Shown: positions 1 through 32,915 of the stretch, piece after piece
Layout of the letters: every line of letters begins with the position of its first letter
Numbering within the stretch: the first letter of the stretch is position 1
Source of the DNA: a virus
Taxonomy: Duplodnaviria > Caudoviricetes
Length of the DNA stretch: 32,915 bases
Reading direction: 5' to 3' (one strand)
Virus record (IMG/VR): IMGVR_UViG_3300020045_011830
Location: 1-32,915 of that record
Translations under genes and position numbers: made by a program
Notes under the pieces: generated by a model
What the model was told of the DNA's origin: nothing
The model's database searches: none
Seen by the model: only the letters and a program-made list of their open reading frames with translations

Positions 1-79
1 GAGACGCACCGATGCGCCCGCCGCTGGGGGTATAAGGAAGGGATTCATGGGATGATCTTCTCGTTTCCCGCGTATTAAC

Positions 80-1681
80 TCAATCGCCGCCTGCTCTGCC
101 ATATAATGAGATTCCTTGAAATGAGAAATCGGAAGTGCCTACGGATTGCAGTGTGAAGCGGTGAAGCCGCCCACTTTGTGAGAGCCGTAAGCGATCCCTG
201 TGGAGTAAACTGGAAATGCCAATTGTGCGGTTCGTCACCCCGTTGCTGACATCGCCTTGAGAAGTGGAGTAGATAAAGTCCGCGCTGCCTGACACGAAGG
301 ACATATTAAGGCGTGCTTCCATCACTTCCTTTTGCGTCACGACGTCACCAAAGTCCAGCCATCCCGTTGTTAATGTGGCAATCATCGGGGTGCCTTCGAT
401 GTGCGTGGCCGAGGTATACCCCCAGTAGCGCGGATAAATGGTCGCGCCGGATATGGTGTTGCTTGCTTCGAGGGTCAAATTATTGCTGATAAACACCGGC
501 GTAGCGTAAACGCCTGTTGGCGCGGACGCTGTAGCATACAGCCGTTTCGAGGGAAGGCAATACGTAGACCAGCAATTGCGGGCATAGTTATAGACCAGTG
601 CAACCGAAGGCTCTGTAGTAAGCGCCGTGGGGTCTTTCCCGAAATCGCCTGGCTGCAAGCACGGAAACCACCATACGATACAGTCCCGTTGGGAATCGTG
701 AAATCCGTGGATCTTGCCGGTCTGTCGTTTGTTCAGATACTTATTGATGAATTCCTTGACGCTTTGTTCTCCCACAAGCTGATCGTGCCCATCGATAAAG
801 CGAGCGGTCAGGCCGTCGGACACCCAAATTCCGTTGACACCCCACCCGTAGTGCTGGTTACCCACCGCGACGACAGCAGTTTTAGAGTAAGCGCCAATCT
901 CATCCGCGCCTTTGCGCCAGCCGAAATAGAACGGCGGCCCTTGGTAGAACACAATGAACTGCTGGTTTTGGCCGTAAACAGCGATGTCATTACCGAGGTG
1001 TTCCGCTGCGGATATTCGGCCTCGCAGCGGGTAGATCGTGAGGTCCCCAGCCGCATTGTTGGCTTCCGGGGTATACGAGTCGAATCTATCCTGGTCTGAC
1101 CAGTGAAAAGTATGCCGGGAGGAGGTCGCGAAGAACAGTACATGCGATCCAAGGATACGTACAATCTCGGCGGTTGCAAAGTTGTTCGTAGTGCCGGTCA
1201 GGTAGCGAAACGCGCCACTGCCAGTACGATGACAAGGCCGATTGACGCCATCGCAGAAGAAGATTTCATTGGCCAGTCCCGAGGCCCAGGAGGCAATGGT
1301 GGAAAACCCTCTTGTTTCGTCGTTCCCTCTGCCATTGACGATGCCTGCGGTAGGGGTGACAATATTAAGCCCCGCTGCGCCGGACACCACTAGCAGTGTG
1401 CCGCGCAGTTGCACATACGTTTGCTGAAGGTTATTGTTGCGACGATGCGTGTGCATCCCGCGCGGGAAGGTTCCTATAGAGCTTGTCGTATCCAGGCCGC
1501 CTGATCCAAAGTTTGGCGAGCCAGAGAAATAGACCGGGCCAGGGACAACCTGATATCCGTTATCACTCATTACCACATTGTTTGCGGCTACCCATAGTTT
1601 CGTGTCTGGCGAAATGCGTTGAAAACTTGCGCCGAAGAAGGTAGGATTGGTGACATCCGTAGTGAAGAGCTTTTTAAACAT
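80..1681 (-). CDS. Putative tail hub / packaged-DNA stabilisation protein (P22 gp10 / tail tubular B-like)
   Basis: 533 aa, beta-rich, with FHWSD...AGDL and 'DIAVYG...IGAYSKTAVV' segments resembling podovirus hub proteins; phage context. Confidence 0.6.
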   Translation of the reverse strand: MFKKLFTTDVTNPTFFGASFQRISPDTKLWVAANNVVMSDNGYQVVPGPVYFSGSPNFGSGGLDTTSSIGTFPRGMHTHRRNNNLQQTYVQLRGTLLVVSGAAGLNIVTPTAGIVNGRGNDETRGFSTIASWASGLANEIFFCDGVNRPCHRTGSGAFRYLTGTTNNFATAEIVRILGSHVLFFATSSRHTFHWSDQDRFDSYTPEANNAAGDLTIYPLRGRISAAEHLGNDIAVYGQNQQFIVFYQGPPFYFGWRKGADEIGAYSKTAVVAVGNQHYGWGVNGIWVSDGLTARFIDGHDQLVGEQSVKEFINKYLNKRQTGKIHGFHDSQRDCIVWWFPCLQPGDFGKDPTALTTEPSVALVYNYARNCWSTYCLPSKRLYATASAPTGVYATPVFISNNLTLEASNTISGATIYPRYWGYTSATHIEGTPMIATLTTGWLDFGDVVTQKEVMEARLNMSFVSGSADFIYSTSQGDVSNGVTNRTIGISSLLHRDRLRLSQSGRLHRFTLQSVGTSDFSFQGISLYGRAGGD

Positions 1682-2266
1682 ATGGTTGACAGAAACAAAA
1701 TTCGTACAGGGTCTAGTTTCCCATTACTCCCACATCCCAGCAATTATGCCATAAATGCCTGGGCGAGTCAATTGGTAGCGACTTTGCAGGGGTTCTTCCA
1801 GGCCGCCGCGCCGGTGAGTACGGAAATGATTCAAGACGAGGCGGTGAGCACGGAAAAGCTAGGGCAGAACTCTACTCACTTCTTCGACTTCACGCAGTCT
1901 GAAAACACCTTACCCTTGCCGCAAGTGCCAACATCAACACGCGTACTGGGAGAGCGGCTTAATATCTCCAGCTCAAAGTCAAATGTGCTCATTTGGTTTA
2001 ATCACATCTATAAGTCACCCCGGATAAAAACCTATATCCTGCTGGATAGCGCCACGCCAGCCAATTATCCAAGCAATAGTTTTCTGGTAGAGTCCTTTTC
2101 TTCCTCTCAGAACACCTCTCAGGCAATTTCATGGGCCTTCCAGAACGTAACGCCCGGCGCGCATTCTATCTCGATTTATTGCGGTGTAATCAGCCCCACC
2201 ACAGCGAATCACCATAACTCGATTAATCGGACGCTGACGGTTCTAACGATGAAGAATGCGCGGTAA
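1682..2266 (+). CDS. Hypothetical, probably virion-associated protein
   Basis: In-frame ATG at 1682 within ORF 1619-2266; 'IQDEAVSTEKL' segment and beta-rich C-terminus like phage tail accessory proteins; start uncertain. Confidence 0.5.
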   Translation: MVDRNKIRTGSSFPLLPHPSNYAINAWASQLVATLQGFFQAAAPVSTEMIQDEAVSTEKLGQNSTHFFDFTQSENTLPLPQVPTSTRVLGERLNISSSKSNVLIWFNHIYKSPRIKTYILLDSATPANYPSNSFLVESFSSSQNTSQAISWAFQNVTPGAHSISIYCGVISPTTANHHNSINRTLTVLTMKNAR

Positions 2267-2615
2267 TCCATGCGTCAATGCGGCCTGTGTAGTCTGGGTC
2301 TATCGCGTGGATTCCCTCAAGGAGAACCCCACGGATGATCGCATATGACGTTCCCAATTCCTTGCTTAACTGCTGTACGCTCTTTCTCTTCTCGTTTGCC
2401 AGCTTCCAGACTTTGGCCTTTTCCTTGTCCTTCAGGGATCGCGCCCTGGACTTCTTCCCTGGCCCATAATGAAAGATTTGCCGCGCCCGCTCCTTGGAGA
2501 ATCCGAAATAATCCCCAATGACTTGGAATGTTTTACCCTGCTTGCGGAAAGAAATGACCAGTTGATGAAGCTTATCCCGGTGTTCCGAACTACATTCAAA
2601 TTGCGGTGTTCCCAT
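2223..2615 (-). CDS. HTH DNA-binding protein (sigma-70 region 4-like)
   Basis: TFQVIGDYFGFSKERARQI helix-turn-helix, plus a second HTH-like segment SVQQLSKELGTSYAII. Confidence 0.7.
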   Translation of the reverse strand: MGTPQFECSSEHRDKLHQLVISFRKQGKTFQVIGDYFGFSKERARQIFHYGPGKKSRARSLKDKEKAKVWKLANEKRKSVQQLSKELGTSYAIIRGVLLEGIHAIDPDYTGRIDAWITAHSSSLEPSASD

Positions 2616-2697
2616 ACTTGCGCCTAATGATTAAAGCTAGATTATAACCCATATTTAGAGTATACTCCACACAATTTAGTAGATTGACGGCTACGTT

Positions 2698-2916
2698 ATG
2701 TCATTACACGAGGATCTCACTAAAGAGGGATTGAACCCCCTCCGAATGCTCACGGCCACACTTTCGGAACTAGAGCCGGAAGCACGGGCTGACGCGCTGA
2801 TCAAACTCCTTGAGCTGATGTATCGTTATACGCCAAGCGATGAAGCCCTTGACCCCTCCAAGGATACCTCACTGAACGATTTCCTAACGAAACTGGATAA
2901 GTCCCAATGCAAGTAA
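2698..2916 (+). CDS. Small helical protein, possibly terminase small subunit-like
   Basis: 72 aa; GLNPL...ARADAL...YRYTP pattern shared with 10520-10804; overlaps start of next gene. Confidence 0.5.
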   Translation: MSLHEDLTKEGLNPLRMLTATLSELEPEARADALIKLLELMYRYTPSDEALDPSKDTSLNDFLTKLDKSQCK

Positions 2917-4352
2917 ATATCAGCCAGTTAATGAAAGACCTTGACAAGGAACTAAACGCGGCACTGAATGCCGGGAAGACTGACCTGGCGCTGCACATCC
3001 TCCAAACGAAAATTGCTCCACTGAACGCGGATCACCCCCATAACCCGGACATCCTGTACTACACTGGCACGGCGCTGATGCTGCTCAAAATGCCCGGTGT
3101 GGCTATCCCTTTGTTATTGCGTTGCCTGGACTACTCGCCCCGCCATTGGCAAGCGATGAACAACGTCGGATGCTGTTACAAACAACTTGGGAAGAATGAA
3201 CGGGCAAAAGAATTTTTCTTCGATGCCATGCGCCACGGTGGATCGCGAAACCCGGACCTCATGAACAATATTGGCGGCGTATTCACTACCGAGGGCGAAC
3301 CAGAACGCGCGATCATCTACGCCCGTGCGGCACACGAATACGCGGAAAAAGGCCAGCCTACCGCGCAGTACACATGGAATTTGGCCTTGGCGCTAATGGA
3401 ACTCGAAGATTGGGGTAAGGGGTTCCCCCTGTATGAATCCGGCATTCTCTCGAAAGATCGCGGGATCAAGCGCTACATGACCCGGCACGATAAGCTTATT
3501 CCACTGTGGGACCGGACGCCCGGAAAGCGCGTTATCCTCTGCTCTGAACAAGGTCTTGGCGACAATATTCTGTTCGCGTCCGCGTTCGAGTATGCCCATA
3601 AAGACATCCGCTTCTTGCTTGACTGTCATCCGCGACTATATACGCTGTTCCGTCGCAGCTTCCCGGATATCGAAATGTATAATACGTATAAAGCCGAACC
3701 GCCTTACGCCTGGTCAAAGGATCGAGAGTTCGATGCAACAGGAGGAATAGGAAGCTTGCTGGGGCTCTATCATCGTAGCGTCATAGACAAACCGCACCCC
3801 TACCTTGTCCCGGATCGCTGTAAAGTTGAGTACTGGAGACAGCGCTTGAAGTCCACCGGGCCAGGCCCGTACATCGGCTTTTCGTGGAAAGGCGGTACAC
3901 CCTACAGTGGGATCTGGTCGCGTAGTTTCTCGCCGAATGCCTACGATCCGCTGTTCGCTCTCGGTGGCCAGTGGTTCAGCGTGCAATACGATACGGTATC
4001 TGTTCAGGGCTTGAATCTCTCGAAATACGAAAATGTCCACCATTGGGCGGATGCGGTACAAACCTTTGACTACGACGATACGGCGGCTTTCATCAAGGCC
4101 CTGGATTACATCATTAGCCCACCTCAAGCGATTATCCACCTCGCGGGCGCGGTTGGGGTTCCCTGCATGGTGATGGTGCCTTTCGAGAGAGCGTGGCGGT
4201 ATCCGCGTGGGGATCGCATGTACTGGTACTCCAGCGTGAACCAAATCCACAAGCCAAAAGGCGTCACCTGGTCCGACTTCATCGCCGGGAAGGGCGTACA
4301 ACACATGAGGCAATTTATGATATTACACGATTCTATGAAGGTTTTAACATGA
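2907..4352 (+). CDS. TPR-repeat glycosyltransferase (GT-B fold, GT9-like)
   Basis: N-terminal TPR repeats (AMNNVGCCYKQLG, LMNNIGGVF); EQGLGDNILF, IGFSWKGG and ALDYII...IHLAGAVGVP motifs. Confidence 0.85.
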   Translation: MQVNISQLMKDLDKELNAALNAGKTDLALHILQTKIAPLNADHPHNPDILYYTGTALMLLKMPGVAIPLLLRCLDYSPRHWQAMNNVGCCYKQLGKNERAKEFFFDAMRHGGSRNPDLMNNIGGVFTTEGEPERAIIYARAAHEYAEKGQPTAQYTWNLALALMELEDWGKGFPLYESGILSKDRGIKRYMTRHDKLIPLWDRTPGKRVILCSEQGLGDNILFASAFEYAHKDIRFLLDCHPRLYTLFRRSFPDIEMYNTYKAEPPYAWSKDREFDATGGIGSLLGLYHRSVIDKPHPYLVPDRCKVEYWRQRLKSTGPGPYIGFSWKGGTPYSGIWSRSFSPNAYDPLFALGGQWFSVQYDTVSVQGLNLSKYENVHHWADAVQTFDYDDTAAFIKALDYIISPPQAIIHLAGAVGVPCMVMVPFERAWRYPRGDRMYWYSSVNQIHKPKGVTWSDFIAGKGVQHMRQFMILHDSMKVLT

Positions 4353-5011
4353 GAATAGCAATTGTAGGTAATGGCCCGAGCATTCTCGCCCATCCCGAAT
4401 ATGGGGAAATGATTGACAATCATGACAAGGTGATACGATTGAAGCGATGCGCGGCTACCCTGTCCTTACCCCTCCATTTCGGGTCTCGCACGGACATCAT
4501 CGCGGGCAGTATCGGGATCGCGCCCGAACTCTTGGACATCGGGAATAAGGATACCCACATATGGGTATTCACGGATAGTCGGCCCATGGCGCAAGAGGCT
4601 ATCAGGAGCGTAACGCAATTCATCTTTCAACAAAATAGAGTTGTTCGCTGTTTCAGTGATCTTTGCAACCAATTGGACGCGCGCTATCGAGACATGCGCA
4701 TTCCGTTCACGCCCGATGCGCAAACGGCACCCGTGGTAAATCTTGATGCGCCCATAGATGAAAACGGGCAAACGCTAGGACACAATCACACCTCGCAAGG
4801 GATGAAAGCGATTTGCTACGCGCTGCACCTATTGAGACCTGACAGGATCACTCTTTTCGGCTTCGACAACGTGAAAAACGGAACCTTCACATTCTCGCTT
4901 ACACGCGGGTTATCTCACCAGCGCTACCCCTTACACAACTGGCCCACGGAAAAGCTTCTGTTGGAAGCGATAGCGTTGGATCATCCTGACACGGAGATTG
5001 TATTCGCATGA
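4349..5011 (+). CDS. Glycosyltransferase, GT29 (sialyltransferase)-like
   Basis: ATGA-coupled start at 4349; IAIVGNGPS...IDNHDKVIRL (sialyl motif L-like) and TSQG...ITLFGFD (motif S-like). Confidence 0.75.
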   Translation: MRIAIVGNGPSILAHPEYGEMIDNHDKVIRLKRCAATLSLPLHFGSRTDIIAGSIGIAPELLDIGNKDTHIWVFTDSRPMAQEAIRSVTQFIFQQNRVVRCFSDLCNQLDARYRDMRIPFTPDAQTAPVVNLDAPIDENGQTLGHNHTSQGMKAICYALHLLRPDRITLFGFDNVKNGTFTFSLTRGLSHQRYPLHNWPTEKLLLEAIALDHPDTEIVFA

Positions 5012-6342
5012 AATTCATCACTTCAATTTCCTTGGCCGATTGGTTTCTTTACGGTCAGGAAACACTTTATAACCTGGATAAGAATCTGCCGATGAACGCG
5101 GCCTTTATCATCTACGCGGATGATCCGCTACCGCTGCCCAAACCATTTAGTCAGCGTGTCAGCGTGCGCCCGTATGTCCAGCCCGCCAGTATTTTGACTG
5201 AAATGGCCGCGCGTCTGCCCGTGTTTTCTGGCCGTATCGGCGGGAACTACGATTACCGGCATAACTATCGAGCATTCAGCCGCAAAGTGATGGCCATCCT
5301 GGAAACTCTCATGGCCGGTGAAACGGAAATGCTCTTCTGGATAGATGCGGATACCCGTTTTGTCACGCCGCCCCCCGCGACAGTTTTCGAGAGCTTTCTT
5401 GCGGAGCACCCTATTTGCGTGATGCAGCGCAACCAATGGCACCTGTGCAGCTCCTTTGTGGGGTTCAATCTAAAGGTGCCCGCCGTGATGGATTTCCTGG
5501 AACACTTTTGCTTACTCTACAGTAGCGGCCTGGTGCTCACGCTGCCACATTGGGATGATGCCGGTGTACTACATACCCTGCTATCCGAGAACCGCGATAC
5601 GATCCATGTGAAAGACCTGTCACCCCCCAATTTGCCGGAAGGCCCGGTTAACATTTTCGATATCGTGTTTGCCCAATATGGAGGGAATCATCTTAAGGGA
5701 AATATCAAGACCACCGCTACGCCGAGCTTACACCAGCCAAAACGATATAAGGTGATCACCGACACAGCGGCAGAACTGGGATTAGAGGGTGTCGGTAAGG
5801 TCTTCGTTGAAATCGGCACATGGAAGGGAGATCGCGCCGTGGATATCGCGAAAGCGTGTGGAACCAACTTTAAATATATTGGCTTTGATGTGTTTGAAAT
5901 GTACCCCGCCGCCCTCGATGCAATCGAAATGAACGCCAAGCCACATATCCCCATCGCGACAGTAAGAGACCGACTTAAGGCGGCAAATATTGATGCGGAA
6001 CTGATCCAGGGAAGCACACAAGATACACTCCCACTATACACGAGTAAGCACCAGAACTTTGCAGACCTGGTGTATATCGATGGCGGCCATTCCATGCAAA
6101 CGATCGTTCACGATTTGGAGTACGCGATGCGGATGGTCAAAGACACGGGTATCATCATCATGGACGACTATTACGAGGAATGCGATGAGGATACGATGTC
6201 TCGATTCGGTGCACAAACGGTATTGGGACTGCCTGGCGCTCCCCCTTATACCCTGTCCCCACCGGAGGGAGATTGGAAACGCGAAGGCGGAAAGATTAGA
6301 CTGGCCGTTATTCAAGGGAAACACTGCAAACATGGAACCTAA
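5008..6342 (+). CDS. Fusion of GT-A-like glycosyltransferase and class I SAM methyltransferase (Methyltransf_24-like)
   Basis: N-terminal FSRKV...WIDAD (DxD)...WDDA; C-terminal VEIGTWKG, YIDGGHS, GIIIMDDY. Confidence 0.8.
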   Translation: MKFITSISLADWFLYGQETLYNLDKNLPMNAAFIIYADDPLPLPKPFSQRVSVRPYVQPASILTEMAARLPVFSGRIGGNYDYRHNYRAFSRKVMAILETLMAGETEMLFWIDADTRFVTPPPATVFESFLAEHPICVMQRNQWHLCSSFVGFNLKVPAVMDFLEHFCLLYSSGLVLTLPHWDDAGVLHTLLSENRDTIHVKDLSPPNLPEGPVNIFDIVFAQYGGNHLKGNIKTTATPSLHQPKRYKVITDTAAELGLEGVGKVFVEIGTWKGDRAVDIAKACGTNFKYIGFDVFEMYPAALDAIEMNAKPHIPIATVRDRLKAANIDAELIQGSTQDTLPLYTSKHQNFADLVYIDGGHSMQTIVHDLEYAMRMVKDTGIIIMDDYYEECDEDTMSRFGAQTVLGLPGAPPYTLSPPEGDWKREGGKIRLAVIQGKHCKHGT

Positions 6343-7627
6343 AGTCTTGGCGGATGAAGTCGTCTACGCCTTCCCCGGTGGAACCGACATTGTAGAACCC
6401 TTCTGGAACACCGGAGGCACCACGCTGGTAGATATGGGGGGTGGAATTATTGTGTTGAGCGGTCAGATACCCATCGCCGACCCCACACAAACCTATGCCA
6501 ATCTCTACCCCACAATCTGGCGTCGCGATCATAATGGTTGGGAACAGATGCGCGTGGAAACCATGTTCGACACGAGGGAACCCGTGCCCCTGGCCAGACA
6601 CGGCGAGTCCATTTACGCTTACGAAAATCCTCTGCGCGTGGTGGATGGTAAAGGCGGAACGACACTACCGCACCTGGCACGATACGATAGTGAGGATACG
6701 GGCATCACTCCGGACTACATCCCCATTCCCTTTATCGCGGAACCACAAGCTCCCTTATTCACACTTTGGTCTTACCGTGGGATCGCGGTGGATCATTGCC
6801 AGAACACGCTGTTCTTGACGCAGCATACAGAGAACTATTACGCTTCCCTATATACGCTCATGACACCGACCGCTCAGAGTATTCGCACCGGCAAGATTGA
6901 TTACGTAAAGGAGTATTACATCACCGAACCGATGCGCGTGGCCTATCACTGTACGGCGATACACAATAACTTTGCCGTGGCGCTTGGGGTAACGGACATT
7001 TGGGAATATAACCCAGACTTCCTGGCCGTGCGTGGAAAATGGGCCTTTCGACGACTGATGTACACCTGGTCAACCAATCTTAGGGATTCACCCCTAAAAC
7101 CCTGGGTTGAACTCGACCGGGTTGAACAGTATGGCGGGCAGGTACAGCCGCTGGATATCTACCTGGATGATGATCACCGTGTTCACATTCTCTGGTATCG
7201 TGAGAGCATGGACGGCGGATTACAGAATGCGTTTTGGTCTGACATCCCGATCACCTACGAATTGAAATATGGGATCATAGAAAAAGGCGTCCTCATCCAC
7301 ACGCAAACGCTCTTGTATTACGATAACCGCGAAGGCAGATTTGGAGAGTATCCCGTTAAAGCCCGGTTCCAGATTACGCCAGAGAACCGCATTTTCGTTA
7401 TCTTCGGGGCTGGTGGTAGCGTGTACTCTTTGCATGGATACCGCTTCCGGTTAACGGAAATCACGGGATGCACGCACACGGAGCCGGTAACGCTCTGGAC
7501 AAGCGAATACTTCATTTTTAACTTTCAAAATACCAGCGTGCGTTCTGGCTCTCCAAAATCACGGATAGCTAATCTTGCCTTGTGGCAGGGCGGACAAGTG
7601 CGTTATCTCAGGATTCGGGTATGCTGA
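6332..7627 (+). CDS. Hypothetical protein, beta-rich (possible beta-propeller)
   Basis: ATG at 6332 overlapping the upstream gene end; 431 aa, aromatic-rich; inside the GT operon. Confidence 0.6.
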   Translation: MEPKVLADEVVYAFPGGTDIVEPFWNTGGTTLVDMGGGIIVLSGQIPIADPTQTYANLYPTIWRRDHNGWEQMRVETMFDTREPVPLARHGESIYAYENPLRVVDGKGGTTLPHLARYDSEDTGITPDYIPIPFIAEPQAPLFTLWSYRGIAVDHCQNTLFLTQHTENYYASLYTLMTPTAQSIRTGKIDYVKEYYITEPMRVAYHCTAIHNNFAVALGVTDIWEYNPDFLAVRGKWAFRRLMYTWSTNLRDSPLKPWVELDRVEQYGGQVQPLDIYLDDDHRVHILWYRESMDGGLQNAFWSDIPITYELKYGIIEKGVLIHTQTLLYYDNREGRFGEYPVKARFQITPENRIFVIFGAGGSVYSLHGYRFRLTEITGCTHTEPVTLWTSEYFIFNFQNTSVRSGSPKSRIANLALWQGGQVRYLRIRVC

Positions 7628-8130
7628 TCACGCCCGCGTATCTTGCCACGCAGAAGCGCGTGCATAAAGCACAGCCAGCATACGGGATAAGCAGCAAATG
7701 TGGCGTTGCCGCAGCCAAGCTCCTGCATGAAAGCTATGGCGTGGAAAGCATCATTGACTATGGTTGTGGGAAAGGAAGGCTAAAGATCCATTACCCCTAC
7801 GTCTCTATCACGGAATACGATCCTGCGATTGAGGGAAAGGATAACCCGAACCTCTGCCCGGCGGATGCGGTATTGTGCCATGATGTCATGGAGCATATAG
7901 AAGAACGTTGTTTACCTGACGTGATGCGGCATATGACCGCGTTGGCCCTCACGTATTTGTACCTGACCATTACCACGCGCCCGGCAAGAAAGATTCTTCC
8001 TGATGGCCGGAACGCGCACATTACGCTATGGACTCCCAAGGAATGGCTTACCTTCCTGGAGCAGTATTTGACGATTATTATGGAACGCGATGAGAATCAT
8101 GAACTCACTGTATTAGGGATACCTAAATGA
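7621..8130 (+). CDS. Class I SAM-dependent methyltransferase
   Basis: IIDYGCGKG motif I; CHDVMEHIE; DGRNAH. Confidence 0.85.
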   Translation: MLITPAYLATQKRVHKAQPAYGISSKCGVAAAKLLHESYGVESIIDYGCGKGRLKIHYPYVSITEYDPAIEGKDNPNLCPADAVLCHDVMEHIEERCLPDVMRHMTALALTYLYLTITTRPARKILPDGRNAHITLWTPKEWLTFLEQYLTIIMERDENHELTVLGIPK

Positions 8131-8807
8131 AAACGCTAAACATTTTTATCGGGATGGACAAGGATGAAATCCCAGCATATCACACGCTGTCAGATTCCTT
8201 GATCCGCTATTCGAGCCAGCCGCTGTCTATCTCGCCCATCAACCGGCGTATCTACAAAGAAGTTCTCTGGCGTCCGCGGACTACGCTGGAGAGTACGGAG
8301 TTCAGCACTGCCCGCTTTCTGGTGCCGTGGGCATCGGGCTATCGCGGGCTATCGCTCTTCATGGATTGTGACATGCTCTGTGTGGGCGATATCGCGGAAC
8401 TTTTCGAGGAGCAGGATATGCGCTGTGCGATCCAGGTCGTTAAAAAAGACCTCAAGGTGACAGCCACCACAAAAATGCTGAACGCAATCCAGACCGATTA
8501 TGCAAAGAAGTGTTGGTCCGCCGTGATGCTATTCAACAATGAACGTTGTAAGGCGCTTACACCGGATTATGTGGATAAGGCCAGTGGATTGACATTACAC
8601 CAGTTCAAATGGCTAACTTCCGACAGTCAGATAGGCACACTCTCGAAGCACTGGCAATACGTGATCCCGTATGATCCACCGGAAGACTTGCATGATGCGA
8701 AGATAGTTCACTTTACGGAAGGTGGCCCGTGGTGGAATAAGTATAAAGACATCCCATTTGCGGATGAATGGCGATCACATCATAAGCATATTGTGTGTGA
8801 TCCATGA
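8127..8807 (+). CDS. Glycosyltransferase, GT-A fold (GT8-like)
   Basis: STEFSTARFLVP, FMDCDML (DxD), WSAVMLFN, IVHFTEGGPW. Confidence 0.85.
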   Translation: MKTLNIFIGMDKDEIPAYHTLSDSLIRYSSQPLSISPINRRIYKEVLWRPRTTLESTEFSTARFLVPWASGYRGLSLFMDCDMLCVGDIAELFEEQDMRCAIQVVKKDLKVTATTKMLNAIQTDYAKKCWSAVMLFNNERCKALTPDYVDKASGLTLHQFKWLTSDSQIGTLSKHWQYVIPYDPPEDLHDAKIVHFTEGGPWWNKYKDIPFADEWRSHHKHIVCDP

Positions 8808-9313
8808 AAGTATCAAAGCAAGGAATTGAGTTTATACAACGGTTATCCACAAAGAACGGCGACCCGTTATTGTCCATTGGGAAAGACGCCTATGGCCAGC
8901 CTGTCATTGGCTATGGACATCGTATCCACATGGGCGAACGCAGCAAATGGGCGAACGGGCTGACGAAGGCTCAGGCCACAAAGATAATCAAGGATGATTT
9001 GCAGGGTATCGAGGAAGCGCTTGATCGGGAATCTTGGCCGTTCGTGTTACAGCAAAACGAATATGATGCCCTGGCAAGCCTGGCGTATAGCCTTGGTGGC
9101 GTATCTTTCATCGGGGTGAAAATGCGGCACAATATCAAGGCAGGAGATAAAAGCATTCTCGCGGAGGGCTTTTATACCCACACAAAGATCACAAAGGGCG
9201 GGAGCTACGTAAATAGCATAGATCTTATGAGTAGACGGCGTGCGGAAAGCCGGTTATTCTTACTAGGAGAGTATCATGGACAAGCCCCTGAACCCCCAAA
9301 GGGAAAGATATGA
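8804..9313 (+). CDS. GH24 lysozyme-like protein with apparently degenerate active site
   Basis: KVSKQGIEFI..., IGYGH, QNEYDALAS, RRRAE..LF motifs; expected catalytic Glu and Thr appear as Ser and Val. Confidence 0.7.
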   Translation: MKVSKQGIEFIQRLSTKNGDPLLSIGKDAYGQPVIGYGHRIHMGERSKWANGLTKAQATKIIKDDLQGIEEALDRESWPFVLQQNEYDALASLAYSLGGVSFIGVKMRHNIKAGDKSILAEGFYTHTKITKGGSYVNSIDLMSRRRAESRLFLLGEYHGQAPEPPKGKI

Positions 9314-9975
9314 CAACGTATTTACAGTTAAAGTCTCGCGTAGAAAACGACACGAATCGGCCAGATTTTTCCGCTGAGATTTCGTGGGCTGTTCATAATG
9401 CGATCCGGCACTACGAGCATGAGCCGTGGCCATGGTTGCAGGATGTCACCACGATAGCCGTGGGAACCGGGGTCGGTTGGGTGAATGCGCCGTTGGATCT
9501 GCGTGAGGCGACAATGCTATTGTATCAGGAGATAAGCTCAGACTTACGCTACGAGATACACCGGCGAGACCTCCCCACGATAGAACGGATTGACGAAAAG
9601 ACGGCCAGTGTGCAAGGAAATCCTATTATCTATGCGCTCTACAACGACCGCTTGCGGATTTACCCAGCGCCGGACAGCACAAACAATGTCGTGTTGTTCT
9701 ACACGAAATCCCTTACGCAGACCGGACCGCTCGCGGATGCGGCCAGCAATGGATGGACGAATATTGCCAGTGAGCTAATTTACGCCCGCGCGGCAAAGGT
9801 CGTTTCCCTTACGAAGATTCATGATAGTGAACTGTCGCAGTTCTTTGGTGCGATGGAATCGGAGGAATACGAGACCTTACGCGATGGTTTGAACCGGCGC
9901 CAGACCAAAGGCCGCGCGAACAAGTACTACAACTGGCCGCCAGGCGTGGACTATACGATAGCAGAGGAGGAATAA
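9310..9975 (+). CDS. Head-tail adaptor / tail tubular protein A-like
   Basis: MTTYLQLKSRV...AIRHYE, GNPIIYA...LRIYPAPD...LFY pattern of podovirus adaptors. Confidence 0.65.
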   Translation: MTTYLQLKSRVENDTNRPDFSAEISWAVHNAIRHYEHEPWPWLQDVTTIAVGTGVGWVNAPLDLREATMLLYQEISSDLRYEIHRRDLPTIERIDEKTASVQGNPIIYALYNDRLRIYPAPDSTNNVVLFYTKSLTQTGPLADAASNGWTNIASELIYARAAKVVSLTKIHDSELSQFFGAMESEEYETLRDGLNRRQTKGRANKYYNWPPGVDYTIAEEE

Positions 9976-10523
9976 TGCTATCCTATCGTCCAGGCGTGCT
10001 GATAGAGAATTTCTTTCCCGTGGATCAATACAATCTCCTTGAAAAGTGCTTTCCAAGTCGCGGGCTATCGGTTCCTGAGCTTTTAGAAGGCAAAGTATTT
10101 AAGCTGAGTGAGTCGTTCTCGCGTCAGTTCTCGGACTTCCTAAGGCATAACAAACCCTGGTCCGCGTTCTATCGCGCGGTGAAGAATGTCGCCCATGGAG
10201 AACAGTTTATATCTTACCTTGGGGTGAACGCGAAGACGGCTCGTGTCACGGTAGAATTTGTCTGGCTTCCAGCAGATGGGGGCTATCTCAATCAGCCGGA
10301 ATGGCCCGCGAACCGTGCCGCTACCCTATTCTTGTTCTTCCCCTCGGAGTACTGGAAACCCGAGTTTGGGGGTGAATTAGACGTTGATGGCGTGAGCTTC
10401 CCGTACCTTCCGAACCATGGCGTATTGATCGCGGGATGTCCGTATAGCATTCGCCCCTGTAAGGGTACGGAATACGTGTATCATCGTACATTGCAGGTAC
10501 ATTTCCTTGGGTCCACGCAGTGA
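9975..10523 (+). CDS. 2OG-Fe(II) oxygenase-fold protein, metal ligands apparently lost
   Basis: IENFF start, LFLFFP..WKPEFGGEL, PYLPN and C-terminal R; no HxD...H triad at the expected positions. Confidence 0.55.
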   Translation: MLSYRPGVLIENFFPVDQYNLLEKCFPSRGLSVPELLEGKVFKLSESFSRQFSDFLRHNKPWSAFYRAVKNVAHGEQFISYLGVNAKTARVTVEFVWLPADGGYLNQPEWPANRAATLFLFFPSEYWKPEFGGELDVDGVSFPYLPNHGVLIAGCPYSIRPCKGTEYVYHRTLQVHFLGSTQ

Positions 10524-10804
10524 GCAATATTTTCCCGCTACGGAAAGCGAAACGGGCACGTAGAACGGCTCTAGACGGGCTTTCGCGTCTTCATGAGCTG
10601 GGAGTAGACCCGCTTGAGGAATTGGTATCTTTGCTCGAACATCCGCGAACAACTATAGAAATGCGTGTACAAATCCTGAAAACTTTGATAAAATATGGAT
10701 ACCCTGGCCTTAAGAATATTGAGGTCAGCACGCCACGGACGCGAAGCAAGCTTGCAAAGCTAGAAGCGTCTGGATTTCAGGTTTCGTTAGATTTTGAGGA
10801 TTGA
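10520..10804 (+). CDS. Possible terminase small subunit-like protein
   Basis: LHELGVDPLEEL...MRVQILKTLIKYGYPGLKNIEV; GTGA-coupled start. Confidence 0.5.
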   Translation: MSNIFPLRKAKRARRTALDGLSRLHELGVDPLEELVSLLEHPRTTIEMRVQILKTLIKYGYPGLKNIEVSTPRTRSKLAKLEASGFQVSLDFED

Positions 10805-11028
10805 CGATGGAAGAGAAAAAGCTCCTGGAGACAGGTGACACACTGCGTATCGCTTTGCGGAATAGCGCGAGGGATGAGGCAGAGGTGTATTGGTATAAAG
10901 TAGGCTCTATCGGCAAGAGCTGGTTTACCCTAACCCCTGACGATGAGCACAATGAGGTCACTGTCGAAGTTTCTGTTCATGGACCATCCTCAAGCGCCGG
11001 AAGGCCAAGCCCTACGGCGCCTGAGTAA
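10801..11028 (+). CDS. Hypothetical protein
   Basis: 75 aa; coupled to upstream stop, GAGGA RBS before ATG 10807. Confidence 0.5.
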   Translation: MTMEEKKLLETGDTLRIALRNSARDEAEVYWYKVGSIGKSWFTLTPDDEHNEVTVEVSVHGPSSSAGRPSPTAPE

Positions 11029-11033
11029 TTGGC

Positions 11034-11522
11034 TTAATCTCCCGTTTCCGTATGCAGATAGCTCACAATGAATCTAAATGTATTCACTGTGGATATCTGC
11101 GTAGCACTTGCCAGCCAGTGGCCGAACAGTGTCGCGGATGCGGTCATCCTTCGACCGAGTGCCGGTGAAGGGATAACCCCTTGACCCGCCGTTACGCTCA
11201 CGCCTCCCGCGATACCGCCGGGCCGTGTCGTCTGCCCCGCCGTGGCGGTTCCCATCACGATATTTCCCGCCGTGAAAGCAAAACCGCCTTCGCCACAGTA
11301 CGACGCGAAAGTATCCGTGGACGTTAGTGCATCATTGGTTTTCGTGACTACGATATCCGTGAGTCGCGCACCCGGAGGAATTTTCAGAATGTTCAGCGAC
11401 ACGCTACCCGTATAGAGCGTCCCGAACGCATGTTGAACCACCACCGTGACCGGCGATTGATTCATCCCACCACCAAACGATGCCTGAGAGGTGAAGCTAC
11501 TTGCATTAAAATGACCGGCCAT
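11034..11522 (-). CDS. Putative capsid decoration / minor virion protein
   Basis: Immediately downstream of major capsid; G/T/A-rich beta protein with KIPPGARLTDI motif. Confidence 0.6.
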   Translation of the reverse strand: MAGHFNASSFTSQASFGGGMNQSPVTVVVQHAFGTLYTGSVSLNILKIPPGARLTDIVVTKTNDALTSTDTFASYCGEGGFAFTAGNIVMGTATAGQTTRPGGIAGGVSVTAGQGVIPSPALGRRMTASATLFGHWLASATQISTVNTFRFIVSYLHTETGD

Positions 11523-11523
11523 A

Positions 11524-12606
11524 TTACCTCCCGCTCGCGCCTTGTGCGGCTTCTGAATGCAGAGCGCCTACCGTAATGGTAGAGAGATCCGCGTTATTGA
11601 ATTGGAACTTTTTGCATCCCGCAATTAGTCCCAACGCTACTCCAAGTCGGTTCTTGTAGTCATCGAGTTCTTCCACCCAATCAAGAGAGGATGGCCCGTA
11701 GCCCTTACCGAAGGCGATGCCTGCCGCCTGAGCGCCCGCGAATACTGCCCGGCCTCGTGTGTTTCCGGTAAATGTTGGCAAGCGCCAAGATACCTTAATC
11801 AATGTGTTCTTATACACGCCCAAGGACCCTGTACTCATGCCGCTATTCTTGGTGTTGCCGCCTTGAATAACCGCACGCGTCAGGTCTGCCCACTCAAAGC
11901 TGGAAGCATTGGTTTGCAGGTCATAAGCCATTTCCGGGGTGATCCAGCAACAATATTGCGCCGCACCACCCATGATTTTGGATGGCCGTATCGCTGGTGT
12001 GAGGGTTTGCGCCTTGAGAACGCACTTATCGATAATGGATAAAGTGAAAATTTGCGAGCTGGTCGCCGTTAAGCTGGCTTCTCCATTCGCGTAGCTGCCC
12101 GCACTGCCCGCAATGACCAGGTGGTTCGCATCCGGGCTAACCGCCGTGTTTAATCCGGTGTAGGCCAGGTCTGTCTGGTCCACGTTGCCGGAGAGCTGGT
12201 TGAATACCCAATAGTCGAGCCGGTCAGAGATCCAATCCCGAAGACCCATCATAATTTCATTGCGAACGCCAAAGGGCACGCGCTGTTCCGTCACACGTCC
12301 AATGCTCTTTACCGCGTGGCGTATCTGGTCAATTAAGATATCATCCGTATACGTGGTTAGAGGTTCCTCTGTACCTTTCAGTACTGAGTCGCCTACCACG
12401 CCCCGCCCAGACAGTTGCATTCTCAGAATTGCGCGAACGCGATCACCTTCGTGTTTCTGCGTTTCGTTAAATATCTGGATGATACTGTCGGAGTCTTCGC
12501 CGATGAGGTCGCTAAAACTGGTCTCTTTGAGCGCTTCGTGCAGCGTCTTCCGAGACCAGAGTTTGACGGCTTCATTCGCGTTTACGCCGTATTCAGTGAA
12601 TGCCAT
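11524..12606 (-). CDS. Major capsid protein (N4-gp56 / DUF4043 family)
   Basis: AVKLWS, GDRV...LSGRGVVGD..LKGTEE, IDQIRHAV, GAQAAGIAFG, WVEELDDY; GAGG RBS. Confidence 0.9.
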   Translation of the reverse strand: MAFTEYGVNANEAVKLWSRKTLHEALKETSFSDLIGEDSDSIIQIFNETQKHEGDRVRAILRMQLSGRGVVGDSVLKGTEEPLTTYTDDILIDQIRHAVKSIGRVTEQRVPFGVRNEIMMGLRDWISDRLDYWVFNQLSGNVDQTDLAYTGLNTAVSPDANHLVIAGSAGSYANGEASLTATSSQIFTLSIIDKCVLKAQTLTPAIRPSKIMGGAAQYCCWITPEMAYDLQTNASSFEWADLTRAVIQGGNTKNSGMSTGSLGVYKNTLIKVSWRLPTFTGNTRGRAVFAGAQAAGIAFGKGYGPSSLDWVEELDDYKNRLGVALGLIAGCKKFQFNNADLSTITVGALHSEAAQGASGR

Positions 12607-12688
12607 AGTATTTCCTCATAAAAAGAGTGACATCCACGAAACAGGATAATACTATAATAGCATCCTTGCGGGGCTTGTGGGAACTCCT

Positions 12689-13600
12689 TTAACGAAGTTG
12701 GTTCTTTCTATCGGCCTTTTTGCCTTCGCTTTCATATTGTTTCCAAAATGTCTCGAATTCATCGGCGCTCGCATTCAGCATATCGATATCAAACTCCTTC
12801 GAGTTAGAGCCGGTGCCGGATACACTGCCTGATGCCGCGCGTTTTTCCTCGATAGAGATTCCTTGCTTCGCGGGCTTCGCTGCCTGTCCTGTCCATCCTG
12901 ACCATTTCGCCAGTTCTACAACATACTCGCCAACGGGCTTTTTGTATGCACGCGCAACCGTCGCTATCCTTACGCTGTCCTCATACATGAGCTGACCCCA
13001 CTGATCCTGTGGGATACCCATATAATCCAGTTCCTTCTGGCGGTTCGTCAGGAGGTACTCGACTGCCTGGTCATAGTCTGGTCGCGTCTTCCGGTACTCC
13101 TGTAACTCGCTCTTTACCTCGGTCTCAAAGGACACCATCTTTTCAGACTGTTCTCGTAGTTCGCGCTGTTCCCGCGTCTCCCGTTCCCGAGTTTGCTTGA
13201 CGCTCCCGATTTCCTCCCGCAGTTCCCGTAAGTTCTTACGTAGATACTTCAACGGGTCTTGATCGAAAAGGGTTTCGTCATCTTCAAGCGCCGGAGGGCT
13301 TATGGCTTCTGGCTTCGCCTCAAGAACGCGCTGTTCACGAAGTGCCTTGATTTCTTCATGGAGGTTGCTGAATCGGCTTACCGTGCCGCGCAGTTCCTCA
13401 AGCTGTGCCTTGAGTGCCGCTTTCTCTGGATCGTCCGGGGTCTCCCTGGTCTCAGCCAGTTGCGTCGGGCCTGTCGCAATGATAGCAGAAGCGTCGGTGT
13501 GCTCACTGCCTTTTGTTACGGTATCAATCGGTTCGGGGGTAACTGGCTCGATATTTTCATCCACATCGACCGTCCACCACGGGGCTTGTTTCTCTGTCAT
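12689..13600 (-). CDS. Capsid scaffolding protein
   Basis: Acidic coiled-coil with DPLKY and PDYDQAV motifs, directly upstream of the capsid gene; GGAG RBS. Confidence 0.75.
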   Translation of the reverse strand: MTEKQAPWWTVDVDENIEPVTPEPIDTVTKGSEHTDASAIIATGPTQLAETRETPDDPEKAALKAQLEELRGTVSRFSNLHEEIKALREQRVLEAKPEAISPPALEDDETLFDQDPLKYLRKNLRELREEIGSVKQTRERETREQRELREQSEKMVSFETEVKSELQEYRKTRPDYDQAVEYLLTNRQKELDYMGIPQDQWGQLMYEDSVRIATVARAYKKPVGEYVVELAKWSGWTGQAAKPAKQGISIEEKRAASGSVSGTGSNSKEFDIDMLNASADEFETFWKQYESEGKKADRKNQLR

Positions 13601-13627
13601 GATTTCAACTCCAATTTCATAAATATA

Positions 13628-14245
13628 TCACTCGTTCCAACCCTGTCCATAAAAGTAAGTAGTATCTTTGACCGCCTTCAAACAATACTCAAACGCTTCC
13701 GCGTATCCCTCGATTAATGGTGCTTTATCAAGACCATTGATGATGCGCCGGGCCTGGTAATAGTCGCATTTCTGCCCGGAAATGAACTGTGATAGGCGTG
13801 CGCCAGTGAAGAGGCCGTGTCGCATTCCATGGGACATGATCCAATAGGCATTGTCGGGCTGGAGGGCCTCGTCGGGATTGGCCCCCAAAGGCAAGCCCAG
13901 GGCGTTTCCCATCACCCGGTAGTTCCGTTTCCAGGTGAGCTGCACATACCCTCGGCCATAGTATTTGCGTCCTTGACTGTCGGCCACGCCATAAGATTTT
14001 CCCTTACCGCGTCCGATTTCCTCGATAGGGTGCCAGGTGTTCGCGCATTCGTGCTTGACTGTGGCGAGCATATACGCTGCCCATCGCGCGTCGGTCAAAT
14101 GGGGGTCAATCTCGAAGAACGTTAGCAATTCATTCAGGCCATCTACCTGTGGCTGCGACAGCGGTCCGAACTCATCGCGAAATCGGGTAAAAAAGCGATC
14201 TCGGTCAATGGACAGGGAACGAATTTCCGGTAGGGTCATAATCAA
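13628..14245 (-). CDS. GH19 (chitinase-like) endolysin
   Basis: AYMLATVKHE, YYGRGYVQLTWKRNY, ARRIINGLD. Confidence 0.9.
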   Translation of the reverse strand: MIMTLPEIRSLSIDRDRFFTRFRDEFGPLSQPQVDGLNELLTFFEIDPHLTDARWAAYMLATVKHECANTWHPIEEIGRGKGKSYGVADSQGRKYYGRGYVQLTWKRNYRVMGNALGLPLGANPDEALQPDNAYWIMSHGMRHGLFTGARLSQFISGQKCDYYQARRIINGLDKAPLIEGYAEAFEYCLKAVKDTTYFYGQGWNE

Positions 14246-16065
14246 CTCAATAGACTATTCAACGCCTCGTAGGGCTTGGTTTGCGCCTCGACTTTCGTCT
14301 TTTCGGCTTCCGCCTCGGTTTTCGCCACGGTTGCCTCCGCGCCGCGTTTCTGCAAGGCTTCCATCTCCTGTTGGGCTTTCTGCGCTTCTGGGGTAGGTTG
14401 CATCGCCTCGAATTTCTCCTTCAACTTCTGGATCAAGCCTTCCGGGATCGGCATATAGTCCAGCGTATCCGGCAAGATATTAATACCCATTCCGAGCAGG
14501 GGTTCCATAAAGGACTGCAAGAAGACTAACACTTGTTCCTTTACATTGTGACTGCGCGGGGCTTCGTCAACAAACGTGTCATATTTTGCGACACCCGGTT
14601 CAAAGATGAGCTTTTCATATTGCCCGAGTCCTTTTTCACCCAGCACGCGAACTAATCGACCGTCATTCATAAACTTGATGATGTATTCCTGGCAAATGCG
14701 CGCGCGATCCAGCGTATGCAGCGACAGGGCATCAAACGCCGGTGCGAGGATCGCAAAAGCACTCTGCTTGCGTTGTGCCTCCAGTACCCCTGCTTGCTGC
14801 CGGTCCGCCAATCCCAGCATTTCCAGGTTCACGCCGGAGATTTCCGGGATGATCCCCAGGCACAGTTGCAGTATCCGGTCGAGTCCTACGGGGTAATCTC
14901 CCATGGCCCGCTCCTGCACTTTCCCTAAGCCGCCTTCGCGTAGCCACAGAATTCCGCCGGGTTTCGCAAAGTCTCGCTCGAAACGTTCCGGGTCTTTGGT
15001 CGCGCCACTCTCCACATACGCTCCACCTTTCCGAGATATCGTCAGCATGTCCTGGATATCGCTGATAAATTTATTCGCCCACCGTTGCGGATCTTTCATC
15101 TGTCGCATGATCCCGTAGAACGTGCCGTCGTTTTCGTCCCGCTTCCAGGTCATCGCGTTCAACGTGAACATATTCACTGGTAGCGCATGTTCCTCGATAA
15201 TGTGGTTCCCCACCGAAAACACCTGATAGAACTTCTTTATCTTCCGGGGCAGGTAAGGGATATTGGACTCAAATAGATTGATGCGTGCCGCGTCCTCCCG
15301 TGAGAGCGCCGTTTCTTGGCCCGACTCCGGGTCAACGATCACGTATTCAACAACCATTTTCCAGTACTGCGTTTGCATCACCTGCACGCTGTCCTTACGC
15401 CGGTCATACACCATGCGATAGGAGTTGATGCCGTAATCATCCCGAGGATGTGTCACTATCGCGATAGGCAACGATTCATCCGGTAGGGCTTTTATCTGAA
15501 TGTTCTTTATCTTCGGCCACTGCTCTACGGCGTCCTCGTAGTCCAGCCAGTTCCATGTTTGCCGATAGCGCGAATCCGCCAGGTTCCGCCGCACGGAACG
15601 TAAATCGTAAGTGAATTCCAGCGGGCTTATTCTTTCCGCCGTGATCAGCCGCCCTTTGGGGTCGCTGTCGTAATCCATCCGGGTATTCGTCACCCCGATC
15701 CCGGCTAACAACATATCCATAAAGGCGTCAGAAACTTCAAACTGCCCGTTGCATTTGCGTTCCTCCCACATATACGCGCCATTCATAAGGGCATTGGTTT
15801 TGATATCCCCTTCCTCGACCGGCGCGTAGGTCACTTCTTGCCTGTTATTGACCTGGTTTCCCGCGATAGAATCAAGTGTCGGCGATATCTTATTGAGGGT
15901 GATCTTATGTCGGCCCACATTCGTGAGATAGCTTTCCTCATCACCTGTACGCTGCTTTGAGGCGTAGAAGTCATAGCTTGCGCGCACTTCCTCCCGCCAG
16001 TCCTTTGTATATTGGATCGCGTCTTTAAACCACTTCCAGACCGTATCGCCGGTAACTTCTTTCAT
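14242..16065 (-). CDS. Portal protein (P22-like)
   Basis: 607 aa; DFYAS, LNKISP, YGIMRQMKDPQRWANK, ISGVN, RKQ motifs. Confidence 0.9.
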   Translation of the reverse strand: MKEVTGDTVWKWFKDAIQYTKDWREEVRASYDFYASKQRTGDEESYLTNVGRHKITLNKISPTLDSIAGNQVNNRQEVTYAPVEEGDIKTNALMNGAYMWEERKCNGQFEVSDAFMDMLLAGIGVTNTRMDYDSDPKGRLITAERISPLEFTYDLRSVRRNLADSRYRQTWNWLDYEDAVEQWPKIKNIQIKALPDESLPIAIVTHPRDDYGINSYRMVYDRRKDSVQVMQTQYWKMVVEYVIVDPESGQETALSREDAARINLFESNIPYLPRKIKKFYQVFSVGNHIIEEHALPVNMFTLNAMTWKRDENDGTFYGIMRQMKDPQRWANKFISDIQDMLTISRKGGAYVESGATKDPERFERDFAKPGGILWLREGGLGKVQERAMGDYPVGLDRILQLCLGIIPEISGVNLEMLGLADRQQAGVLEAQRKQSAFAILAPAFDALSLHTLDRARICQEYIIKFMNDGRLVRVLGEKGLGQYEKLIFEPGVAKYDTFVDEAPRSHNVKEQVLVFLQSFMEPLLGMGINILPDTLDYMPIPEGLIQKLKEKFEAMQPTPEAQKAQQEMEALQKRGAEATVAKTEAEAEKTKVEAQTKPYEALNSLLS

Positions 16066-16082
16066 TGTCGCGCCTTAATAAG

Positions 16083-16111
16083 TTGACAACTATCAATAAT
16101 GTGGGTAGTAT
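16083..16111 (+). promoter_or_regulatory. Sigma70-like promoter for 16136-16504
   Basis: TTGACA-N17-TAGTAT; carries the TTGACAACT motif; GAGGA RBS downstream. Confidence 0.55.
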
Positions 16112-16135
16112 ACCTTATTTTAAGAGGATAATACT

Positions 16136-16504
16136 ATGTCAAGAGTTTTTAATCCCGAAGGACTCACAGAGAAACGCGGCAAGCTTCAATGGACAGGTAA
16201 TTTCATTCTAATAAAGGAAAAGGACAAATCATCAAAAACAGGGATGATGAATCGAAATTTCCTGGAAGTCCTCTGCGATTGTGGGCATGTCTACCCCTAT
16301 AAGGCCGAAAACTTCAAGCTGTCCAAAGGCCGTCACTGCCCGCAATGCAAACCTGAATCAAAAGGCACTTTCACCCGCTCCTATTCTTCTAAATTAAACT
16401 GGGAACAGTCAGATAGGCCAATCCTGGAGCAATGCAAGCTTGCACGCGAACTAACGAGCCACTGGCCGCTGCGAGGCCACCCCCCCCTTTATAGGAGCGC
16501 TTAA
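16136..16504 (+). CDS. Zn-ribbon protein (CDCG...CPQC)
   Basis: Own promoter and RBS; CxCG/CxxC motif like the N-terminus of phage HNH/AP2-type proteins, no nuclease domain seen. Confidence 0.65.
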   Translation: MSRVFNPEGLTEKRGKLQWTGNFILIKEKDKSSKTGMMNRNFLEVLCDCGHVYPYKAENFKLSKGRHCPQCKPESKGTFTRSYSSKLNWEQSDRPILEQCKLARELTSHWPLRGHPPLYRSA

Positions 16505-17919
16505 AGTGTCCAATCCGATACTTGATCTTCCTTCCCTTTCGGCTTCCGAGAACGCCTTACATTTTGCACAGCAAACGTAGCCACAAAGCTATCTCCCGCA
16601 TCCGGTGACCTGTGGAGTCTTGCCAGCAGGTCATCTTTCCCTTCTATCTTTAACCTACCCTGGCTATCGTACTTCCCTTTTATCACGCTCAGGTCTGCAA
16701 TTAGCGCGGGATCATCTGGCATACTTACTGTACGCGAATCGAACCACTCGAATGCTTCTTTATAAAGATAATCCCGGAGCTTGAGGCAATCCGGGGTGTA
16801 GGAACTTTCTGACACGTTCATGGCCAGGACCGTGCATTTATGGCCCAGGTGTTCGTCCAGGATATCCGCCACCCCGGCGCCGATGCCAATCGCATCCACT
16901 ACGATGTAGGAAGGGCGTTGATGGGATTCCGTATCCTTGAACTGCTTCACCACCCAGCCTGCCACCTCGGTCACAGAGCGCTTGTAGAGTAGTTGGACTG
17001 GCTGGATCAGATGGTTACCCTGGCGTCGGGATAGCGCACTGGCGCACTTCCCGTATCGTGCCGGGTCTACCCCCCAGATGGGCTGTACGTTTATTCGATC
17101 CACGCCGCGATCCACGGCGGCCTCTATGAGGTGAAGCGGGATATACGCATCATCGTTGCCCTGCGCGAAGTCGCCCTGGACACGAACGCGATAGATGTCG
17201 GAATCCTCGCCATACTGCCGGATGATACGCGCGATGTACTCCCGGCTACAGCGTGTCACCTGCTCGCCGTTGACCTGCTTGATGAAGAAGTCTTTGCGAT
17301 TTTTGCCGAACGCATCCCGGAAATAGCCATCCGTGCGCGTGGGGTTTCCGGTCAGAATGAAATAGCTGTCTTCCGTGGAAAGGCTTCCCTGGCCCGTCTC
17401 GAAGATAATGTCGTCGATTCCCGACGCCTCATCACAGATGAACAGCATGTTGTTGGCGTGGAATCCCTGGAGTGCTTCCGGTCGCTCCTTCTTTGCCGTG
17501 CGTGCCACCGCAAAGGAGTTCCTTGGATCGTCCTTGAGCCTGACATACCCCCCCAGGATATCGAGCCGGTCTTTTAGCCATCCTGGCATCGTGCGCCACC
17601 ACTTGCTAATTTCCGAGAACAGCACGTCCTGAAGTTGTGATTCCGTGTTTGCCGTGCAAGGGATTTTAAAGTTGACACGGGTAGAAGCGAACCACAACAA
17701 AAGCCAACTTAACAGCGTAGTCTTACCTACCCCATGCCCTGAGCGTATGGCCACCCACCGCTGCCCCTTGGCCATGGCGTCCATTACGTCAAACTGCCAG
17801 TTATCCTGCGGCAGCGCGGGGGTTGGATCGGGTTTCAATCCCCAGCAGTACTCCACGAAGACCAGGGGGTTATCCCTGGCCATCTGGAGGAAGCGCAGTT
17901 TGTCGTCAGTGAGTTTCAA
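16501..17919 (-). CDS. terL: Terminase large subunit
   Basis: RSGHGVGKT Walker A, FICDEASG Walker B, LTGNP, GVDPARYG, SPDAGDS nuclease motifs. Confidence 0.95.
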   Translation of the reverse strand: MKLTDDKLRFLQMARDNPLVFVEYCWGLKPDPTPALPQDNWQFDVMDAMAKGQRWVAIRSGHGVGKTTLLSWLLLWFASTRVNFKIPCTANTESQLQDVLFSEISKWWRTMPGWLKDRLDILGGYVRLKDDPRNSFAVARTAKKERPEALQGFHANNMLFICDEASGIDDIIFETGQGSLSTEDSYFILTGNPTRTDGYFRDAFGKNRKDFFIKQVNGEQVTRCSREYIARIIRQYGEDSDIYRVRVQGDFAQGNDDAYIPLHLIEAAVDRGVDRINVQPIWGVDPARYGKCASALSRRQGNHLIQPVQLLYKRSVTEVAGWVVKQFKDTESHQRPSYIVVDAIGIGAGVADILDEHLGHKCTVLAMNVSESSYTPDCLKLRDYLYKEAFEWFDSRTVSMPDDPALIADLSVIKGKYDSQGRLKIEGKDDLLARLHRSPDAGDSFVATFAVQNVRRSRKPKGKEDQVSDWTL

Positions 17920-20900
17920 TGTTGCCCCGCCTTCTTTAAGACAATCTTTAATATCCTCCCATGACTCGCCACAAAGTCCCGGCGTGCGTTGGCATGGGCT
18001 TTCTGTACCGTTTTCTCAATCAAAGCTTTCTTTTGATCATCATCCGCCGCGCGATACTGGCCGGTGCTCATCAGATTCCGGGTCATCGCCATGGTCATCA
18101 AGCCCGCGCGCTCTATCAACTGGTTGTGTTCTTCCGGTGTAAGCTCATACAGCGACGTCTTGCGCTTAGGCTGCCGCACCCCCACGCCAAGCCGGTTCAT
18201 TTCCTCCAGTGCCTTGTCACCGCGATCCACGGAAACCGCCACAGGTACAAACGCACTCCCGCCGGTCTCGATATCCTGTCCCGTGATGTCCTTACGTGCT
18301 AGCAGCGTGCTCTTTAGCCCCGGTATCCGGGCCTTCACCCCGTCGAAAATGCCGTCCATGCGCCGGTACATGGGGTCCGTTTCTTTTGCCACGGCCCCTA
18401 GCAATCCTCCCCACGGCACGAAGGACGAGATAAAGCGCTGCGCCCACCCCTTGGCATATCTGTCTGGATCGGAGAACGCATTGCTCGCACCTGTCAGCCC
18501 TTGAAGCCAGAGTTTGCTTTGCAGCATCTTTGCCGTGGCCTTAAAGAACAGCAACACGGATTCCACCGCTTCTCTATCCTCCATCTTGTCAATCATCTGC
18601 GCAATTTCCGCACCGTAGCTAAACCAGGTCCCTACGGGGTCTAAGCGGTTGAACTGGACCCAGGTATCCCCTAGCTTAATCGCATTAGGAACACGGCCCG
18701 TGGAAAACCACACGTTGCGCTCTCCCTCGTCATCCGGGGGGCTCCCTGTCGCCAGCCCCGCCGCGCCCAGCATGAACGCGAACCCCACCAACCCCGTCCC
18801 CAGGAGGATACGCCCCGCCACGACATCCCGTGTAGCCCCGCCTACTTTCCATTCCTCCCACACGGAAGGCATAAGCAACGCGGTAGGCAGAAAGCCCCTG
18901 AACCCATACCCGATGATGTTGCTCGATACAGACAAGAAGGGCGTCAGCAGCCACAACGGCTTGAACTTGTTGGCCGCCGTTCGCCATGCGCCCGCCAGAG
19001 GCCCTATCTTCCCTTGCATCAACTGCCGATCCACTTGCTTGATCGCGTCGTCTTCTATTGCCTGTCGCATCTCCGCATTCCCTACTACCTGCTCTCGCGT
19101 CAAGCCAGTGGCGCTGGCCTTCCGCGCTAGCAAGGCTTCATATTCCTTCGAGAATACGATGCTCTTAAAGAAAGCGTCCTCCGCGCCCAGGAACCGAAAG
19201 CTCACACCAATCGCCGCGCCTAACGGGCCTTTGATCGGACGTCCGCGTTGCTGCCATTTGGTGGTGAACTGCGCACTCATTCCTTCCAGCACGGGAATGG
19301 CCTGTCCATCCGAGATAAAGGATTCGCCAAATGCCGCCAGGCCCTTTGGAACACCCTGGATGTAGCCGTTGAAATGCGCCGACAGCTCCGCCGCCGTGAC
19401 CTTCTCGCCACCGTGCAGAACACCTATTCCCGCCGCTAATATCTTGCTCGCATCCTCGACAGCCTGGACCAGGGCGTTTCCACCAATGTTTGCCAGGTGA
19501 CTCGCCGGGCCGCTGGTCATCCACGAACGCCAGGCATAGAAGAACTTCTCCCAGTTCGTCGCCGCATGGATGTCGCTATTAGCCTGTAGGGCCTTTCCTA
19601 TCCCTTTCGCCTTGCCCTCGACTTCACGAGAATACTTGGCCTCGGACATCTGTACCGCAAGCGCCTTCATCTTCGACCGGGCCAGCTCGACATCTTCATC
19701 AAGCCCCATCGTCAGTTCCAATGCCCCTAGCTTCCCTATCGTGGCCTGGAGCTTTCGGAATATCTGTAGCGCCCTCCCAGCCTCCGCTCGTGCTCCGAAG
19801 AACTGCGCCTTCAAGGACATCAGGGCCAGGCTTCGCTCATACGCATCCGAGTAATCCTCATCCGTGACCTGTCCTGCCTTCACTCGCTTGTCGAAGGCCT
19901 CGAAGTAGTCCATGTTCGCGGTAACTTCCCGTTCCATGATGTTCGCGAAGGCCTGTAAATTCTCACTGTTGTACGCCTCGCCCAGGCTCCGTTGCAGATA
20001 CTTATCCAACTGCATCGGGTCTTCGTTCAGCATGGCAGCCAGTTGTTCTGTCTGCCCCCAGGTCTGCACCCCGCGTCGCGTCACGGTTTCAACGGGTCGT
20101 CGGATGTCCGCCTCGATGGGCTGCGCCACGTTGATAGGCACACCCAGCGCCTTTTGCTTCTTCTCCGCCACCGCACGTACCGCATCCGATACCGCGGTGC
20201 GTTTCGGCATGTCCGTAACGATAAGCGGGGCTTTGCCCCCCGTCTGTAATTGCGCATGAGAGCGCTGAAGGAGATCGTACACGTCCGCGTCGGTCCAGCG
20301 ACGGAGAAGAGACGAAAAGCCATTGCTACGTAGCCAGTTCCGCACGCGCGCGGTGACCTTCTTAAAGAAGCCGGTGTTGTTGATAGCATCCCAGGTCAGG
20401 TTAGCCAGGGCTTCCTCGGTCGACAGAGAGACACTGTAGCCATACCTGACGCGCAGGGCGTCGGCTTGTGCCCGGAGGGACTCGTTGCCCGCGTAAATCC
20501 CAATCATCGTCTGGTGCATCTGGCTACCCATGATCCGCGATAACCCGTAATGGCCCACGACCTCGTGCAGCAGTACCCGCTGGACCTCTTCCGCCGTGCT
20601 CACGCGATCATGAAAGATGTACGCCACGCCCTGGTCAAACACCCCCTTGGCATCCCCAGGAACCCCGGCGGGCGCTGGGATAATCTGGATGGACGGCGCG
20701 CCTGGCCAGCCCTTCACAATAGGTTCTATCGCTTGCTTTGCGAATTCCGCCGTGACGCCGGTGCCGGGCTTTCCACGGGAGTATGCCGGGGCCTGTGAAA
20801 TGAGCTTATTGATATCTTCGTTCAAGCCCGTGATAAGTTGCCGTGTGGCTTCTTTCAGTGCCGTGTTTTCGTCCGTGCCCTCGGCGGCCAACCGGGCCTG

Positions 20901-20969
20901 GAGGCTCATCAGGTCTGACTCATCGGCGGGGTTCAGTTTACTCAGCGCTTCAACACATTTTCTGGCCAT
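17916..20969 (-). CDS. Large polyvalent / DNA-injection virion protein with zincin-like motif
   Basis: 1017 aa; LLHEVVGHYGL...EEALA (HExxxH) domain; helical C-terminal region with hydrophobic segments (LPD38-like). Confidence 0.7.
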   Translation of the reverse strand: MARKCVEALSKLNPADESDLMSLQARLAAEGTDENTALKEATRQLITGLNEDINKLISQAPAYSRGKPGTGVTAEFAKQAIEPIVKGWPGAPSIQIIPAPAGVPGDAKGVFDQGVAYIFHDRVSTAEEVQRVLLHEVVGHYGLSRIMGSQMHQTMIGIYAGNESLRAQADALRVRYGYSVSLSTEEALANLTWDAINNTGFFKKVTARVRNWLRSNGFSSLLRRWTDADVYDLLQRSHAQLQTGGKAPLIVTDMPKRTAVSDAVRAVAEKKQKALGVPINVAQPIEADIRRPVETVTRRGVQTWGQTEQLAAMLNEDPMQLDKYLQRSLGEAYNSENLQAFANIMEREVTANMDYFEAFDKRVKAGQVTDEDYSDAYERSLALMSLKAQFFGARAEAGRALQIFRKLQATIGKLGALELTMGLDEDVELARSKMKALAVQMSEAKYSREVEGKAKGIGKALQANSDIHAATNWEKFFYAWRSWMTSGPASHLANIGGNALVQAVEDASKILAAGIGVLHGGEKVTAAELSAHFNGYIQGVPKGLAAFGESFISDGQAIPVLEGMSAQFTTKWQQRGRPIKGPLGAAIGVSFRFLGAEDAFFKSIVFSKEYEALLARKASATGLTREQVVGNAEMRQAIEDDAIKQVDRQLMQGKIGPLAGAWRTAANKFKPLWLLTPFLSVSSNIIGYGFRGFLPTALLMPSVWEEWKVGGATRDVVAGRILLGTGLVGFAFMLGAAGLATGSPPDDEGERNVWFSTGRVPNAIKLGDTWVQFNRLDPVGTWFSYGAEIAQMIDKMEDREAVESVLLFFKATAKMLQSKLWLQGLTGASNAFSDPDRYAKGWAQRFISSFVPWGGLLGAVAKETDPMYRRMDGIFDGVKARIPGLKSTLLARKDITGQDIETGGSAFVPVAVSVDRGDKALEEMNRLGVGVRQPKRKTSLYELTPEEHNQLIERAGLMTMAMTRNLMSTGQYRAADDDQKKALIEKTVQKAHANARRDFVASHGRILKIVLKKAGQH

Positions 20970-20974
20970 AACTC

Positions 20975-21003
20975 TTTACAAAGTTGTCAATCGAGGTTAT
21001 AAT
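20975..21003 (+). promoter_or_regulatory. Sigma70-like promoter for 21036-21221
   Basis: TTTACA-N17-TATAAT, with inverted TTGACAACTT in the spacer. Confidence 0.65.
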
Positions 21004-21035
21004 GAAATCTCATCATCACAGTTTAGGACAAAACC

Positions 21036-21221
21036 ATGTTAAACGAAATCGAACAGAAGTTATACAATGAAGCACTGGCCGAACTCTGCCGGGATTTCGT
21101 GGAACTGGCGGAAGAAGTGGGGATGGATGAATCAGCCGAAGAATTGGAACAGTACGCACAGGACTACGAAGCTCAAGCGGCCACCCTGGCTAAAGAATCC
21201 GCCACTGCCGAAACTCGTTAA
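21036..21221 (+). CDS. Small highly acidic protein
   Basis: 61 aa, 17 D/E vs 4 K/R; own promoter and AGGA RBS. Confidence 0.7.
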   Translation: MLNEIEQKLYNEALAELCRDFVELAEEVGMDESAEELEQYAQDYEAQAATLAKESATAETR

Positions 21222-21495
21222 CCTCTACCACCCCGTAGCCTCTCAGGCGCTGCAGAGCGTCTGAGATTGCTTTCCGCCGTACCCCTGGAAACTCAAAATC
21301 ACGTAGTAGATACCGCTTTTCCGGTTTCATGAACTTAATGATCCTGTACTGGAGTCCCGTAGGTATTCCTATTACACTTCGTGGAGGCTGGAGTTCCAGG
21401 GTATCCCTGGGGGTTCCAGGGTTCGCCCTGGGTTGTTTTGGACTCCAATGGAAGGATTCATTGGCTTTCTTGATATACAAATCTTGTATTGACAT
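21190..21495 (-). CDS. Putative winged-HTH protein
   Basis: ATG at 21495 downstream of a terminator; RKAISDALQRLRGYGVVE wHTH-like C-terminus. Confidence 0.55.
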   Translation of the reverse strand: MSIQDLYIKKANESFHWSPKQPRANPGTPRDTLELQPPRSVIGIPTGLQYRIIKFMKPEKRYLLRDFEFPGVRRKAISDALQRLRGYGVVEVNEFRQWRIL

Positions 21496-21509
21496 TAGGG
21501 AGTTACCAT

Positions 21510-21531
21510 AAAAAAGCCCGGCGAACCGGGC
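21510..21531 (-). terminator. Rho-independent terminator
   Basis: GCCCGG-TTCG-CCGGGC-TTTTTT on the minus strand after 21571-21975. Confidence 0.85.
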
Positions 21532-21570
21532 AAGGACCATGCCTCAATAGGAGGAGGAGGCGGGCTGCAT

Positions 21571-21975
21571 CTATCTCATTTCGACGGCTGAGGGTTCGAC
21601 CCCCCACAGCATCGTCCGATATCGGTGAACCACTGGGCTACCAAAGTCGCGGTAACGCATACGCGGGAGAAACTCGCCGTTGTTTCCCGACTTGATAAAC
21701 ACAAGGGCATGGTGCATCACTTTACCCCAGTCCTTGCGGGTCTCCAGCACACATGCGTCGTTAATATTGTCCGAAAACCCGGTGATGTGAACAGAACCTT
21801 CGCCGCGAATATCGCAGGTCAGGTACTCATGCGTCGGCGCGCTGACTTCATGCGTCACACGGTTCCTGGTGGAGTGCGTCACACGCAACACCCAATCACT
21901 TACATCACCCATACCACCAGCCATCGCTGGCAACGTAACAAACAATAATACAAAACTAATTAATTTCATTGGCAA
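21571..21975 (-). CDS. Secreted/periplasmic hypothetical protein (moron-like unit)
   Basis: Signal peptide MKLISFVLLFVTLPAMA; own promoter and terminator. Confidence 0.65.
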   Translation of the reverse strand: MPMKLISFVLLFVTLPAMAGGMGDVSDWVLRVTHSTRNRVTHEVSAPTHEYLTCDIRGEGSVHITGFSDNINDACVLETRKDWGKVMHHALVFIKSGNNGEFLPRMRYRDFGSPVVHRYRTMLWGVEPSAVEMR

Positions 21976-21992
21976 TTTTTCCTTTCATTTAA

Positions 21993-22020
21993 AGCATAAC
22001 ATACTAATCATTCTTGTCAA
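21993..22020 (-). promoter_or_regulatory. Sigma70-like promoter
   Basis: TTGACA-N16-TATGCT with extended TG. Confidence 0.55.
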
Positions 22021-22090
22021 GCTCTCCCGCGTCCGCGATGAGCGACATGATCACTAAAAACAACGTTACAAGAATAAGCTTAATCATGGC

Positions 22091-22663
22091 CTACCCCCCT
22101 GGGCGACAGAGCGCTGCCGCCTCCACGAGCCATCTAGCAAAGTCCGGCGGTGTATGCTCTCTCGCCGCCTTACCCAGCCCCGGCAACTTCCCGCGACGGC
22201 TTCCTTTCCCGGCAACCTCATGTGTGGGAGGGGCAAAGTTCAAAGGGATTTGCGGGATATCGCCCGGCTCAACTCCGCATAGGTACAAAAGGGTAGATTT
22301 TCGCGCTTTATGTCCCCACCAACACTGATCCACGCAAATAGACCATCCACCAAAAATGTCTCTGCTTTTTGCCAGGGGCAGGCCAGCTTCCACCCACAGC
22401 TTTGATGTTCGCGGATGCTCCAGCACCCCACCGTACTTTCTGACCTGCTCGACGGCCCAGAACGCCAGGTCGCGCTCACCTGGCCGAGGCTTAGCAAATT
22501 TAGCGAGGTTACCCCATGCTCTACACGGCGGGTGAGCTACCACAGGATAGGGACCAGGGTATTTCGTTGCATCCCGATCCACATCCCATACATCACAGTA
22601 CGGTATTTTTTTGTAGGTACTATCAGCCCGCGCAAACAGCACGGCAACACGCATCTTATTCAT
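22091..22663 (-). CDS. Short phage DNA cytosine-C5 methyltransferase-like protein
   Basis: VVAHPPC catalytic motif IV, GGVLEHP (motif VI-like), GHKARK, TPPDFARWL. Confidence 0.75.
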   Translation of the reverse strand: MNKMRVAVLFARADSTYKKIPYCDVWDVDRDATKYPGPYPVVAHPPCRAWGNLAKFAKPRPGERDLAFWAVEQVRKYGGVLEHPRTSKLWVEAGLPLAKSRDIFGGWSICVDQCWWGHKARKSTLLYLCGVEPGDIPQIPLNFAPPTHEVAGKGSRRGKLPGLGKAAREHTPPDFARWLVEAAALCRPGG

Positions 22664-22681
22664 ACAAATACACCCTAACAG

Positions 22682-23191
22682 TTAGTGGCGCTCCTGGCTG
22701 TTAGCGGAGTGCGGGGGACACTCCCCAGGAGCAATATCCCCAAAGTCCCCATCATAAACTTGTCTTTGGAACTTGTCAAGCAACGAATACGTGTAGTACT
22801 CGCCGCCCTCCCGCGATCCAGCCCACACGAACGGCATCATGTACCGCACCTGAAACGCGATGATGGACTGAAGGACAGCATGCGGACTCATCCGCGACAC
22901 GTAACGGTGGATGCGCACCGTGTCCACGGACGCTTCGATCACCACGGCCTTGCACACCTTCGACATCAGTCGCTCCAGCTCGCGCTCGAACCTGTCGCGG
23001 TTCTGCCCCATCAGGCACGACACCAGGTCATCCAGACTCTTTCGCTCAATCGCAATCTCCGCCTCCAGGCCAGGGAGAGAGTAGTCACCTTCGGGCAGCG
23101 CCACGCGCTCAATCTCTACTTCGCGTTTCTCGAAGAGGTAAGGTTTCTGCTCACGTGTGTCAACGAGGACCTTCAGAAGGGTGTTTTGCAT
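22682..23191 (-). CDS. ERCC4-domain nuclease
   Basis: VDTREQKP, GDYS, IERKSLDDL, RFERELER motifs. Confidence 0.9.
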   Translation of the reverse strand: MQNTLLKVLVDTREQKPYLFEKREVEIERVALPEGDYSLPGLEAEIAIERKSLDDLVSCLMGQNRDRFERELERLMSKVCKAVVIEASVDTVRIHRYVSRMSPHAVLQSIIAFQVRYMMPFVWAGSREGGEYYTYSLLDKFQRQVYDGDFGDIAPGECPPHSANSQERH

Positions 23192-23285
23192 GCGGGGCCG
23201 GTAGTATGGTACAGGGTAGGTGGTGATCGCCGCGTTGTAGCTATCGACATACGCGCCAGGGCTGATCCTGGCGCGTTGTTCCCGG

Positions 23286-23492
23286 TTATTTCAGCTGACT
23301 CATCATCTCGACAATGAGTTGCTCTAGATGCGCCATGCGCTCCAGCAGGTCTTGCTTGTCCTTGACGCACTCCAGGTGCCGCGCTTCCAGGAGCGACACG
23401 ATCCGCTGGAAGAGCCACCAGACGACACCGCCCAGGCTGGACACCGCAGCAACAAGGTGCGCGGGATCAATCGCGATGACGTCAGCCGACAT
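23286..23492 (-). CDS. Small membrane protein, holin-like
   Basis: 68 aa from ATG 23492; one TM helix followed by a coiled coil. Confidence 0.55.
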   Translation of the reverse strand: MSADVIAIDPAHLVAAVSSLGGVVWWLFQRIVSLLEARHLECVKDKQDLLERMAHLEQLIVEMMSQLK

Positions 23493-23507
23493 GGGTATCC
23501 CCGGGGG

Positions 23508-23775
23508 GGTCAATCCCCGCGTGTGCGGGGGAATCGCCAGGCTCAAGCCGAACACCGTGGAGTTTTGGGGTCGATCCCCGCGTGTGCGGGGGAATAGTGG
23601 TGACGTTCATTTGTTGCCAAAACCTCCAAGGTCAATCCCCGCGTGTGCGGGGGAATCCCGCGTGTGCGGGGGTATCTGCCGCATGGATAGGGTCAATCCC
23701 CGCGTGTGCGGGGGAATCCAGCCATTCTACCCCACTGCGGGGCTAAGAGTCAATCCCCGCGTGTGCGGGGGTATC
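23508..23775 (-). CRISPR. Type I-E-like CRISPR array A (5 repeats)
   Basis: 28-bp repeats GGTCRATCCCCGCGTGTGCGGGGGWATM at 23508, 23569, 23630, 23691, 23748 (last begins with A); three 33-bp spacers and one 29-bp interval; minus-strand 3' end GGGGATTGACC resembles I-E GGGGATAAACC. Confidence 0.95.
23724..23753 (-). promoter_or_regulatory. Promoter built from repeat end plus 29-bp pseudo-spacer
   Basis: TTGACT (23753-23748)-N18-TAGAAT (23729-23724), 5 bp before the next repeat. Confidence 0.6.
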
Positions 23776-24245
23776 TATGCGCCGTCCCCATTATCCGCCG
23801 TGGTGACGTTCATTTGTTGCCAAACCCTCCAACTTGAGTCTGGATAGGAAGTATTCTGCGCGGCACAGGTATACCCCTTGCTCGCCGCCTGGTAGGTCCC
23901 ACGGAAGAACAAGCTACCCCATCCTTGCGTCTGCACGGCCTTAGCCACGAAGGAGGCAGCGCTATACTCGCCAGGGCCTATTATGTAGCCCACAGATTTG
24001 ATACACGCATTCGTGGCCGGATGAAAACGCCAAAACCGGATCAAATACTGCTGCGAGTTGGTATTGTTTATGAACGTCTGAACGGTGATGAAATCATTAG
24101 CCAGGTCACAGGTGGTGGTATTTCCACACGACATCACGGGATCGGTAGTCGGATCTCCTGGGAAAAACCCCTGGTTCGGACCACAAGCCGCCAAGGCCGC
24201 AACGGAAAGGAAGAAGGAGAAGAACGCGCCGATCTTTTGAATCAT
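23775..24245 (-). CDS. Lipoprotein of unknown function between CRISPR repeats
   Basis: Signal peptide with lipobox LAAC; AGGAAG RBS; stop codon overlaps the repeat by one base. Confidence 0.8.
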   Translation of the reverse strand: MIQKIGAFFSFFLSVAALAACGPNQGFFPGDPTTDPVMSCGNTTTCDLANDFITVQTFINNTNSQQYLIRFWRFHPATNACIKSVGYIIGPGEYSAASFVAKAVQTQGWGSLFFRGTYQAASKGYTCAAQNTSYPDSSWRVWQQMNVTTADNGDGA

Positions 24246-24277
24246 GGTTACACTTCCTGAAAAGTTATTAATCCGCG

Positions 24278-24306
24278 ATTATCCCATAAGCCCCGTGGGG
24301 CGTCAA
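24278..24306 (-). promoter_or_regulatory. Sigma70-like promoter of the lipoprotein gene
   Basis: TTGACG-N17-GATAAT with extended TG; palindrome GCCCCACGGGGC in the spacer. Confidence 0.65.
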
Positions 24307-24315
24307 CCCTTAGAC

Positions 24316-24512
24316 GGTCAATCCCCGCGTGTGCGGGGGTATCTTGGCTTGCTCCGATTTCAAATCGACGCAAGATGGTCGATCCCCGCGTGTGCGGGGG
24401 TATCAATCTCTACTTCGCGTTTCTCGAAGAGGTACGGGGTCAATCCCCGCGTGTGCGGGGGTATCTATCCAGGAGATCGGCTCAGAATTGAGCCAAGGGG
24501 TCGATCCCCGCG
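24316..24512 (-). CRISPR. Type I-E-like CRISPR array B (3 full repeats and 1 half repeat)
   Basis: Repeats ending GGTATC at 24316, 24377, 24438; 14-bp partial repeat at 24499; three 33-bp spacers; exact 61-bp period. Confidence 0.95.
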
Positions 24513-24577
24513 AGCACAAACAGCCACCGGGGGTCCAGACCCTGTTCCTTCATCACGTCCAGCACCAGGATTTCCAT
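24482..24577 (-). CDS. Possible 31-aa peptide running through the half repeat
   Basis: TGATG coupling to the upstream gene; MEILVLDVMKEQGLDPRWLFVLAGIDPLAQF*. Confidence 0.3.
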   Translation of the reverse strand: MEILVLDVMKEQGLDPRWLFVLAGIDPLAQF

Positions 24578-25569
24578 CAATCGAAAATGCCCAGCTTCTG
24601 CGGAGGCTCTTTCCCACGCAATATGGTCTCATACTCTGGGCGATCCAGACTCAAGAAAGGGTGCTTGGCGCGTCGTGTCGCCGCATCCATCCACATGCGA
24701 GCCTCGACTGCCCTGGCTTCCATTTCTCCCGCCAGACGCTTGTAGAGTTCGTGTTTCGTTAGCCATTTCGGCAGCAAGGGGTTTCGCCGGGCGTAGTTTC
24801 CTAGCTCTGGATCGGATGGGGATCCGCCACGCTCAAAGCCCTCGTACCGTTGCACGCGATGCTGTAGTTCGTGGAGCAAGGTCTTTCGCCGGTCGAGCCC
24901 CTCGACGGGTTTCGACGACATCGCCATACTGCCTTCGCCCGCTGCCCCACGCACGCCCGGTGGTAGCTCCTTGATATACACGGGGTAGTCCTTGAGGAAC
25001 GGGTACTGCTTGAAGAGTTCGGGATGATCCAGCAGATTTTTTGCGTAGAACACGCCAGGCTTCATCTCGCCCGTGGCCGGGATCTTAAACTTTGCCTTGG
25101 AATCGTCAATCTCAAACCGCCACTGGTCATCCAGCCCCTTATGCCAGCCAGTCTTTGCCGCGACTTCCTCCCGCGAGAACTTCTTAGCCAGGGCCTCTAT
25201 CGCCTCTGCTCGCTCCCGCAAGGGCGCTTTCTCTGCCTTCGCTCCCGCGAATATGGCCGCTAGGGCACCGGAGAAGCCCTTAGCGCCCGCCTTGAGCTCC
25301 ATGGTAGGGTCAGGTGAGAGTAACCCACCACCCAGGTGTAAGGCCTTCTCTCCCGTCGTTTCTGGGGTAACTGTCGCCAAGAACTTACCCATCTGGTCCT
25401 TTATCCACTCAGACCCCCCCACGGACTTCTCGACCGGCGCCTGGCCGTCCACCATCCGCACCAGGTTCATCAGGGCCTGCATGGCGTCCACGGGCAGGCC
25501 AGCGGTTCCCGCCAGGGATTCGTTGATGCCAGAGCCCAGGAGGCCCAGGGATTTGTCGGCGGATGGCAT
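24577..25569 (-). CDS. LPD23-like polyvalent-domain protein
   Basis: TGWHKGLDDQWRFEIDDS, HPELFKQYP, LLHELQHRVQRYEGFERGG, LAGEMEAR; GAGGA RBS. Confidence 0.8.
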   Translation of the reverse strand: MPSADKSLGLLGSGINESLAGTAGLPVDAMQALMNLVRMVDGQAPVEKSVGGSEWIKDQMGKFLATVTPETTGEKALHLGGGLLSPDPTMELKAGAKGFSGALAAIFAGAKAEKAPLRERAEAIEALAKKFSREEVAAKTGWHKGLDDQWRFEIDDSKAKFKIPATGEMKPGVFYAKNLLDHPELFKQYPFLKDYPVYIKELPPGVRGAAGEGSMAMSSKPVEGLDRRKTLLHELQHRVQRYEGFERGGSPSDPELGNYARRNPLLPKWLTKHELYKRLAGEMEARAVEARMWMDAATRRAKHPFLSLDRPEYETILRGKEPPQKLGIFD

Positions 25570-25571
25570 GG

Positions 25572-25760
25572 CTATTCCTCAGTGGTTGGTTCCGACATTG
25601 TAGCTTTTCGTGAGGGATTTGTCAGTGAGAGGGGGTGCTGCCCATGCAAATCCTGGCAAAAGCGCCGGAAGTCCATCAATTCGGGCCAGCTTAGCTTTTC
25701 TTCTGCCGGTTTATTGGCGGTTTTTTGCTCGTATCGGAGCACTGCAGGGTGGTTTTTCAT
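25572..25760 (-). CDS. Hypothetical protein
   Basis: 62 aa, stop 2 bp upstream of the next start. Confidence 0.4.
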   Translation of the reverse strand: MKNHPAVLRYEQKTANKPAEEKLSWPELMDFRRFCQDLHGQHPLSLTNPSRKATMSEPTTEE

Positions 25761-25860
25761 AATAAGTGGTCATTTCGTTTAAAGTGTGGTCATTTTACCA
25801 GAGGTCCCTAACCTCCGTCAACCCCCCGCCCCGCCTTGCGTTGAGGTGGTGGGGCAGGGA

Positions 25861-26162
25861 GTGATACCAAGTGATACCAAGTGGCATACCATGAGAAACT
25901 ACATTAAGAATCATCGCTAAGTAGCAGTTAAGGGCTTTTGTTTTTTACTACTAATACCACTAATACCACTAATACCAAGTACTTTAAAGTTTATATAGAG
26001 AGAGAAACAGAAATATATATATCTCCCCCAGGAGTAATTTGGAGGTTTTTGCTGGTTTTCGTGAGGTACTTGGTTAGAGCAAGCTGTGGCGCGGACTTGG
26101 GGGGTGGGGGTACTTGGTATGCCACTTGGTATGCCACTTGGTATTAGTGGTATTAGTGGTAT
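25861..26162. repeat. Convergent iteron arrays flanking an AT-rich core; putative replication origin
   Basis: Six ATACCA units on + (25864-25977) and five TGGTAT units (26115-26162); AT-rich core ~25981-26023; directly downstream of primase-helicase. Confidence 0.75.
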
Positions 26163-26230
26163 GTCGCTCAAAGACGACGAAGCCCCAAGGAGGGATATGG
26201 TCCTTGAGGCTCGAGTTAACCATACGCTTA

Positions 26231-28402
26231 CTAATCGGGGTTGTCAACCGCCAAAAAGCGAAGTTTGACGCCATGTATCCGGCTGGCTATCCTTCCGTAA
26301 CCGTGCATCCCTGACCGCGGTTTGTACACCACGCCTTTCTCTCTGCGTTCATCCCGGAAGTAGCTGATCACCCTCTCAACGAACACGCTCACCGAGACCG
26401 GCTTTTCTCCATGGGACTCGCACCAGGTGTAGTAATTGGGGTAGGCCCACGTTCCAATGTTTGCGTATCCTAGCGCTTTCGAGGAGGCGTCTTTCATCAC
26501 CAGCTTGCCGATGAAAACAAAGCCGTTTGGATCGCACCCCTCCAGATTGTCCTCTGCCCAGGCCGCCACATGATTACGCTCCGTGCTCACACGGATCGCG
26601 TTCCCTCGCAGCCGGTCCGACAACGTGTCGCGTGCCCGGATCGCCTCCAGCATCTCCGCCTCTGACATCCCTAGAGCCCACACCGCCAGTCCGGGGATAT
26701 GGGGTAGAAACTCCTCATCCAGCCGCCGCACCTGGGAAGGTAAGACCGACTTGTTGAAGGGCAGGTTGATTTCACGCCTGGCCAGCGCGCCAGGGTTCGT
26801 GCTACGTAGCTGCTTGTTCGCGGCAATGACAATCGTGCCATTGAACCGAAACCCGCTATCCGCATCCTTGTTTTTGCGTTCGTAGCGTATCAAATCGCCG
26901 CCCGTGAGCTTCAGCAGGGTTTTGACATCACCGCCCCAGGTTTCGGAGTCAGGCAGACAAACAAGGCCCTTCCCTTTCAGGTTGGAAGTCTCGAAACGGT
27001 TAGTCTCGATGTCTGCCAGGCTGGTGGAATAACTGTTCTCGCTGCCAATCAGTTGTTCGAGCAGCCATACGAACGTGCTCTTTCCGCTATTGGGTGCGCC
27101 GTTGATGTAAAGGTAATACTGATACTTCCCGCCAAGACGGCACAACACCAGCCGAACCACTGCGCGCATAAGCTCAAACTGCCCTTCGTCCCCCTCGCAG
27201 ACGTCCTCTAGCAGCCAGGAAAGGATAGGGGTAGGCACGGCGTCCTGGATATACCCGTAATGCATCCGGTAGGTCAGCAGCCGCCGGGATTGAATTGGCG
27301 CTAACTCCAGGGTGTCGGGGTTTAACAGTCCATTGCTGAAGGGTAATAGATGCCCGCCATCCGTAAAGCCTTCTTCCGCGCAATAAAGCCTGGCCAGCTC
27401 CTCGACCCACGCGGGTAATCGGCTATGATATTCCACGCCGCGACAACAGTCAGTCAGGGCGTTATTGATGAATGCCAGCATCCAGGCGTCCTTCCTCACC
27501 TCCCATATCCCATTGACGTTTTCCCGCCATGCCAGGCTAGGGACATCAAACCGGAACTGTGGATAAGCCTCTTTAAAGCTAAGTGCAATGCCGCTGTGCG
27601 CCCTCAAACGGCTCACTTCCTTATCTTTGATGAACACGGTTTCCGTGGGGGAAAAGGCCGTGCTCGACTTCACCGATCCTTCCTTCCCGTTCTTTGTCCA
27701 GTCAGCAATCTTCCTTACCTCATCCTCAGGCAGTGGTGGATCGCACTGTGCCCCGTTCATCCGGGCCAGGATTTGGCGGACTTCCTCGGGGGTGGAGCCT
27801 GCCCATCTGAGTCGTTTCGCGTGGTCCACAAGCAAGTTATGGCGCCCGCCTTCGCTAACGATTTCGCCGGTAGTGGAGGAAGGAAGAGGGCTAACTGGAG
27901 TAGTGGGTATCAGGCTTTCCACCTCTGTTTGCCGCGTGTTGATTTCCATCGGTGTCCCTGGCCAATGGTCGCCGGTCATAATGAAGAATCTTCCCGTGTG
28001 ATATATCTCCAGTCCAGGCACCTTGTACGCCCGTGCCAGGGTGGCCTTGATGAAAATATGTAACCCCGTGGCGGACTGTGACACTTCCGTGTAGCTATCC
28101 AGTAGCTCGACAATCCGCTGTGCCTCCGTGGATAGCTCCCCGGTCTCTTTGTCTAAGCATTTATCCAGGTCCACACCCACATAGGGGTCTGTGGCGGTGA
28201 ACACAAAACCCATGGCCTGTGGATAGGCTTGGAGGACATGCCCAAAACTGGACCAGTGTTTTGGATTCGTGCTGCTTGCGCCACTTCGGTCGAACGGATT
28301 GATGGGGAGCTTTTTCTTGTCCGGTGTGAGTGTCCAGGTGATCCACTGGGGGAGTACCTTTAGCTCATCTGGGATATTTTCTGGTGATGGATTTTTGTAC
28401 AT
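26231..28402 (-). CDS. Primase-polymerase/PriCT/SF3 helicase (P4/D5-type)
   Basis: Probable start MYKNP at 28402; GVDLD, EVSQSATGLH, EIY (AEP); EGGRHN...PPLPEDEV (PriCT); GAPNSGKST, LTGGD, IAAN (SF3). Confidence 0.92.
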   Translation of the reverse strand: MYKNPSPENIPDELKVLPQWITWTLTPDKKKLPINPFDRSGASSTNPKHWSSFGHVLQAYPQAMGFVFTATDPYVGVDLDKCLDKETGELSTEAQRIVELLDSYTEVSQSATGLHIFIKATLARAYKVPGLEIYHTGRFFIMTGDHWPGTPMEINTRQTEVESLIPTTPVSPLPSSTTGEIVSEGGRHNLLVDHAKRLRWAGSTPEEVRQILARMNGAQCDPPLPEDEVRKIADWTKNGKEGSVKSSTAFSPTETVFIKDKEVSRLRAHSGIALSFKEAYPQFRFDVPSLAWRENVNGIWEVRKDAWMLAFINNALTDCCRGVEYHSRLPAWVEELARLYCAEEGFTDGGHLLPFSNGLLNPDTLELAPIQSRRLLTYRMHYGYIQDAVPTPILSWLLEDVCEGDEGQFELMRAVVRLVLCRLGGKYQYYLYINGAPNSGKSTFVWLLEQLIGSENSYSTSLADIETNRFETSNLKGKGLVCLPDSETWGGDVKTLLKLTGGDLIRYERKNKDADSGFRFNGTIVIAANKQLRSTNPGALARREINLPFNKSVLPSQVRRLDEEFLPHIPGLAVWALGMSEAEMLEAIRARDTLSDRLRGNAIRVSTERNHVAAWAEDNLEGCDPNGFVFIGKLVMKDASSKALGYANIGTWAYPNYYTWCESHGEKPVSVSVFVERVISYFRDERREKGVVYKPRSGMHGYGRIASRIHGVKLRFLAVDNPD

Positions 28403-28600
28403 ATATTTTCCCTTTTCCCAAACGGTGGTGGCAGATAAAAGGGCGGGCCAGCGTTTGGGATACTGGCCCGTTACTGCGGGTACGTTGAAGTGTTTGCCCT
28501 GGTTAGACGTCCAGTTGTTCAGTTGTCTAAGCTGAACTGGCAAGACGAATAATCTCTTATTTTCGTGTCCGTGTCAAGTCATTTCTTAGCTCACGCAGTG

Positions 28601-28628
28601 TTGACAACTTTCTAAACTATGTTATACT
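28601..28628 (+). promoter_or_regulatory. Early promoter, copy 1
   Basis: TTGACA-N16-TATACT with extended TG; 34/43 identical to 30367-30409. Confidence 0.75.
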
Positions 28629-28667
28629 GTAATCACAGTATCCGATTAACCCAAAGAGGACAACAGA

Positions 28668-28985
28668 ATGAACGCAAAACTTATAGAAGCCGCACAAGAG
28701 CGCATCATAAGATTATCCGCCGTGGTCACTGACAATGCTCGTGAACAAAAGGAGCTCACCAGTGAAATACGTGGCCTGAAGGCGCTCATTCGCAAGCTCG
28801 AAAAAGGGATCGTACCAAAGACGGGGTTAATCACCGTGCTGTATTCGAGTATTGGCCTGGTGGATCAAGAGCAGGATGATGTTGAGCGCGTCGTCTTGAT
28901 GGCGTGGATCGTATGGAATATCGTTGCGATGCAACAAGCAAAAGCACGTTCGTTGTTCTGCAACTGTTGGAGTGTGGATGGCTAG
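28668..28985 (+). CDS. Hypothetical protein with N-terminal coiled coil
   Basis: GAGGA RBS downstream of the promoter. Confidence 0.6.
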   Translation: MNAKLIEAAQERIIRLSAVVTDNAREQKELTSEIRGLKALIRKLEKGIVPKTGLITVLYSSIGLVDQEQDDVERVVLMAWIVWNIVAMQQAKARSLFCNCWSVDG

Positions 28986-29097
28986 GGAAAAAGAAGCCAC
29001 GCGGCCAAAGGGGGGTGGAGAAAATCGCCGCGCGGCTGAAGATCATCTTGGAAGCTAAATTGTATCTTAATGTTCAACGTAAATCAAGTGAGGAATC

Positions 29098-30030
29098 ATG
29101 AGTAAAGAAATCAGTTTTCCTGTTCTATTGCAAAAGACCTTGCCGGAAATTGCAAAAGCCTTGCCGAAACATCTTACGGCAGAGCGCATGGGGCGCATTG
29201 CGCTGACCGCCTTCCGACAGAACCCGGCGCTTGCGGAGTGCGATCCAATGTCGATCATCGCGTGTGTTGTGCAGTCCGCGCAACTGGGTCTGGAGCTGGG
29301 GGTTAGCGGGCATGCTTTCCTTGTGCCGTATAACGGACGGTGCCAATTTGTTCCCGGCTGGCGTGGGCTGGTGGACCTGGTGAGCCGCGCGGGACGTAGC
29401 TCTGTCCACACGGGAGTAATCCATCAGGGGCAAGAGTATCGCTACACGCAAGGGGCAAGGCCGGACCTGGCGATCCTTACGGAGTCGGATGAGGATAAGC
29501 CGATCATCTACGCGTATGCCGTGGGTTGGGTAAAAGGCGCGGAATGGCCTGTCATCGAGATGTGGAGTGCCGAGAAACTCATGAAGCACCGCGACAGGTA
29601 TAACAAGGTAGGGAAGCGACACTACTCCTACGCGAACTGGGAAATGTACTGTCGCAAAGTTGTTTTGCTCCAGGTGTTAAAGTACATGCCTTCGTCCGTG
29701 GAGTTGTCAACGGCGATAGCGCTGAACGACGCAGCTGAAGTGGGTAATCAAGGCGTAACCGTGGAAGGAGCAATTGACTGGTCCTGGACGCCCCCTGAGC
29801 GCGATGAAATAGGTGCGCCGGATGGGAGTGAGCCATCCTCGACAAGAGAGGGCGTGAAGGTCGCGTATGCGGGAGAAATCCAGGCCATCAAGGAGCATTT
29901 GGGGATGGGTGATGTAGCCGAGGCTAAGCGGCTTTGGGCGGCGATCCCGCAAGCGGACCAGATTCAATTATGGGTCGCCCCGACCAAAGGCGGGTGTTTT
30001 ACAACGGAAGAGCGTGAGCAGTTGAGGTGA
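29098..30030 (+). CDS. recT: RecT-family single-strand annealing recombinase
   Basis: IAKALPKHLTAERM, CDPMS...SAQLGLE, AFLVPY, GWRGLVDL, WEMYCRKVV; GAGGA RBS. Confidence 0.92.
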   Translation: MSKEISFPVLLQKTLPEIAKALPKHLTAERMGRIALTAFRQNPALAECDPMSIIACVVQSAQLGLELGVSGHAFLVPYNGRCQFVPGWRGLVDLVSRAGRSSVHTGVIHQGQEYRYTQGARPDLAILTESDEDKPIIYAYAVGWVKGAEWPVIEMWSAEKLMKHRDRYNKVGKRHYSYANWEMYCRKVVLLQVLKYMPSSVELSTAIALNDAAEVGNQGVTVEGAIDWSWTPPERDEIGAPDGSEPSSTREGVKVAYAGEIQAIKEHLGMGDVAEAKRLWAAIPQADQIQLWVAPTKGGCFTTEEREQLR

Positions 30031-30033
30031 TGT

Positions 30034-30363
30034 ATGAAAACTTTTGTGGTGAGTATTTTGTTATCCACGATGATCCCATTAACGTCGGATGCGTCGGTCT
30101 ATATGCACGACTTTCGTCCAAAAGAAGGTCTCACGTGCAAACTGTTGACGCAAAAAGGGCTTAAGGAGCTGAAGGCAAAAGCGGCTCGCATTCAGCCTAT
30201 TTCCAAGGAGTCGGCAATAATCTATCCCAAAAAACCTGACTTCAATACTAATACGATGGGTGTTTACGTGGTGGCAAAAACACATCCTGAATGTTTTATG
30301 TTGTCTGTGGATGTGATGATTGACTTCCTGAAGCGATTTGCCGCCGTGACACGCGTGGATTAG
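30034..30363 (+). CDS. Hypothetical protein with signal peptide
   Basis: GAGGTG RBS; hydrophobic N-terminus ending SDA. Confidence 0.6.
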   Translation: MKTFVVSILLSTMIPLTSDASVYMHDFRPKEGLTCKLLTQKGLKELKAKAARIQPISKESAIIYPKKPDFNTNTMGVYVVAKTHPECFMLSVDVMIDFLKRFAAVTRVD

Positions 30364-30373
30364 CTGCGCAGCA

Positions 30374-30401
30374 TTGACAACTTATCAAACAATGCTATAC
30401 T
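30374..30401 (+). promoter_or_regulatory. Early promoter, copy 2
   Basis: TTGACA-N16-TATACT with extended TG. Confidence 0.75.
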
Positions 30402-30447
30402 TTAATTACGAACAGAAAATAGTCTTACTAACCATAGGAGCATTTCA

Positions 30448-30648
30448 ATGACACAAGACCATGAATTTATTGCAATTTTAAAGTTGCTCATTATGCAAAA
30501 CGCCGAGGAAATGGCGGTAATGATACGTGATGCAAAAACGCTGGAATGGGAAATGCAAATGGAAAAATTATGGACTGCCGCGCTTCATTACAGAGTTAAA
30601 GATTGCGTAACTCAATTACCGGGACGGAACCATGCGGATGATGACTAA
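30448..30648 (+). CDS. Hypothetical protein
   Basis: AGGAG RBS after the promoter. Confidence 0.65.
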   Translation: MTQDHEFIAILKLLIMQNAEEMAVMIRDAKTLEWEMQMEKLWTAALHYRVKDCVTQLPGRNHADDD

Positions 30649-30979
30649 AAGACCCAGGATAATGATCATGATGAATAGATTTGAAGCACAAGCGTATGCG
30701 CGCTGGAAGGAAGTAAAGAAGATCGCCGCGCCGAGTGATAAGGAAATTATCGCAATCGCGGAATACACGGACAACGCAGAGGGCGAATACGATCCATCCA
30801 TATACGTGTATTATCTCGATGGAAAGGATATCATTGAGCGGGAAGTACGGATACATTACATTGATGAAACGGAGTTGTCTTATTACCAGACCGTGAAAGC
30901 TTTCCGCAGACATGGGCTATCGGTAGATGATTTGGATTTCGCTTTAGGTATTAATGATTATGCGGAGGTTGAAATGTGA
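30632..30979 (+). CDS. Hypothetical acidic protein
   Basis: Overlaps both neighbours; start uncertain (several ATGs). Confidence 0.6.
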   Translation: MRMMTKRPRIMIMMNRFEAQAYARWKEVKKIAAPSDKEIIAIAEYTDNAEGEYDPSIYVYYLDGKDIIEREVRIHYIDETELSYYQTVKAFRRHGLSVDDLDFALGINDYAEVEM

Positions 30980-31341
30980 AAATTATTAAGCATATTGTGT
31001 ACTTCATCTTGGCCACGCTTTTTTGGATAAGTGTATTTGGGATGATTGATAGAGCACACGCGGCGACTGTTAATGTGTATGTTTTGGACACAACATTATC
31101 GAAACCTTTGGACTGGTGCCGTGTAAAAACGCTTGCTCAGTTAAATTTGGAAATAGCGGCATTCAAAGCGCAAGGGTATGAGATAACACAAGAGCATCAT
31201 CAGGAATTGAAGTTAGTTGTGTTCGCCGCGAAAAGAGAGAAAAAGGCTATAGTGACTTACGTTTTCTCAGATGGAAAAGAGTGCTGGTTTATAGCTGGCG
31301 CAACGATGAACGAAATGCAAAAAGGGAGAACTGACTTATAG
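30976..31341 (+). CDS. Hypothetical secreted/membrane protein
   Basis: GGAGG RBS, GTGA coupling, hydrophobic N-terminus ending AHA. Confidence 0.65.
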   Translation: MKIIKHIVYFILATLFWISVFGMIDRAHAATVNVYVLDTTLSKPLDWCRVKTLAQLNLEIAAFKAQGYEITQEHHQELKLVVFAAKREKKAIVTYVFSDGKECWFIAGATMNEMQKGRTDL

Positions 31342-31357
31342 GTTTTTGGAGGTTTTT

Positions 31358-31534
31358 ATGTTTACTCACAGGGGATATATTACGACATTCGTAGTGCTGC
31401 TTGCGATTATTGTAGCTGTGATTTCTTTAGTAGCGTATGGTTTATTTTTACTAGGAAGCAATGAGGTTCATCATGAACGGAAATTTGATTTATTGGGGGG
31501 TGTTTTGCGTCATTATCGCGATACTGGTAGGTAA
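31358..31534 (+). CDS. Small membrane protein
   Basis: GGAGG RBS before ATG 31358; one long hydrophobic helix. Confidence 0.5.
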   Translation: MFTHRGYITTFVVLLAIIVAVISLVAYGLFLLGSNEVHHERKFDLLGGVLRHYRDTGR

Positions 31535-31599
31535 TTTCATAGTGAACACCAGGCCAGATAATCACAAACAATCCGCCGTATGTGCGTGGTCAGACACGG

Positions 31600-31824
31600 C
31601 TAAATGCAACTAATCAGCAAACTTATGTAACGTATTCTGACAACAAAACGAAATAACACAACTATTGCGCGGGCTCTCTTGTTGTACAAATAGTGCATAA
31701 AGAAGCCCGCTTTATCTAAAATGTCTCCTTTGTGTTCCAGTTCTGGGTCAATAATGGTGTGTTCCTGGTCTGCCAGTTTGTTGTATTCTTCCCTATAATC
31801 CAGCGGTTTGCTGTCTAAATCCAT
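31600..31824 (-). CDS. Hypothetical protein
   Basis: 74 aa overlapping the end of the glycine-rich gene. Confidence 0.35.
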   Translation of the reverse strand: MDLDSKPLDYREEYNKLADQEHTIIDPELEHKGDILDKAGFFMHYLYNKRARAIVVLFRFVVRIRYISLLISCI

Positions 31825-32657
31825 ACAAAAGTAATGAAGCCTCCCGTTCCCGCGCCTCCCGCGCCGCCGGTCACCCCCGCGCCACCACCGCCACCGCCAG
31901 AGCCGAAGCCTGTCGCCGCAGTTCCCGCTGAGCCGGCCCCCGCCGCGCTGCCCGCTCCTCCGGTTCCAGCGGTTCCGTAAGAAGAGGGTGCGCCCCCACC
32001 GCCACCGCCGGACGTGCCGCCCGCGACCCCTGACATACTCCGAATCGCGCCGAGTTTGGGGAGTACCGATGTCCCCGCTGCCGAGGAGTTGCCGCCGGAG
32101 CCTCCTCCATAGGCACTGAATTGTTTCCCGTTAATCTCGATTAACCCTTGTGCGCCGGAGCCGATGGACGAGTTGATGCCTATTCCCGCTCCTCCAACAG
32201 ATGCAGTCGGCATCGTGGACACCGGAGCCGAGGGCAGAGTAAGCAGTCGCACACCTGATTGGGTTATCGAAAGCGGCGTAGGAGAAGCTTGAACCCCCGT
32301 GCCTGCCGTGGAGGCAGGAACGATAAGGGTTACGTCGGTACTGTCCATCAGATAGATGACCACATCCGATATGCCTATCCCGCTCCCGCCTCCAGCGCCA
32401 CCGCCACCGCCTATAGCAGAGAACCCTGGTTGGCCATCCGTTGCCGCCGAACAGGCGGAAAGTATCCTCATCCCGACCTTACCCGCCGGAGGCGTTATTA
32501 CAAACGTTCCCGCCGTGGTATAACTATTCATGTCGGAAATAGAGCCAGGCGACCCGCCCAGGGTGACTGGCATAGGATTCGAGCTACTAACATCGTGCTC
32601 GTCATCGTCAGGCCCGATGAGTATTTTGACCTTTCGCTTATGGTAGTTGCCGCTCAT
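31815..32657 (-). CDS. Glycine-rich virion/tail-fibre-associated protein
   Basis: VSSSNPMPV, YTTAGTFVITPPAG, multiple GGGGG runs and terminal GGAGTGGFI, typical of phage glycine-rich domains. Confidence 0.75.
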   Translation of the reverse strand: MSGNYHKRKVKILIGPDDDEHDVSSSNPMPVTLGGSPGSISDMNSYTTAGTFVITPPAGKVGMRILSACSAATDGQPGFSAIGGGGGAGGGSGIGISDVVIYLMDSTDVTLIVPASTAGTGVQASPTPLSITQSGVRLLTLPSAPVSTMPTASVGGAGIGINSSIGSGAQGLIEINGKQFSAYGGGSGGNSSAAGTSVLPKLGAIRSMSGVAGGTSGGGGGGAPSSYGTAGTGGAGSAAGAGSAGTAATGFGSGGGGGGAGVTGGAGGAGTGGFITFVWI

Positions 32658-32661
32658 AATG

Positions 32662-32910
32662 TTATCTCAAACAATCTAGAAGGTTAGTGAGTGTCTCTAT
32701 CCTTGATTGCAAGTTGCGGATAGAGTGTGTAATGCTTGCCTGTGTGGGGCTTGTGGGTTCAGCCAGCATTTTCGCGATATCTTCTTCCGTGCGTGGCATC
32801 GCCCCGAACATATCGCCTTGCATGGCGTGCACTTGATCGTTAGCTAAAACATGCGCGACGTTCGTGAGTTTCTCCGCGAGCACCTTTGGGGATCGCACAT
32901 GATCCGCCAT
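32662..32910 (-). CDS. Hypothetical protein
   Basis: 82 aa upstream of the glycine-rich gene; at window edge. Confidence 0.5.
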   Translation of the reverse strand: MADHVRSPKVLAEKLTNVAHVLANDQVHAMQGDMFGAMPRTEEDIAKMLAEPTSPTQASITHSIRNLQSRIETLTNLLDCLR

Positions 32911-32915
32911 CGCGC

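Follow-up and report, generated by a model that had tools for sequence, protein, structure and literature searches.

Setting and layout of the array

The window analysed here is the whole of record IMGVR_UViG_3300020045_011830, a linear contig of 32,915 bases with a CheckV completeness of 52%. PHROGs and Pfam searches revealed a P22-like portal, capsid, terminase, primase, RecT (29098-30030) and two lysis enzymes. The capsid, portal, terminase and primase genes, together with the presence of the record in a virus collection, indicate a viral origin for the contig bearing the array. The closest capsid of a named phage is 46% identical to that of the contig. No integrase was found on the contig and Rfam gave no match. 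Plus-strand blocks interrupt the structural genes, and the lysis enzymes (phage lysozyme and GH19) are encoded on opposite strands at 8804-9313 and 13628-14245. One block (2907-8807) groups a TPR protein, a GT29 sialyltransferase-like glycosyltransferase and two methyltransferases, and is possibly a particle or surface modification module. Directly downstream of the primase gene, a perfect 27-nt inverted repeat made of 9-bp tandem units (25946-25980 / 26136-26162, 155 nt apart) is a candidate replication origin. Two similar 43-nt stretches (79%; 28594-28636 and 30367-30409) with near-consensus sigma-70 boxes before the RecT/small-ORF region are likely early promoters.

A CRISPR array was located between an LPD23-domain gene and an ERCC4-type nuclease gene. 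In agreement with the preliminary description, eight full 28-bp repeats (starts at 23508, 23569, 23630, 23691, 23748, 24316, 24377 and 24438) and a half repeat lie among phage genes. The spacer length of 33 bp given there applies to six of the seven short spacers, the other one having 29 nt (23719-23747), and the unit period is 61 nt in six of the seven short units. The division into two sub-arrays is real: they are 540 bp apart and the gap holds a promoter-like site and a 156-aa ORF. The repeat ends, by contrast, do not differ cleanly by sub-array as had been proposed, the repeat at 23748 being of the GTATC type and the eight repeats falling into five variants. Read along the array, the elements are the following.

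24577..25569, minus strand: LPD23-domain gene, upstream neighbour of the array (domain search)
24482..24577, minus strand: coding stretch of 31 codons, whose start overlaps the LPD23 stop and which runs into the half repeat (codon score)
24499..24512, minus strand: R0, half repeat, 3' stem arm and handle (read in the sequence)
24466..24498, minus strand: S1, 33 nt, self-hairpin, without a convincing target (folding, target scans)
24438..24465, minus strand: R1, full repeat (repeat comparison)
24405..24437, minus strand: S2, 33 nt, matching the phage's own ERCC4-nuclease gene at 32/33 (self-comparison)
24377..24404, minus strand: R2, full repeat (repeat comparison)
24344..24376, minus strand: S3, 33 nt, self-hairpin, target not found (folding, target scan)
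24316..24343, minus strand: R3, full repeat, bounding the gene insert on the left (repeat comparison)
24278..24306, minus strand: sigma-70-like promoter, 10/12 with TG and a spacing of 17 nt, oriented towards the lipoprotein gene and the second sub-array (motif scan)
23775..24245, minus strand: 156-aa ORF with a signal-peptide-like start and LAAC (predicted lipoprotein)
23748..23775, minus strand: R4, full repeat, 27/28 identical to R3, variant last base (repeat comparison)
23719..23747, minus strand: S5, short spacer, 29 nt (read in the sequence)
23691..23718, minus strand: R5, full repeat (repeat comparison)
23658..23690, minus strand: S6, exactly 33 nt, with 14 unique bases and then the start (19 bases) of a GATAC-type repeat
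23630..23657, minus strand: R6, full repeat (repeat comparison)
23597..23629, minus strand: S7, 33 nt, matching the phage's own lipoprotein gene at 32/33 (self-comparison)
23569..23596, minus strand: R7, full repeat (repeat comparison)
23536..23568, minus strand: S8, 33 nt, target not found (target scan)
23508..23535, minus strand: R8, full repeat, array end (repeat comparison)
23493..23507, minus strand: 15-nt remnant resembling the repeat, between R8 and the start codon that follows (read directly)
23286..23492, minus strand: 68-aa ORF with a hydrophobic segment, downstream neighbour of the array, no homologue (homology searches)
22682..23191, minus strand: ERCC4-type nuclease gene, PF02732 (Pfam/PHROGs and relatives)

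The bases upstream of R0 can stand in as the missing 5' arm, with a weak folding score (z -1.9). The claim that the 33 kb hold no cas gene was borne out: cas families gave no match among 49 contig ORFs with PHROGs and Pfam or among 36 ORFs with PADLOC, and a six-frame search for Cas6e, Cas1 and Cas7 found none. "Cas-less" applies to the sequenced portion only, about 52% of the genome.

The array has neither an adjacent cas operon on the contig nor a non-coding leader. At the place of the leader, the DNA upstream of the half repeat is coding-like: the first 13 codons after the ATG of the 31-codon stretch outscore all 17,057 stop-free wrong-frame windows. No family was found for this stretch. 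A resemblance to the start of a helix-turn-helix protein suggested a candidate assignment, which received no support in family searches. The 31-codon piece and the 68-aa ORF share a 7-bp motif in frame, with no homologue or empty site found; one idea is that the two could be halves of one gene.

Repeat family and the host question

On the minus strand, each repeat shows a 6-bp stem, a 4-nt loop and then the handle AUYGACC plus the first spacer base. This is type I-E geometry, for which the E. coli repeat served as the reference for stem, loop and 8-nt handle. A loose version of the repeat pattern was detected in at least 125 genomic loci of many phyla (18 of the 64 parts of the genome collection), and 25 ORFs from seven loci carrying related repeats were analyzed for neighbouring cas genes. 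I-E cas genes adjoin the repeats in three of these loci (L039, L043 and L007) and cas3 in a fourth (L050); cas genes were absent from the fetched flanks of L079, L025 and L040, and no other subtype appeared above the cut-off. The L007 array lies behind cas2 and runs in the direction that corresponds to the minus strand of the phage array. The Methylococcus capsulatus repeat stands three mismatches from that of the phage. The type I-E assignment of the preliminary description is thus supported indirectly, by I-E cas genes beside repeats one to three mismatches away, and so is the predicted AUYGACC-N handle, by the I-E repeat family and the repeat geometry.

The spacers of the repeat family are compatible with this assignment. 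The first base of 3,913 host spacers of 33 nt is C in 1,823 cases, G in 1,068, T in 921 and A in 101, whereas A occurs 580-853 times at positions 2, 3 and 33. Such a depletion fits a first base derived from the PAM, as described for type I-E in the available text of PMC4762764. We infer that the PAM of the family is probably of the AAN type; its derivation from the host spacers of the family gave no result.

Off-target integration by Cas1-Cas2 yields so-called neo-CRISPR units, in which the repeats are duplicated from a local phage site. The phage array does not fit this origin, its repeats being one mismatch from chromosomal I-E repeats.

The repeat had been expected to identify the host, and this expectation failed. 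The exact repeat had no match in IMG/VR, in a genome set of 185,579 species or in JGI metagenomes, and the pattern with the GATAC end had none in metagenomes. Repeats with one mismatch were found in eight fetched loci (Caldilineaceae, Dehalococcoidia, Myxococcota, Azospirillaceae, Acetobacteraceae and an unclassified bacterium) and thus span Chloroflexota, Myxococcota and Alphaproteobacteria. With no exact copy anywhere scanned and one-mismatch copies in several phyla, the repeat does not name the host. The named relatives of the phage ERCC4 protein are from Desulfobacterota, and for this reason the repeat was sought in 401 genomes from the phylum to which the Thermodesulfatator genome G001 belongs; none held it within one mismatch. 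Among the matches listed for the 3,973 spacers from the fetched arrays, none extended over more than 19 nt of the phage.

Spacers matching the array's own surroundings

Comparison of the spacers with the contig revealed two near-targets, both on the strand of the array (guide positions are counted on the 32-nt guide).

23111..23143, minus strand: own near-target of S2 in the ERCC4 gene, 32/33, silent mismatch at guide position 2, PAM positions AAC
23800..23832, minus strand: own near-target of S7 in the lipoprotein gene, 32/33, mismatch at guide position 7, PAM positions AGT

A self-match of 32/33 is expected by chance at about 1e-13 per spacer, and at the peptide level only S2 and S7 matched proteins of the phage significantly; the remaining spacers had no match with fewer than 11 mismatches elsewhere in the contig, outside the array. 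The S2 mismatch falls on the third base of Pro17, a proline invariant in 10 aligned proteins, and the allele of the phage itself has the rarer codon (49 vs 107). The S7 mismatch changes one residue. The S7 target has a non-canonical PAM; the spacer may have slipped, since an AAG lies one base further up. Both mismatches lie within the I-E seed, which comprises positions 1-5, 7 and 8 in the available text of PMC4678831. The S2 and S7 targets lie 365 and 25 nt from a repeat, a closeness with a chance probability of 0.002 in a rough, after-the-fact estimate. The array thus has own target copies that are mutated and near to it, as the available text of PMC6858448 describes for virus-borne arrays.

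In E. coli, single seed mismatches often still permit interference or plasmid loss, and AAC served as PAM for one spacer (PMC4678831, available text). S2 may consequently still strike the phage itself, and by this analogy it may carry a cost or need an anti-CRISPR. No sister phage with a perfect S2 or S7 target was found in the collections. Nine of ten phage proteins looked up were present in the cluster collection, all nine as singletons, and the closest listed ERCC4 relative is 66% identical.

The two self-matches could also be regulatory, S2 and S7 parking Cascade on the ERCC4 and lipoprotein genes of the phage itself to damp them, while a putative anti-Cas3 protein blocks cleavage. The S2 target, 49-81 nt into the ERCC4 gene and behind an AAC motif, is compatible with such a role, and a single seed mismatch may still permit binding according to the part of PMC4678831 cited above. 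Against it, both targets are within coding regions instead of promoters, that of S7 being at the 3' end of its gene with AGT, and the regulatory guides described in the available text of 10.1101/2023.03.03.530964 are short partial matches to promoters. No Acr was identified either, in searches made without a dedicated Acr library. We regard self-regulation as very unlikely.

An assembly chimera, in which a phage contig would have been joined with host CRISPR reads, is extremely improbable. The locus is known from a single contig, a linear fragment without relatives, as a chimera might be. A chimera would however require four separate junctions between array and phage, none of which lies at a spacer-protospacer overlap; the S6-R6 junction is foreign to a normal repeat and one base off a microhomology product; and both self-matches differ from their spacer by one base.

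The repeat piece of S6 is in the orientation of the array. Among 3,913 regular host spacers none contains 12 or more repeat bases, and only two irregular spacers (50 and 60 nt) do so among 3,986. A microhomology slip would leave 20 repeat bases where 19 are observed. In the simplest reading of these lengths, S6 would have been measured out by Cas1-Cas2 from another array of the same repeat type. DNA in and around arrays is a spacer hotspot in Pyrococcus furiosus and E. coli (available text of PMC5737086), so S6 may be a by-product of such sampling. Its seed lies in the unique part, and an S6 guide would therefore match only arrays carrying that spacer, which is missing from the phage's own array. 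The donor array was not found in a metagenome pattern scan or a 17-mer scan; the latter gave two matches (22/33 and 20/33), both without a repeat.

S6 can be read otherwise. Its repeat piece folds into a 5-bp stem with the first base of the next repeat, and Cas6e might for that reason release a short guide instead. The array could also act as an anti-CRISPR RNA of the Racr or Cracr kind, which floods or reprogrammes host Cascade. S6 can be taken as a guide of 13 nt with a 5-bp pseudo-hairpin at its end, S5 is short, promoter-like and holds a -10-like hexamer, and short-spacer I-E Cracr arrays are known from phages (10.1101/2024.10.29.618823, available text). Yet the repeats are canonical and all but one of the seven spacers have full length, as opposed to the Cracr spacers of 21-24 nt in that text. 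In the 969 kb of fetched loci, which need not include the host, no PAM-flanked seed match of S5 or S6 reached the threshold for listing. These features make an anti-CRISPR RNA quite unlikely.

The other spacers were less informative. S1 and S3 form strong self-hairpins (z -2.7 and -2.9; 2 of 200 shuffles as good), which would hamper the guides and are unusual for working ones. S3 and S8 had no match in the spacer-target scan. A 20-mer of S1 had one match, with 24 contiguous bases of 33, in an unrelated phage, within a gene encoding over 1,860 aa (L132, 2999-3031). That phage has no array and showed no further similarity in the 19.9 kb compared; the match lacks an AAN PAM and is due to chance or marks a distant relative of the true target. 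Altogether, the five spacers other than S2 and S7 had no convincing target in phages or plasmids, in scans of which those of IMG/VR covered S1, S3, S6 and S8.

Repeat mosaic, insert and proposed role

The 540-bp insert between R3 and R4 consists of a promoter and the gene targeted by S7. The promoter-like site at 24278..24306 begins nine bases after R3; the scan returned 10 sites in 5.4 kb vs 3.6 expected. The 156-aa ORF has a coding-like codon use (z 4.2), the average GC of the phage, and a LAAC which we take to be lipobox-like; its stop codon takes the first base of R4. Two large searches found no homologue, with one match at E 8e-4 to a 2,252-aa repetitive protein, the Atlas matches were all under 0.9, and a single-sequence model was unusable (pLDDT 37). 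Since S7 derives from a near-identical allele, the lipoprotein gene likely belongs to the phage's own lineage. Given that R3 and R4 are 27/28 identical, it is flanked by direct repeats in a phage which encodes RecT. Mobility of this cassette and a role of the lipoprotein in superinfection exclusion are conjectures.

A second promoter-like site (23753-23724, 10/12) spans S5 and the end of R4 and exists because S5 is short and R4 gives the -35 box. In both promoter-like sites the -35 and -10 boxes enclose a GCCCC...GGGG palindrome, possibly a shared operator. The end of the lipoprotein gene (23790-23804) matches a small ORF (28712-28726) exactly over 15 nt, which is within chance (E 0.03).

The eight phage repeats include five variants. 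Of 570 host blocks of eight, by comparison, 548 have a single variant and 22 have two, counted on repeats fitting the core pattern. The 16-nt stem-loop is invariant in all eight and the four variable positions all lie outside it (p about 0.024). Many variants around an intact stem-loop fit an assembly by recombination in which the processing hairpin has been retained. A recombinational origin has been proposed for phage mini-arrays (available text of PMC6858448 and PMC7099407), and we infer that the homology of phage and host repeats is what lets this region both supply spacers and take them up.

These observations bear on whether the array has any current role. It might be a relic, made of host anti-phage spacers picked up via repeat recombination after escape by point mutation. 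The two targets identified are indeed genes of the phage itself with changes resembling escape, a coding stretch appears to have been broken by the insertion, several units are irregular (the 29-nt S5, the half repeat, the remnant tail) and homology-driven, array-linked spacer hotspots have been described (available text of PMC5737086). The conservation of the stem-loop in all eight repeats while other positions vary argues against a relic, as do promoter-like sites which face the array; furthermore, a 1-kb tract of direct repeats in a RecT phage should be deleted unless it is selected. A relic is in our view unlikely.

We propose instead, with a probability of about 0.65, that this is a leaderless I-E array which would be processed by host Cas6e and would direct host Cascade-Cas3 against co-infecting sister phages. 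The use of host Cascade in inter-virus conflict, suggested in the preliminary description, receives indirect support from S2 and S7, which nearly match own genes adjacent to the array with mismatches in the seed. Two guides one base off the neighbouring genes of the phage suggest that host machinery is likely borrowed against close relatives while the phage itself is mostly spared. In the proposed scheme, the minus strand of the array would be transcribed by read-through from the LPD23 gene and from the two promoter-like sites, and the transcript would be cut by host Cas6e into 61-nt crRNAs. The phage guides would then steer Cascade-Cas3 onto the sister phages, single seed mismatches likely blunting self-attack at the own S2 and S7 targets. 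The array would grow by recombination through its repeats, with the phage RecT, and not by integration at a leader end; its spacers would be sampled from DNA around the array of a sister phage, which would explain S2, S7 and the repeat-containing S6. A more elaborate reading is speculative and rather doubtful: the array would serve as a CRISPR-versus-CRISPR weapon and a gene-shuffling platform, S6, taken from the array of a rival phage, guiding Cascade to the spacer-repeat junction there and so cutting only the carriers of that spacer, RecT swapping or excising the R3-R4 cassette in an integron-like manner and S7 destroying kin with another allele of the cassette.

Cas-less viral arrays steering host Cascade are a kind known since 2019. 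The comparisons that follow are limited to the available text of the reports cited. Like the mini-arrays of Medvedeva et al. 2019 (PMC6858448), the array is on a virus, no cas genes are seen with it, and it lies near its targets, whose own copies are mutated; like the phage mini-arrays of Faure et al. 2019 (cases taken via PMC6858448, PMC7099407 and PMC11656645), it has no host-type leader, and leaderless phage mini-arrays are described in PMC6858448 and PMC7099407. It differs from the mini-arrays of PMC6858448 in having seven spacers instead of one or two, in being split by a promoter and a lipoprotein gene targeted by one spacer, in its five repeat variants and a spacer from a repeat junction, and in that rival virus and host were not found in the collections searched. 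With seven spacers it exceeds the strict definition of a mini-array, one or two spacers (PMC11656645).

Longer arrays have precedents, with 297 cas-less viral arrays of three or more repeats in 10.1101/2023.03.03.530964 and multi-spacer prophage arrays already known (PMC4173771). The cas-less prophage arrays of Clostridioides difficile (PMC4173771) are likewise multi-spacer, among phage genes and presumably processed by host Cas proteins; they belong to another system and repeat family and match known host arrays, whereas here no integrase was found on the contig and no host was found. The Cracr and Racr units (10.1101/2024.10.29.618823, PMC11656645) are also phage repeat units using host Cas proteins, with I-E examples in arrays. 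Their features, either short spacers with degenerate repeats or a solitary repeat, are missing from an array of eight canonical repeats with six of seven spacers full length, S5 and the alternative reading of S6 being the exceptions. Cracr spacers match cas promoters, unlike the two mapped here, which hit phage coding regions. As in spacer hotspots (PMC5737086), S2, S6 and S7 apparently come from DNA in or around an array; those described there are newly acquired in chromosomal arrays, whereas here one is fixed in a phage array. Particular to this locus is the combination of a leaderless mosaic array, split by a gene that is also targeted, with an array-derived spacer. No paper on repeat-containing spacers or gene-interrupted phage arrays was found with exact phrases in an open library.

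In this bacterial I-E case a single kilobase is enough to follow the origin of spacers, escape mutation and leaderless growth. The value of the locus lies in this compactness and is limited by its being one contig, without host or rival phage. Why viral spacers target DNA beside the array was left open in the available text of PMC6858448. Here three spacers point to the neighbourhood of the array, and one of them to an array, which makes a model of repeat-homology hotspots testable. If S6 is a working guide, phages target one another's CRISPR arrays.

In viruses, the loose repeat pattern was detected at three loci, none with a similar array. Another IMG/VR contig of 35 kb opens with two repeats of the same I-E family, 61 nt apart (L001, 1-89). 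An intergenic stretch of Saccharomonospora phage PIS 136 resembles the repeat family of the phage (L137, 1501-1646), and this phage is among those named with mini-arrays in the available text of 10.1101/2023.03.03.530964.

Follow-up and report, generated by a model that had tools for sequence, protein, structure and literature searches.

A spacer in a phage-borne type I-E mini-array nearly matches the neighbouring lipoprotein gene of its carrier and probably targets the allele of a relative

Mini-arrays without cas genes are known from the viruses SPV1 and SPV2. According to the accessible part of Medvedeva et al. 2019 (PMC6858448), the orthologous sites of the carriers show point mutations or deletions. 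The same text reports that the targets lie close to the arrays and states that the reason for this is unclear. Faure 2019 (quoted here via PMC6858448, PMC7099407 and PMC11656645, each available in part) described phage mini-arrays whose spacers hit adjacent genes of close relatives and not of the carrier. The review PMC11656645, in its accessible sections, agrees on this pattern. Another group of small cas-less arrays comprises the crlRNA/CreR mini-arrays and the phage Cracr RNAs (10.1101/2023.03.03.530964, 10.1101/2024.10.29.618823). As far as the available text of these preprints goes, their guides pair partly with nearby DNA and bind the promoters of genes for Cas proteins or toxins.

The window analysed here (the whole stretch of 32,915 nt) comprises the whole of a 32.9-kb record labelled as a virus, and it is podophage-like. 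Genes for a P22-like portal, a major capsid protein, TerL, a primase and RecT were assigned with Pfam and PHROGs. No cas gene was matched on the contig among the main ORFs and part of the small and alternative-frame ORFs (30 + 11 ORFs scanned with Pfam, 36 with PHROGs, 34 with PADLOC). The locus consists of two type I-E mini-arrays, A and B, with a lipoprotein gene between them, all on the minus strand. In minus-strand order an LPD23 gene is followed by array B, a promoter-like site and the lipoprotein ORF of 156 aa. A repeat and a pseudo-spacer with a second promoter-like site come next, followed by array A, a 68-aa ORF and an ERCC4-domain gene. Array A (23508–23718) is composed of four 28-nt repeats (starting at 23508, 23569, 23630 and 23691) and three 33-nt spacers with a period of 61 nt. 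Spacer A2 (23597–23629), the feature under study, lies between two intact repeats (23569–23596 and 23630–23657). Array B (24316–24512) comprises a half repeat (24499–24512), three full repeats and three 33-nt spacers.

As far as the SPV1/SPV2 arrays are described in the accessible text, the present locus resembles them in the lack of cas genes, the small number of spacers, the host-type repeats and the promoter (here predicted) in front. Its spacers also match orthologous loci of the carrier except for point changes that would spare the carrier, and the targets lie near the arrays. Unlike SPV1/SPV2, the carrier is a tailed bacterial phage with type I-E repeats, and two three-spacer arrays lie on either side of a lipoprotein gene that is carried as cargo and has a promoter-like site of its own. 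No reciprocal sibling was found in our virus and metagenome searches. With the arrays of Faure 2019, as quoted in the sources above, the locus shares the predicted targeting of adjacent genes of closely related phages, the sparing of the carrier and a leader unlike that of the host. Those arrays usually have one or two spacers and host-identical repeats, whereas each array has three spacers here and no exact host repeat was found. The crlRNA/CreR and Cracr elements, judged by the accessible text, are similar in being small cas-less arrays with a guide that matches nearby DNA, but A2 matches the 3' end of a coding region. In place of partial complementarity and promoter overlap we found 32 of 33 identical positions and a site 47 nt upstream of a promoter-like −35. 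A virus genome, no cas match, a short array with cellular-type repeats and a mutated carrier site, whose effect we infer, occur together in this locus. The A2 pattern agrees with what the available portions of these papers give as typical of virus-borne mini-arrays, and it is of an already known kind. In the literature searched, which covers few subscription journals and some papers in part, no mini-array tied to a lipoprotein or to homing was found.

To assign the CRISPR type we rely on the repeats. Near-identical repeats occur in nine GTDB stretches. In one of them (locus L005) they follow genes for Cse1, Cse2, Cas7, Cas5, Cas6e and Cas1 on the same strand. From this arrangement, the phage arrays are assigned to type I-E and the minus strand is taken as the crRNA strand. 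Differences between the phage repeats and the type I-E repeats in GTDB are confined to the first few bases: the phage repeats start with GATT, GATA or TATT, whereas the host arrays found start with GTTT or GGTT, and a GAT- start was seen in none of the nine stretches. The hairpins and 5' handles are intact (repeat hairpin z of −3.6). The phage-type repeat had no match in viral contigs and none in metagenome contigs, and an Rfam search returned nothing real. From the half repeat at the head of array B an extended hairpin can fold (24499–24540), and it ends at the normal Cas6 cut position.

A promoter scan yielded two sigma70-like sites, each matching the consensus at 10 of 12 positions, where 0.9 sites were expected in shuffles; they are consensus matches only. 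The first, TTGACG-17-GATAAT (24278–24306, minus strand), is located upstream of the lipoprotein gene and is predicted to read through into array A. The second, TTGACT-18-TAGAAT (23753–23724), belongs to an element of an extra repeat (23748–23775) and a 29-nt pseudo-spacer (together 23719–23775, minus strand) and marks the predicted start of array A. No terminator-like site was found in 23100–24800. Both promoter-like sites (24278–24306 and 23724–23753) follow or overlap the 3' end of a repeat, and a CCCC...GGGG palindrome is located between −35 and −10. This palindrome resembles the repeat hairpin; a shared operator or an origin of the promoters from repeats is possible on the basis of the sequence.

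Spacer A2 is identical to positions 23800–23832 (minus strand) at 32 of 33 bases. The only difference is A at 23622 against C at 23825. Counted on the minus strand, it is the eighth base of the 33-mer (+7 in the E. coli register); read as a codon change, it converts Val141 to Phe. The target covers codons 138–149 at the 3' end of the lipoprotein gene. Its minus-strand 5' flank ends in ...CTCAAG, so that AAG stands directly next to the 33-mer and, in the E. coli register, AGT takes the PAM position (23832–23834, minus strand; codon 138, Ser). All coordinates given in the initial annotation, and both of its readings of the flank, were reproduced. Its estimate of about 50 bp to the array promoter also held, since the −35 of the promoter-like site of array A (−35 at 23753, −10 ending at 23724) is 47 nt from the target. 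In the window with the arrays masked, 300 shuffles of A2 gave best matches of 18–22 of 33, compared with the observed 32. The flanks of spacer and target show no extended match (0 of 12 positions on the left, 4 of 12 on the right). A match that ends at the spacer edges is what spacer acquisition gives and what a misassembled duplication usually does not.

A2 had been called the second near-self spacer of the locus, and this is borne out by spacer B2 (24405–24437, minus strand). B2 matches the carrier's own ERCC4-domain gene (22682–23191) at 23111–23143 with 32 of 33 identical bases; the mismatch is synonymous and located at seed position +2, and the PAM is AAC. The single mismatch thus lies in the seed for both near-self spacers (+7 and +2), with a chance of approximately 0.045 for both at n = 2; the PAM deviates from AAY in one of the two targets. 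The targets are separated from their spacers by 1262 nt (B2) and 171 nt (A2). For two distances below 1.3 kb, a rough fraction-squared estimate gives 0.012, again at n = 2. Among 63 viral loci with related repeats (398 33-mers; flanks of about 4 kb, mostly long arrays) no comparable near-self spacer was found. The few matches in that set were duplications, palindromes or hits of 25–26 of 33. The best match of spacer A3 (23536–23568, minus strand) in the window has 22 of 33 identities and lies in TerL. It falls within the range of the A2 shuffles and is not conserved at the protein level, and it was discarded as a target. In spacer A1 (23658–23690, minus strand), 14 unique nucleotides precede 19 nt that copy the start of the repeat, exactly 33 nt in total. 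A host array (L001, ~6271–6303) contains a 33-nt spacer with about 21 repeat-like bases that is akin to A1. A1 was possibly acquired from the leader–repeat junction of another mini-array, i.e. as a spacer against a CRISPR array.

For the PAM we adopted the E. coli register, in which PAM position −1 is occupied by base 1 of the 33-mer; PMC7677007 and PMC8482600, in their accessible parts, were used as support for this register only. The PAM of the host is most likely AAY, judging from the B2 target, the B1 target and the first bases of host-array spacers. AAC flanks both the B2 self target and the foreign target of B1. Six host-array loci from four genomes carry near-identical repeats, and 107 of their 118 spacers have C or T as the first base. 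Three loci were left out of this count: L008 duplicates L007, L003 has another repeat end (C or T in 66 of 101 spacers, G in 30) and L009 has one spacer. In the phage, five of the six full spacers start with C or T. The AGT at the A2 target is one transition away from AAT. In the AAY system of V. cholerae, AGY is a weak PAM, 9–50-fold below AAY (PMC12767519, available in part). In E. coli the seed comprises positions 1–5 and 7–8, and mutations in PAM or seed weaken binding and reduce or abolish interference (accessible text of PMC5904413). These data on PAM strength and seed come from other organisms and are extrapolated to the host of this phage. On that reading, the AGT PAM, non-optimal for an AAY system, together with the +7 seed mismatch fits an escape of the lipoprotein site from self-attack. 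Since AGT is still weakly active in V. cholerae, the escape may be incomplete. The initial annotation had proposed to determine the host PAM; a likely motif was derived here from spacers and targets.

Spacer B1 (24466–24498, minus strand) is identical at 33 of 33 positions to a non-array contig of 175 nt from a freshwater run (X2). The match has non-repeat flanks and an AAC PAM, and it indicates that the arrays contain real foreign-derived spacers. It sits in an open reading frame that resembles the start of phage proteins, putatively of the Rha family; no match to this family was found among the window ORFs scanned. Run X2 also contains a relative of the locus. A 151-nt piece of its lipoprotein gene is about 94% identical (nine differences), and the five differences listed give N60H, N63T and Q65G. 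All five (24052–24068) change residues and cluster in codons 60–65, hinting at a variable loop in this single low-depth contig. The start–promoter–repeat junction is present in the relative, but the repeat breaks off after about 16 nt (24316–24331) into other sequence, which suggests a missing or altered array B in this relative. Each X2 piece is a single contig of 151 nt with a depth of about 2, and the A2 target is outside them. Apart from this suggestion, they show no more than that diverged lipoprotein alleles exist. The numbers of run X3 are identical to those of X2, and both were counted as the same data. The contigs of runs X1–X3 cover neither array A nor 23800–23835, a gap that is evidence in neither direction.

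Searches for relatives returned little. IMG/VR contained no relatives for the lipoprotein, ERCC4 or capsid protein. Scans of IMG/VR, JGI metagenomes, GenBank phages and plasmids, from which records very similar to this genome may have been excluded, yielded no close genome. The A2 core had no matches in metagenome contigs or viral contigs; B1 and A3 had none in viral contigs. The array region did not match GenBank phages, and matches to plasmids (six of them) were at the level of the repeat only. The search for lipoprotein homologues with a WRFW allele, which had been suggested as a check, came back empty: there were none in metagenome or viral contigs, no protein homologue was detected, and the X1–X3 contigs miss the site. 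Host spacers gave no link either, with 0 of 252 spacers from L001–L009 and 0 of 568 from L001–L072 convincingly matching the phage. Five genomes that share the repeat match the phage only at repeats. Identity to the ERCC4 homologues does not exceed 66%; those with a name come mostly from Desulfobacterota-type organisms, and all are too distant for a host assignment.

The lipoprotein gene (23775–24245, minus strand) encodes an ORFan of 156 aa, and its stop codon overlaps the following repeat by 1 nt. A hydrophobic signal and an LAAC lipobox at residues 18–21 (Cys21) can be read from the sequence. No family or homologue was detected in Pfam, PHROGs, NCBIfam or the PDB. Homologues were found neither near its own length nor among shorter proteins nor in a full HMMER scan, apart from one borderline MBG-repeat protein (E = 7.8e-4), which was not counted. 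Matches in the ESM Atlas were below 0.9, and a single-sequence AlphaFold model reached a mean pLDDT of 43.6. Llp of phage T5 and Cor are phage superinfection-exclusion lipoproteins. The present protein is similar in being a small phage lipoprotein with its own promoter-like site and a lipobox signal. In contrast to this likeness, there is no sequence match in the four databases, and a role in exclusion is unsupported.

Based on these data we consider it likely that A2 directs Cascade–Cas3 of the host against the lipoprotein allele of a close relative, with the copy in the carrier escaping through the +7 mismatch and the predicted weak AGT PAM. The arrays would be transcribed on the minus strand from the promoters at 24306 and/or 23753. 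Host Cas6e would process the array RNA, which would then be loaded onto host Cascade. The A2 guide would lead Cas3 to a coinfecting sibling or to the ancestral allele of this lineage. The true target is predicted to carry Phe141 and probably Asn138, the latter giving an AAT PAM. The Asn138 prediction is weaker than that of Phe141, because the spacer may have been acquired next to AGT, or by a one-base slip from AAG. Judging from the E. coli and V. cholerae data, the AGT PAM and the seed mismatch together would cut self-interference. Primed adaptation against the carrier could be a residual cost; it is a recognised cost of such spacers in the available part of PMC7099407. Both putative escape changes are non-synonymous, which counts against this explanation. 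Attack on the lipoprotein cassette of a relative was one of two readings offered initially; it fits the AAY motif, the AGT PAM with the seed mismatch, the X2 allele and B1, and the predicted WRFW allele was not found. On this reading, the locus adds a further, fairly clean bacterial case of a phage that targets other phages via a borrowed type I-E system. It offers a PAM that can be deduced, together with a natural double escape (PAM and seed) that alters the targeted protein, and it can serve as a test case for why the targets of mini-arrays adjoin the arrays.

The proximity of the targets could also reflect homing of the cassette, which we regard as doubtful. Here the guides would cut a coinfecting relative near the homologous locus, and recombination involving RecT (29098–30030, plus strand, a gene that bears on this reading only) and the ERCC4 nuclease would copy the arrays and the resistant alleles into the survivor. 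It is similarly doubtful that arrays A and B act together with the lipoprotein gene as an exclusion cassette that spreads itself, with the resistant, amino-acid-changed lipoprotein allele copied along. The self-like targets bracket array A at 25 nt and about 365 nt from the outer repeats, the X2 relative has promoter and lipoprotein gene with only a half repeat at the position of array B, and genes for RecT and an ERCC4 protein are present on the contig. Target proximity is moreover called unexplained in the accessible text of PMC6858448. Against homing, Cas3 degrades DNA processively instead of cutting once. B1 matches DNA without a counterpart in the contig, the searches gave no sibling genomes in which to look for conversion tracts, and primed acquisition could equally account for the proximity. 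If homing were true, the locus would represent a natural CRISPR-guided drive among phages that forces turnover of a surface lipoprotein, and the clustering of mini-array targets beside their arrays would be explained.

The second reading of the initial annotation, non-lethal binding of Cascade at 23800–23835 that represses the lipoprotein gene or the promoter of array A, is improbable. With 31 of 32 positions paired, a weak PAM could permit binding without efficient cutting, suboptimal PAM and seed mutants still bind (accessible part of PMC5904413), and the site is 47 nt from the promoter-like −35. The crRNA is, however, in the sense of the lipoprotein mRNA and would pair with the template strand at the far 3' end of the gene. 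The target lies at about −83 to −118 from the start of array A, guessed at 7 nt past the −10 box. In E. coli without cas3, targets on the template strand of transcribed regions and sites upstream of promoters gave no repression (PMC4288209, in the text available). Template-strand pairing and a position 47 nt or more upstream, both non-repressing in these Cascade tests, thus disfavour regulation. In addition, the known regulatory guides are only partly complementary and target promoters (bioRxiv 2023.03.03.530964, available in part), whereas A2 is full-length and near-perfect. The sister spacer B2, whose target is in the interior of a coding gene, follows the same pattern.

Alternatively, the arrays might act mainly as RNA anti-CRISPRs, producing decoy RNAs that fill host Cascade with harmless guides; the near-self match would then be a leftover. 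RNAs of this type have been described (PMC11656645, accessible sections), and the strong promoter-like sites, the GATT/GATA/TATT repeat starts unlike the GTTT/GGTT of the host arrays found and the partial repeat within A1 would suit such a role. It is nevertheless quite improbable, given full-length spacers, a perfect B1 target with a consensus PAM, and intact repeat hairpins and 5' handles. An assembly duplication, named at the outset as a way for the targeting idea to fail, fits poorly and is highly improbable: although no independent read from X1–X3 spans a spacer–repeat junction or the target, the copy has the exact length of one spacer, lies between repeats that keep the 61-nt register, carries a single base difference and has unmatched flanks, B2 repeats the pattern, and the independent run X2 supports the lipoprotein–promoter–repeat junction.

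Further features were observed elsewhere in the window. A cluster of TPR, sialyltransferase-like (PF00777) and methyltransferase genes extends from 2907 to 8807. Two unlike endolysins are encoded at 8804–9313 and 13628–14245. A small HTH protein (2223–2615, minus strand) has weak matches below the cutoff to sigma70 region 4 and to the CRISPR repeat-binding protein Cbp1 (E = 0.0098), which probably reflect a generic HTH likeness. Two 43-nt copies (28594–28636 and 30367–30409), 79% alike, contain a TTGACA-17-TATACT promoter-like site and are located in front of early genes.

Follow-up and report, generated by a model that had tools for sequence, protein, structure and literature searches.

A phage mini-array spacer that runs into CRISPR repeat sequence, and its possible capture from a sibling array

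The window, by which we mean the whole 32,915-nt stretch of DNA analysed here, is a contig that encodes portal, major head, terminase, primase, RecT and endolysin families and is thereby identified as that of a tailed phage; the first five of these families also place it among viral genomes. Among the 35 of 97 listed ORFs that were scanned against Pfam on this contig, which may be incomplete, no cas gene was detected. Two short CRISPR arrays, A and B, are nevertheless present on the minus strand, and they are separated by a lipoprotein-like orphan ORF of 156 aa (23775..24245, minus strand), the stop codon of which overlaps the last repeat of array A. Its translation contains what we take to be a lipobox, and a search with this ORF returned only itself. 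Downstream of array A lies an ERCC4-type nuclease gene (22682..23191, minus strand); its named homologues, with 57-62% identity, are from Desulfobacterota, which from sequence similarity gives a weak hint at the host. A gene for an LPD23-domain protein (24577-25569, minus strand) is located immediately upstream of array B. A RecT-like annealing protein is encoded at 29098..30030 on the plus strand, and repeat-spacer units might, as we infer, be moved by recombination with its help. Elsewhere on the contig we observed a gene cluster at 2907-8130 with a TPR gene, a family-29 glycosyltransferase gene (sialyltransferase-like) and methyltransferase genes, as well as a pair of related AT-rich elements, at 28594-28636 and 30367-30409, which resemble strong sigma-70 promoters.

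Mini-array A (23508..23775, minus strand) is composed of five 28-nt repeats, starting at 23508, 23569, 23630, 23691 and 23748, and of four spacers of 33, 33, 33 and 29 nt. Repeats 1 to 4 have an A at position 25 and repeat 5 a T. Mini-array B (24316..24537, minus strand) contains three GTATC-type repeats (starts at 24316, 24377 and 24438), three 33-nt spacers and, from 24499 on, an altered fourth repeat. This outer repeat (24499-24537) has kept the 5'-handle half and both stem arms; its loop is longer but a stem still folds, and it might still be processed. Ahead of repeat A1, at 23493-23507, a 7-nt end of a GTATC-type repeat is followed by just 8 nt, and this is probably a decayed trailer unit. 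Repeat position 5 reads A, G, A, A, A along array A and A, G, A, G along array B; positions 25 and 28 also vary, each independently of the other. Recombination fits better with such a mosaic of repeat variants than does serial copying at the leader end.

The 28-nt hairpin repeat, the 33-nt spacers and a repeat family linked to cse1, cse2 and cas6e assign both arrays to type I-E; the linkage comes from a metagenome locus, L017, in which this family is found beside a full I-E operon and the repeat is different by a few bases. The exact repeat pattern of the window gave no match in genome contigs and none in viral contigs. Its shorter core was found at six viral loci, none of them similar to the window outside the repeat. 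Two short viral contigs (L005 and L008) each hold a lone copy of the arrays' repeat family and are candidate solitary repeat units. The repeats of the window sit in arrays with spacers and thus do not belong to the Racr/solitary-repeat class.

The third spacer of array A, spacer A3 (23658..23690, minus strand), has an unusual composition. A first, sequence-only reading of this DNA had described it as a 33-nt spacer preserving the 61-nt period and made of 19 nt of repeat plus 14 unique nt, and array parsing confirmed this description. The 19 nt (23658-23676), which come first on the plus strand, correspond to positions 10-28 of a GTATC-type repeat, with a T at position 25 where both flanking repeats have an A. 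The same reading had taken the GTATC form as the array-B variant. Indeed, the three full B repeats are GTATC and the repeat part of A3 is not of the flanking form, but the last repeat of array A (23748-23775) is GTATC as well, and the form is not peculiar to array B. The other 14 nt (23677-23690) are unique in the window, as had been claimed, the best other match being 11/14. We compared A3 with 158 unique spacers from 22 metagenome loci with this repeat family, covering inter-repeat gaps of up to 61 nt. None of the 158 holds 9 nt or more of repeat, the longest stretch being 8 nt, so that the repeat part of A3 is beyond chance. With its 33 nt A3 has the canonical length, like 156 of these 158 spacers and five of the six other spacers of the window. 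The observation is real: A3 is an unusual spacer in an element of an otherwise known kind.

The orientation of the arrays was deduced from L017, where the array follows cse1, cse2, cas7, cas5, cas6e, cas1e and cas2e, and a leader separates it from cas2. Since the leader is on the cas2 side, the crRNA strand is the minus strand of the window, the unique part of A3 is PAM-proximal and the repeat part PAM-distal. This bears out the earlier proposal that the 14 unique nt fall in the seed. By the E. coli convention, base 1 of the 33 is the last base of the PAM; in the crRNA sense, the first base of A3 is a C, the commonest one in the family (84/156).

Two of the six other spacers (two of all seven) match the phage's own genome. 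Spacer A2 (23597..23629, minus strand), which is the older neighbour of A3 if the leader polarity holds, matches 32/33 nt at 23800..23832 (minus strand), within the 3'-terminal part of the lipoprotein-like ORF. The genomic site differs from the spacer at position 8 of 33, where it encodes V and the spacer F, and is preceded by AG, not AA, then T. For the gene at 23775-24245 targeted in this way, a role in superinfection exclusion is our guess. Spacer B2 (24405..24437, minus strand) matches 32/33 nt at 23111..23143 (minus strand), within the ERCC4 gene, with AA then C upstream and a synonymous mismatch at position 3 of 33, in the seed. The AA PAM considered below is thus taken from one of the two self-matches. 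Both targets are on the same strand as the repeat part of A3 and lie 25 and 365 nt from array A, a proximity with a chance of about 0.003 on this contig (a post hoc estimate). Four of the seven spacers, A3 aside, have no known target; parts of spacers A2 and A1, which were the two covered by a pattern search besides A3, gave no viral match, and none of the 158 host spacers came within 7 mismatches of the window. We also considered A2 as a spacer that targets a leader motif, and rejected it because 692 window positions score equally.

Self-matches with changes in the seed or the PAM are what is known from mini-arrays directed against sibling viruses. According to the accessible text of Medvedeva et al. 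2019 (PMC6858448), the targets of the SPV1/SPV2 mini-arrays also lie near the mini-arrays and the viruses' own copies have mismatches in the seed or PAM; targeting of sibling viruses by mini-arrays is likewise described in the accessible parts of PMC11656645 and PMC7099407. The present locus resembles SPV1/SPV2 in its short arrays, with no cas gene among the ORFs scanned, in putative near-identical sibling targets near the arrays and in the point changes of its own copies. As in the phage mini-arrays of Faure et al. 2019, as cited in the available sections of PMC6858448, PMC7099407 and PMC11656645, the arrays are leaderless. Unlike virus-borne mini-arrays, which by definition have one or two spacers, A and B hold four and three, respectively; they have a type I-E repeat with variant ends, and one spacer contains repeat sequence, a case not met in the available sections of the same three articles. 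The locus works like a virus-borne mini-array, sharing the main testable features, though it is longer than the definition.

How did A3 come to contain a repeat end? The sequence-only reading had proposed its capture from a repeat junction of another array. This is still the best-supported origin, in view of the canonical length, of two local targets on the same strand and of deletions that rarely restore the period, but the donor junction that should accompany it was not found. We consider it fairly probable that the type I-E Cas1-Cas2 of the host cut A3 out of the mini-array of a close relative of this phage, at a repeat junction. More precisely, the arrays would use host Cascade against sibling phages. 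Guides like B2 and A2, directed at sibling DNA adjoining the arrays, would prime uptake on the same strand from the PAM side, where GTATC repeats lie. The captured fragment would start at an AA PAM inside a spacer or flank of the sibling and extend 19 nt into the next repeat. It could then enter array A directly or by repeat-mediated recombination from a host array, the second route being proposed because no host-type leader was seen. Indeed, with a leader profile built from 6 host leaders, the best flank scores were -1.7 for array A and 0.0 for array B, compared with 25-32 for the training sites, which makes direct integration doubtful. The donor could be array B of a sibling, the last array-A repeat of a sibling, or a host array.

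The accessible text on priming in E. coli type I-E describes acquisition from the same strand on the PAM side (PMC9699676). In this direction the A2 target leads to array B and the B2 target to both arrays, and GTATC repeats are present there. On the minus strand of 22800-25200, 14 of the 123 33-mers preceded by AA (about 11%) overlap a repeat by at least 10 nt, two of them by exactly 19. A3 is more likely a by-product of such local, probably primed, acquisition than a selected anti-array weapon.

The main competitor as to origin is a relic formed inside array A itself, one event having removed a spacer plus 9 nt of the next GTATC repeat and a second one 19 nt of the following spacer, with the 61-nt period restored by coincidence; in a one-step variant, a length-conserving template switch would occur at the repeat hairpin. 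Such a history is conceivable, as a GTATC repeat is present in array A and the phage encodes RecT. In addition, imprecise lesions are seen in both arrays, namely the 29-nt spacer A4, the altered fourth B repeat and the 7-nt repeat-end relic to the left of A; deletion is therefore active here, a point against capture. Truncated repeats also exist in related host arrays (L009, L016 and L021), but at trailer ends and not internally. When two deletions were drawn uniformly, which is a simplification, their sum left exactly 33 nt in 16 of 450 cases (3.6%) and 32-34 nt in 48 of 450. Microhomology is roughly neutral for slippage, because 4 nt are available one base away, at the price of one further lost C, but just 1 nt at the actual junction. 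Nor does the relic make use of the fact that the other targets cluster around the arrays. All in all we regard it as unlikely, without dismissing it.

Under capture from a sibling, the 14 nt should directly follow a GTATC repeat and have an AA PAM on their far side. This arrangement, which the first reading had proposed as a check, was looked for in viral, metagenome and genome collections and was not found; the 22-nt junction had no match in metagenome and genome contigs. Two viral 17-mer matches were discarded as donors, since they are chance hits in unrelated sequence without the repeat. Nor did single queries with the ERCC4 and capsid proteins find a sibling phage. Among the best 80 of 227 loci in an ERCC4 alignment (at most 61% identity), none has a type I-E-like array and none is syntenic. 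One viral contig with an ERCC4 relative (L064) carries, at 427-650, a CRISPR-like array with a different 36-nt repeat. The array region gave only matches of E≥1 against INPHARED phages, only repeat-level matches against plasmids, and one chance match in Rfam. The first 7 crRNA-sense bases of A3 are also found at 23841-23847, beside the A2 target, and were considered as a deleted flank of a sibling; this is probably chance, since there is no AA PAM, seven other copies of the 7-mer occur and, in the same control, spacer B3 yields a match of 6 nt.

The fragment might instead stem from the host's own array, at a repeat-spacer or repeat-leader junction, and have been kept as a guide turning Cascade on that array. 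Acquisition hotspots adjoining active CRISPR loci, as described in the accessible text of PMC10011333 and PMC7521656, argue for it, and the repeat of the host could be of the GTATC form. On the other hand, the host-type repeats compared end in GAACC, GAAAC or GAGAC, the first two being one change from GAATC and two from GTATC; the 14 nt are unlike any host-array flank compared, and both identified targets are phage sequence. We judge a host-array source quite improbable.

Repeat regions are error-prone in assembly and this contig is the sole record of these genes, so an assembly or amplification artefact had to be weighed. Against it stand the exact 61-nt period and the fact that the 15-, 21- and 31-mers tested across both junctions each occur once in the window. 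A de Bruijn assembler would therefore not have produced them by mis-joining repeats, and these k-mers presumably come from reads. An artefact appears to us the least probable explanation.

If captured, would A3 act as a guide? Minus-strand sites resembling promoters by their match to the consensus would transcribe both arrays. One of them, sigma-70-like (24278..24306, minus strand; 10/12 with a TG), is ahead of the lipoprotein-like ORF and would read into array A. Another (23724..23753, minus strand; 10/12) arises from repeat A5 together with the 29-nt spacer A4; by a post hoc estimate, the chance of such a site over five repeats is about 0.03. Transcription from there would begin near the first base of repeat A4, making A3 the first guide, and spacer A4 may have turned into a promoter. 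These two sites have a GC-rich palindrome between their hexamers. Within the window, A3 finds its best match at 25/33; this match includes 6 of the 14 unique nt and has no AA. Since its seed lies in 14 foreign nt that are unmatched in the phage's own arrays, self-attack is not expected; A3 would direct Cascade to the array of a sibling. That A3 is a working and selected anti-array guide, with its PAM and seed inside a spacer of a rival phage, seems to us possible but rather unlikely.

Together with the initial G of the adjoining repeat A3, the repeat-derived end of spacer A3 is predicted to form a pseudo-repeat hairpin with a 5-bp stem (23657..23670, minus strand). Its pair probability is 0.77-0.79 in a fold of the whole array and 0.35 in an isolated repeat-spacer-repeat unit; in the processed 61-nt RNA, it is 0.5, compared with about 0.4 for the true 3' hairpin. 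By this model, the internal hairpin may lead Cas6e to shorten A3 or may spoil the guide, and a Cas6e cut there might leave a spacer of 13-14 nt. Full, short and misfolded A3 guides are all possible products of these folds.

The short product suggests a further reading, compatible with either origin, in which A3 is a functional Cracr-like unit: cleavage by Cas6e would free a guide whose spacer is 13-14 nt long, and this guide would sequester Cascade or repress a cas promoter of the host. Apart from the hairpin predicted in the whole array, this reading can call on the phage I-E Cracr arrays, in which, according to the available part of the preprint, spacers measure 21-24 nt and a repeat has lost 1 nt (10.1101/2024.10.29.618823), and on 14-nt spacers in E. 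coli, which, from the accessible text of PMC5159557, still prime without supporting interference. Yet the stem is one pair short and the 1-nt-deleted Cracr repeat is itself poorly processed according to the same part of that preprint. A Cracr guide would be expected to match a cas or toxin promoter over at least 9 PAM-proximal nt. In addition, the 14 nt with an AA PAM are unmatched in loci L001-L030, the 12/14 matches in L011, L019 and L022 (one shared site) have no PAM, and the neighbouring spacers are ordinary anti-sibling guides. We hold this reading to be very unlikely.

Parts of this picture have precedents. Spacers against cas genes (PMC2886076) and uptake beside CRISPR loci (PMC10011333, PMC7521656) are already known, as far as the accessible text of these sources goes. 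With primed adaptation of E. coli type I-E (PMC9699676) our locus shares 33-bp spacers near a priming site under a fixed strand rule, and with the hotspots the uptake from DNA adjoining arrays; those cases concern the laboratory and host DNA, in contrast to a natural phage array and a fragment entering a repeat. The residual 'anti-CRISPR' arrays of E. coli (Touchon and Rocha 2010, PMC2886076), in the portion available, are also short, lack cas genes and have spacers that match CRISPR-Cas parts, but they are chromosomal, target cas genes and are conserved across strains, whereas here we have a phage-borne array, an array junction and a single occurrence. Cracr (10.1101/2024.10.29.618823) and Racr (PMC11656645) are, in the sections available, repeat-flanked phage units that engage host Cascade, with short spacers and imperfect repeats among them; our locus differs from them in that its repeats stand in arrays and its remaining spacers are full-length, and a PAM-bearing match to a cas promoter was not seen in loci L001-L030. 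In the accessible literature, including PMC13739734, we came across no viral spacer described as extending over a repeat junction; the supplementary spacer tables of PMC6858448 and of the Cracr preprint may hold such cases.

In the available text, Medvedeva et al. regarded the origin and consequences of mini-array targets that adjoin arrays as unclear (PMC6858448). If A3 is a relic, the locus is an ordinary pair of mini-arrays. If it is an anti-array guide, the easiest escape of the rival would be to delete or mutate the targeted spacer, thereby disarming itself; phage mini-arrays would fight over arrays, and priming cascades would explain the clustering of targets beside them. Programs that call arrays may split units like A3 wrongly, and such units could therefore be commoner than reported. 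At the present locus the pattern of targets beside arrays is seen in a bacterial type I-E context, together with the extreme case that it would lead one to expect, a spacer reaching into the repeat. If capture from a sibling is true, it supports local primed acquisition as the cause of this pattern and offers a compact, testable example of a guide directed against a different array.

Follow-up and report, generated by a model that had tools for sequence, protein, structure and literature searches.

The phage genome analysed here carries a mini-array of the type I-E CRISPR family, cas-less in this contig, that encloses a predicted lipoprotein gene between two of its repeats, and we consider it probable that this array loads host Cascade with guides directed against sibling phages. 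This reading is built on the anatomy of the locus, the family of its repeats, two spacers that match the phage's own genes at 32 of 33 positions with mismatches in the seed, and one 33-nt junction spacer. The sequence analysed, hereafter the window, is a whole virus record (32,915 nt, linear, approximately 52 % complete). It encodes a P22-like portal, terminase, major capsid protein, primase, RecT, an ERCC4-domain nuclease, an LPD23-domain protein and two muralytic enzymes; the virion and replication genes among these (portal, terminase, major capsid protein and primase), together with its status as a virus record, place the array in a virus genome. None of the 39 window ORFs matched a Cas family and no Cas1 was found in the record; given its incompleteness, the absent portion could contain cas genes or spacer targets. 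The contig yielded no integrase, and a search of Rfam returned no match. At the protein level, relatives reached at most 66 % identity for the ERCC4 nuclease, 44 % for terminase, 40 % for the LPD23 protein and 34 % for portal, and DNA comparison found no relative in the collections searched. Elsewhere in the window, genes for a TPR protein, a family-29 glycosyltransferase and methyltransferases are clustered at 2907-8807 (plus strand), perhaps for virion or surface glycosylation; a non-coding region at 25860-26140 with the short repeats GTGATACCAA and TAATACCAC adjoins the primase gene and is possibly a replication origin; and two similar strong sigma70-like promoters (28594-28636 and 30367-30409) drive small genes of unknown function around recT, which are candidates for host-takeover or anti-CRISPR functions.

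Eight full repeats of 28 nt and one half repeat lie within positions 23508-24512 (Table 1), and six of the seven short intervals between repeats measure 33 nt. The minus strand is taken as the sense strand of the array because variants of the repeat sit downstream of type I-E cas genes in the bacterial loci checked. Read in that direction, and judging from the repeat types and from a predicted promoter, P2, the locus consists of array A with GATAC-type repeats, the lipoprotein gene with its promoter P1, one more GATAC-type repeat, and then P2 with array B, whose repeats are of GATTC or TATTC type. The array may have entered by way of the 14-nt microhomology within the 31-codon ORF in which the half repeat lies. 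Internal palindromes in spacer A3 and in spacer A1 could form hairpins.

Table 1. Coordinates of the array, of neighbouring genes and of the bacterial inserts used for comparison
Feature	Position	Strand	Remarks
31-codon ORF	24482-24577	-	Overlaps stop of LPD23 gene; holds half repeat and part of spacer A1
Half repeat	24499-24512	-	3' half (14 nt); opens array A; inside 31-codon ORF
Spacer A1	24466-24498	-	33 nt; no target found
Repeat	24438-24465	-	GATAC type
Spacer A2	24405-24437	-	33 nt; 32/33 to own ERCC4-nuclease gene
Repeat	24377-24404	-	GATAC type
Spacer A3	24344-24376	-	33 nt; no target found
Repeat	24316-24343	-	GATAC type; upstream edge of 540-bp segment
P1, predicted sigma70-like promoter	24278-24306	-	TTGACG-17-GATAAT, extended TG; -35 starts 9 nt after upstream repeat
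RBS-like AGGAAG	24253-24258	-	7 nt ahead of ATG; read from sequence
Predicted lipoprotein gene	23775-24245	-	Orphan, 156 aa; lipobox LAAC21; stop codon completed by repeat
Protospacer of B2	23800-23832	-	Inside lipoprotein gene; 32/33, mismatch at base 8
Repeat	23748-23775	-	GATAC type, last base T; downstream edge of 540-bp segment; intact 6-bp hairpin
Off-length segment	23719-23747	-	29 nt, after downstream repeat
P2, predicted promoter	23753-23724	-	TTGACT-18-TAGAAT; 29-nt segment plus repeat end
Repeat	23691-23718	-	GATTC type; first of array B
Spacer B1	23658-23690	-	33 nt: 14 unique nt plus first 19 nt of GATAC-type repeat
Repeat	23630-23657	-	GATTC type
Spacer B2	23597-23629	-	33 nt; 32/33 to enclosed lipoprotein gene
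Repeat	23569-23596	-	TATTC variant
Spacer B3	23536-23568	-	33 nt; no target found
Repeat	23508-23535	-	GATTC type; last of array B; 16 nt ahead of 68-aa ORF
Membrane-protein ORF	23286-23492	-	68 aa; N-terminal hydrophobic helix; starts 16 nt past last repeat; no significant family match
ERCC4-domain nuclease gene	22682-23191	-	Family match; same minus-strand gene run as array
Protospacer of A2	23111-23143	-	In ERCC4 nuclease gene; 32/33, mismatch at base 3, silent
RecT-family annealing protein	29098-30030	+	Family match
L018 insert	L018:7754-8170	-	417 nt; orphan small membrane-protein gene; begins with inverted copy of repeat end
L046 insert	L046:15625-16010	-	386 nt; orphan small membrane-protein gene; ATG exactly 33 nt past repeat

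Type I-E systems are recognized by repeats of 28-29 nt with a 6-bp hairpin, by spacers of 32-33 nt, and by the neighbouring genes cas3, cse2, cas7, cas5 and cas6e. By sequence, the phage repeats belong to this family. The 6-bp hairpin is kept in all eight full repeats, and close variants, detected in arrays of many bacterial phyla by a looser scan of 29 of the 64 parts of the collection, were found downstream of cas3, cas7, cas5 and cas6e in all three loci checked (out of 126), two of which also had matches to cse2 and cas1. In the bacterial loci of this family, counting those that overlap, 7,517 of 7,635 short intervals are 33-nt spacers. The exact phage repeat sequences were absent from the genomes, viral contigs and metagenomes scanned, and the 5,542 bacterial spacers of these loci gave no convincing match to the phage. 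The 29-nt interval of the phage array has a length seen only twice among the 7,635 bacterial intervals; together with the adjoining repeat end it reads as P2, from which transcription would start at the next repeat, and P2 is likely, on its sequence, to be the promoter of array B. No terminator-like site was found in 23200-24800, and array A is probably transcribed by read-through from upstream.

The initial annotation of this DNA had described a promoter and a lipoprotein gene set like a giant spacer between two repeats of GTATC type (GATAC on the sense strand), and this description holds. The two repeats are identical at 27 of 28 positions, exactly 540 bp separate them, and the enclosed unit comprises a sigma70-like promoter, a ribosome-binding site and a lipobox ORF, the G of whose TAG stop codon, at position 23775, is also the base with which the downstream repeat begins on the minus strand. 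The promoter match carries no significance by itself (two sites in 23200-24800 against 0.9 +/- 1.1 in shuffles); over 20000-32915 such sites are enriched (23 against 8.8 +/- 3.2) and mostly precede genes. A GCCCC-N-GGGG motif common to P1 and P2 was discarded as being at chance level (three matches, 2.15 expected). The 540 bp contain no transposase, and an origin as an insertion sequence was rejected, there being neither terminal inverted repeats nor a target-site duplication, both of which the same procedure detected in a bacterial control element (L019). What the initial annotation had missed is that the 540 bp also hold the near-perfect target of spacer B2.

Bacterial lipoproteins, the substrates of signal peptidase II, begin with a basic N-region followed by a hydrophobic stretch and a lipobox ending in cysteine. 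The 156-aa ORF has each of these elements (K4, a hydrophobic stretch at residues 5-20 and LAAC21), with Gly at +2 and four further cysteines, and it is accordingly predicted to encode a lipoprotein. It is the only lipobox ORF of at least 40 aa in the window. Dinucleotide shuffles of the segment yielded an ORF of at least 150 aa in 6 of 1000 cases, and one of at least 100 aa with a lipoprotein signal in none of 1000. The GC3 of the gene, 0.64, lies within the range of 13 other phage genes (0.54-0.73). As regards function, the protein found no homolog but itself among 49 candidates and none in viral contigs; a search of 1.84 billion representatives returned itself and one marginal match (E 7.8e-4), which was set aside as it covers 37 residues of a repetitive 2,252-aa protein. 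There was no match up to E 1 in PHROG, Pfam or NCBIfam and no PDB chain of Cor/Llp type, and matches by ESM Atlas features (at most 0.85), named lipoprotein or hypothetical, serve as leads only. Single-sequence structure prediction gave six strands at a pLDDT of 38, and a fold search of BFVD with this model found no match at E 0.001 or better. The best VIA match had a Z of 6.8, to assorted beta-barrels, while the Atlas model resembles beta-sandwiches, and these matches are generic; because the barrel-like and sandwich-like matches disagree, we retain only the description 'all-beta'.

The initial annotation had likened the protein to phage lipoproteins that mediate superinfection exclusion, and that proposal gained no support from homology, family or usable fold, nor did we find any evidence tying the lipoprotein to exclusion. 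As with Llp of T5 and Cor (10.1101/2022.06.28.497910), it is a phage-encoded lipoprotein with additional cysteines, yet those proteins are much smaller, the mature part of 135 aa being about twice the length of Llp (approximately 61 residues, 7 kDa), and they share no sequence, family or fold match with it. Exclusion is nevertheless the best single guess, because this is a separately promoted lipoprotein inside a conflict locus, and we tentatively suggest, as a possibility somewhat short of an even one, that the protein is a periplasmic factor anchored in the outer membrane that interferes with the entry of kin phages.

The evidence for guides against kin lies in the spacers, two of the six matching the phage itself, with targets within 1.3 kb. 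In each case 32 of 33 bases agree, for which the chance expectation is 9e-14; the B2 mismatch replaces Val, encoded here, with Phe in the spacer. The 5' flanks are AAG followed by T at the lipoprotein target and AA followed by C at the ERCC4 target. In bacterial loci of the repeat family the first spacer base is strongly depleted in A (146 of 5,456), which suggests that it is PAM-derived as in other I-E systems; type I-E PAMs are given as AAC, AAG, AAT and AAN (PMC8482600). With that base counted as PAM-derived, the mismatches fall at positions 7 (B2) and 2 (A2) and the flanks read AGT (lipoprotein) and AAC (ERCC4); if the PAM lay wholly outside the 33 nt, they would read AAG and AAA, respectively. 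The bacterial loci themselves permitted no derivation of a PAM. The I-E seed, as outlined in PMC4678831, comprises positions 1-5, 7 and 8, and both mismatches lie inside it, an outcome with a chance of about 5 % by hand arithmetic. Spacer B1 is of another kind. Its repeat-derived part has A at position 4, as in array A, a base seen in none of 7,864 repeat matches in the bacterial loci, and where only 2 of 5,456 bacterial spacers contain 12 or more repeat bases, B1 contains 19 nt. From its sequence, B1 was likely copied from an array junction of a sibling phage; a pair of deletions that together add up to 33 nt would be a less economical alternative. A bacterial array (L057) has a 33-nt spacer with part of a repeat in reverse orientation, an indication that array junctions can be acquired as spacers. 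No target was found for A1, A3 and B3 (three of six spacers) among the searches made; exact scans of viral contigs for segments of A3 and B3, and of metagenomes for a segment of B2, gave no match, A1 and B1 lying outside these scans, and comparison of the spacers with the window at the peptide level added nothing new.

In type I-E immunity, Cas6e cuts each repeat hairpin and Cascade carries the resulting guides. Our current working hypothesis is that host Cas6e would act on the hairpins of the phage transcripts and that host Cascade would take up the guides. Transcription from P1 would yield a lipoprotein mRNA that runs into the downstream repeat and is cut by Cas6e 20 nt past the stop codon, and P2 would provide the array B transcript. 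Guides B2, A2 and B1 would then direct Cascade and Cas3 to the lipoprotein gene, the nuclease gene and the mini-array of a rival, respectively, B2 being aimed at the sibling's version of the very gene that the array encloses, while the differences in seed and flank would blunt attack on the carrier itself. Of the combined exclusion module envisaged in the initial annotation, the crRNA side is thus strengthened, by the two near-self spacers with seed mismatches and by the junction spacer, whereas the entry-block side is not. As to its suggestion that Cas6 could trim the mRNA, a 3' cut just past the stop codon is plausible with the hairpin intact, but since P1 lies downstream of the upstream repeat, Cas6 could set only the 3' end and not the 5' end. 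The hairpin begins 4 nt past the stop codon, and translation and cutting may compete, because a terminating ribosome would overlap the hairpin. Targeting of kin is favoured by the fact that both repeats flanking the gene are of GATAC type while those of array B are not. Against it, no sibling phage, and thus no perfect target, was found. In addition, an AAC-like flank remains at the A2 target, and single seed mismatches in E. coli often still permit interference or priming (PMC4678831); self-protection would therefore call for an anti-CRISPR or a tolerant host, and the phage may need an inhibitor, of which none was found here.

As to how the gene came to lie between repeats, we lean towards duplication of an array-A repeat around it by recombination at the repeat, because both flanking repeats match array A in type and the unit abuts them; integration directed by a repeat has been described before (10.1101/2020.10.09.333658), and the phage has a RecT of its own, which could recombine repeats. 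The landing of two arrays on either side of the gene is a lesser though serious possibility, since the phage-like GC3 and the other allele implied by B2 mark the gene as one of the lineage, while insertion of long DNA by Cas1-Cas2 appears improbable.

The same observations bear on cassette exchange by recombination between the flanking repeats, a further proposal of the initial annotation. In the form considered here, the repeats would be recombination sites for exchangeable cassettes, such that promoter and envelope gene are swapped or excised, for example by RecT, and Cas6 would define the mRNA end. The flush boundaries of the unit (the -35 box 9 nt from one repeat, the stop codon overlapping the other), its near-identical flanks, the lack of transposon marks and the presence of RecT in the window all agree with this proposal, as do two arrays found in a bacterial control of 5,891 unique inter-repeat segments from 126 loci. 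Fifteen of these segments measured 100-3,000 nt, and nine of the fifteen had regular spacers on both sides; the nine held two cas1 genes, three DDE transposases, one element with terminal inverted repeats, one N gap and two single-gene segments. The last two, L018 and L046, are both in Dehalococcoidia arrays of the type I-E family, and each has a sense-strand ORF (101 or 111 aa) for an orphan membrane protein between perfect or near-perfect repeats, with its stop 17 nt ahead of the next repeat. Each gene is single copy in its genome, save for a 37-nt lookalike of the L046 start. Nevertheless, the two proteins are unrelated to each other, have no significant Pfam match and lack a convincing homolog among 300 and 200 further genomes of the same class, and such inserts are rare (2 of 5,891). 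Moreover, searches of viral contigs, and searches with the ERCC4 gene, DNA or terminase, revealed no relative of the phage in which the site is empty or the repeats enclose other cargo, and the GC3 of the lipoprotein gene is phage-like. The gene is not a one-off passenger, because B2 shows that a near-identical allele existed. On balance we regard exchangeable cassettes as unlikely, and we take the same view of their wider form, in which I-E repeats would be gene-cassette sites in phages and bacteria alike, with envelope genes stored as giant spacers, mRNA ends made by Cas6 and swaps by repeat recombination, and here also with guides against rival alleles and arrays, making the locus both weapon and target. 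Two further observations were made in the control arrays. The L019 element (8602-10000, minus strand), which lies inside a spacer, is bounded by terminal inverted repeats of 26 bp and accompanied by a target duplication of 8 bp; it has no recognized transposase, and the 169-aa ORF that it carries in two identical copies is without a Pfam match. Three genomes have a cas1 gene flanked by repeats, either within an array or at its edge (L029:18020-19313, L035:8682-9998 and L048:11554-12804).

A regulatory role for the near-self spacers, in which Cascade would occupy sites within the lipoprotein and ERCC4 genes but leave the DNA uncut, and the stop-codon repeat would link the stability or translation of the lipoprotein mRNA to host Cas6, seems to us improbable. 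Both targets do lie in the array's own minus-strand gene run, the hairpin follows closely on the stop codon, and regulatory crRNA-like RNAs are known (10.1101/2023.03.03.530964). However, the pairing of known regulatory guides is partial and takes place at promoters (10.1101/2024.10.29.618823), whereas B2 and A2 pair at 32 of 33 positions inside ORFs, which invites cutting or priming, and neither the spacers nor the 29-nt segment gave a partial promoter match in the window or in 129 loci, among which the true host is absent.

Slighter still is the likelihood of an anti-CRISPR decoy, in which captured host spacers and B1, together with the 29-nt unit and an oversized crRNA of 540 nt, would sequester host Cas6 and Cascade or lead them astray. 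Silencing of I-E systems by viral arrays with short spacers is indeed known (10.1101/2024.10.29.618823), B1 and the 29-nt unit can each fold with adjacent repeats into alternative hairpins, and spacers against this lineage could stem from a host array; yet all eight repeats have the full hairpin, the six spacers are of normal length, the 29-nt unit reads as a promoter, and no cas-promoter match was seen in the loci compared, which do not include the true host.

Least likely is a lysis lipoprotein (o-spanin or u-spanin) whose position is incidental: it is the sole lipobox ORF found in a window with two muralytic genes, but on position and hydropathy, in a record with half of the genome missing, a spanin role is unlikely, the gene lying at least 9.5 kb from either muralytic gene, with its own promoter, no upstream i-spanin-like partner and no PHROG spanin match, and the protein, with a hydropathy maximum of 0.69 (19-residue window) past residue 25, having none of the C-terminal membrane helix that is a feature of u-spanins.

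We therefore return to guides against sibling phages as the preferred reading, for which virus-borne mini-arrays offer the closest parallel. The locus is a variant of this known type. In SPV1 and SPV2 the mini-arrays target nearby loci, of which the carrier has point-mutated versions (PMC6858448). The phage has in common with these viruses host-type repeats without cas genes, for the phage within this contig, as well as two close arrays, a promoter ahead of an array, and spacers matching nearby loci with point differences in the carrier's copies. It differs in having six spacers where those have one or two per array, in the complete gene with promoter between two full repeats, itself targeted by the array, and in the spacer that copies an array junction; no rival genome was found for the phage. 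Kin-directed guides have been discussed for phages (PMC7099407; survey in 10.1101/2023.03.03.530964). Long DNA between two repeats is also a feature of bacterial arrays with spacers of at least 100 nt (PMC4524480), but those are mostly transposon-like, whereas the phage segment is one flush expression unit without transposon marks. PhiAP1.1 (10.1101/2020.10.09.333658) likewise uses a repeat as recombination site and places foreign DNA between two repeats, although there it is a whole prophage in a host type II-A array and here one gene in the phage's own type I-E array. Viral Cracr or crRNA-like regulatory arrays (10.1101/2024.10.29.618823) resemble this one as a phage I-E array with one short unit, but the phage repeats keep full hairpins, its full-length spacers match coding DNA, and no cas-promoter target was seen in 129 loci, the true host being absent from them; guides of the Cracr and CreR kind are short and match part of a cas or toxin promoter. 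In the literature on genes inside arrays, mostly short descriptions considered apart from their supplements, we found no gene between repeats that is targeted by the same array; the supplementary tables of viral mini-arrays in 10.1101/2023.03.03.530964 may hold similar cases. The locus is unusual in that the gene it encloses is also among its targets, which is the new feature, and in that a further spacer is directed at another array.

Mini-arrays are considered a means by which phages direct host immunity against their kin, and modelling has the outcome depend on whether they can overcome the exclusion genes of a rival (PMC7099407). In this phage a candidate envelope factor, a guide against another allele of it and a guide against another array lie within one kilobase, so that their interplay is testable with small constructs. 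If it is true that genes between repeats are exchangeable, CRISPR arrays would gain a second use as gene-cassette platforms.

What the first reader, a model, noticed from the sequence alone, without database searches (positions are those of the whole stretch)
24405..24437. Spacer matches the phage's own ERCC4 gene with one synonymous seed mismatch
Seen: spacer AATCTCTACTTCGCGTTTCTCGAAGAGGTACGG equals 23111-23143 at 32/33. The mismatch (24435 C vs 23141 A) is position 3 of the minus-strand 33-mer and is synonymous (Pro CCG vs CCT). The target is preceded by 5'-AAA, a I-E-like PAM context. Inference: the guide targets a sibling phage allele while self is protected by a seed substitution, i.e. 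single-nucleotide kin discrimination.
Basis: partly seen in the sequence, partly recalled or inferred. Interest (0 to 1): 0.9.

Follow-up and report, generated by a model that had tools for sequence, protein, structure and literature searches.

The report
Phage CRISPR guides aimed at kin
A bacterial virus with no recognisable CRISPR proteins carries two short CRISPR arrays in which two guides match its own neighbouring genes except for one letter each, which likely lets it turn the host's CRISPR machinery on close relatives while partly sparing itself, a strategy already described, though no targeted relative was found.

Summary
The match is real: spacer 24405-24437 equals 23111-23143 at 32 of 33, silent at an invariant ERCC4 proline. 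The register needs correcting. The arrays read on the minus strand and use a type I-E repeat whose 33-mer starts with the last PAM base. So the PAM is AAC, not AAA, and the mismatch is seed position 2. Two near-self guides, both aimed at genes beside the arrays, on a phage contig without cas genes, fit the published virus-borne mini-array strategy against relatives. No relative with the spacer allele and no host was found. Published E. coli data show that many single seed mismatches do not stop interference, so 'single-nucleotide discrimination' is unproven. The oddest feature is a 33-nt unit made of 14 unique bases plus 19 bases of repeat. It looks like a guide captured from another CRISPR array, possibly a rival's. 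Verdict: new member of a known kind, interest 0.4.

The parts
24405..24437 (-). Spacer of array 2 matching the phage's own ERCC4 gene at 32 of 33; crRNA G at protospacer position 2
23111..23145 (-). Self site in ERCC4: PAM AAC (23145-23143), protospacer 23142-23111, silent change at 23141 (Pro17 wobble)
   Evidence: Pro17 invariant in 29 of 29 aligned homologs
22682..23191 (-). ERCC4-type nuclease gene, 169 aa
   Evidence: Pfam PF02732 and phrog_3490; nearest listed homologs at most 66% identical
24316..24512 (-). Array 2: a half repeat (24512-24499), three full 28-nt repeats and three 33-nt spacers
   Evidence: the half repeat closes a hairpin with upstream sequence
23508..23775 (-). Array 1: five 28-nt repeats, three 33-nt units and one 29-nt unit
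23597..23629 (-). Spacer of array 1 matching the adjacent lipoprotein-like ORF at 32 of 33; mismatch at protospacer position 7
   Evidence: (family D13)
23800..23834 (-). Self site in the lipoprotein-like ORF: PAM AGT (23834-23832), mismatch at 23825 (Val141 in the gene, Phe in the spacer)
23775..24245 (-). 156-aa ORF between the arrays, with an N-terminal hydrophobic stretch and a lipobox-like LAAC (motif recalled); its stop codon overlaps the first base of the repeat at 23775
   Evidence: no homolog; one weak hit to an MBG-repeat protein, E 8e-4; Atlas first hit 'lipoprotein' at 0.85, a lead only
23658..23690 (-). 33-nt unit made of 14 unique bases and the first 19 bases of the repeat; read as a spacer captured across a spacer-repeat junction
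   Evidence: 0 of 770 cellular 33-nt spacers hold 12 or more bases of the repeat core
23724..23753 (-). Sigma-70 match formed by the altered repeat end and the 29-nt unit; its start would fall near the next repeat at 23718
   Evidence: 10 of 12 match; the only one of 9 repeat ends with such a -10 box
24278..24306 (-). Sigma-70 match upstream of the lipoprotein-like ORF, facing array 1
   Evidence: 10 of 12, extended -10
29098..30030 (+). RecT single-strand annealing protein (context for recombination; not part of the arrays)

Best explanation
This phage contig carries two short type I-E CRISPR arrays and no recognisable cas genes, and two of its guides match genes beside the arrays at 32 of 33 bases; the guides are likely loaded into the host's Cascade-Cas3 to cut close relatives that carry the exact sequence, while the seed mismatch (plus a weaker PAM at one site) likely reduces, but may not abolish, attack on the carrier. 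Shown: array anatomy, minus-strand sense, I-E repeat family, both matches, their positions and codon effects. Inferred: transcription from the sigma-70 matches, processing by host Cas6e, an AAY PAM, the existence of relatives with the spacer alleles, and the degree of self-protection. Which side changed (target escape, or a guide taken from an already different relative) cannot be told.
For: Two independent near-self spacers among six 33-nt units. Both mismatches are in the seed (positions 2 and 7; about 0.05 if placed at random). Both targets lie within 400 nt of the array region (about 0.003 by a rough post hoc count). The ERCC4 change is the silent site of the protospacer nearest the PAM, at a proline invariant in 29 of 29 homologs. 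The site has AAC; AAY occurs at 2.8% of positions and is the optimal PAM of the V. cholerae I-E system, where AGY is about 9 to 50 times weaker (PMC12767519). The repeat core lies beside I-E genes on the same strand in 5 of 5 cellular loci checked. No cas hit among 41 ORFs in Pfam and PHROGs, 28 in NCBIfam or 30 in PADLOC. The repeat hairpins flanking the ERCC4 spacer fold intact. Run X1 holds two 151-nt contigs near-identical to ERCC4 and its upstream region with diverged ends, so other alleles of this locus exist. The same pattern is published for SPV1 and SPV2 (PMC6858448).
Against: No sequence with the spacer allele was found in viral contigs or metagenome contigs. No close relative was found by ERCC4, capsid or RecT. 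These tools may leave out near genomes. The host and its Cascade are unidentified: the exact phage repeat had 0 hits in three collections, and the nearest cellular repeat differs by 1 base. In E. coli most single seed mismatches were still cleared; rC-dA at position 2 and rG-dA at position 4 were tolerated (PMC12871591), and more than 90% plasmid loss was seen for single mutations at each seed position of two spacers (PMC4678831). The ERCC4 self pair would be rG-dA at position 2 next to an optimal PAM. Imperfect self-matches can also trigger priming (PMC7099407). The arrays show decay: two single-base repeat changes, one half repeat, one 29-nt unit. The lipoprotein mismatch is not silent.
Confidence: 0.63

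Rival explanations
1. Relic of host immunity: the host took these spacers from an ancestor of the phage, the phage escaped by seed mutation, and pieces of the host array were then picked up by recombination near the matching sites. The arrays are now passive and decaying.
For: Seed changes are the classical escape signature. One target lies 24 bases from an array repeat. Recombination with host arrays is the proposed route for phage mini-arrays (PMC7099407, citing Faure 2019). Repeat decay and irregular units. RecT is present.
Against: Eight full repeats keep an intact 6-bp stem. The 61-nt period is kept in six of seven units. Two sigma-70 matches face array 1, one apparently built into the array. 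Origin by capture does not exclude present function.
Confidence: 0.18
2. Self-regulation: the guides park Cascade on the phage's own ERCC4 and lipoprotein-like genes to damp their expression, with cutting prevented by the mismatch or by a phage inhibitor of Cas3.
For: Both matched genes flank the arrays. The ERCC4 site is at codons 17-27, near the gene start. Regulatory guides exist in phages (bioRxiv 10.1101/2023.03.03.530964).
Against: The regulatory guides in that paper match promoters partly, with a conserved seed. These match coding sequence almost fully with the mismatch in the seed. The second target is at the gene's 3' end. No anti-CRISPR hit among the ORFs scanned, though unknown small ORFs remain and these libraries cover such proteins unevenly.
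Confidence: 0.08
3. Artefact: the single differences are sequencing or assembly errors, or the contig is a consensus of a mixed population that joins an array from one strain with target alleles from another.
For: Single contig with no reads available. The only listed run does not come with contigs over these sites.
Against: Two separate mismatches, both in the seed and one at a wobble base, are unlikely as random errors. A perfect match beside AAC would itself need explaining.
Confidence: 0.06

Closest known systems
Mini-CRISPR arrays of portogloboviruses SPV1 and SPV2 (Medvedeva et al. 2019, PMC6858448; passages and section 9 read)
   Same: Virus-borne arrays without cas genes. Targets close to the array. 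The carrier's own orthologous sites differ by point mutations or deletions.
   Different: Archaeal viruses with host-like leaders and 1 or 2 spacers, and with the targeted rival in hand. Here: a tailed phage, type I-E repeat, 3 and 4 units, no host-type leader identified, no rival found.
Phage and prophage mini-arrays of Faure et al. 2019 (not held; seen only as summarised in PMC6858448, PMC7099407 and PMC11656645)
   Same: Spacers against adjacent genes of closely related phages but not the carrier. No leader.
   Different: Here there are two arrays around a gene that one of them targets, only one mismatch per site, and a unit that contains repeat sequence.
AAY-PAM type I-E system of V. cholerae (PMC7677007 passages; PMC12767519 parts 1 and 2 of 3)
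   Same: 28-nt repeat, 33-nt spacer whose first base is mostly a pyrimidine and belongs to the PAM.
   Different: A complete cellular system with its own repeat. Its PAM ranking is borrowed here by analogy, not measured for this repeat family.
Regulatory mini-arrays and Racr single repeat units in phages (bioRxiv 10.1101/2023.03.03.530964 section 26; PMC11656645 passages)
   Same: Repeat-bearing RNAs on a phage without cas genes that rely on host Cas proteins.
   Different: Those are single repeats or shortened guides with partial matches to cas promoters. These are full-length guides matching phage coding sequence.

Membership tests
Virus-borne short CRISPR arrays without cas genes (mini-arrays) | Lies in a virus genome without cas genes | tested here: met
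   Portal, terminase, capsid, primase and RecT hits; no cas hit. The contig showed no terminal repeat and may be incomplete.
Mini-array, strict definition (PMC11656645) | Only one or two spacers | tested here: not met
   Three and four units. Not filed under the strict definition.
Mini-array, broad count (Shmakov 2023, section 26) | Short viral array, including those with three or more repeats | tested here: met
Virus-borne short CRISPR arrays without cas genes (mini-arrays) | Repeat identical to that of the host's system | tested here: inconclusive
   Host unknown. Exact repeat 0 hits; nearest cellular repeat 1 base off.
Virus-borne short CRISPR arrays without cas genes (mini-arrays) | Spacers match related viruses exactly | tested here: inconclusive
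   No match, or in 160 fetched viral loci.
Virus-borne short CRISPR arrays without cas genes (mini-arrays) | Carrier's own orthologous sites are mismatched and lie near the array | tested here: met
   Two sites at 32 of 33, within 400 nt of the array region.
Virus-borne short CRISPR arrays without cas genes (mini-arrays) | Guides are made and exclude a rival through host Cas proteins | not testable with these tools
   Needs the host and bench work.
Type I-E CRISPR repeat | Short stem-loop repeat with a 7-nt 3' tail and 33-nt spacers | tested here: met
   5-nt head, 6-bp stem, 4-nt loop, 7-nt tail; the layout of the family is recalled, the 28 plus 33 sizes are from PMC7677007.
Type I-E CRISPR repeat | Cellular arrays with this repeat core lie beside cse2, cas7, cas5, cas6e | tested here: met
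   Cas7 (CT1975), Cas6e and Cas1 in 5 of 5 loci checked, Cse2 in 4 of 4 submitted; arrays on the cas strand in 5 of 5. Five of 63 loci were checked. The Cas8-sized ORFs had no Pfam hit.
Type I-E CRISPR repeat | AAY PAM | tested here: inconclusive
   The -1 base is C or T in 703 of 832 cellular spacers. The AA part rests on the one ERCC4 site and on analogy.
Racr single repeat units | Solitary repeat without a targeting spacer | tested here: not met
   Multi-repeat arrays with full-length, target-matching spacers.
Regulatory mini-arrays | Partial match to a promoter with an intact seed | tested here: not met
   The two matched guides hit coding sequence with a seed mismatch. Matches of the other units to host cas promoters could not be tested.

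The most novel reading that the evidence does not exclude
The cassette fights rival CRISPR cassettes and spreads by linkage. The unit 23658-23690 is a guide captured from another array, and it would direct Cascade to a sibling's own mini-array. The other guides cut siblings right beside the cassette's locus, so RecT-type repair from the carrier would copy in the arrays together with the escape alleles. That would be an RNA-guided homing or cleave-and-rescue element and would explain why mini-array targets sit next to the array.
Probability: 0.13. Interest if true: 0.8.

Novelty: new member of a known kind. Interest (0 to 1): 0.4.

Why it matters
It is a clean, compact test case for an open point in the mini-array model: whether one seed mismatch beside an optimal PAM is enough to spare the carrier, or whether such phages pay a priming cost or need a Cas3 inhibitor (raised in PMC7099407). 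The two sites give a natural contrast: optimal PAM with a position-2 mismatch, and weak PAM with a position-7 mismatch. If the repeat-containing unit is a guide against a rival's array, it would show arrays targeting arrays. If linked cutting and repair copy the cassette, it would explain the target proximity that Medvedeva et al. left unexplained.

Tried and rejected
Spacer-allele scans: 0 in viral contigs and metagenome contigs. Exact phage repeat: 0 in viral, genome and metagenome collections; a shorter core gave 63 cellular loci across many phyla, so no host. None of 832 cellular spacers matched the window beyond 13 to 17 bases. Close-relative scans with ERCC4, capsid and RecT found none. 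Alignment scans kept 80 of 401 distant ERCC4 loci and 80 of 585 loci of the neighbouring gene. A simple periodic-repeat test and an I-E stem motif found no CRISPR-like array in these 160, and no spacer match above 17 bases. In the ERCC4 set the best in-register site had 11 mismatches and 2 of 78 sites had AAY, so the guide could reach only very close kin. Cultured phages: no DNA match to 22000-26000 or to the arrays; best capsid hit 46%. Plasmids gave six weak partial hits, taken as repeat matches and not examined. Rfam and tRNA scans were empty. No RNA holder was listed. Run X1 gave no cover of either target, either array or most of 8001-28000, which proves nothing. Relatives could not be drawn for a virus record. 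Pro codon use (CCG 126, CCC 96, CCA 73, CCT 68 in 19 genes; CCT 3 of 8 in ERCC4) is too weak to say which allele is older. Strong hairpins in two spacers are within the cellular range (11% and 13% of spacers fold as well). Antisense action on mRNA was rejected because the guides have the same sense as both genes. Faure 2019 and Varble 2019 were not held. Searches for homing or gene-drive readings of mini-arrays and for repeat-containing spacers showed no such paper in their listings; only listings were seen, apart from passages of PMC11656645, and subscription journals are mostly missing.

Full report
Context. The window is a whole 32,915-base contig of a tailed phage: P22-like portal, terminase, major capsid, two endolysins, primase, RecT. 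No terminal repeat was found with 20- and 50-base end probes, so it may be incomplete. No cas gene was found among 41 ORFs in Pfam and PHROGs, 28 in NCBIfam or 30 in PADLOC; the only CRISPR-related row was a far sub-threshold helix-turn-helix hit (15.8 bits against a cut-off of 140). No integrase was seen in these scans. The phage has no close relative in the collections: ERCC4 homologs are at most 66% identical among those listed, the neighbouring gene at most 63%, the capsid 46% to the best phage record.

The observation. Spacer 24405-24437 equals 23111-23143 at 32 of 33; chance expectation about 1e-13. The difference is the wobble base of Pro17 of the ERCC4 ORF, a residue invariant in 29 of 29 aligned homologs (the query and the top 28 of 1028 hits).

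Anatomy. There are two arrays. Array 2 (24316-24512) has a half repeat, three repeats and three 33-nt spacers. Array 1 (23508-23775) has five repeats, three 33-nt units and one 29-nt unit. A 156-aa ORF lies between them. Read on the minus strand the repeat has a 5-nt head, a 6-bp stem, a 4-nt loop and a 7-nt tail. A 24-nt core of it was found in 63 cellular loci. In the 5 loci I checked, I-E genes lie beside the array and on the same strand as this sense. So the repeat is type I-E and the guides read on the minus strand, the same sense as the two matched genes.

Register of the PAM. In 832 unique cellular spacers the first of the 33 bases is C 467, T 236, G 106, A 23. In the V. cholerae I-E system, which also has 28-nt repeats and 33-nt spacers, this base comes from the target and is the last PAM base, and the motif is AAY (PMC7677007, passages). 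AAC and AAT are optimal there and AGY is about 9 to 50 times weaker (PMC12767519, parts 1 and 2 of 3). By this analogy the ERCC4 site has an optimal AAC and a mismatch at protospacer position 2. Silent changes are possible at positions 2, 5 and 8 of the seed; position 2 is the nearest to the PAM.

A second near-self guide. Spacer 23597-23629 matches 23800-23832, in the 3' part of the 156-aa ORF, at 32 of 33. The mismatch is protospacer position 7 and changes Val to Phe; the PAM reads AGT. Either the true target has AAT, or the spacer was taken one base off an AAG; I cannot tell. The ORF has a lipoprotein-like start (motif recalled), a sigma-70 match upstream, and no homolog beyond one weak hit to an MBG-repeat protein. 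A superinfection-exclusion role would suit its place but is a guess. Both mismatches fall in the seed (about 0.05 at random) and both targets lie within 400 nt of the array region (about 0.003; a post hoc figure).

Search for the targeted kin. The spacer allele was not found, nor the exact repeat, nor a close relative. The tools warn that near genomes may be left out. The one listed run, X1, holds two 151-nt contigs over 22880-23011 (1 difference) and 23177-23290 (2 differences, 1 gap), each with a loose end. By eye, the loose end at 22880 is ERCC4 sequence with mostly silent differences, and the one at 23177 gives a different ERCC4 start. So other, mosaic alleles of this locus exist. These are short contigs and neither reaches position 23141.

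Is one mismatch enough? In E. coli, most single seed mismatches were cleared within 10 hours; rC-dA at position 2 and rG-dA at position 4 were tolerated, and those that blocked interference promoted priming (PMC12871591, parts 1 and 2 of 8). I did not see rG-dA at position 2 tested in what I read. Single mutations at each seed position gave more than 90% plasmid loss for two spacers, although earlier reports had them blocking interference (PMC4678831, passages). G in the target strand is the most damaging change and A is not singled out (PMC6212716, passages). These are plasmid assays with induced or derepressed cas genes, and a replicating phage may need only a slower rate of cutting (inference). 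Iranzo et al. treat priming on the carrier as the main cost of such arrays (PMC7099407, passages and Discussion part 1). The fair statement is attenuation of unknown size, stronger at the lipoprotein site, possibly backed by an unrecognised inhibitor.

The odd unit. Unit 23658-23690 keeps the 61-nt period, but its last 19 bases (guide sense) are the first 19 bases of the repeat variant used in array 2 and at 23775. None of 770 cellular 33-nt spacers holds 12 or more bases of the repeat core. Two deletions would have to sum to exactly one period. One capture of a 33-base piece across a spacer-repeat junction explains it in one step, and the unit starts with C like most spacers of this family. 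Its 14 unique bases, which include the seed, have no close match in this contig (best 3 mismatches). The source could be a sibling's array, an older state of this one, or the host's. Against function: the lowest-energy fold of this stretch disturbs the upstream repeat hairpin, though the centroid keeps it. The 29-nt unit before it forms a sigma-70 match with an altered repeat end and would start a transcript near the next repeat, so it may serve as a promoter rather than a guide.

Mechanism. Most likely (0.63) the arrays are transcribed, cut by host Cas6e and loaded into host Cascade, and they exclude close relatives with exact sites, while the carrier's sites are attenuated. Rivals are a passive relic of host immunity (0.18), self-regulation (0.08) and artefact (0.06). 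The bold extension (0.13) is that cutting beside the cassette plus RecT repair spreads the arrays with their escape alleles, and that one guide aims at a rival array. Nothing here tests that beyond proximity, RecT, the mosaic X1 pieces and the odd unit.

Comparison with what is known. Medvedeva et al. report virus-borne arrays without cas genes whose carriers differ from the target by point mutations or deletions, with targets close to the array and the reason unclear (PMC6858448, section 9). They cite the same pattern for phages. A 2024 review treats inter-virus competition as the standing explanation (PMC11656645, passages). Their Supplementary Data 2 and Faure 2019 were not seen and may already hold single-mismatch cases. 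Earlier notes of this scan describe the same pattern in several other phages; they are unchecked leads and lower the surprise. A word search of those notes for a repeat-containing spacer returned nothing. These arrays exceed the strict one-or-two-spacer definition, so I file them in the broad class only.

Verdict. Observation confirmed, PAM corrected, second case added. It works like a known strategy. The single-base discrimination and the targeted relative remain unshown. Interest 0.4.

Noticed in passing
window 23658-23690: 33-nt array unit whose last 19 bases are repeat sequence; looks like a spacer captured from another CRISPR array.
   Followed up: partly
window 23719-23753: Shortened 29-nt unit plus altered repeat end form a sigma-70 match. 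A GC-rich near-palindrome lies between its boxes, and another between the boxes at 24278-24306.
   Followed up: partly
window 24483-24578: A possible small ORF of about 31 codons on the minus strand starts in the stop codon of the LPD23 gene and runs through the half repeat into the first spacer; seen in the frames, approximate coordinates.
   Followed up: no
window 22861-23290: Run X1 holds near-identical pieces of ERCC4 and its upstream region with diverged ends and a different gene start, suggesting a mosaic locus.
   Followed up: partly
window 22091-22663: phrog_12600 protein with 3318 homologs and an invariant AHPPC motif, recalled as resembling the catalytic motif of cytosine methyltransferases; no Pfam hit. 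It has its own sigma-70 match (11 of 12) inside the ERCC4 3' end.
   Followed up: no
window 2907-8130: Cluster of TPR, glycosyltransferase family 29 and two methyltransferase genes on the plus strand, unusual cargo that may modify DNA or the virion.
   Followed up: no
window 25946-26162: Perfect 27-nt inverted repeat built of short iterated units around an AT-rich stretch, next to the primase gene; a likely replication origin.
   Followed up: no
window 28594-28636 and 30367-30409: Two 43-nt copies (79% alike) that read as strong sigma-70 promoters ahead of small unknown ORFs; a place to look for anti-CRISPR genes.
   Followed up: partly
window 24577-25569: A 330-aa LPD23 protein that matches parts of much longer phage proteins lies directly upstream of array 2; it may be a truncated large polyvalent protein.
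   Followed up: no
L005, L006, L059: One cellular array with this repeat core has C after all 59 repeats, unlike the mixed C, T, G of most others: the family includes stricter AAC-type systems.
   Followed up: no
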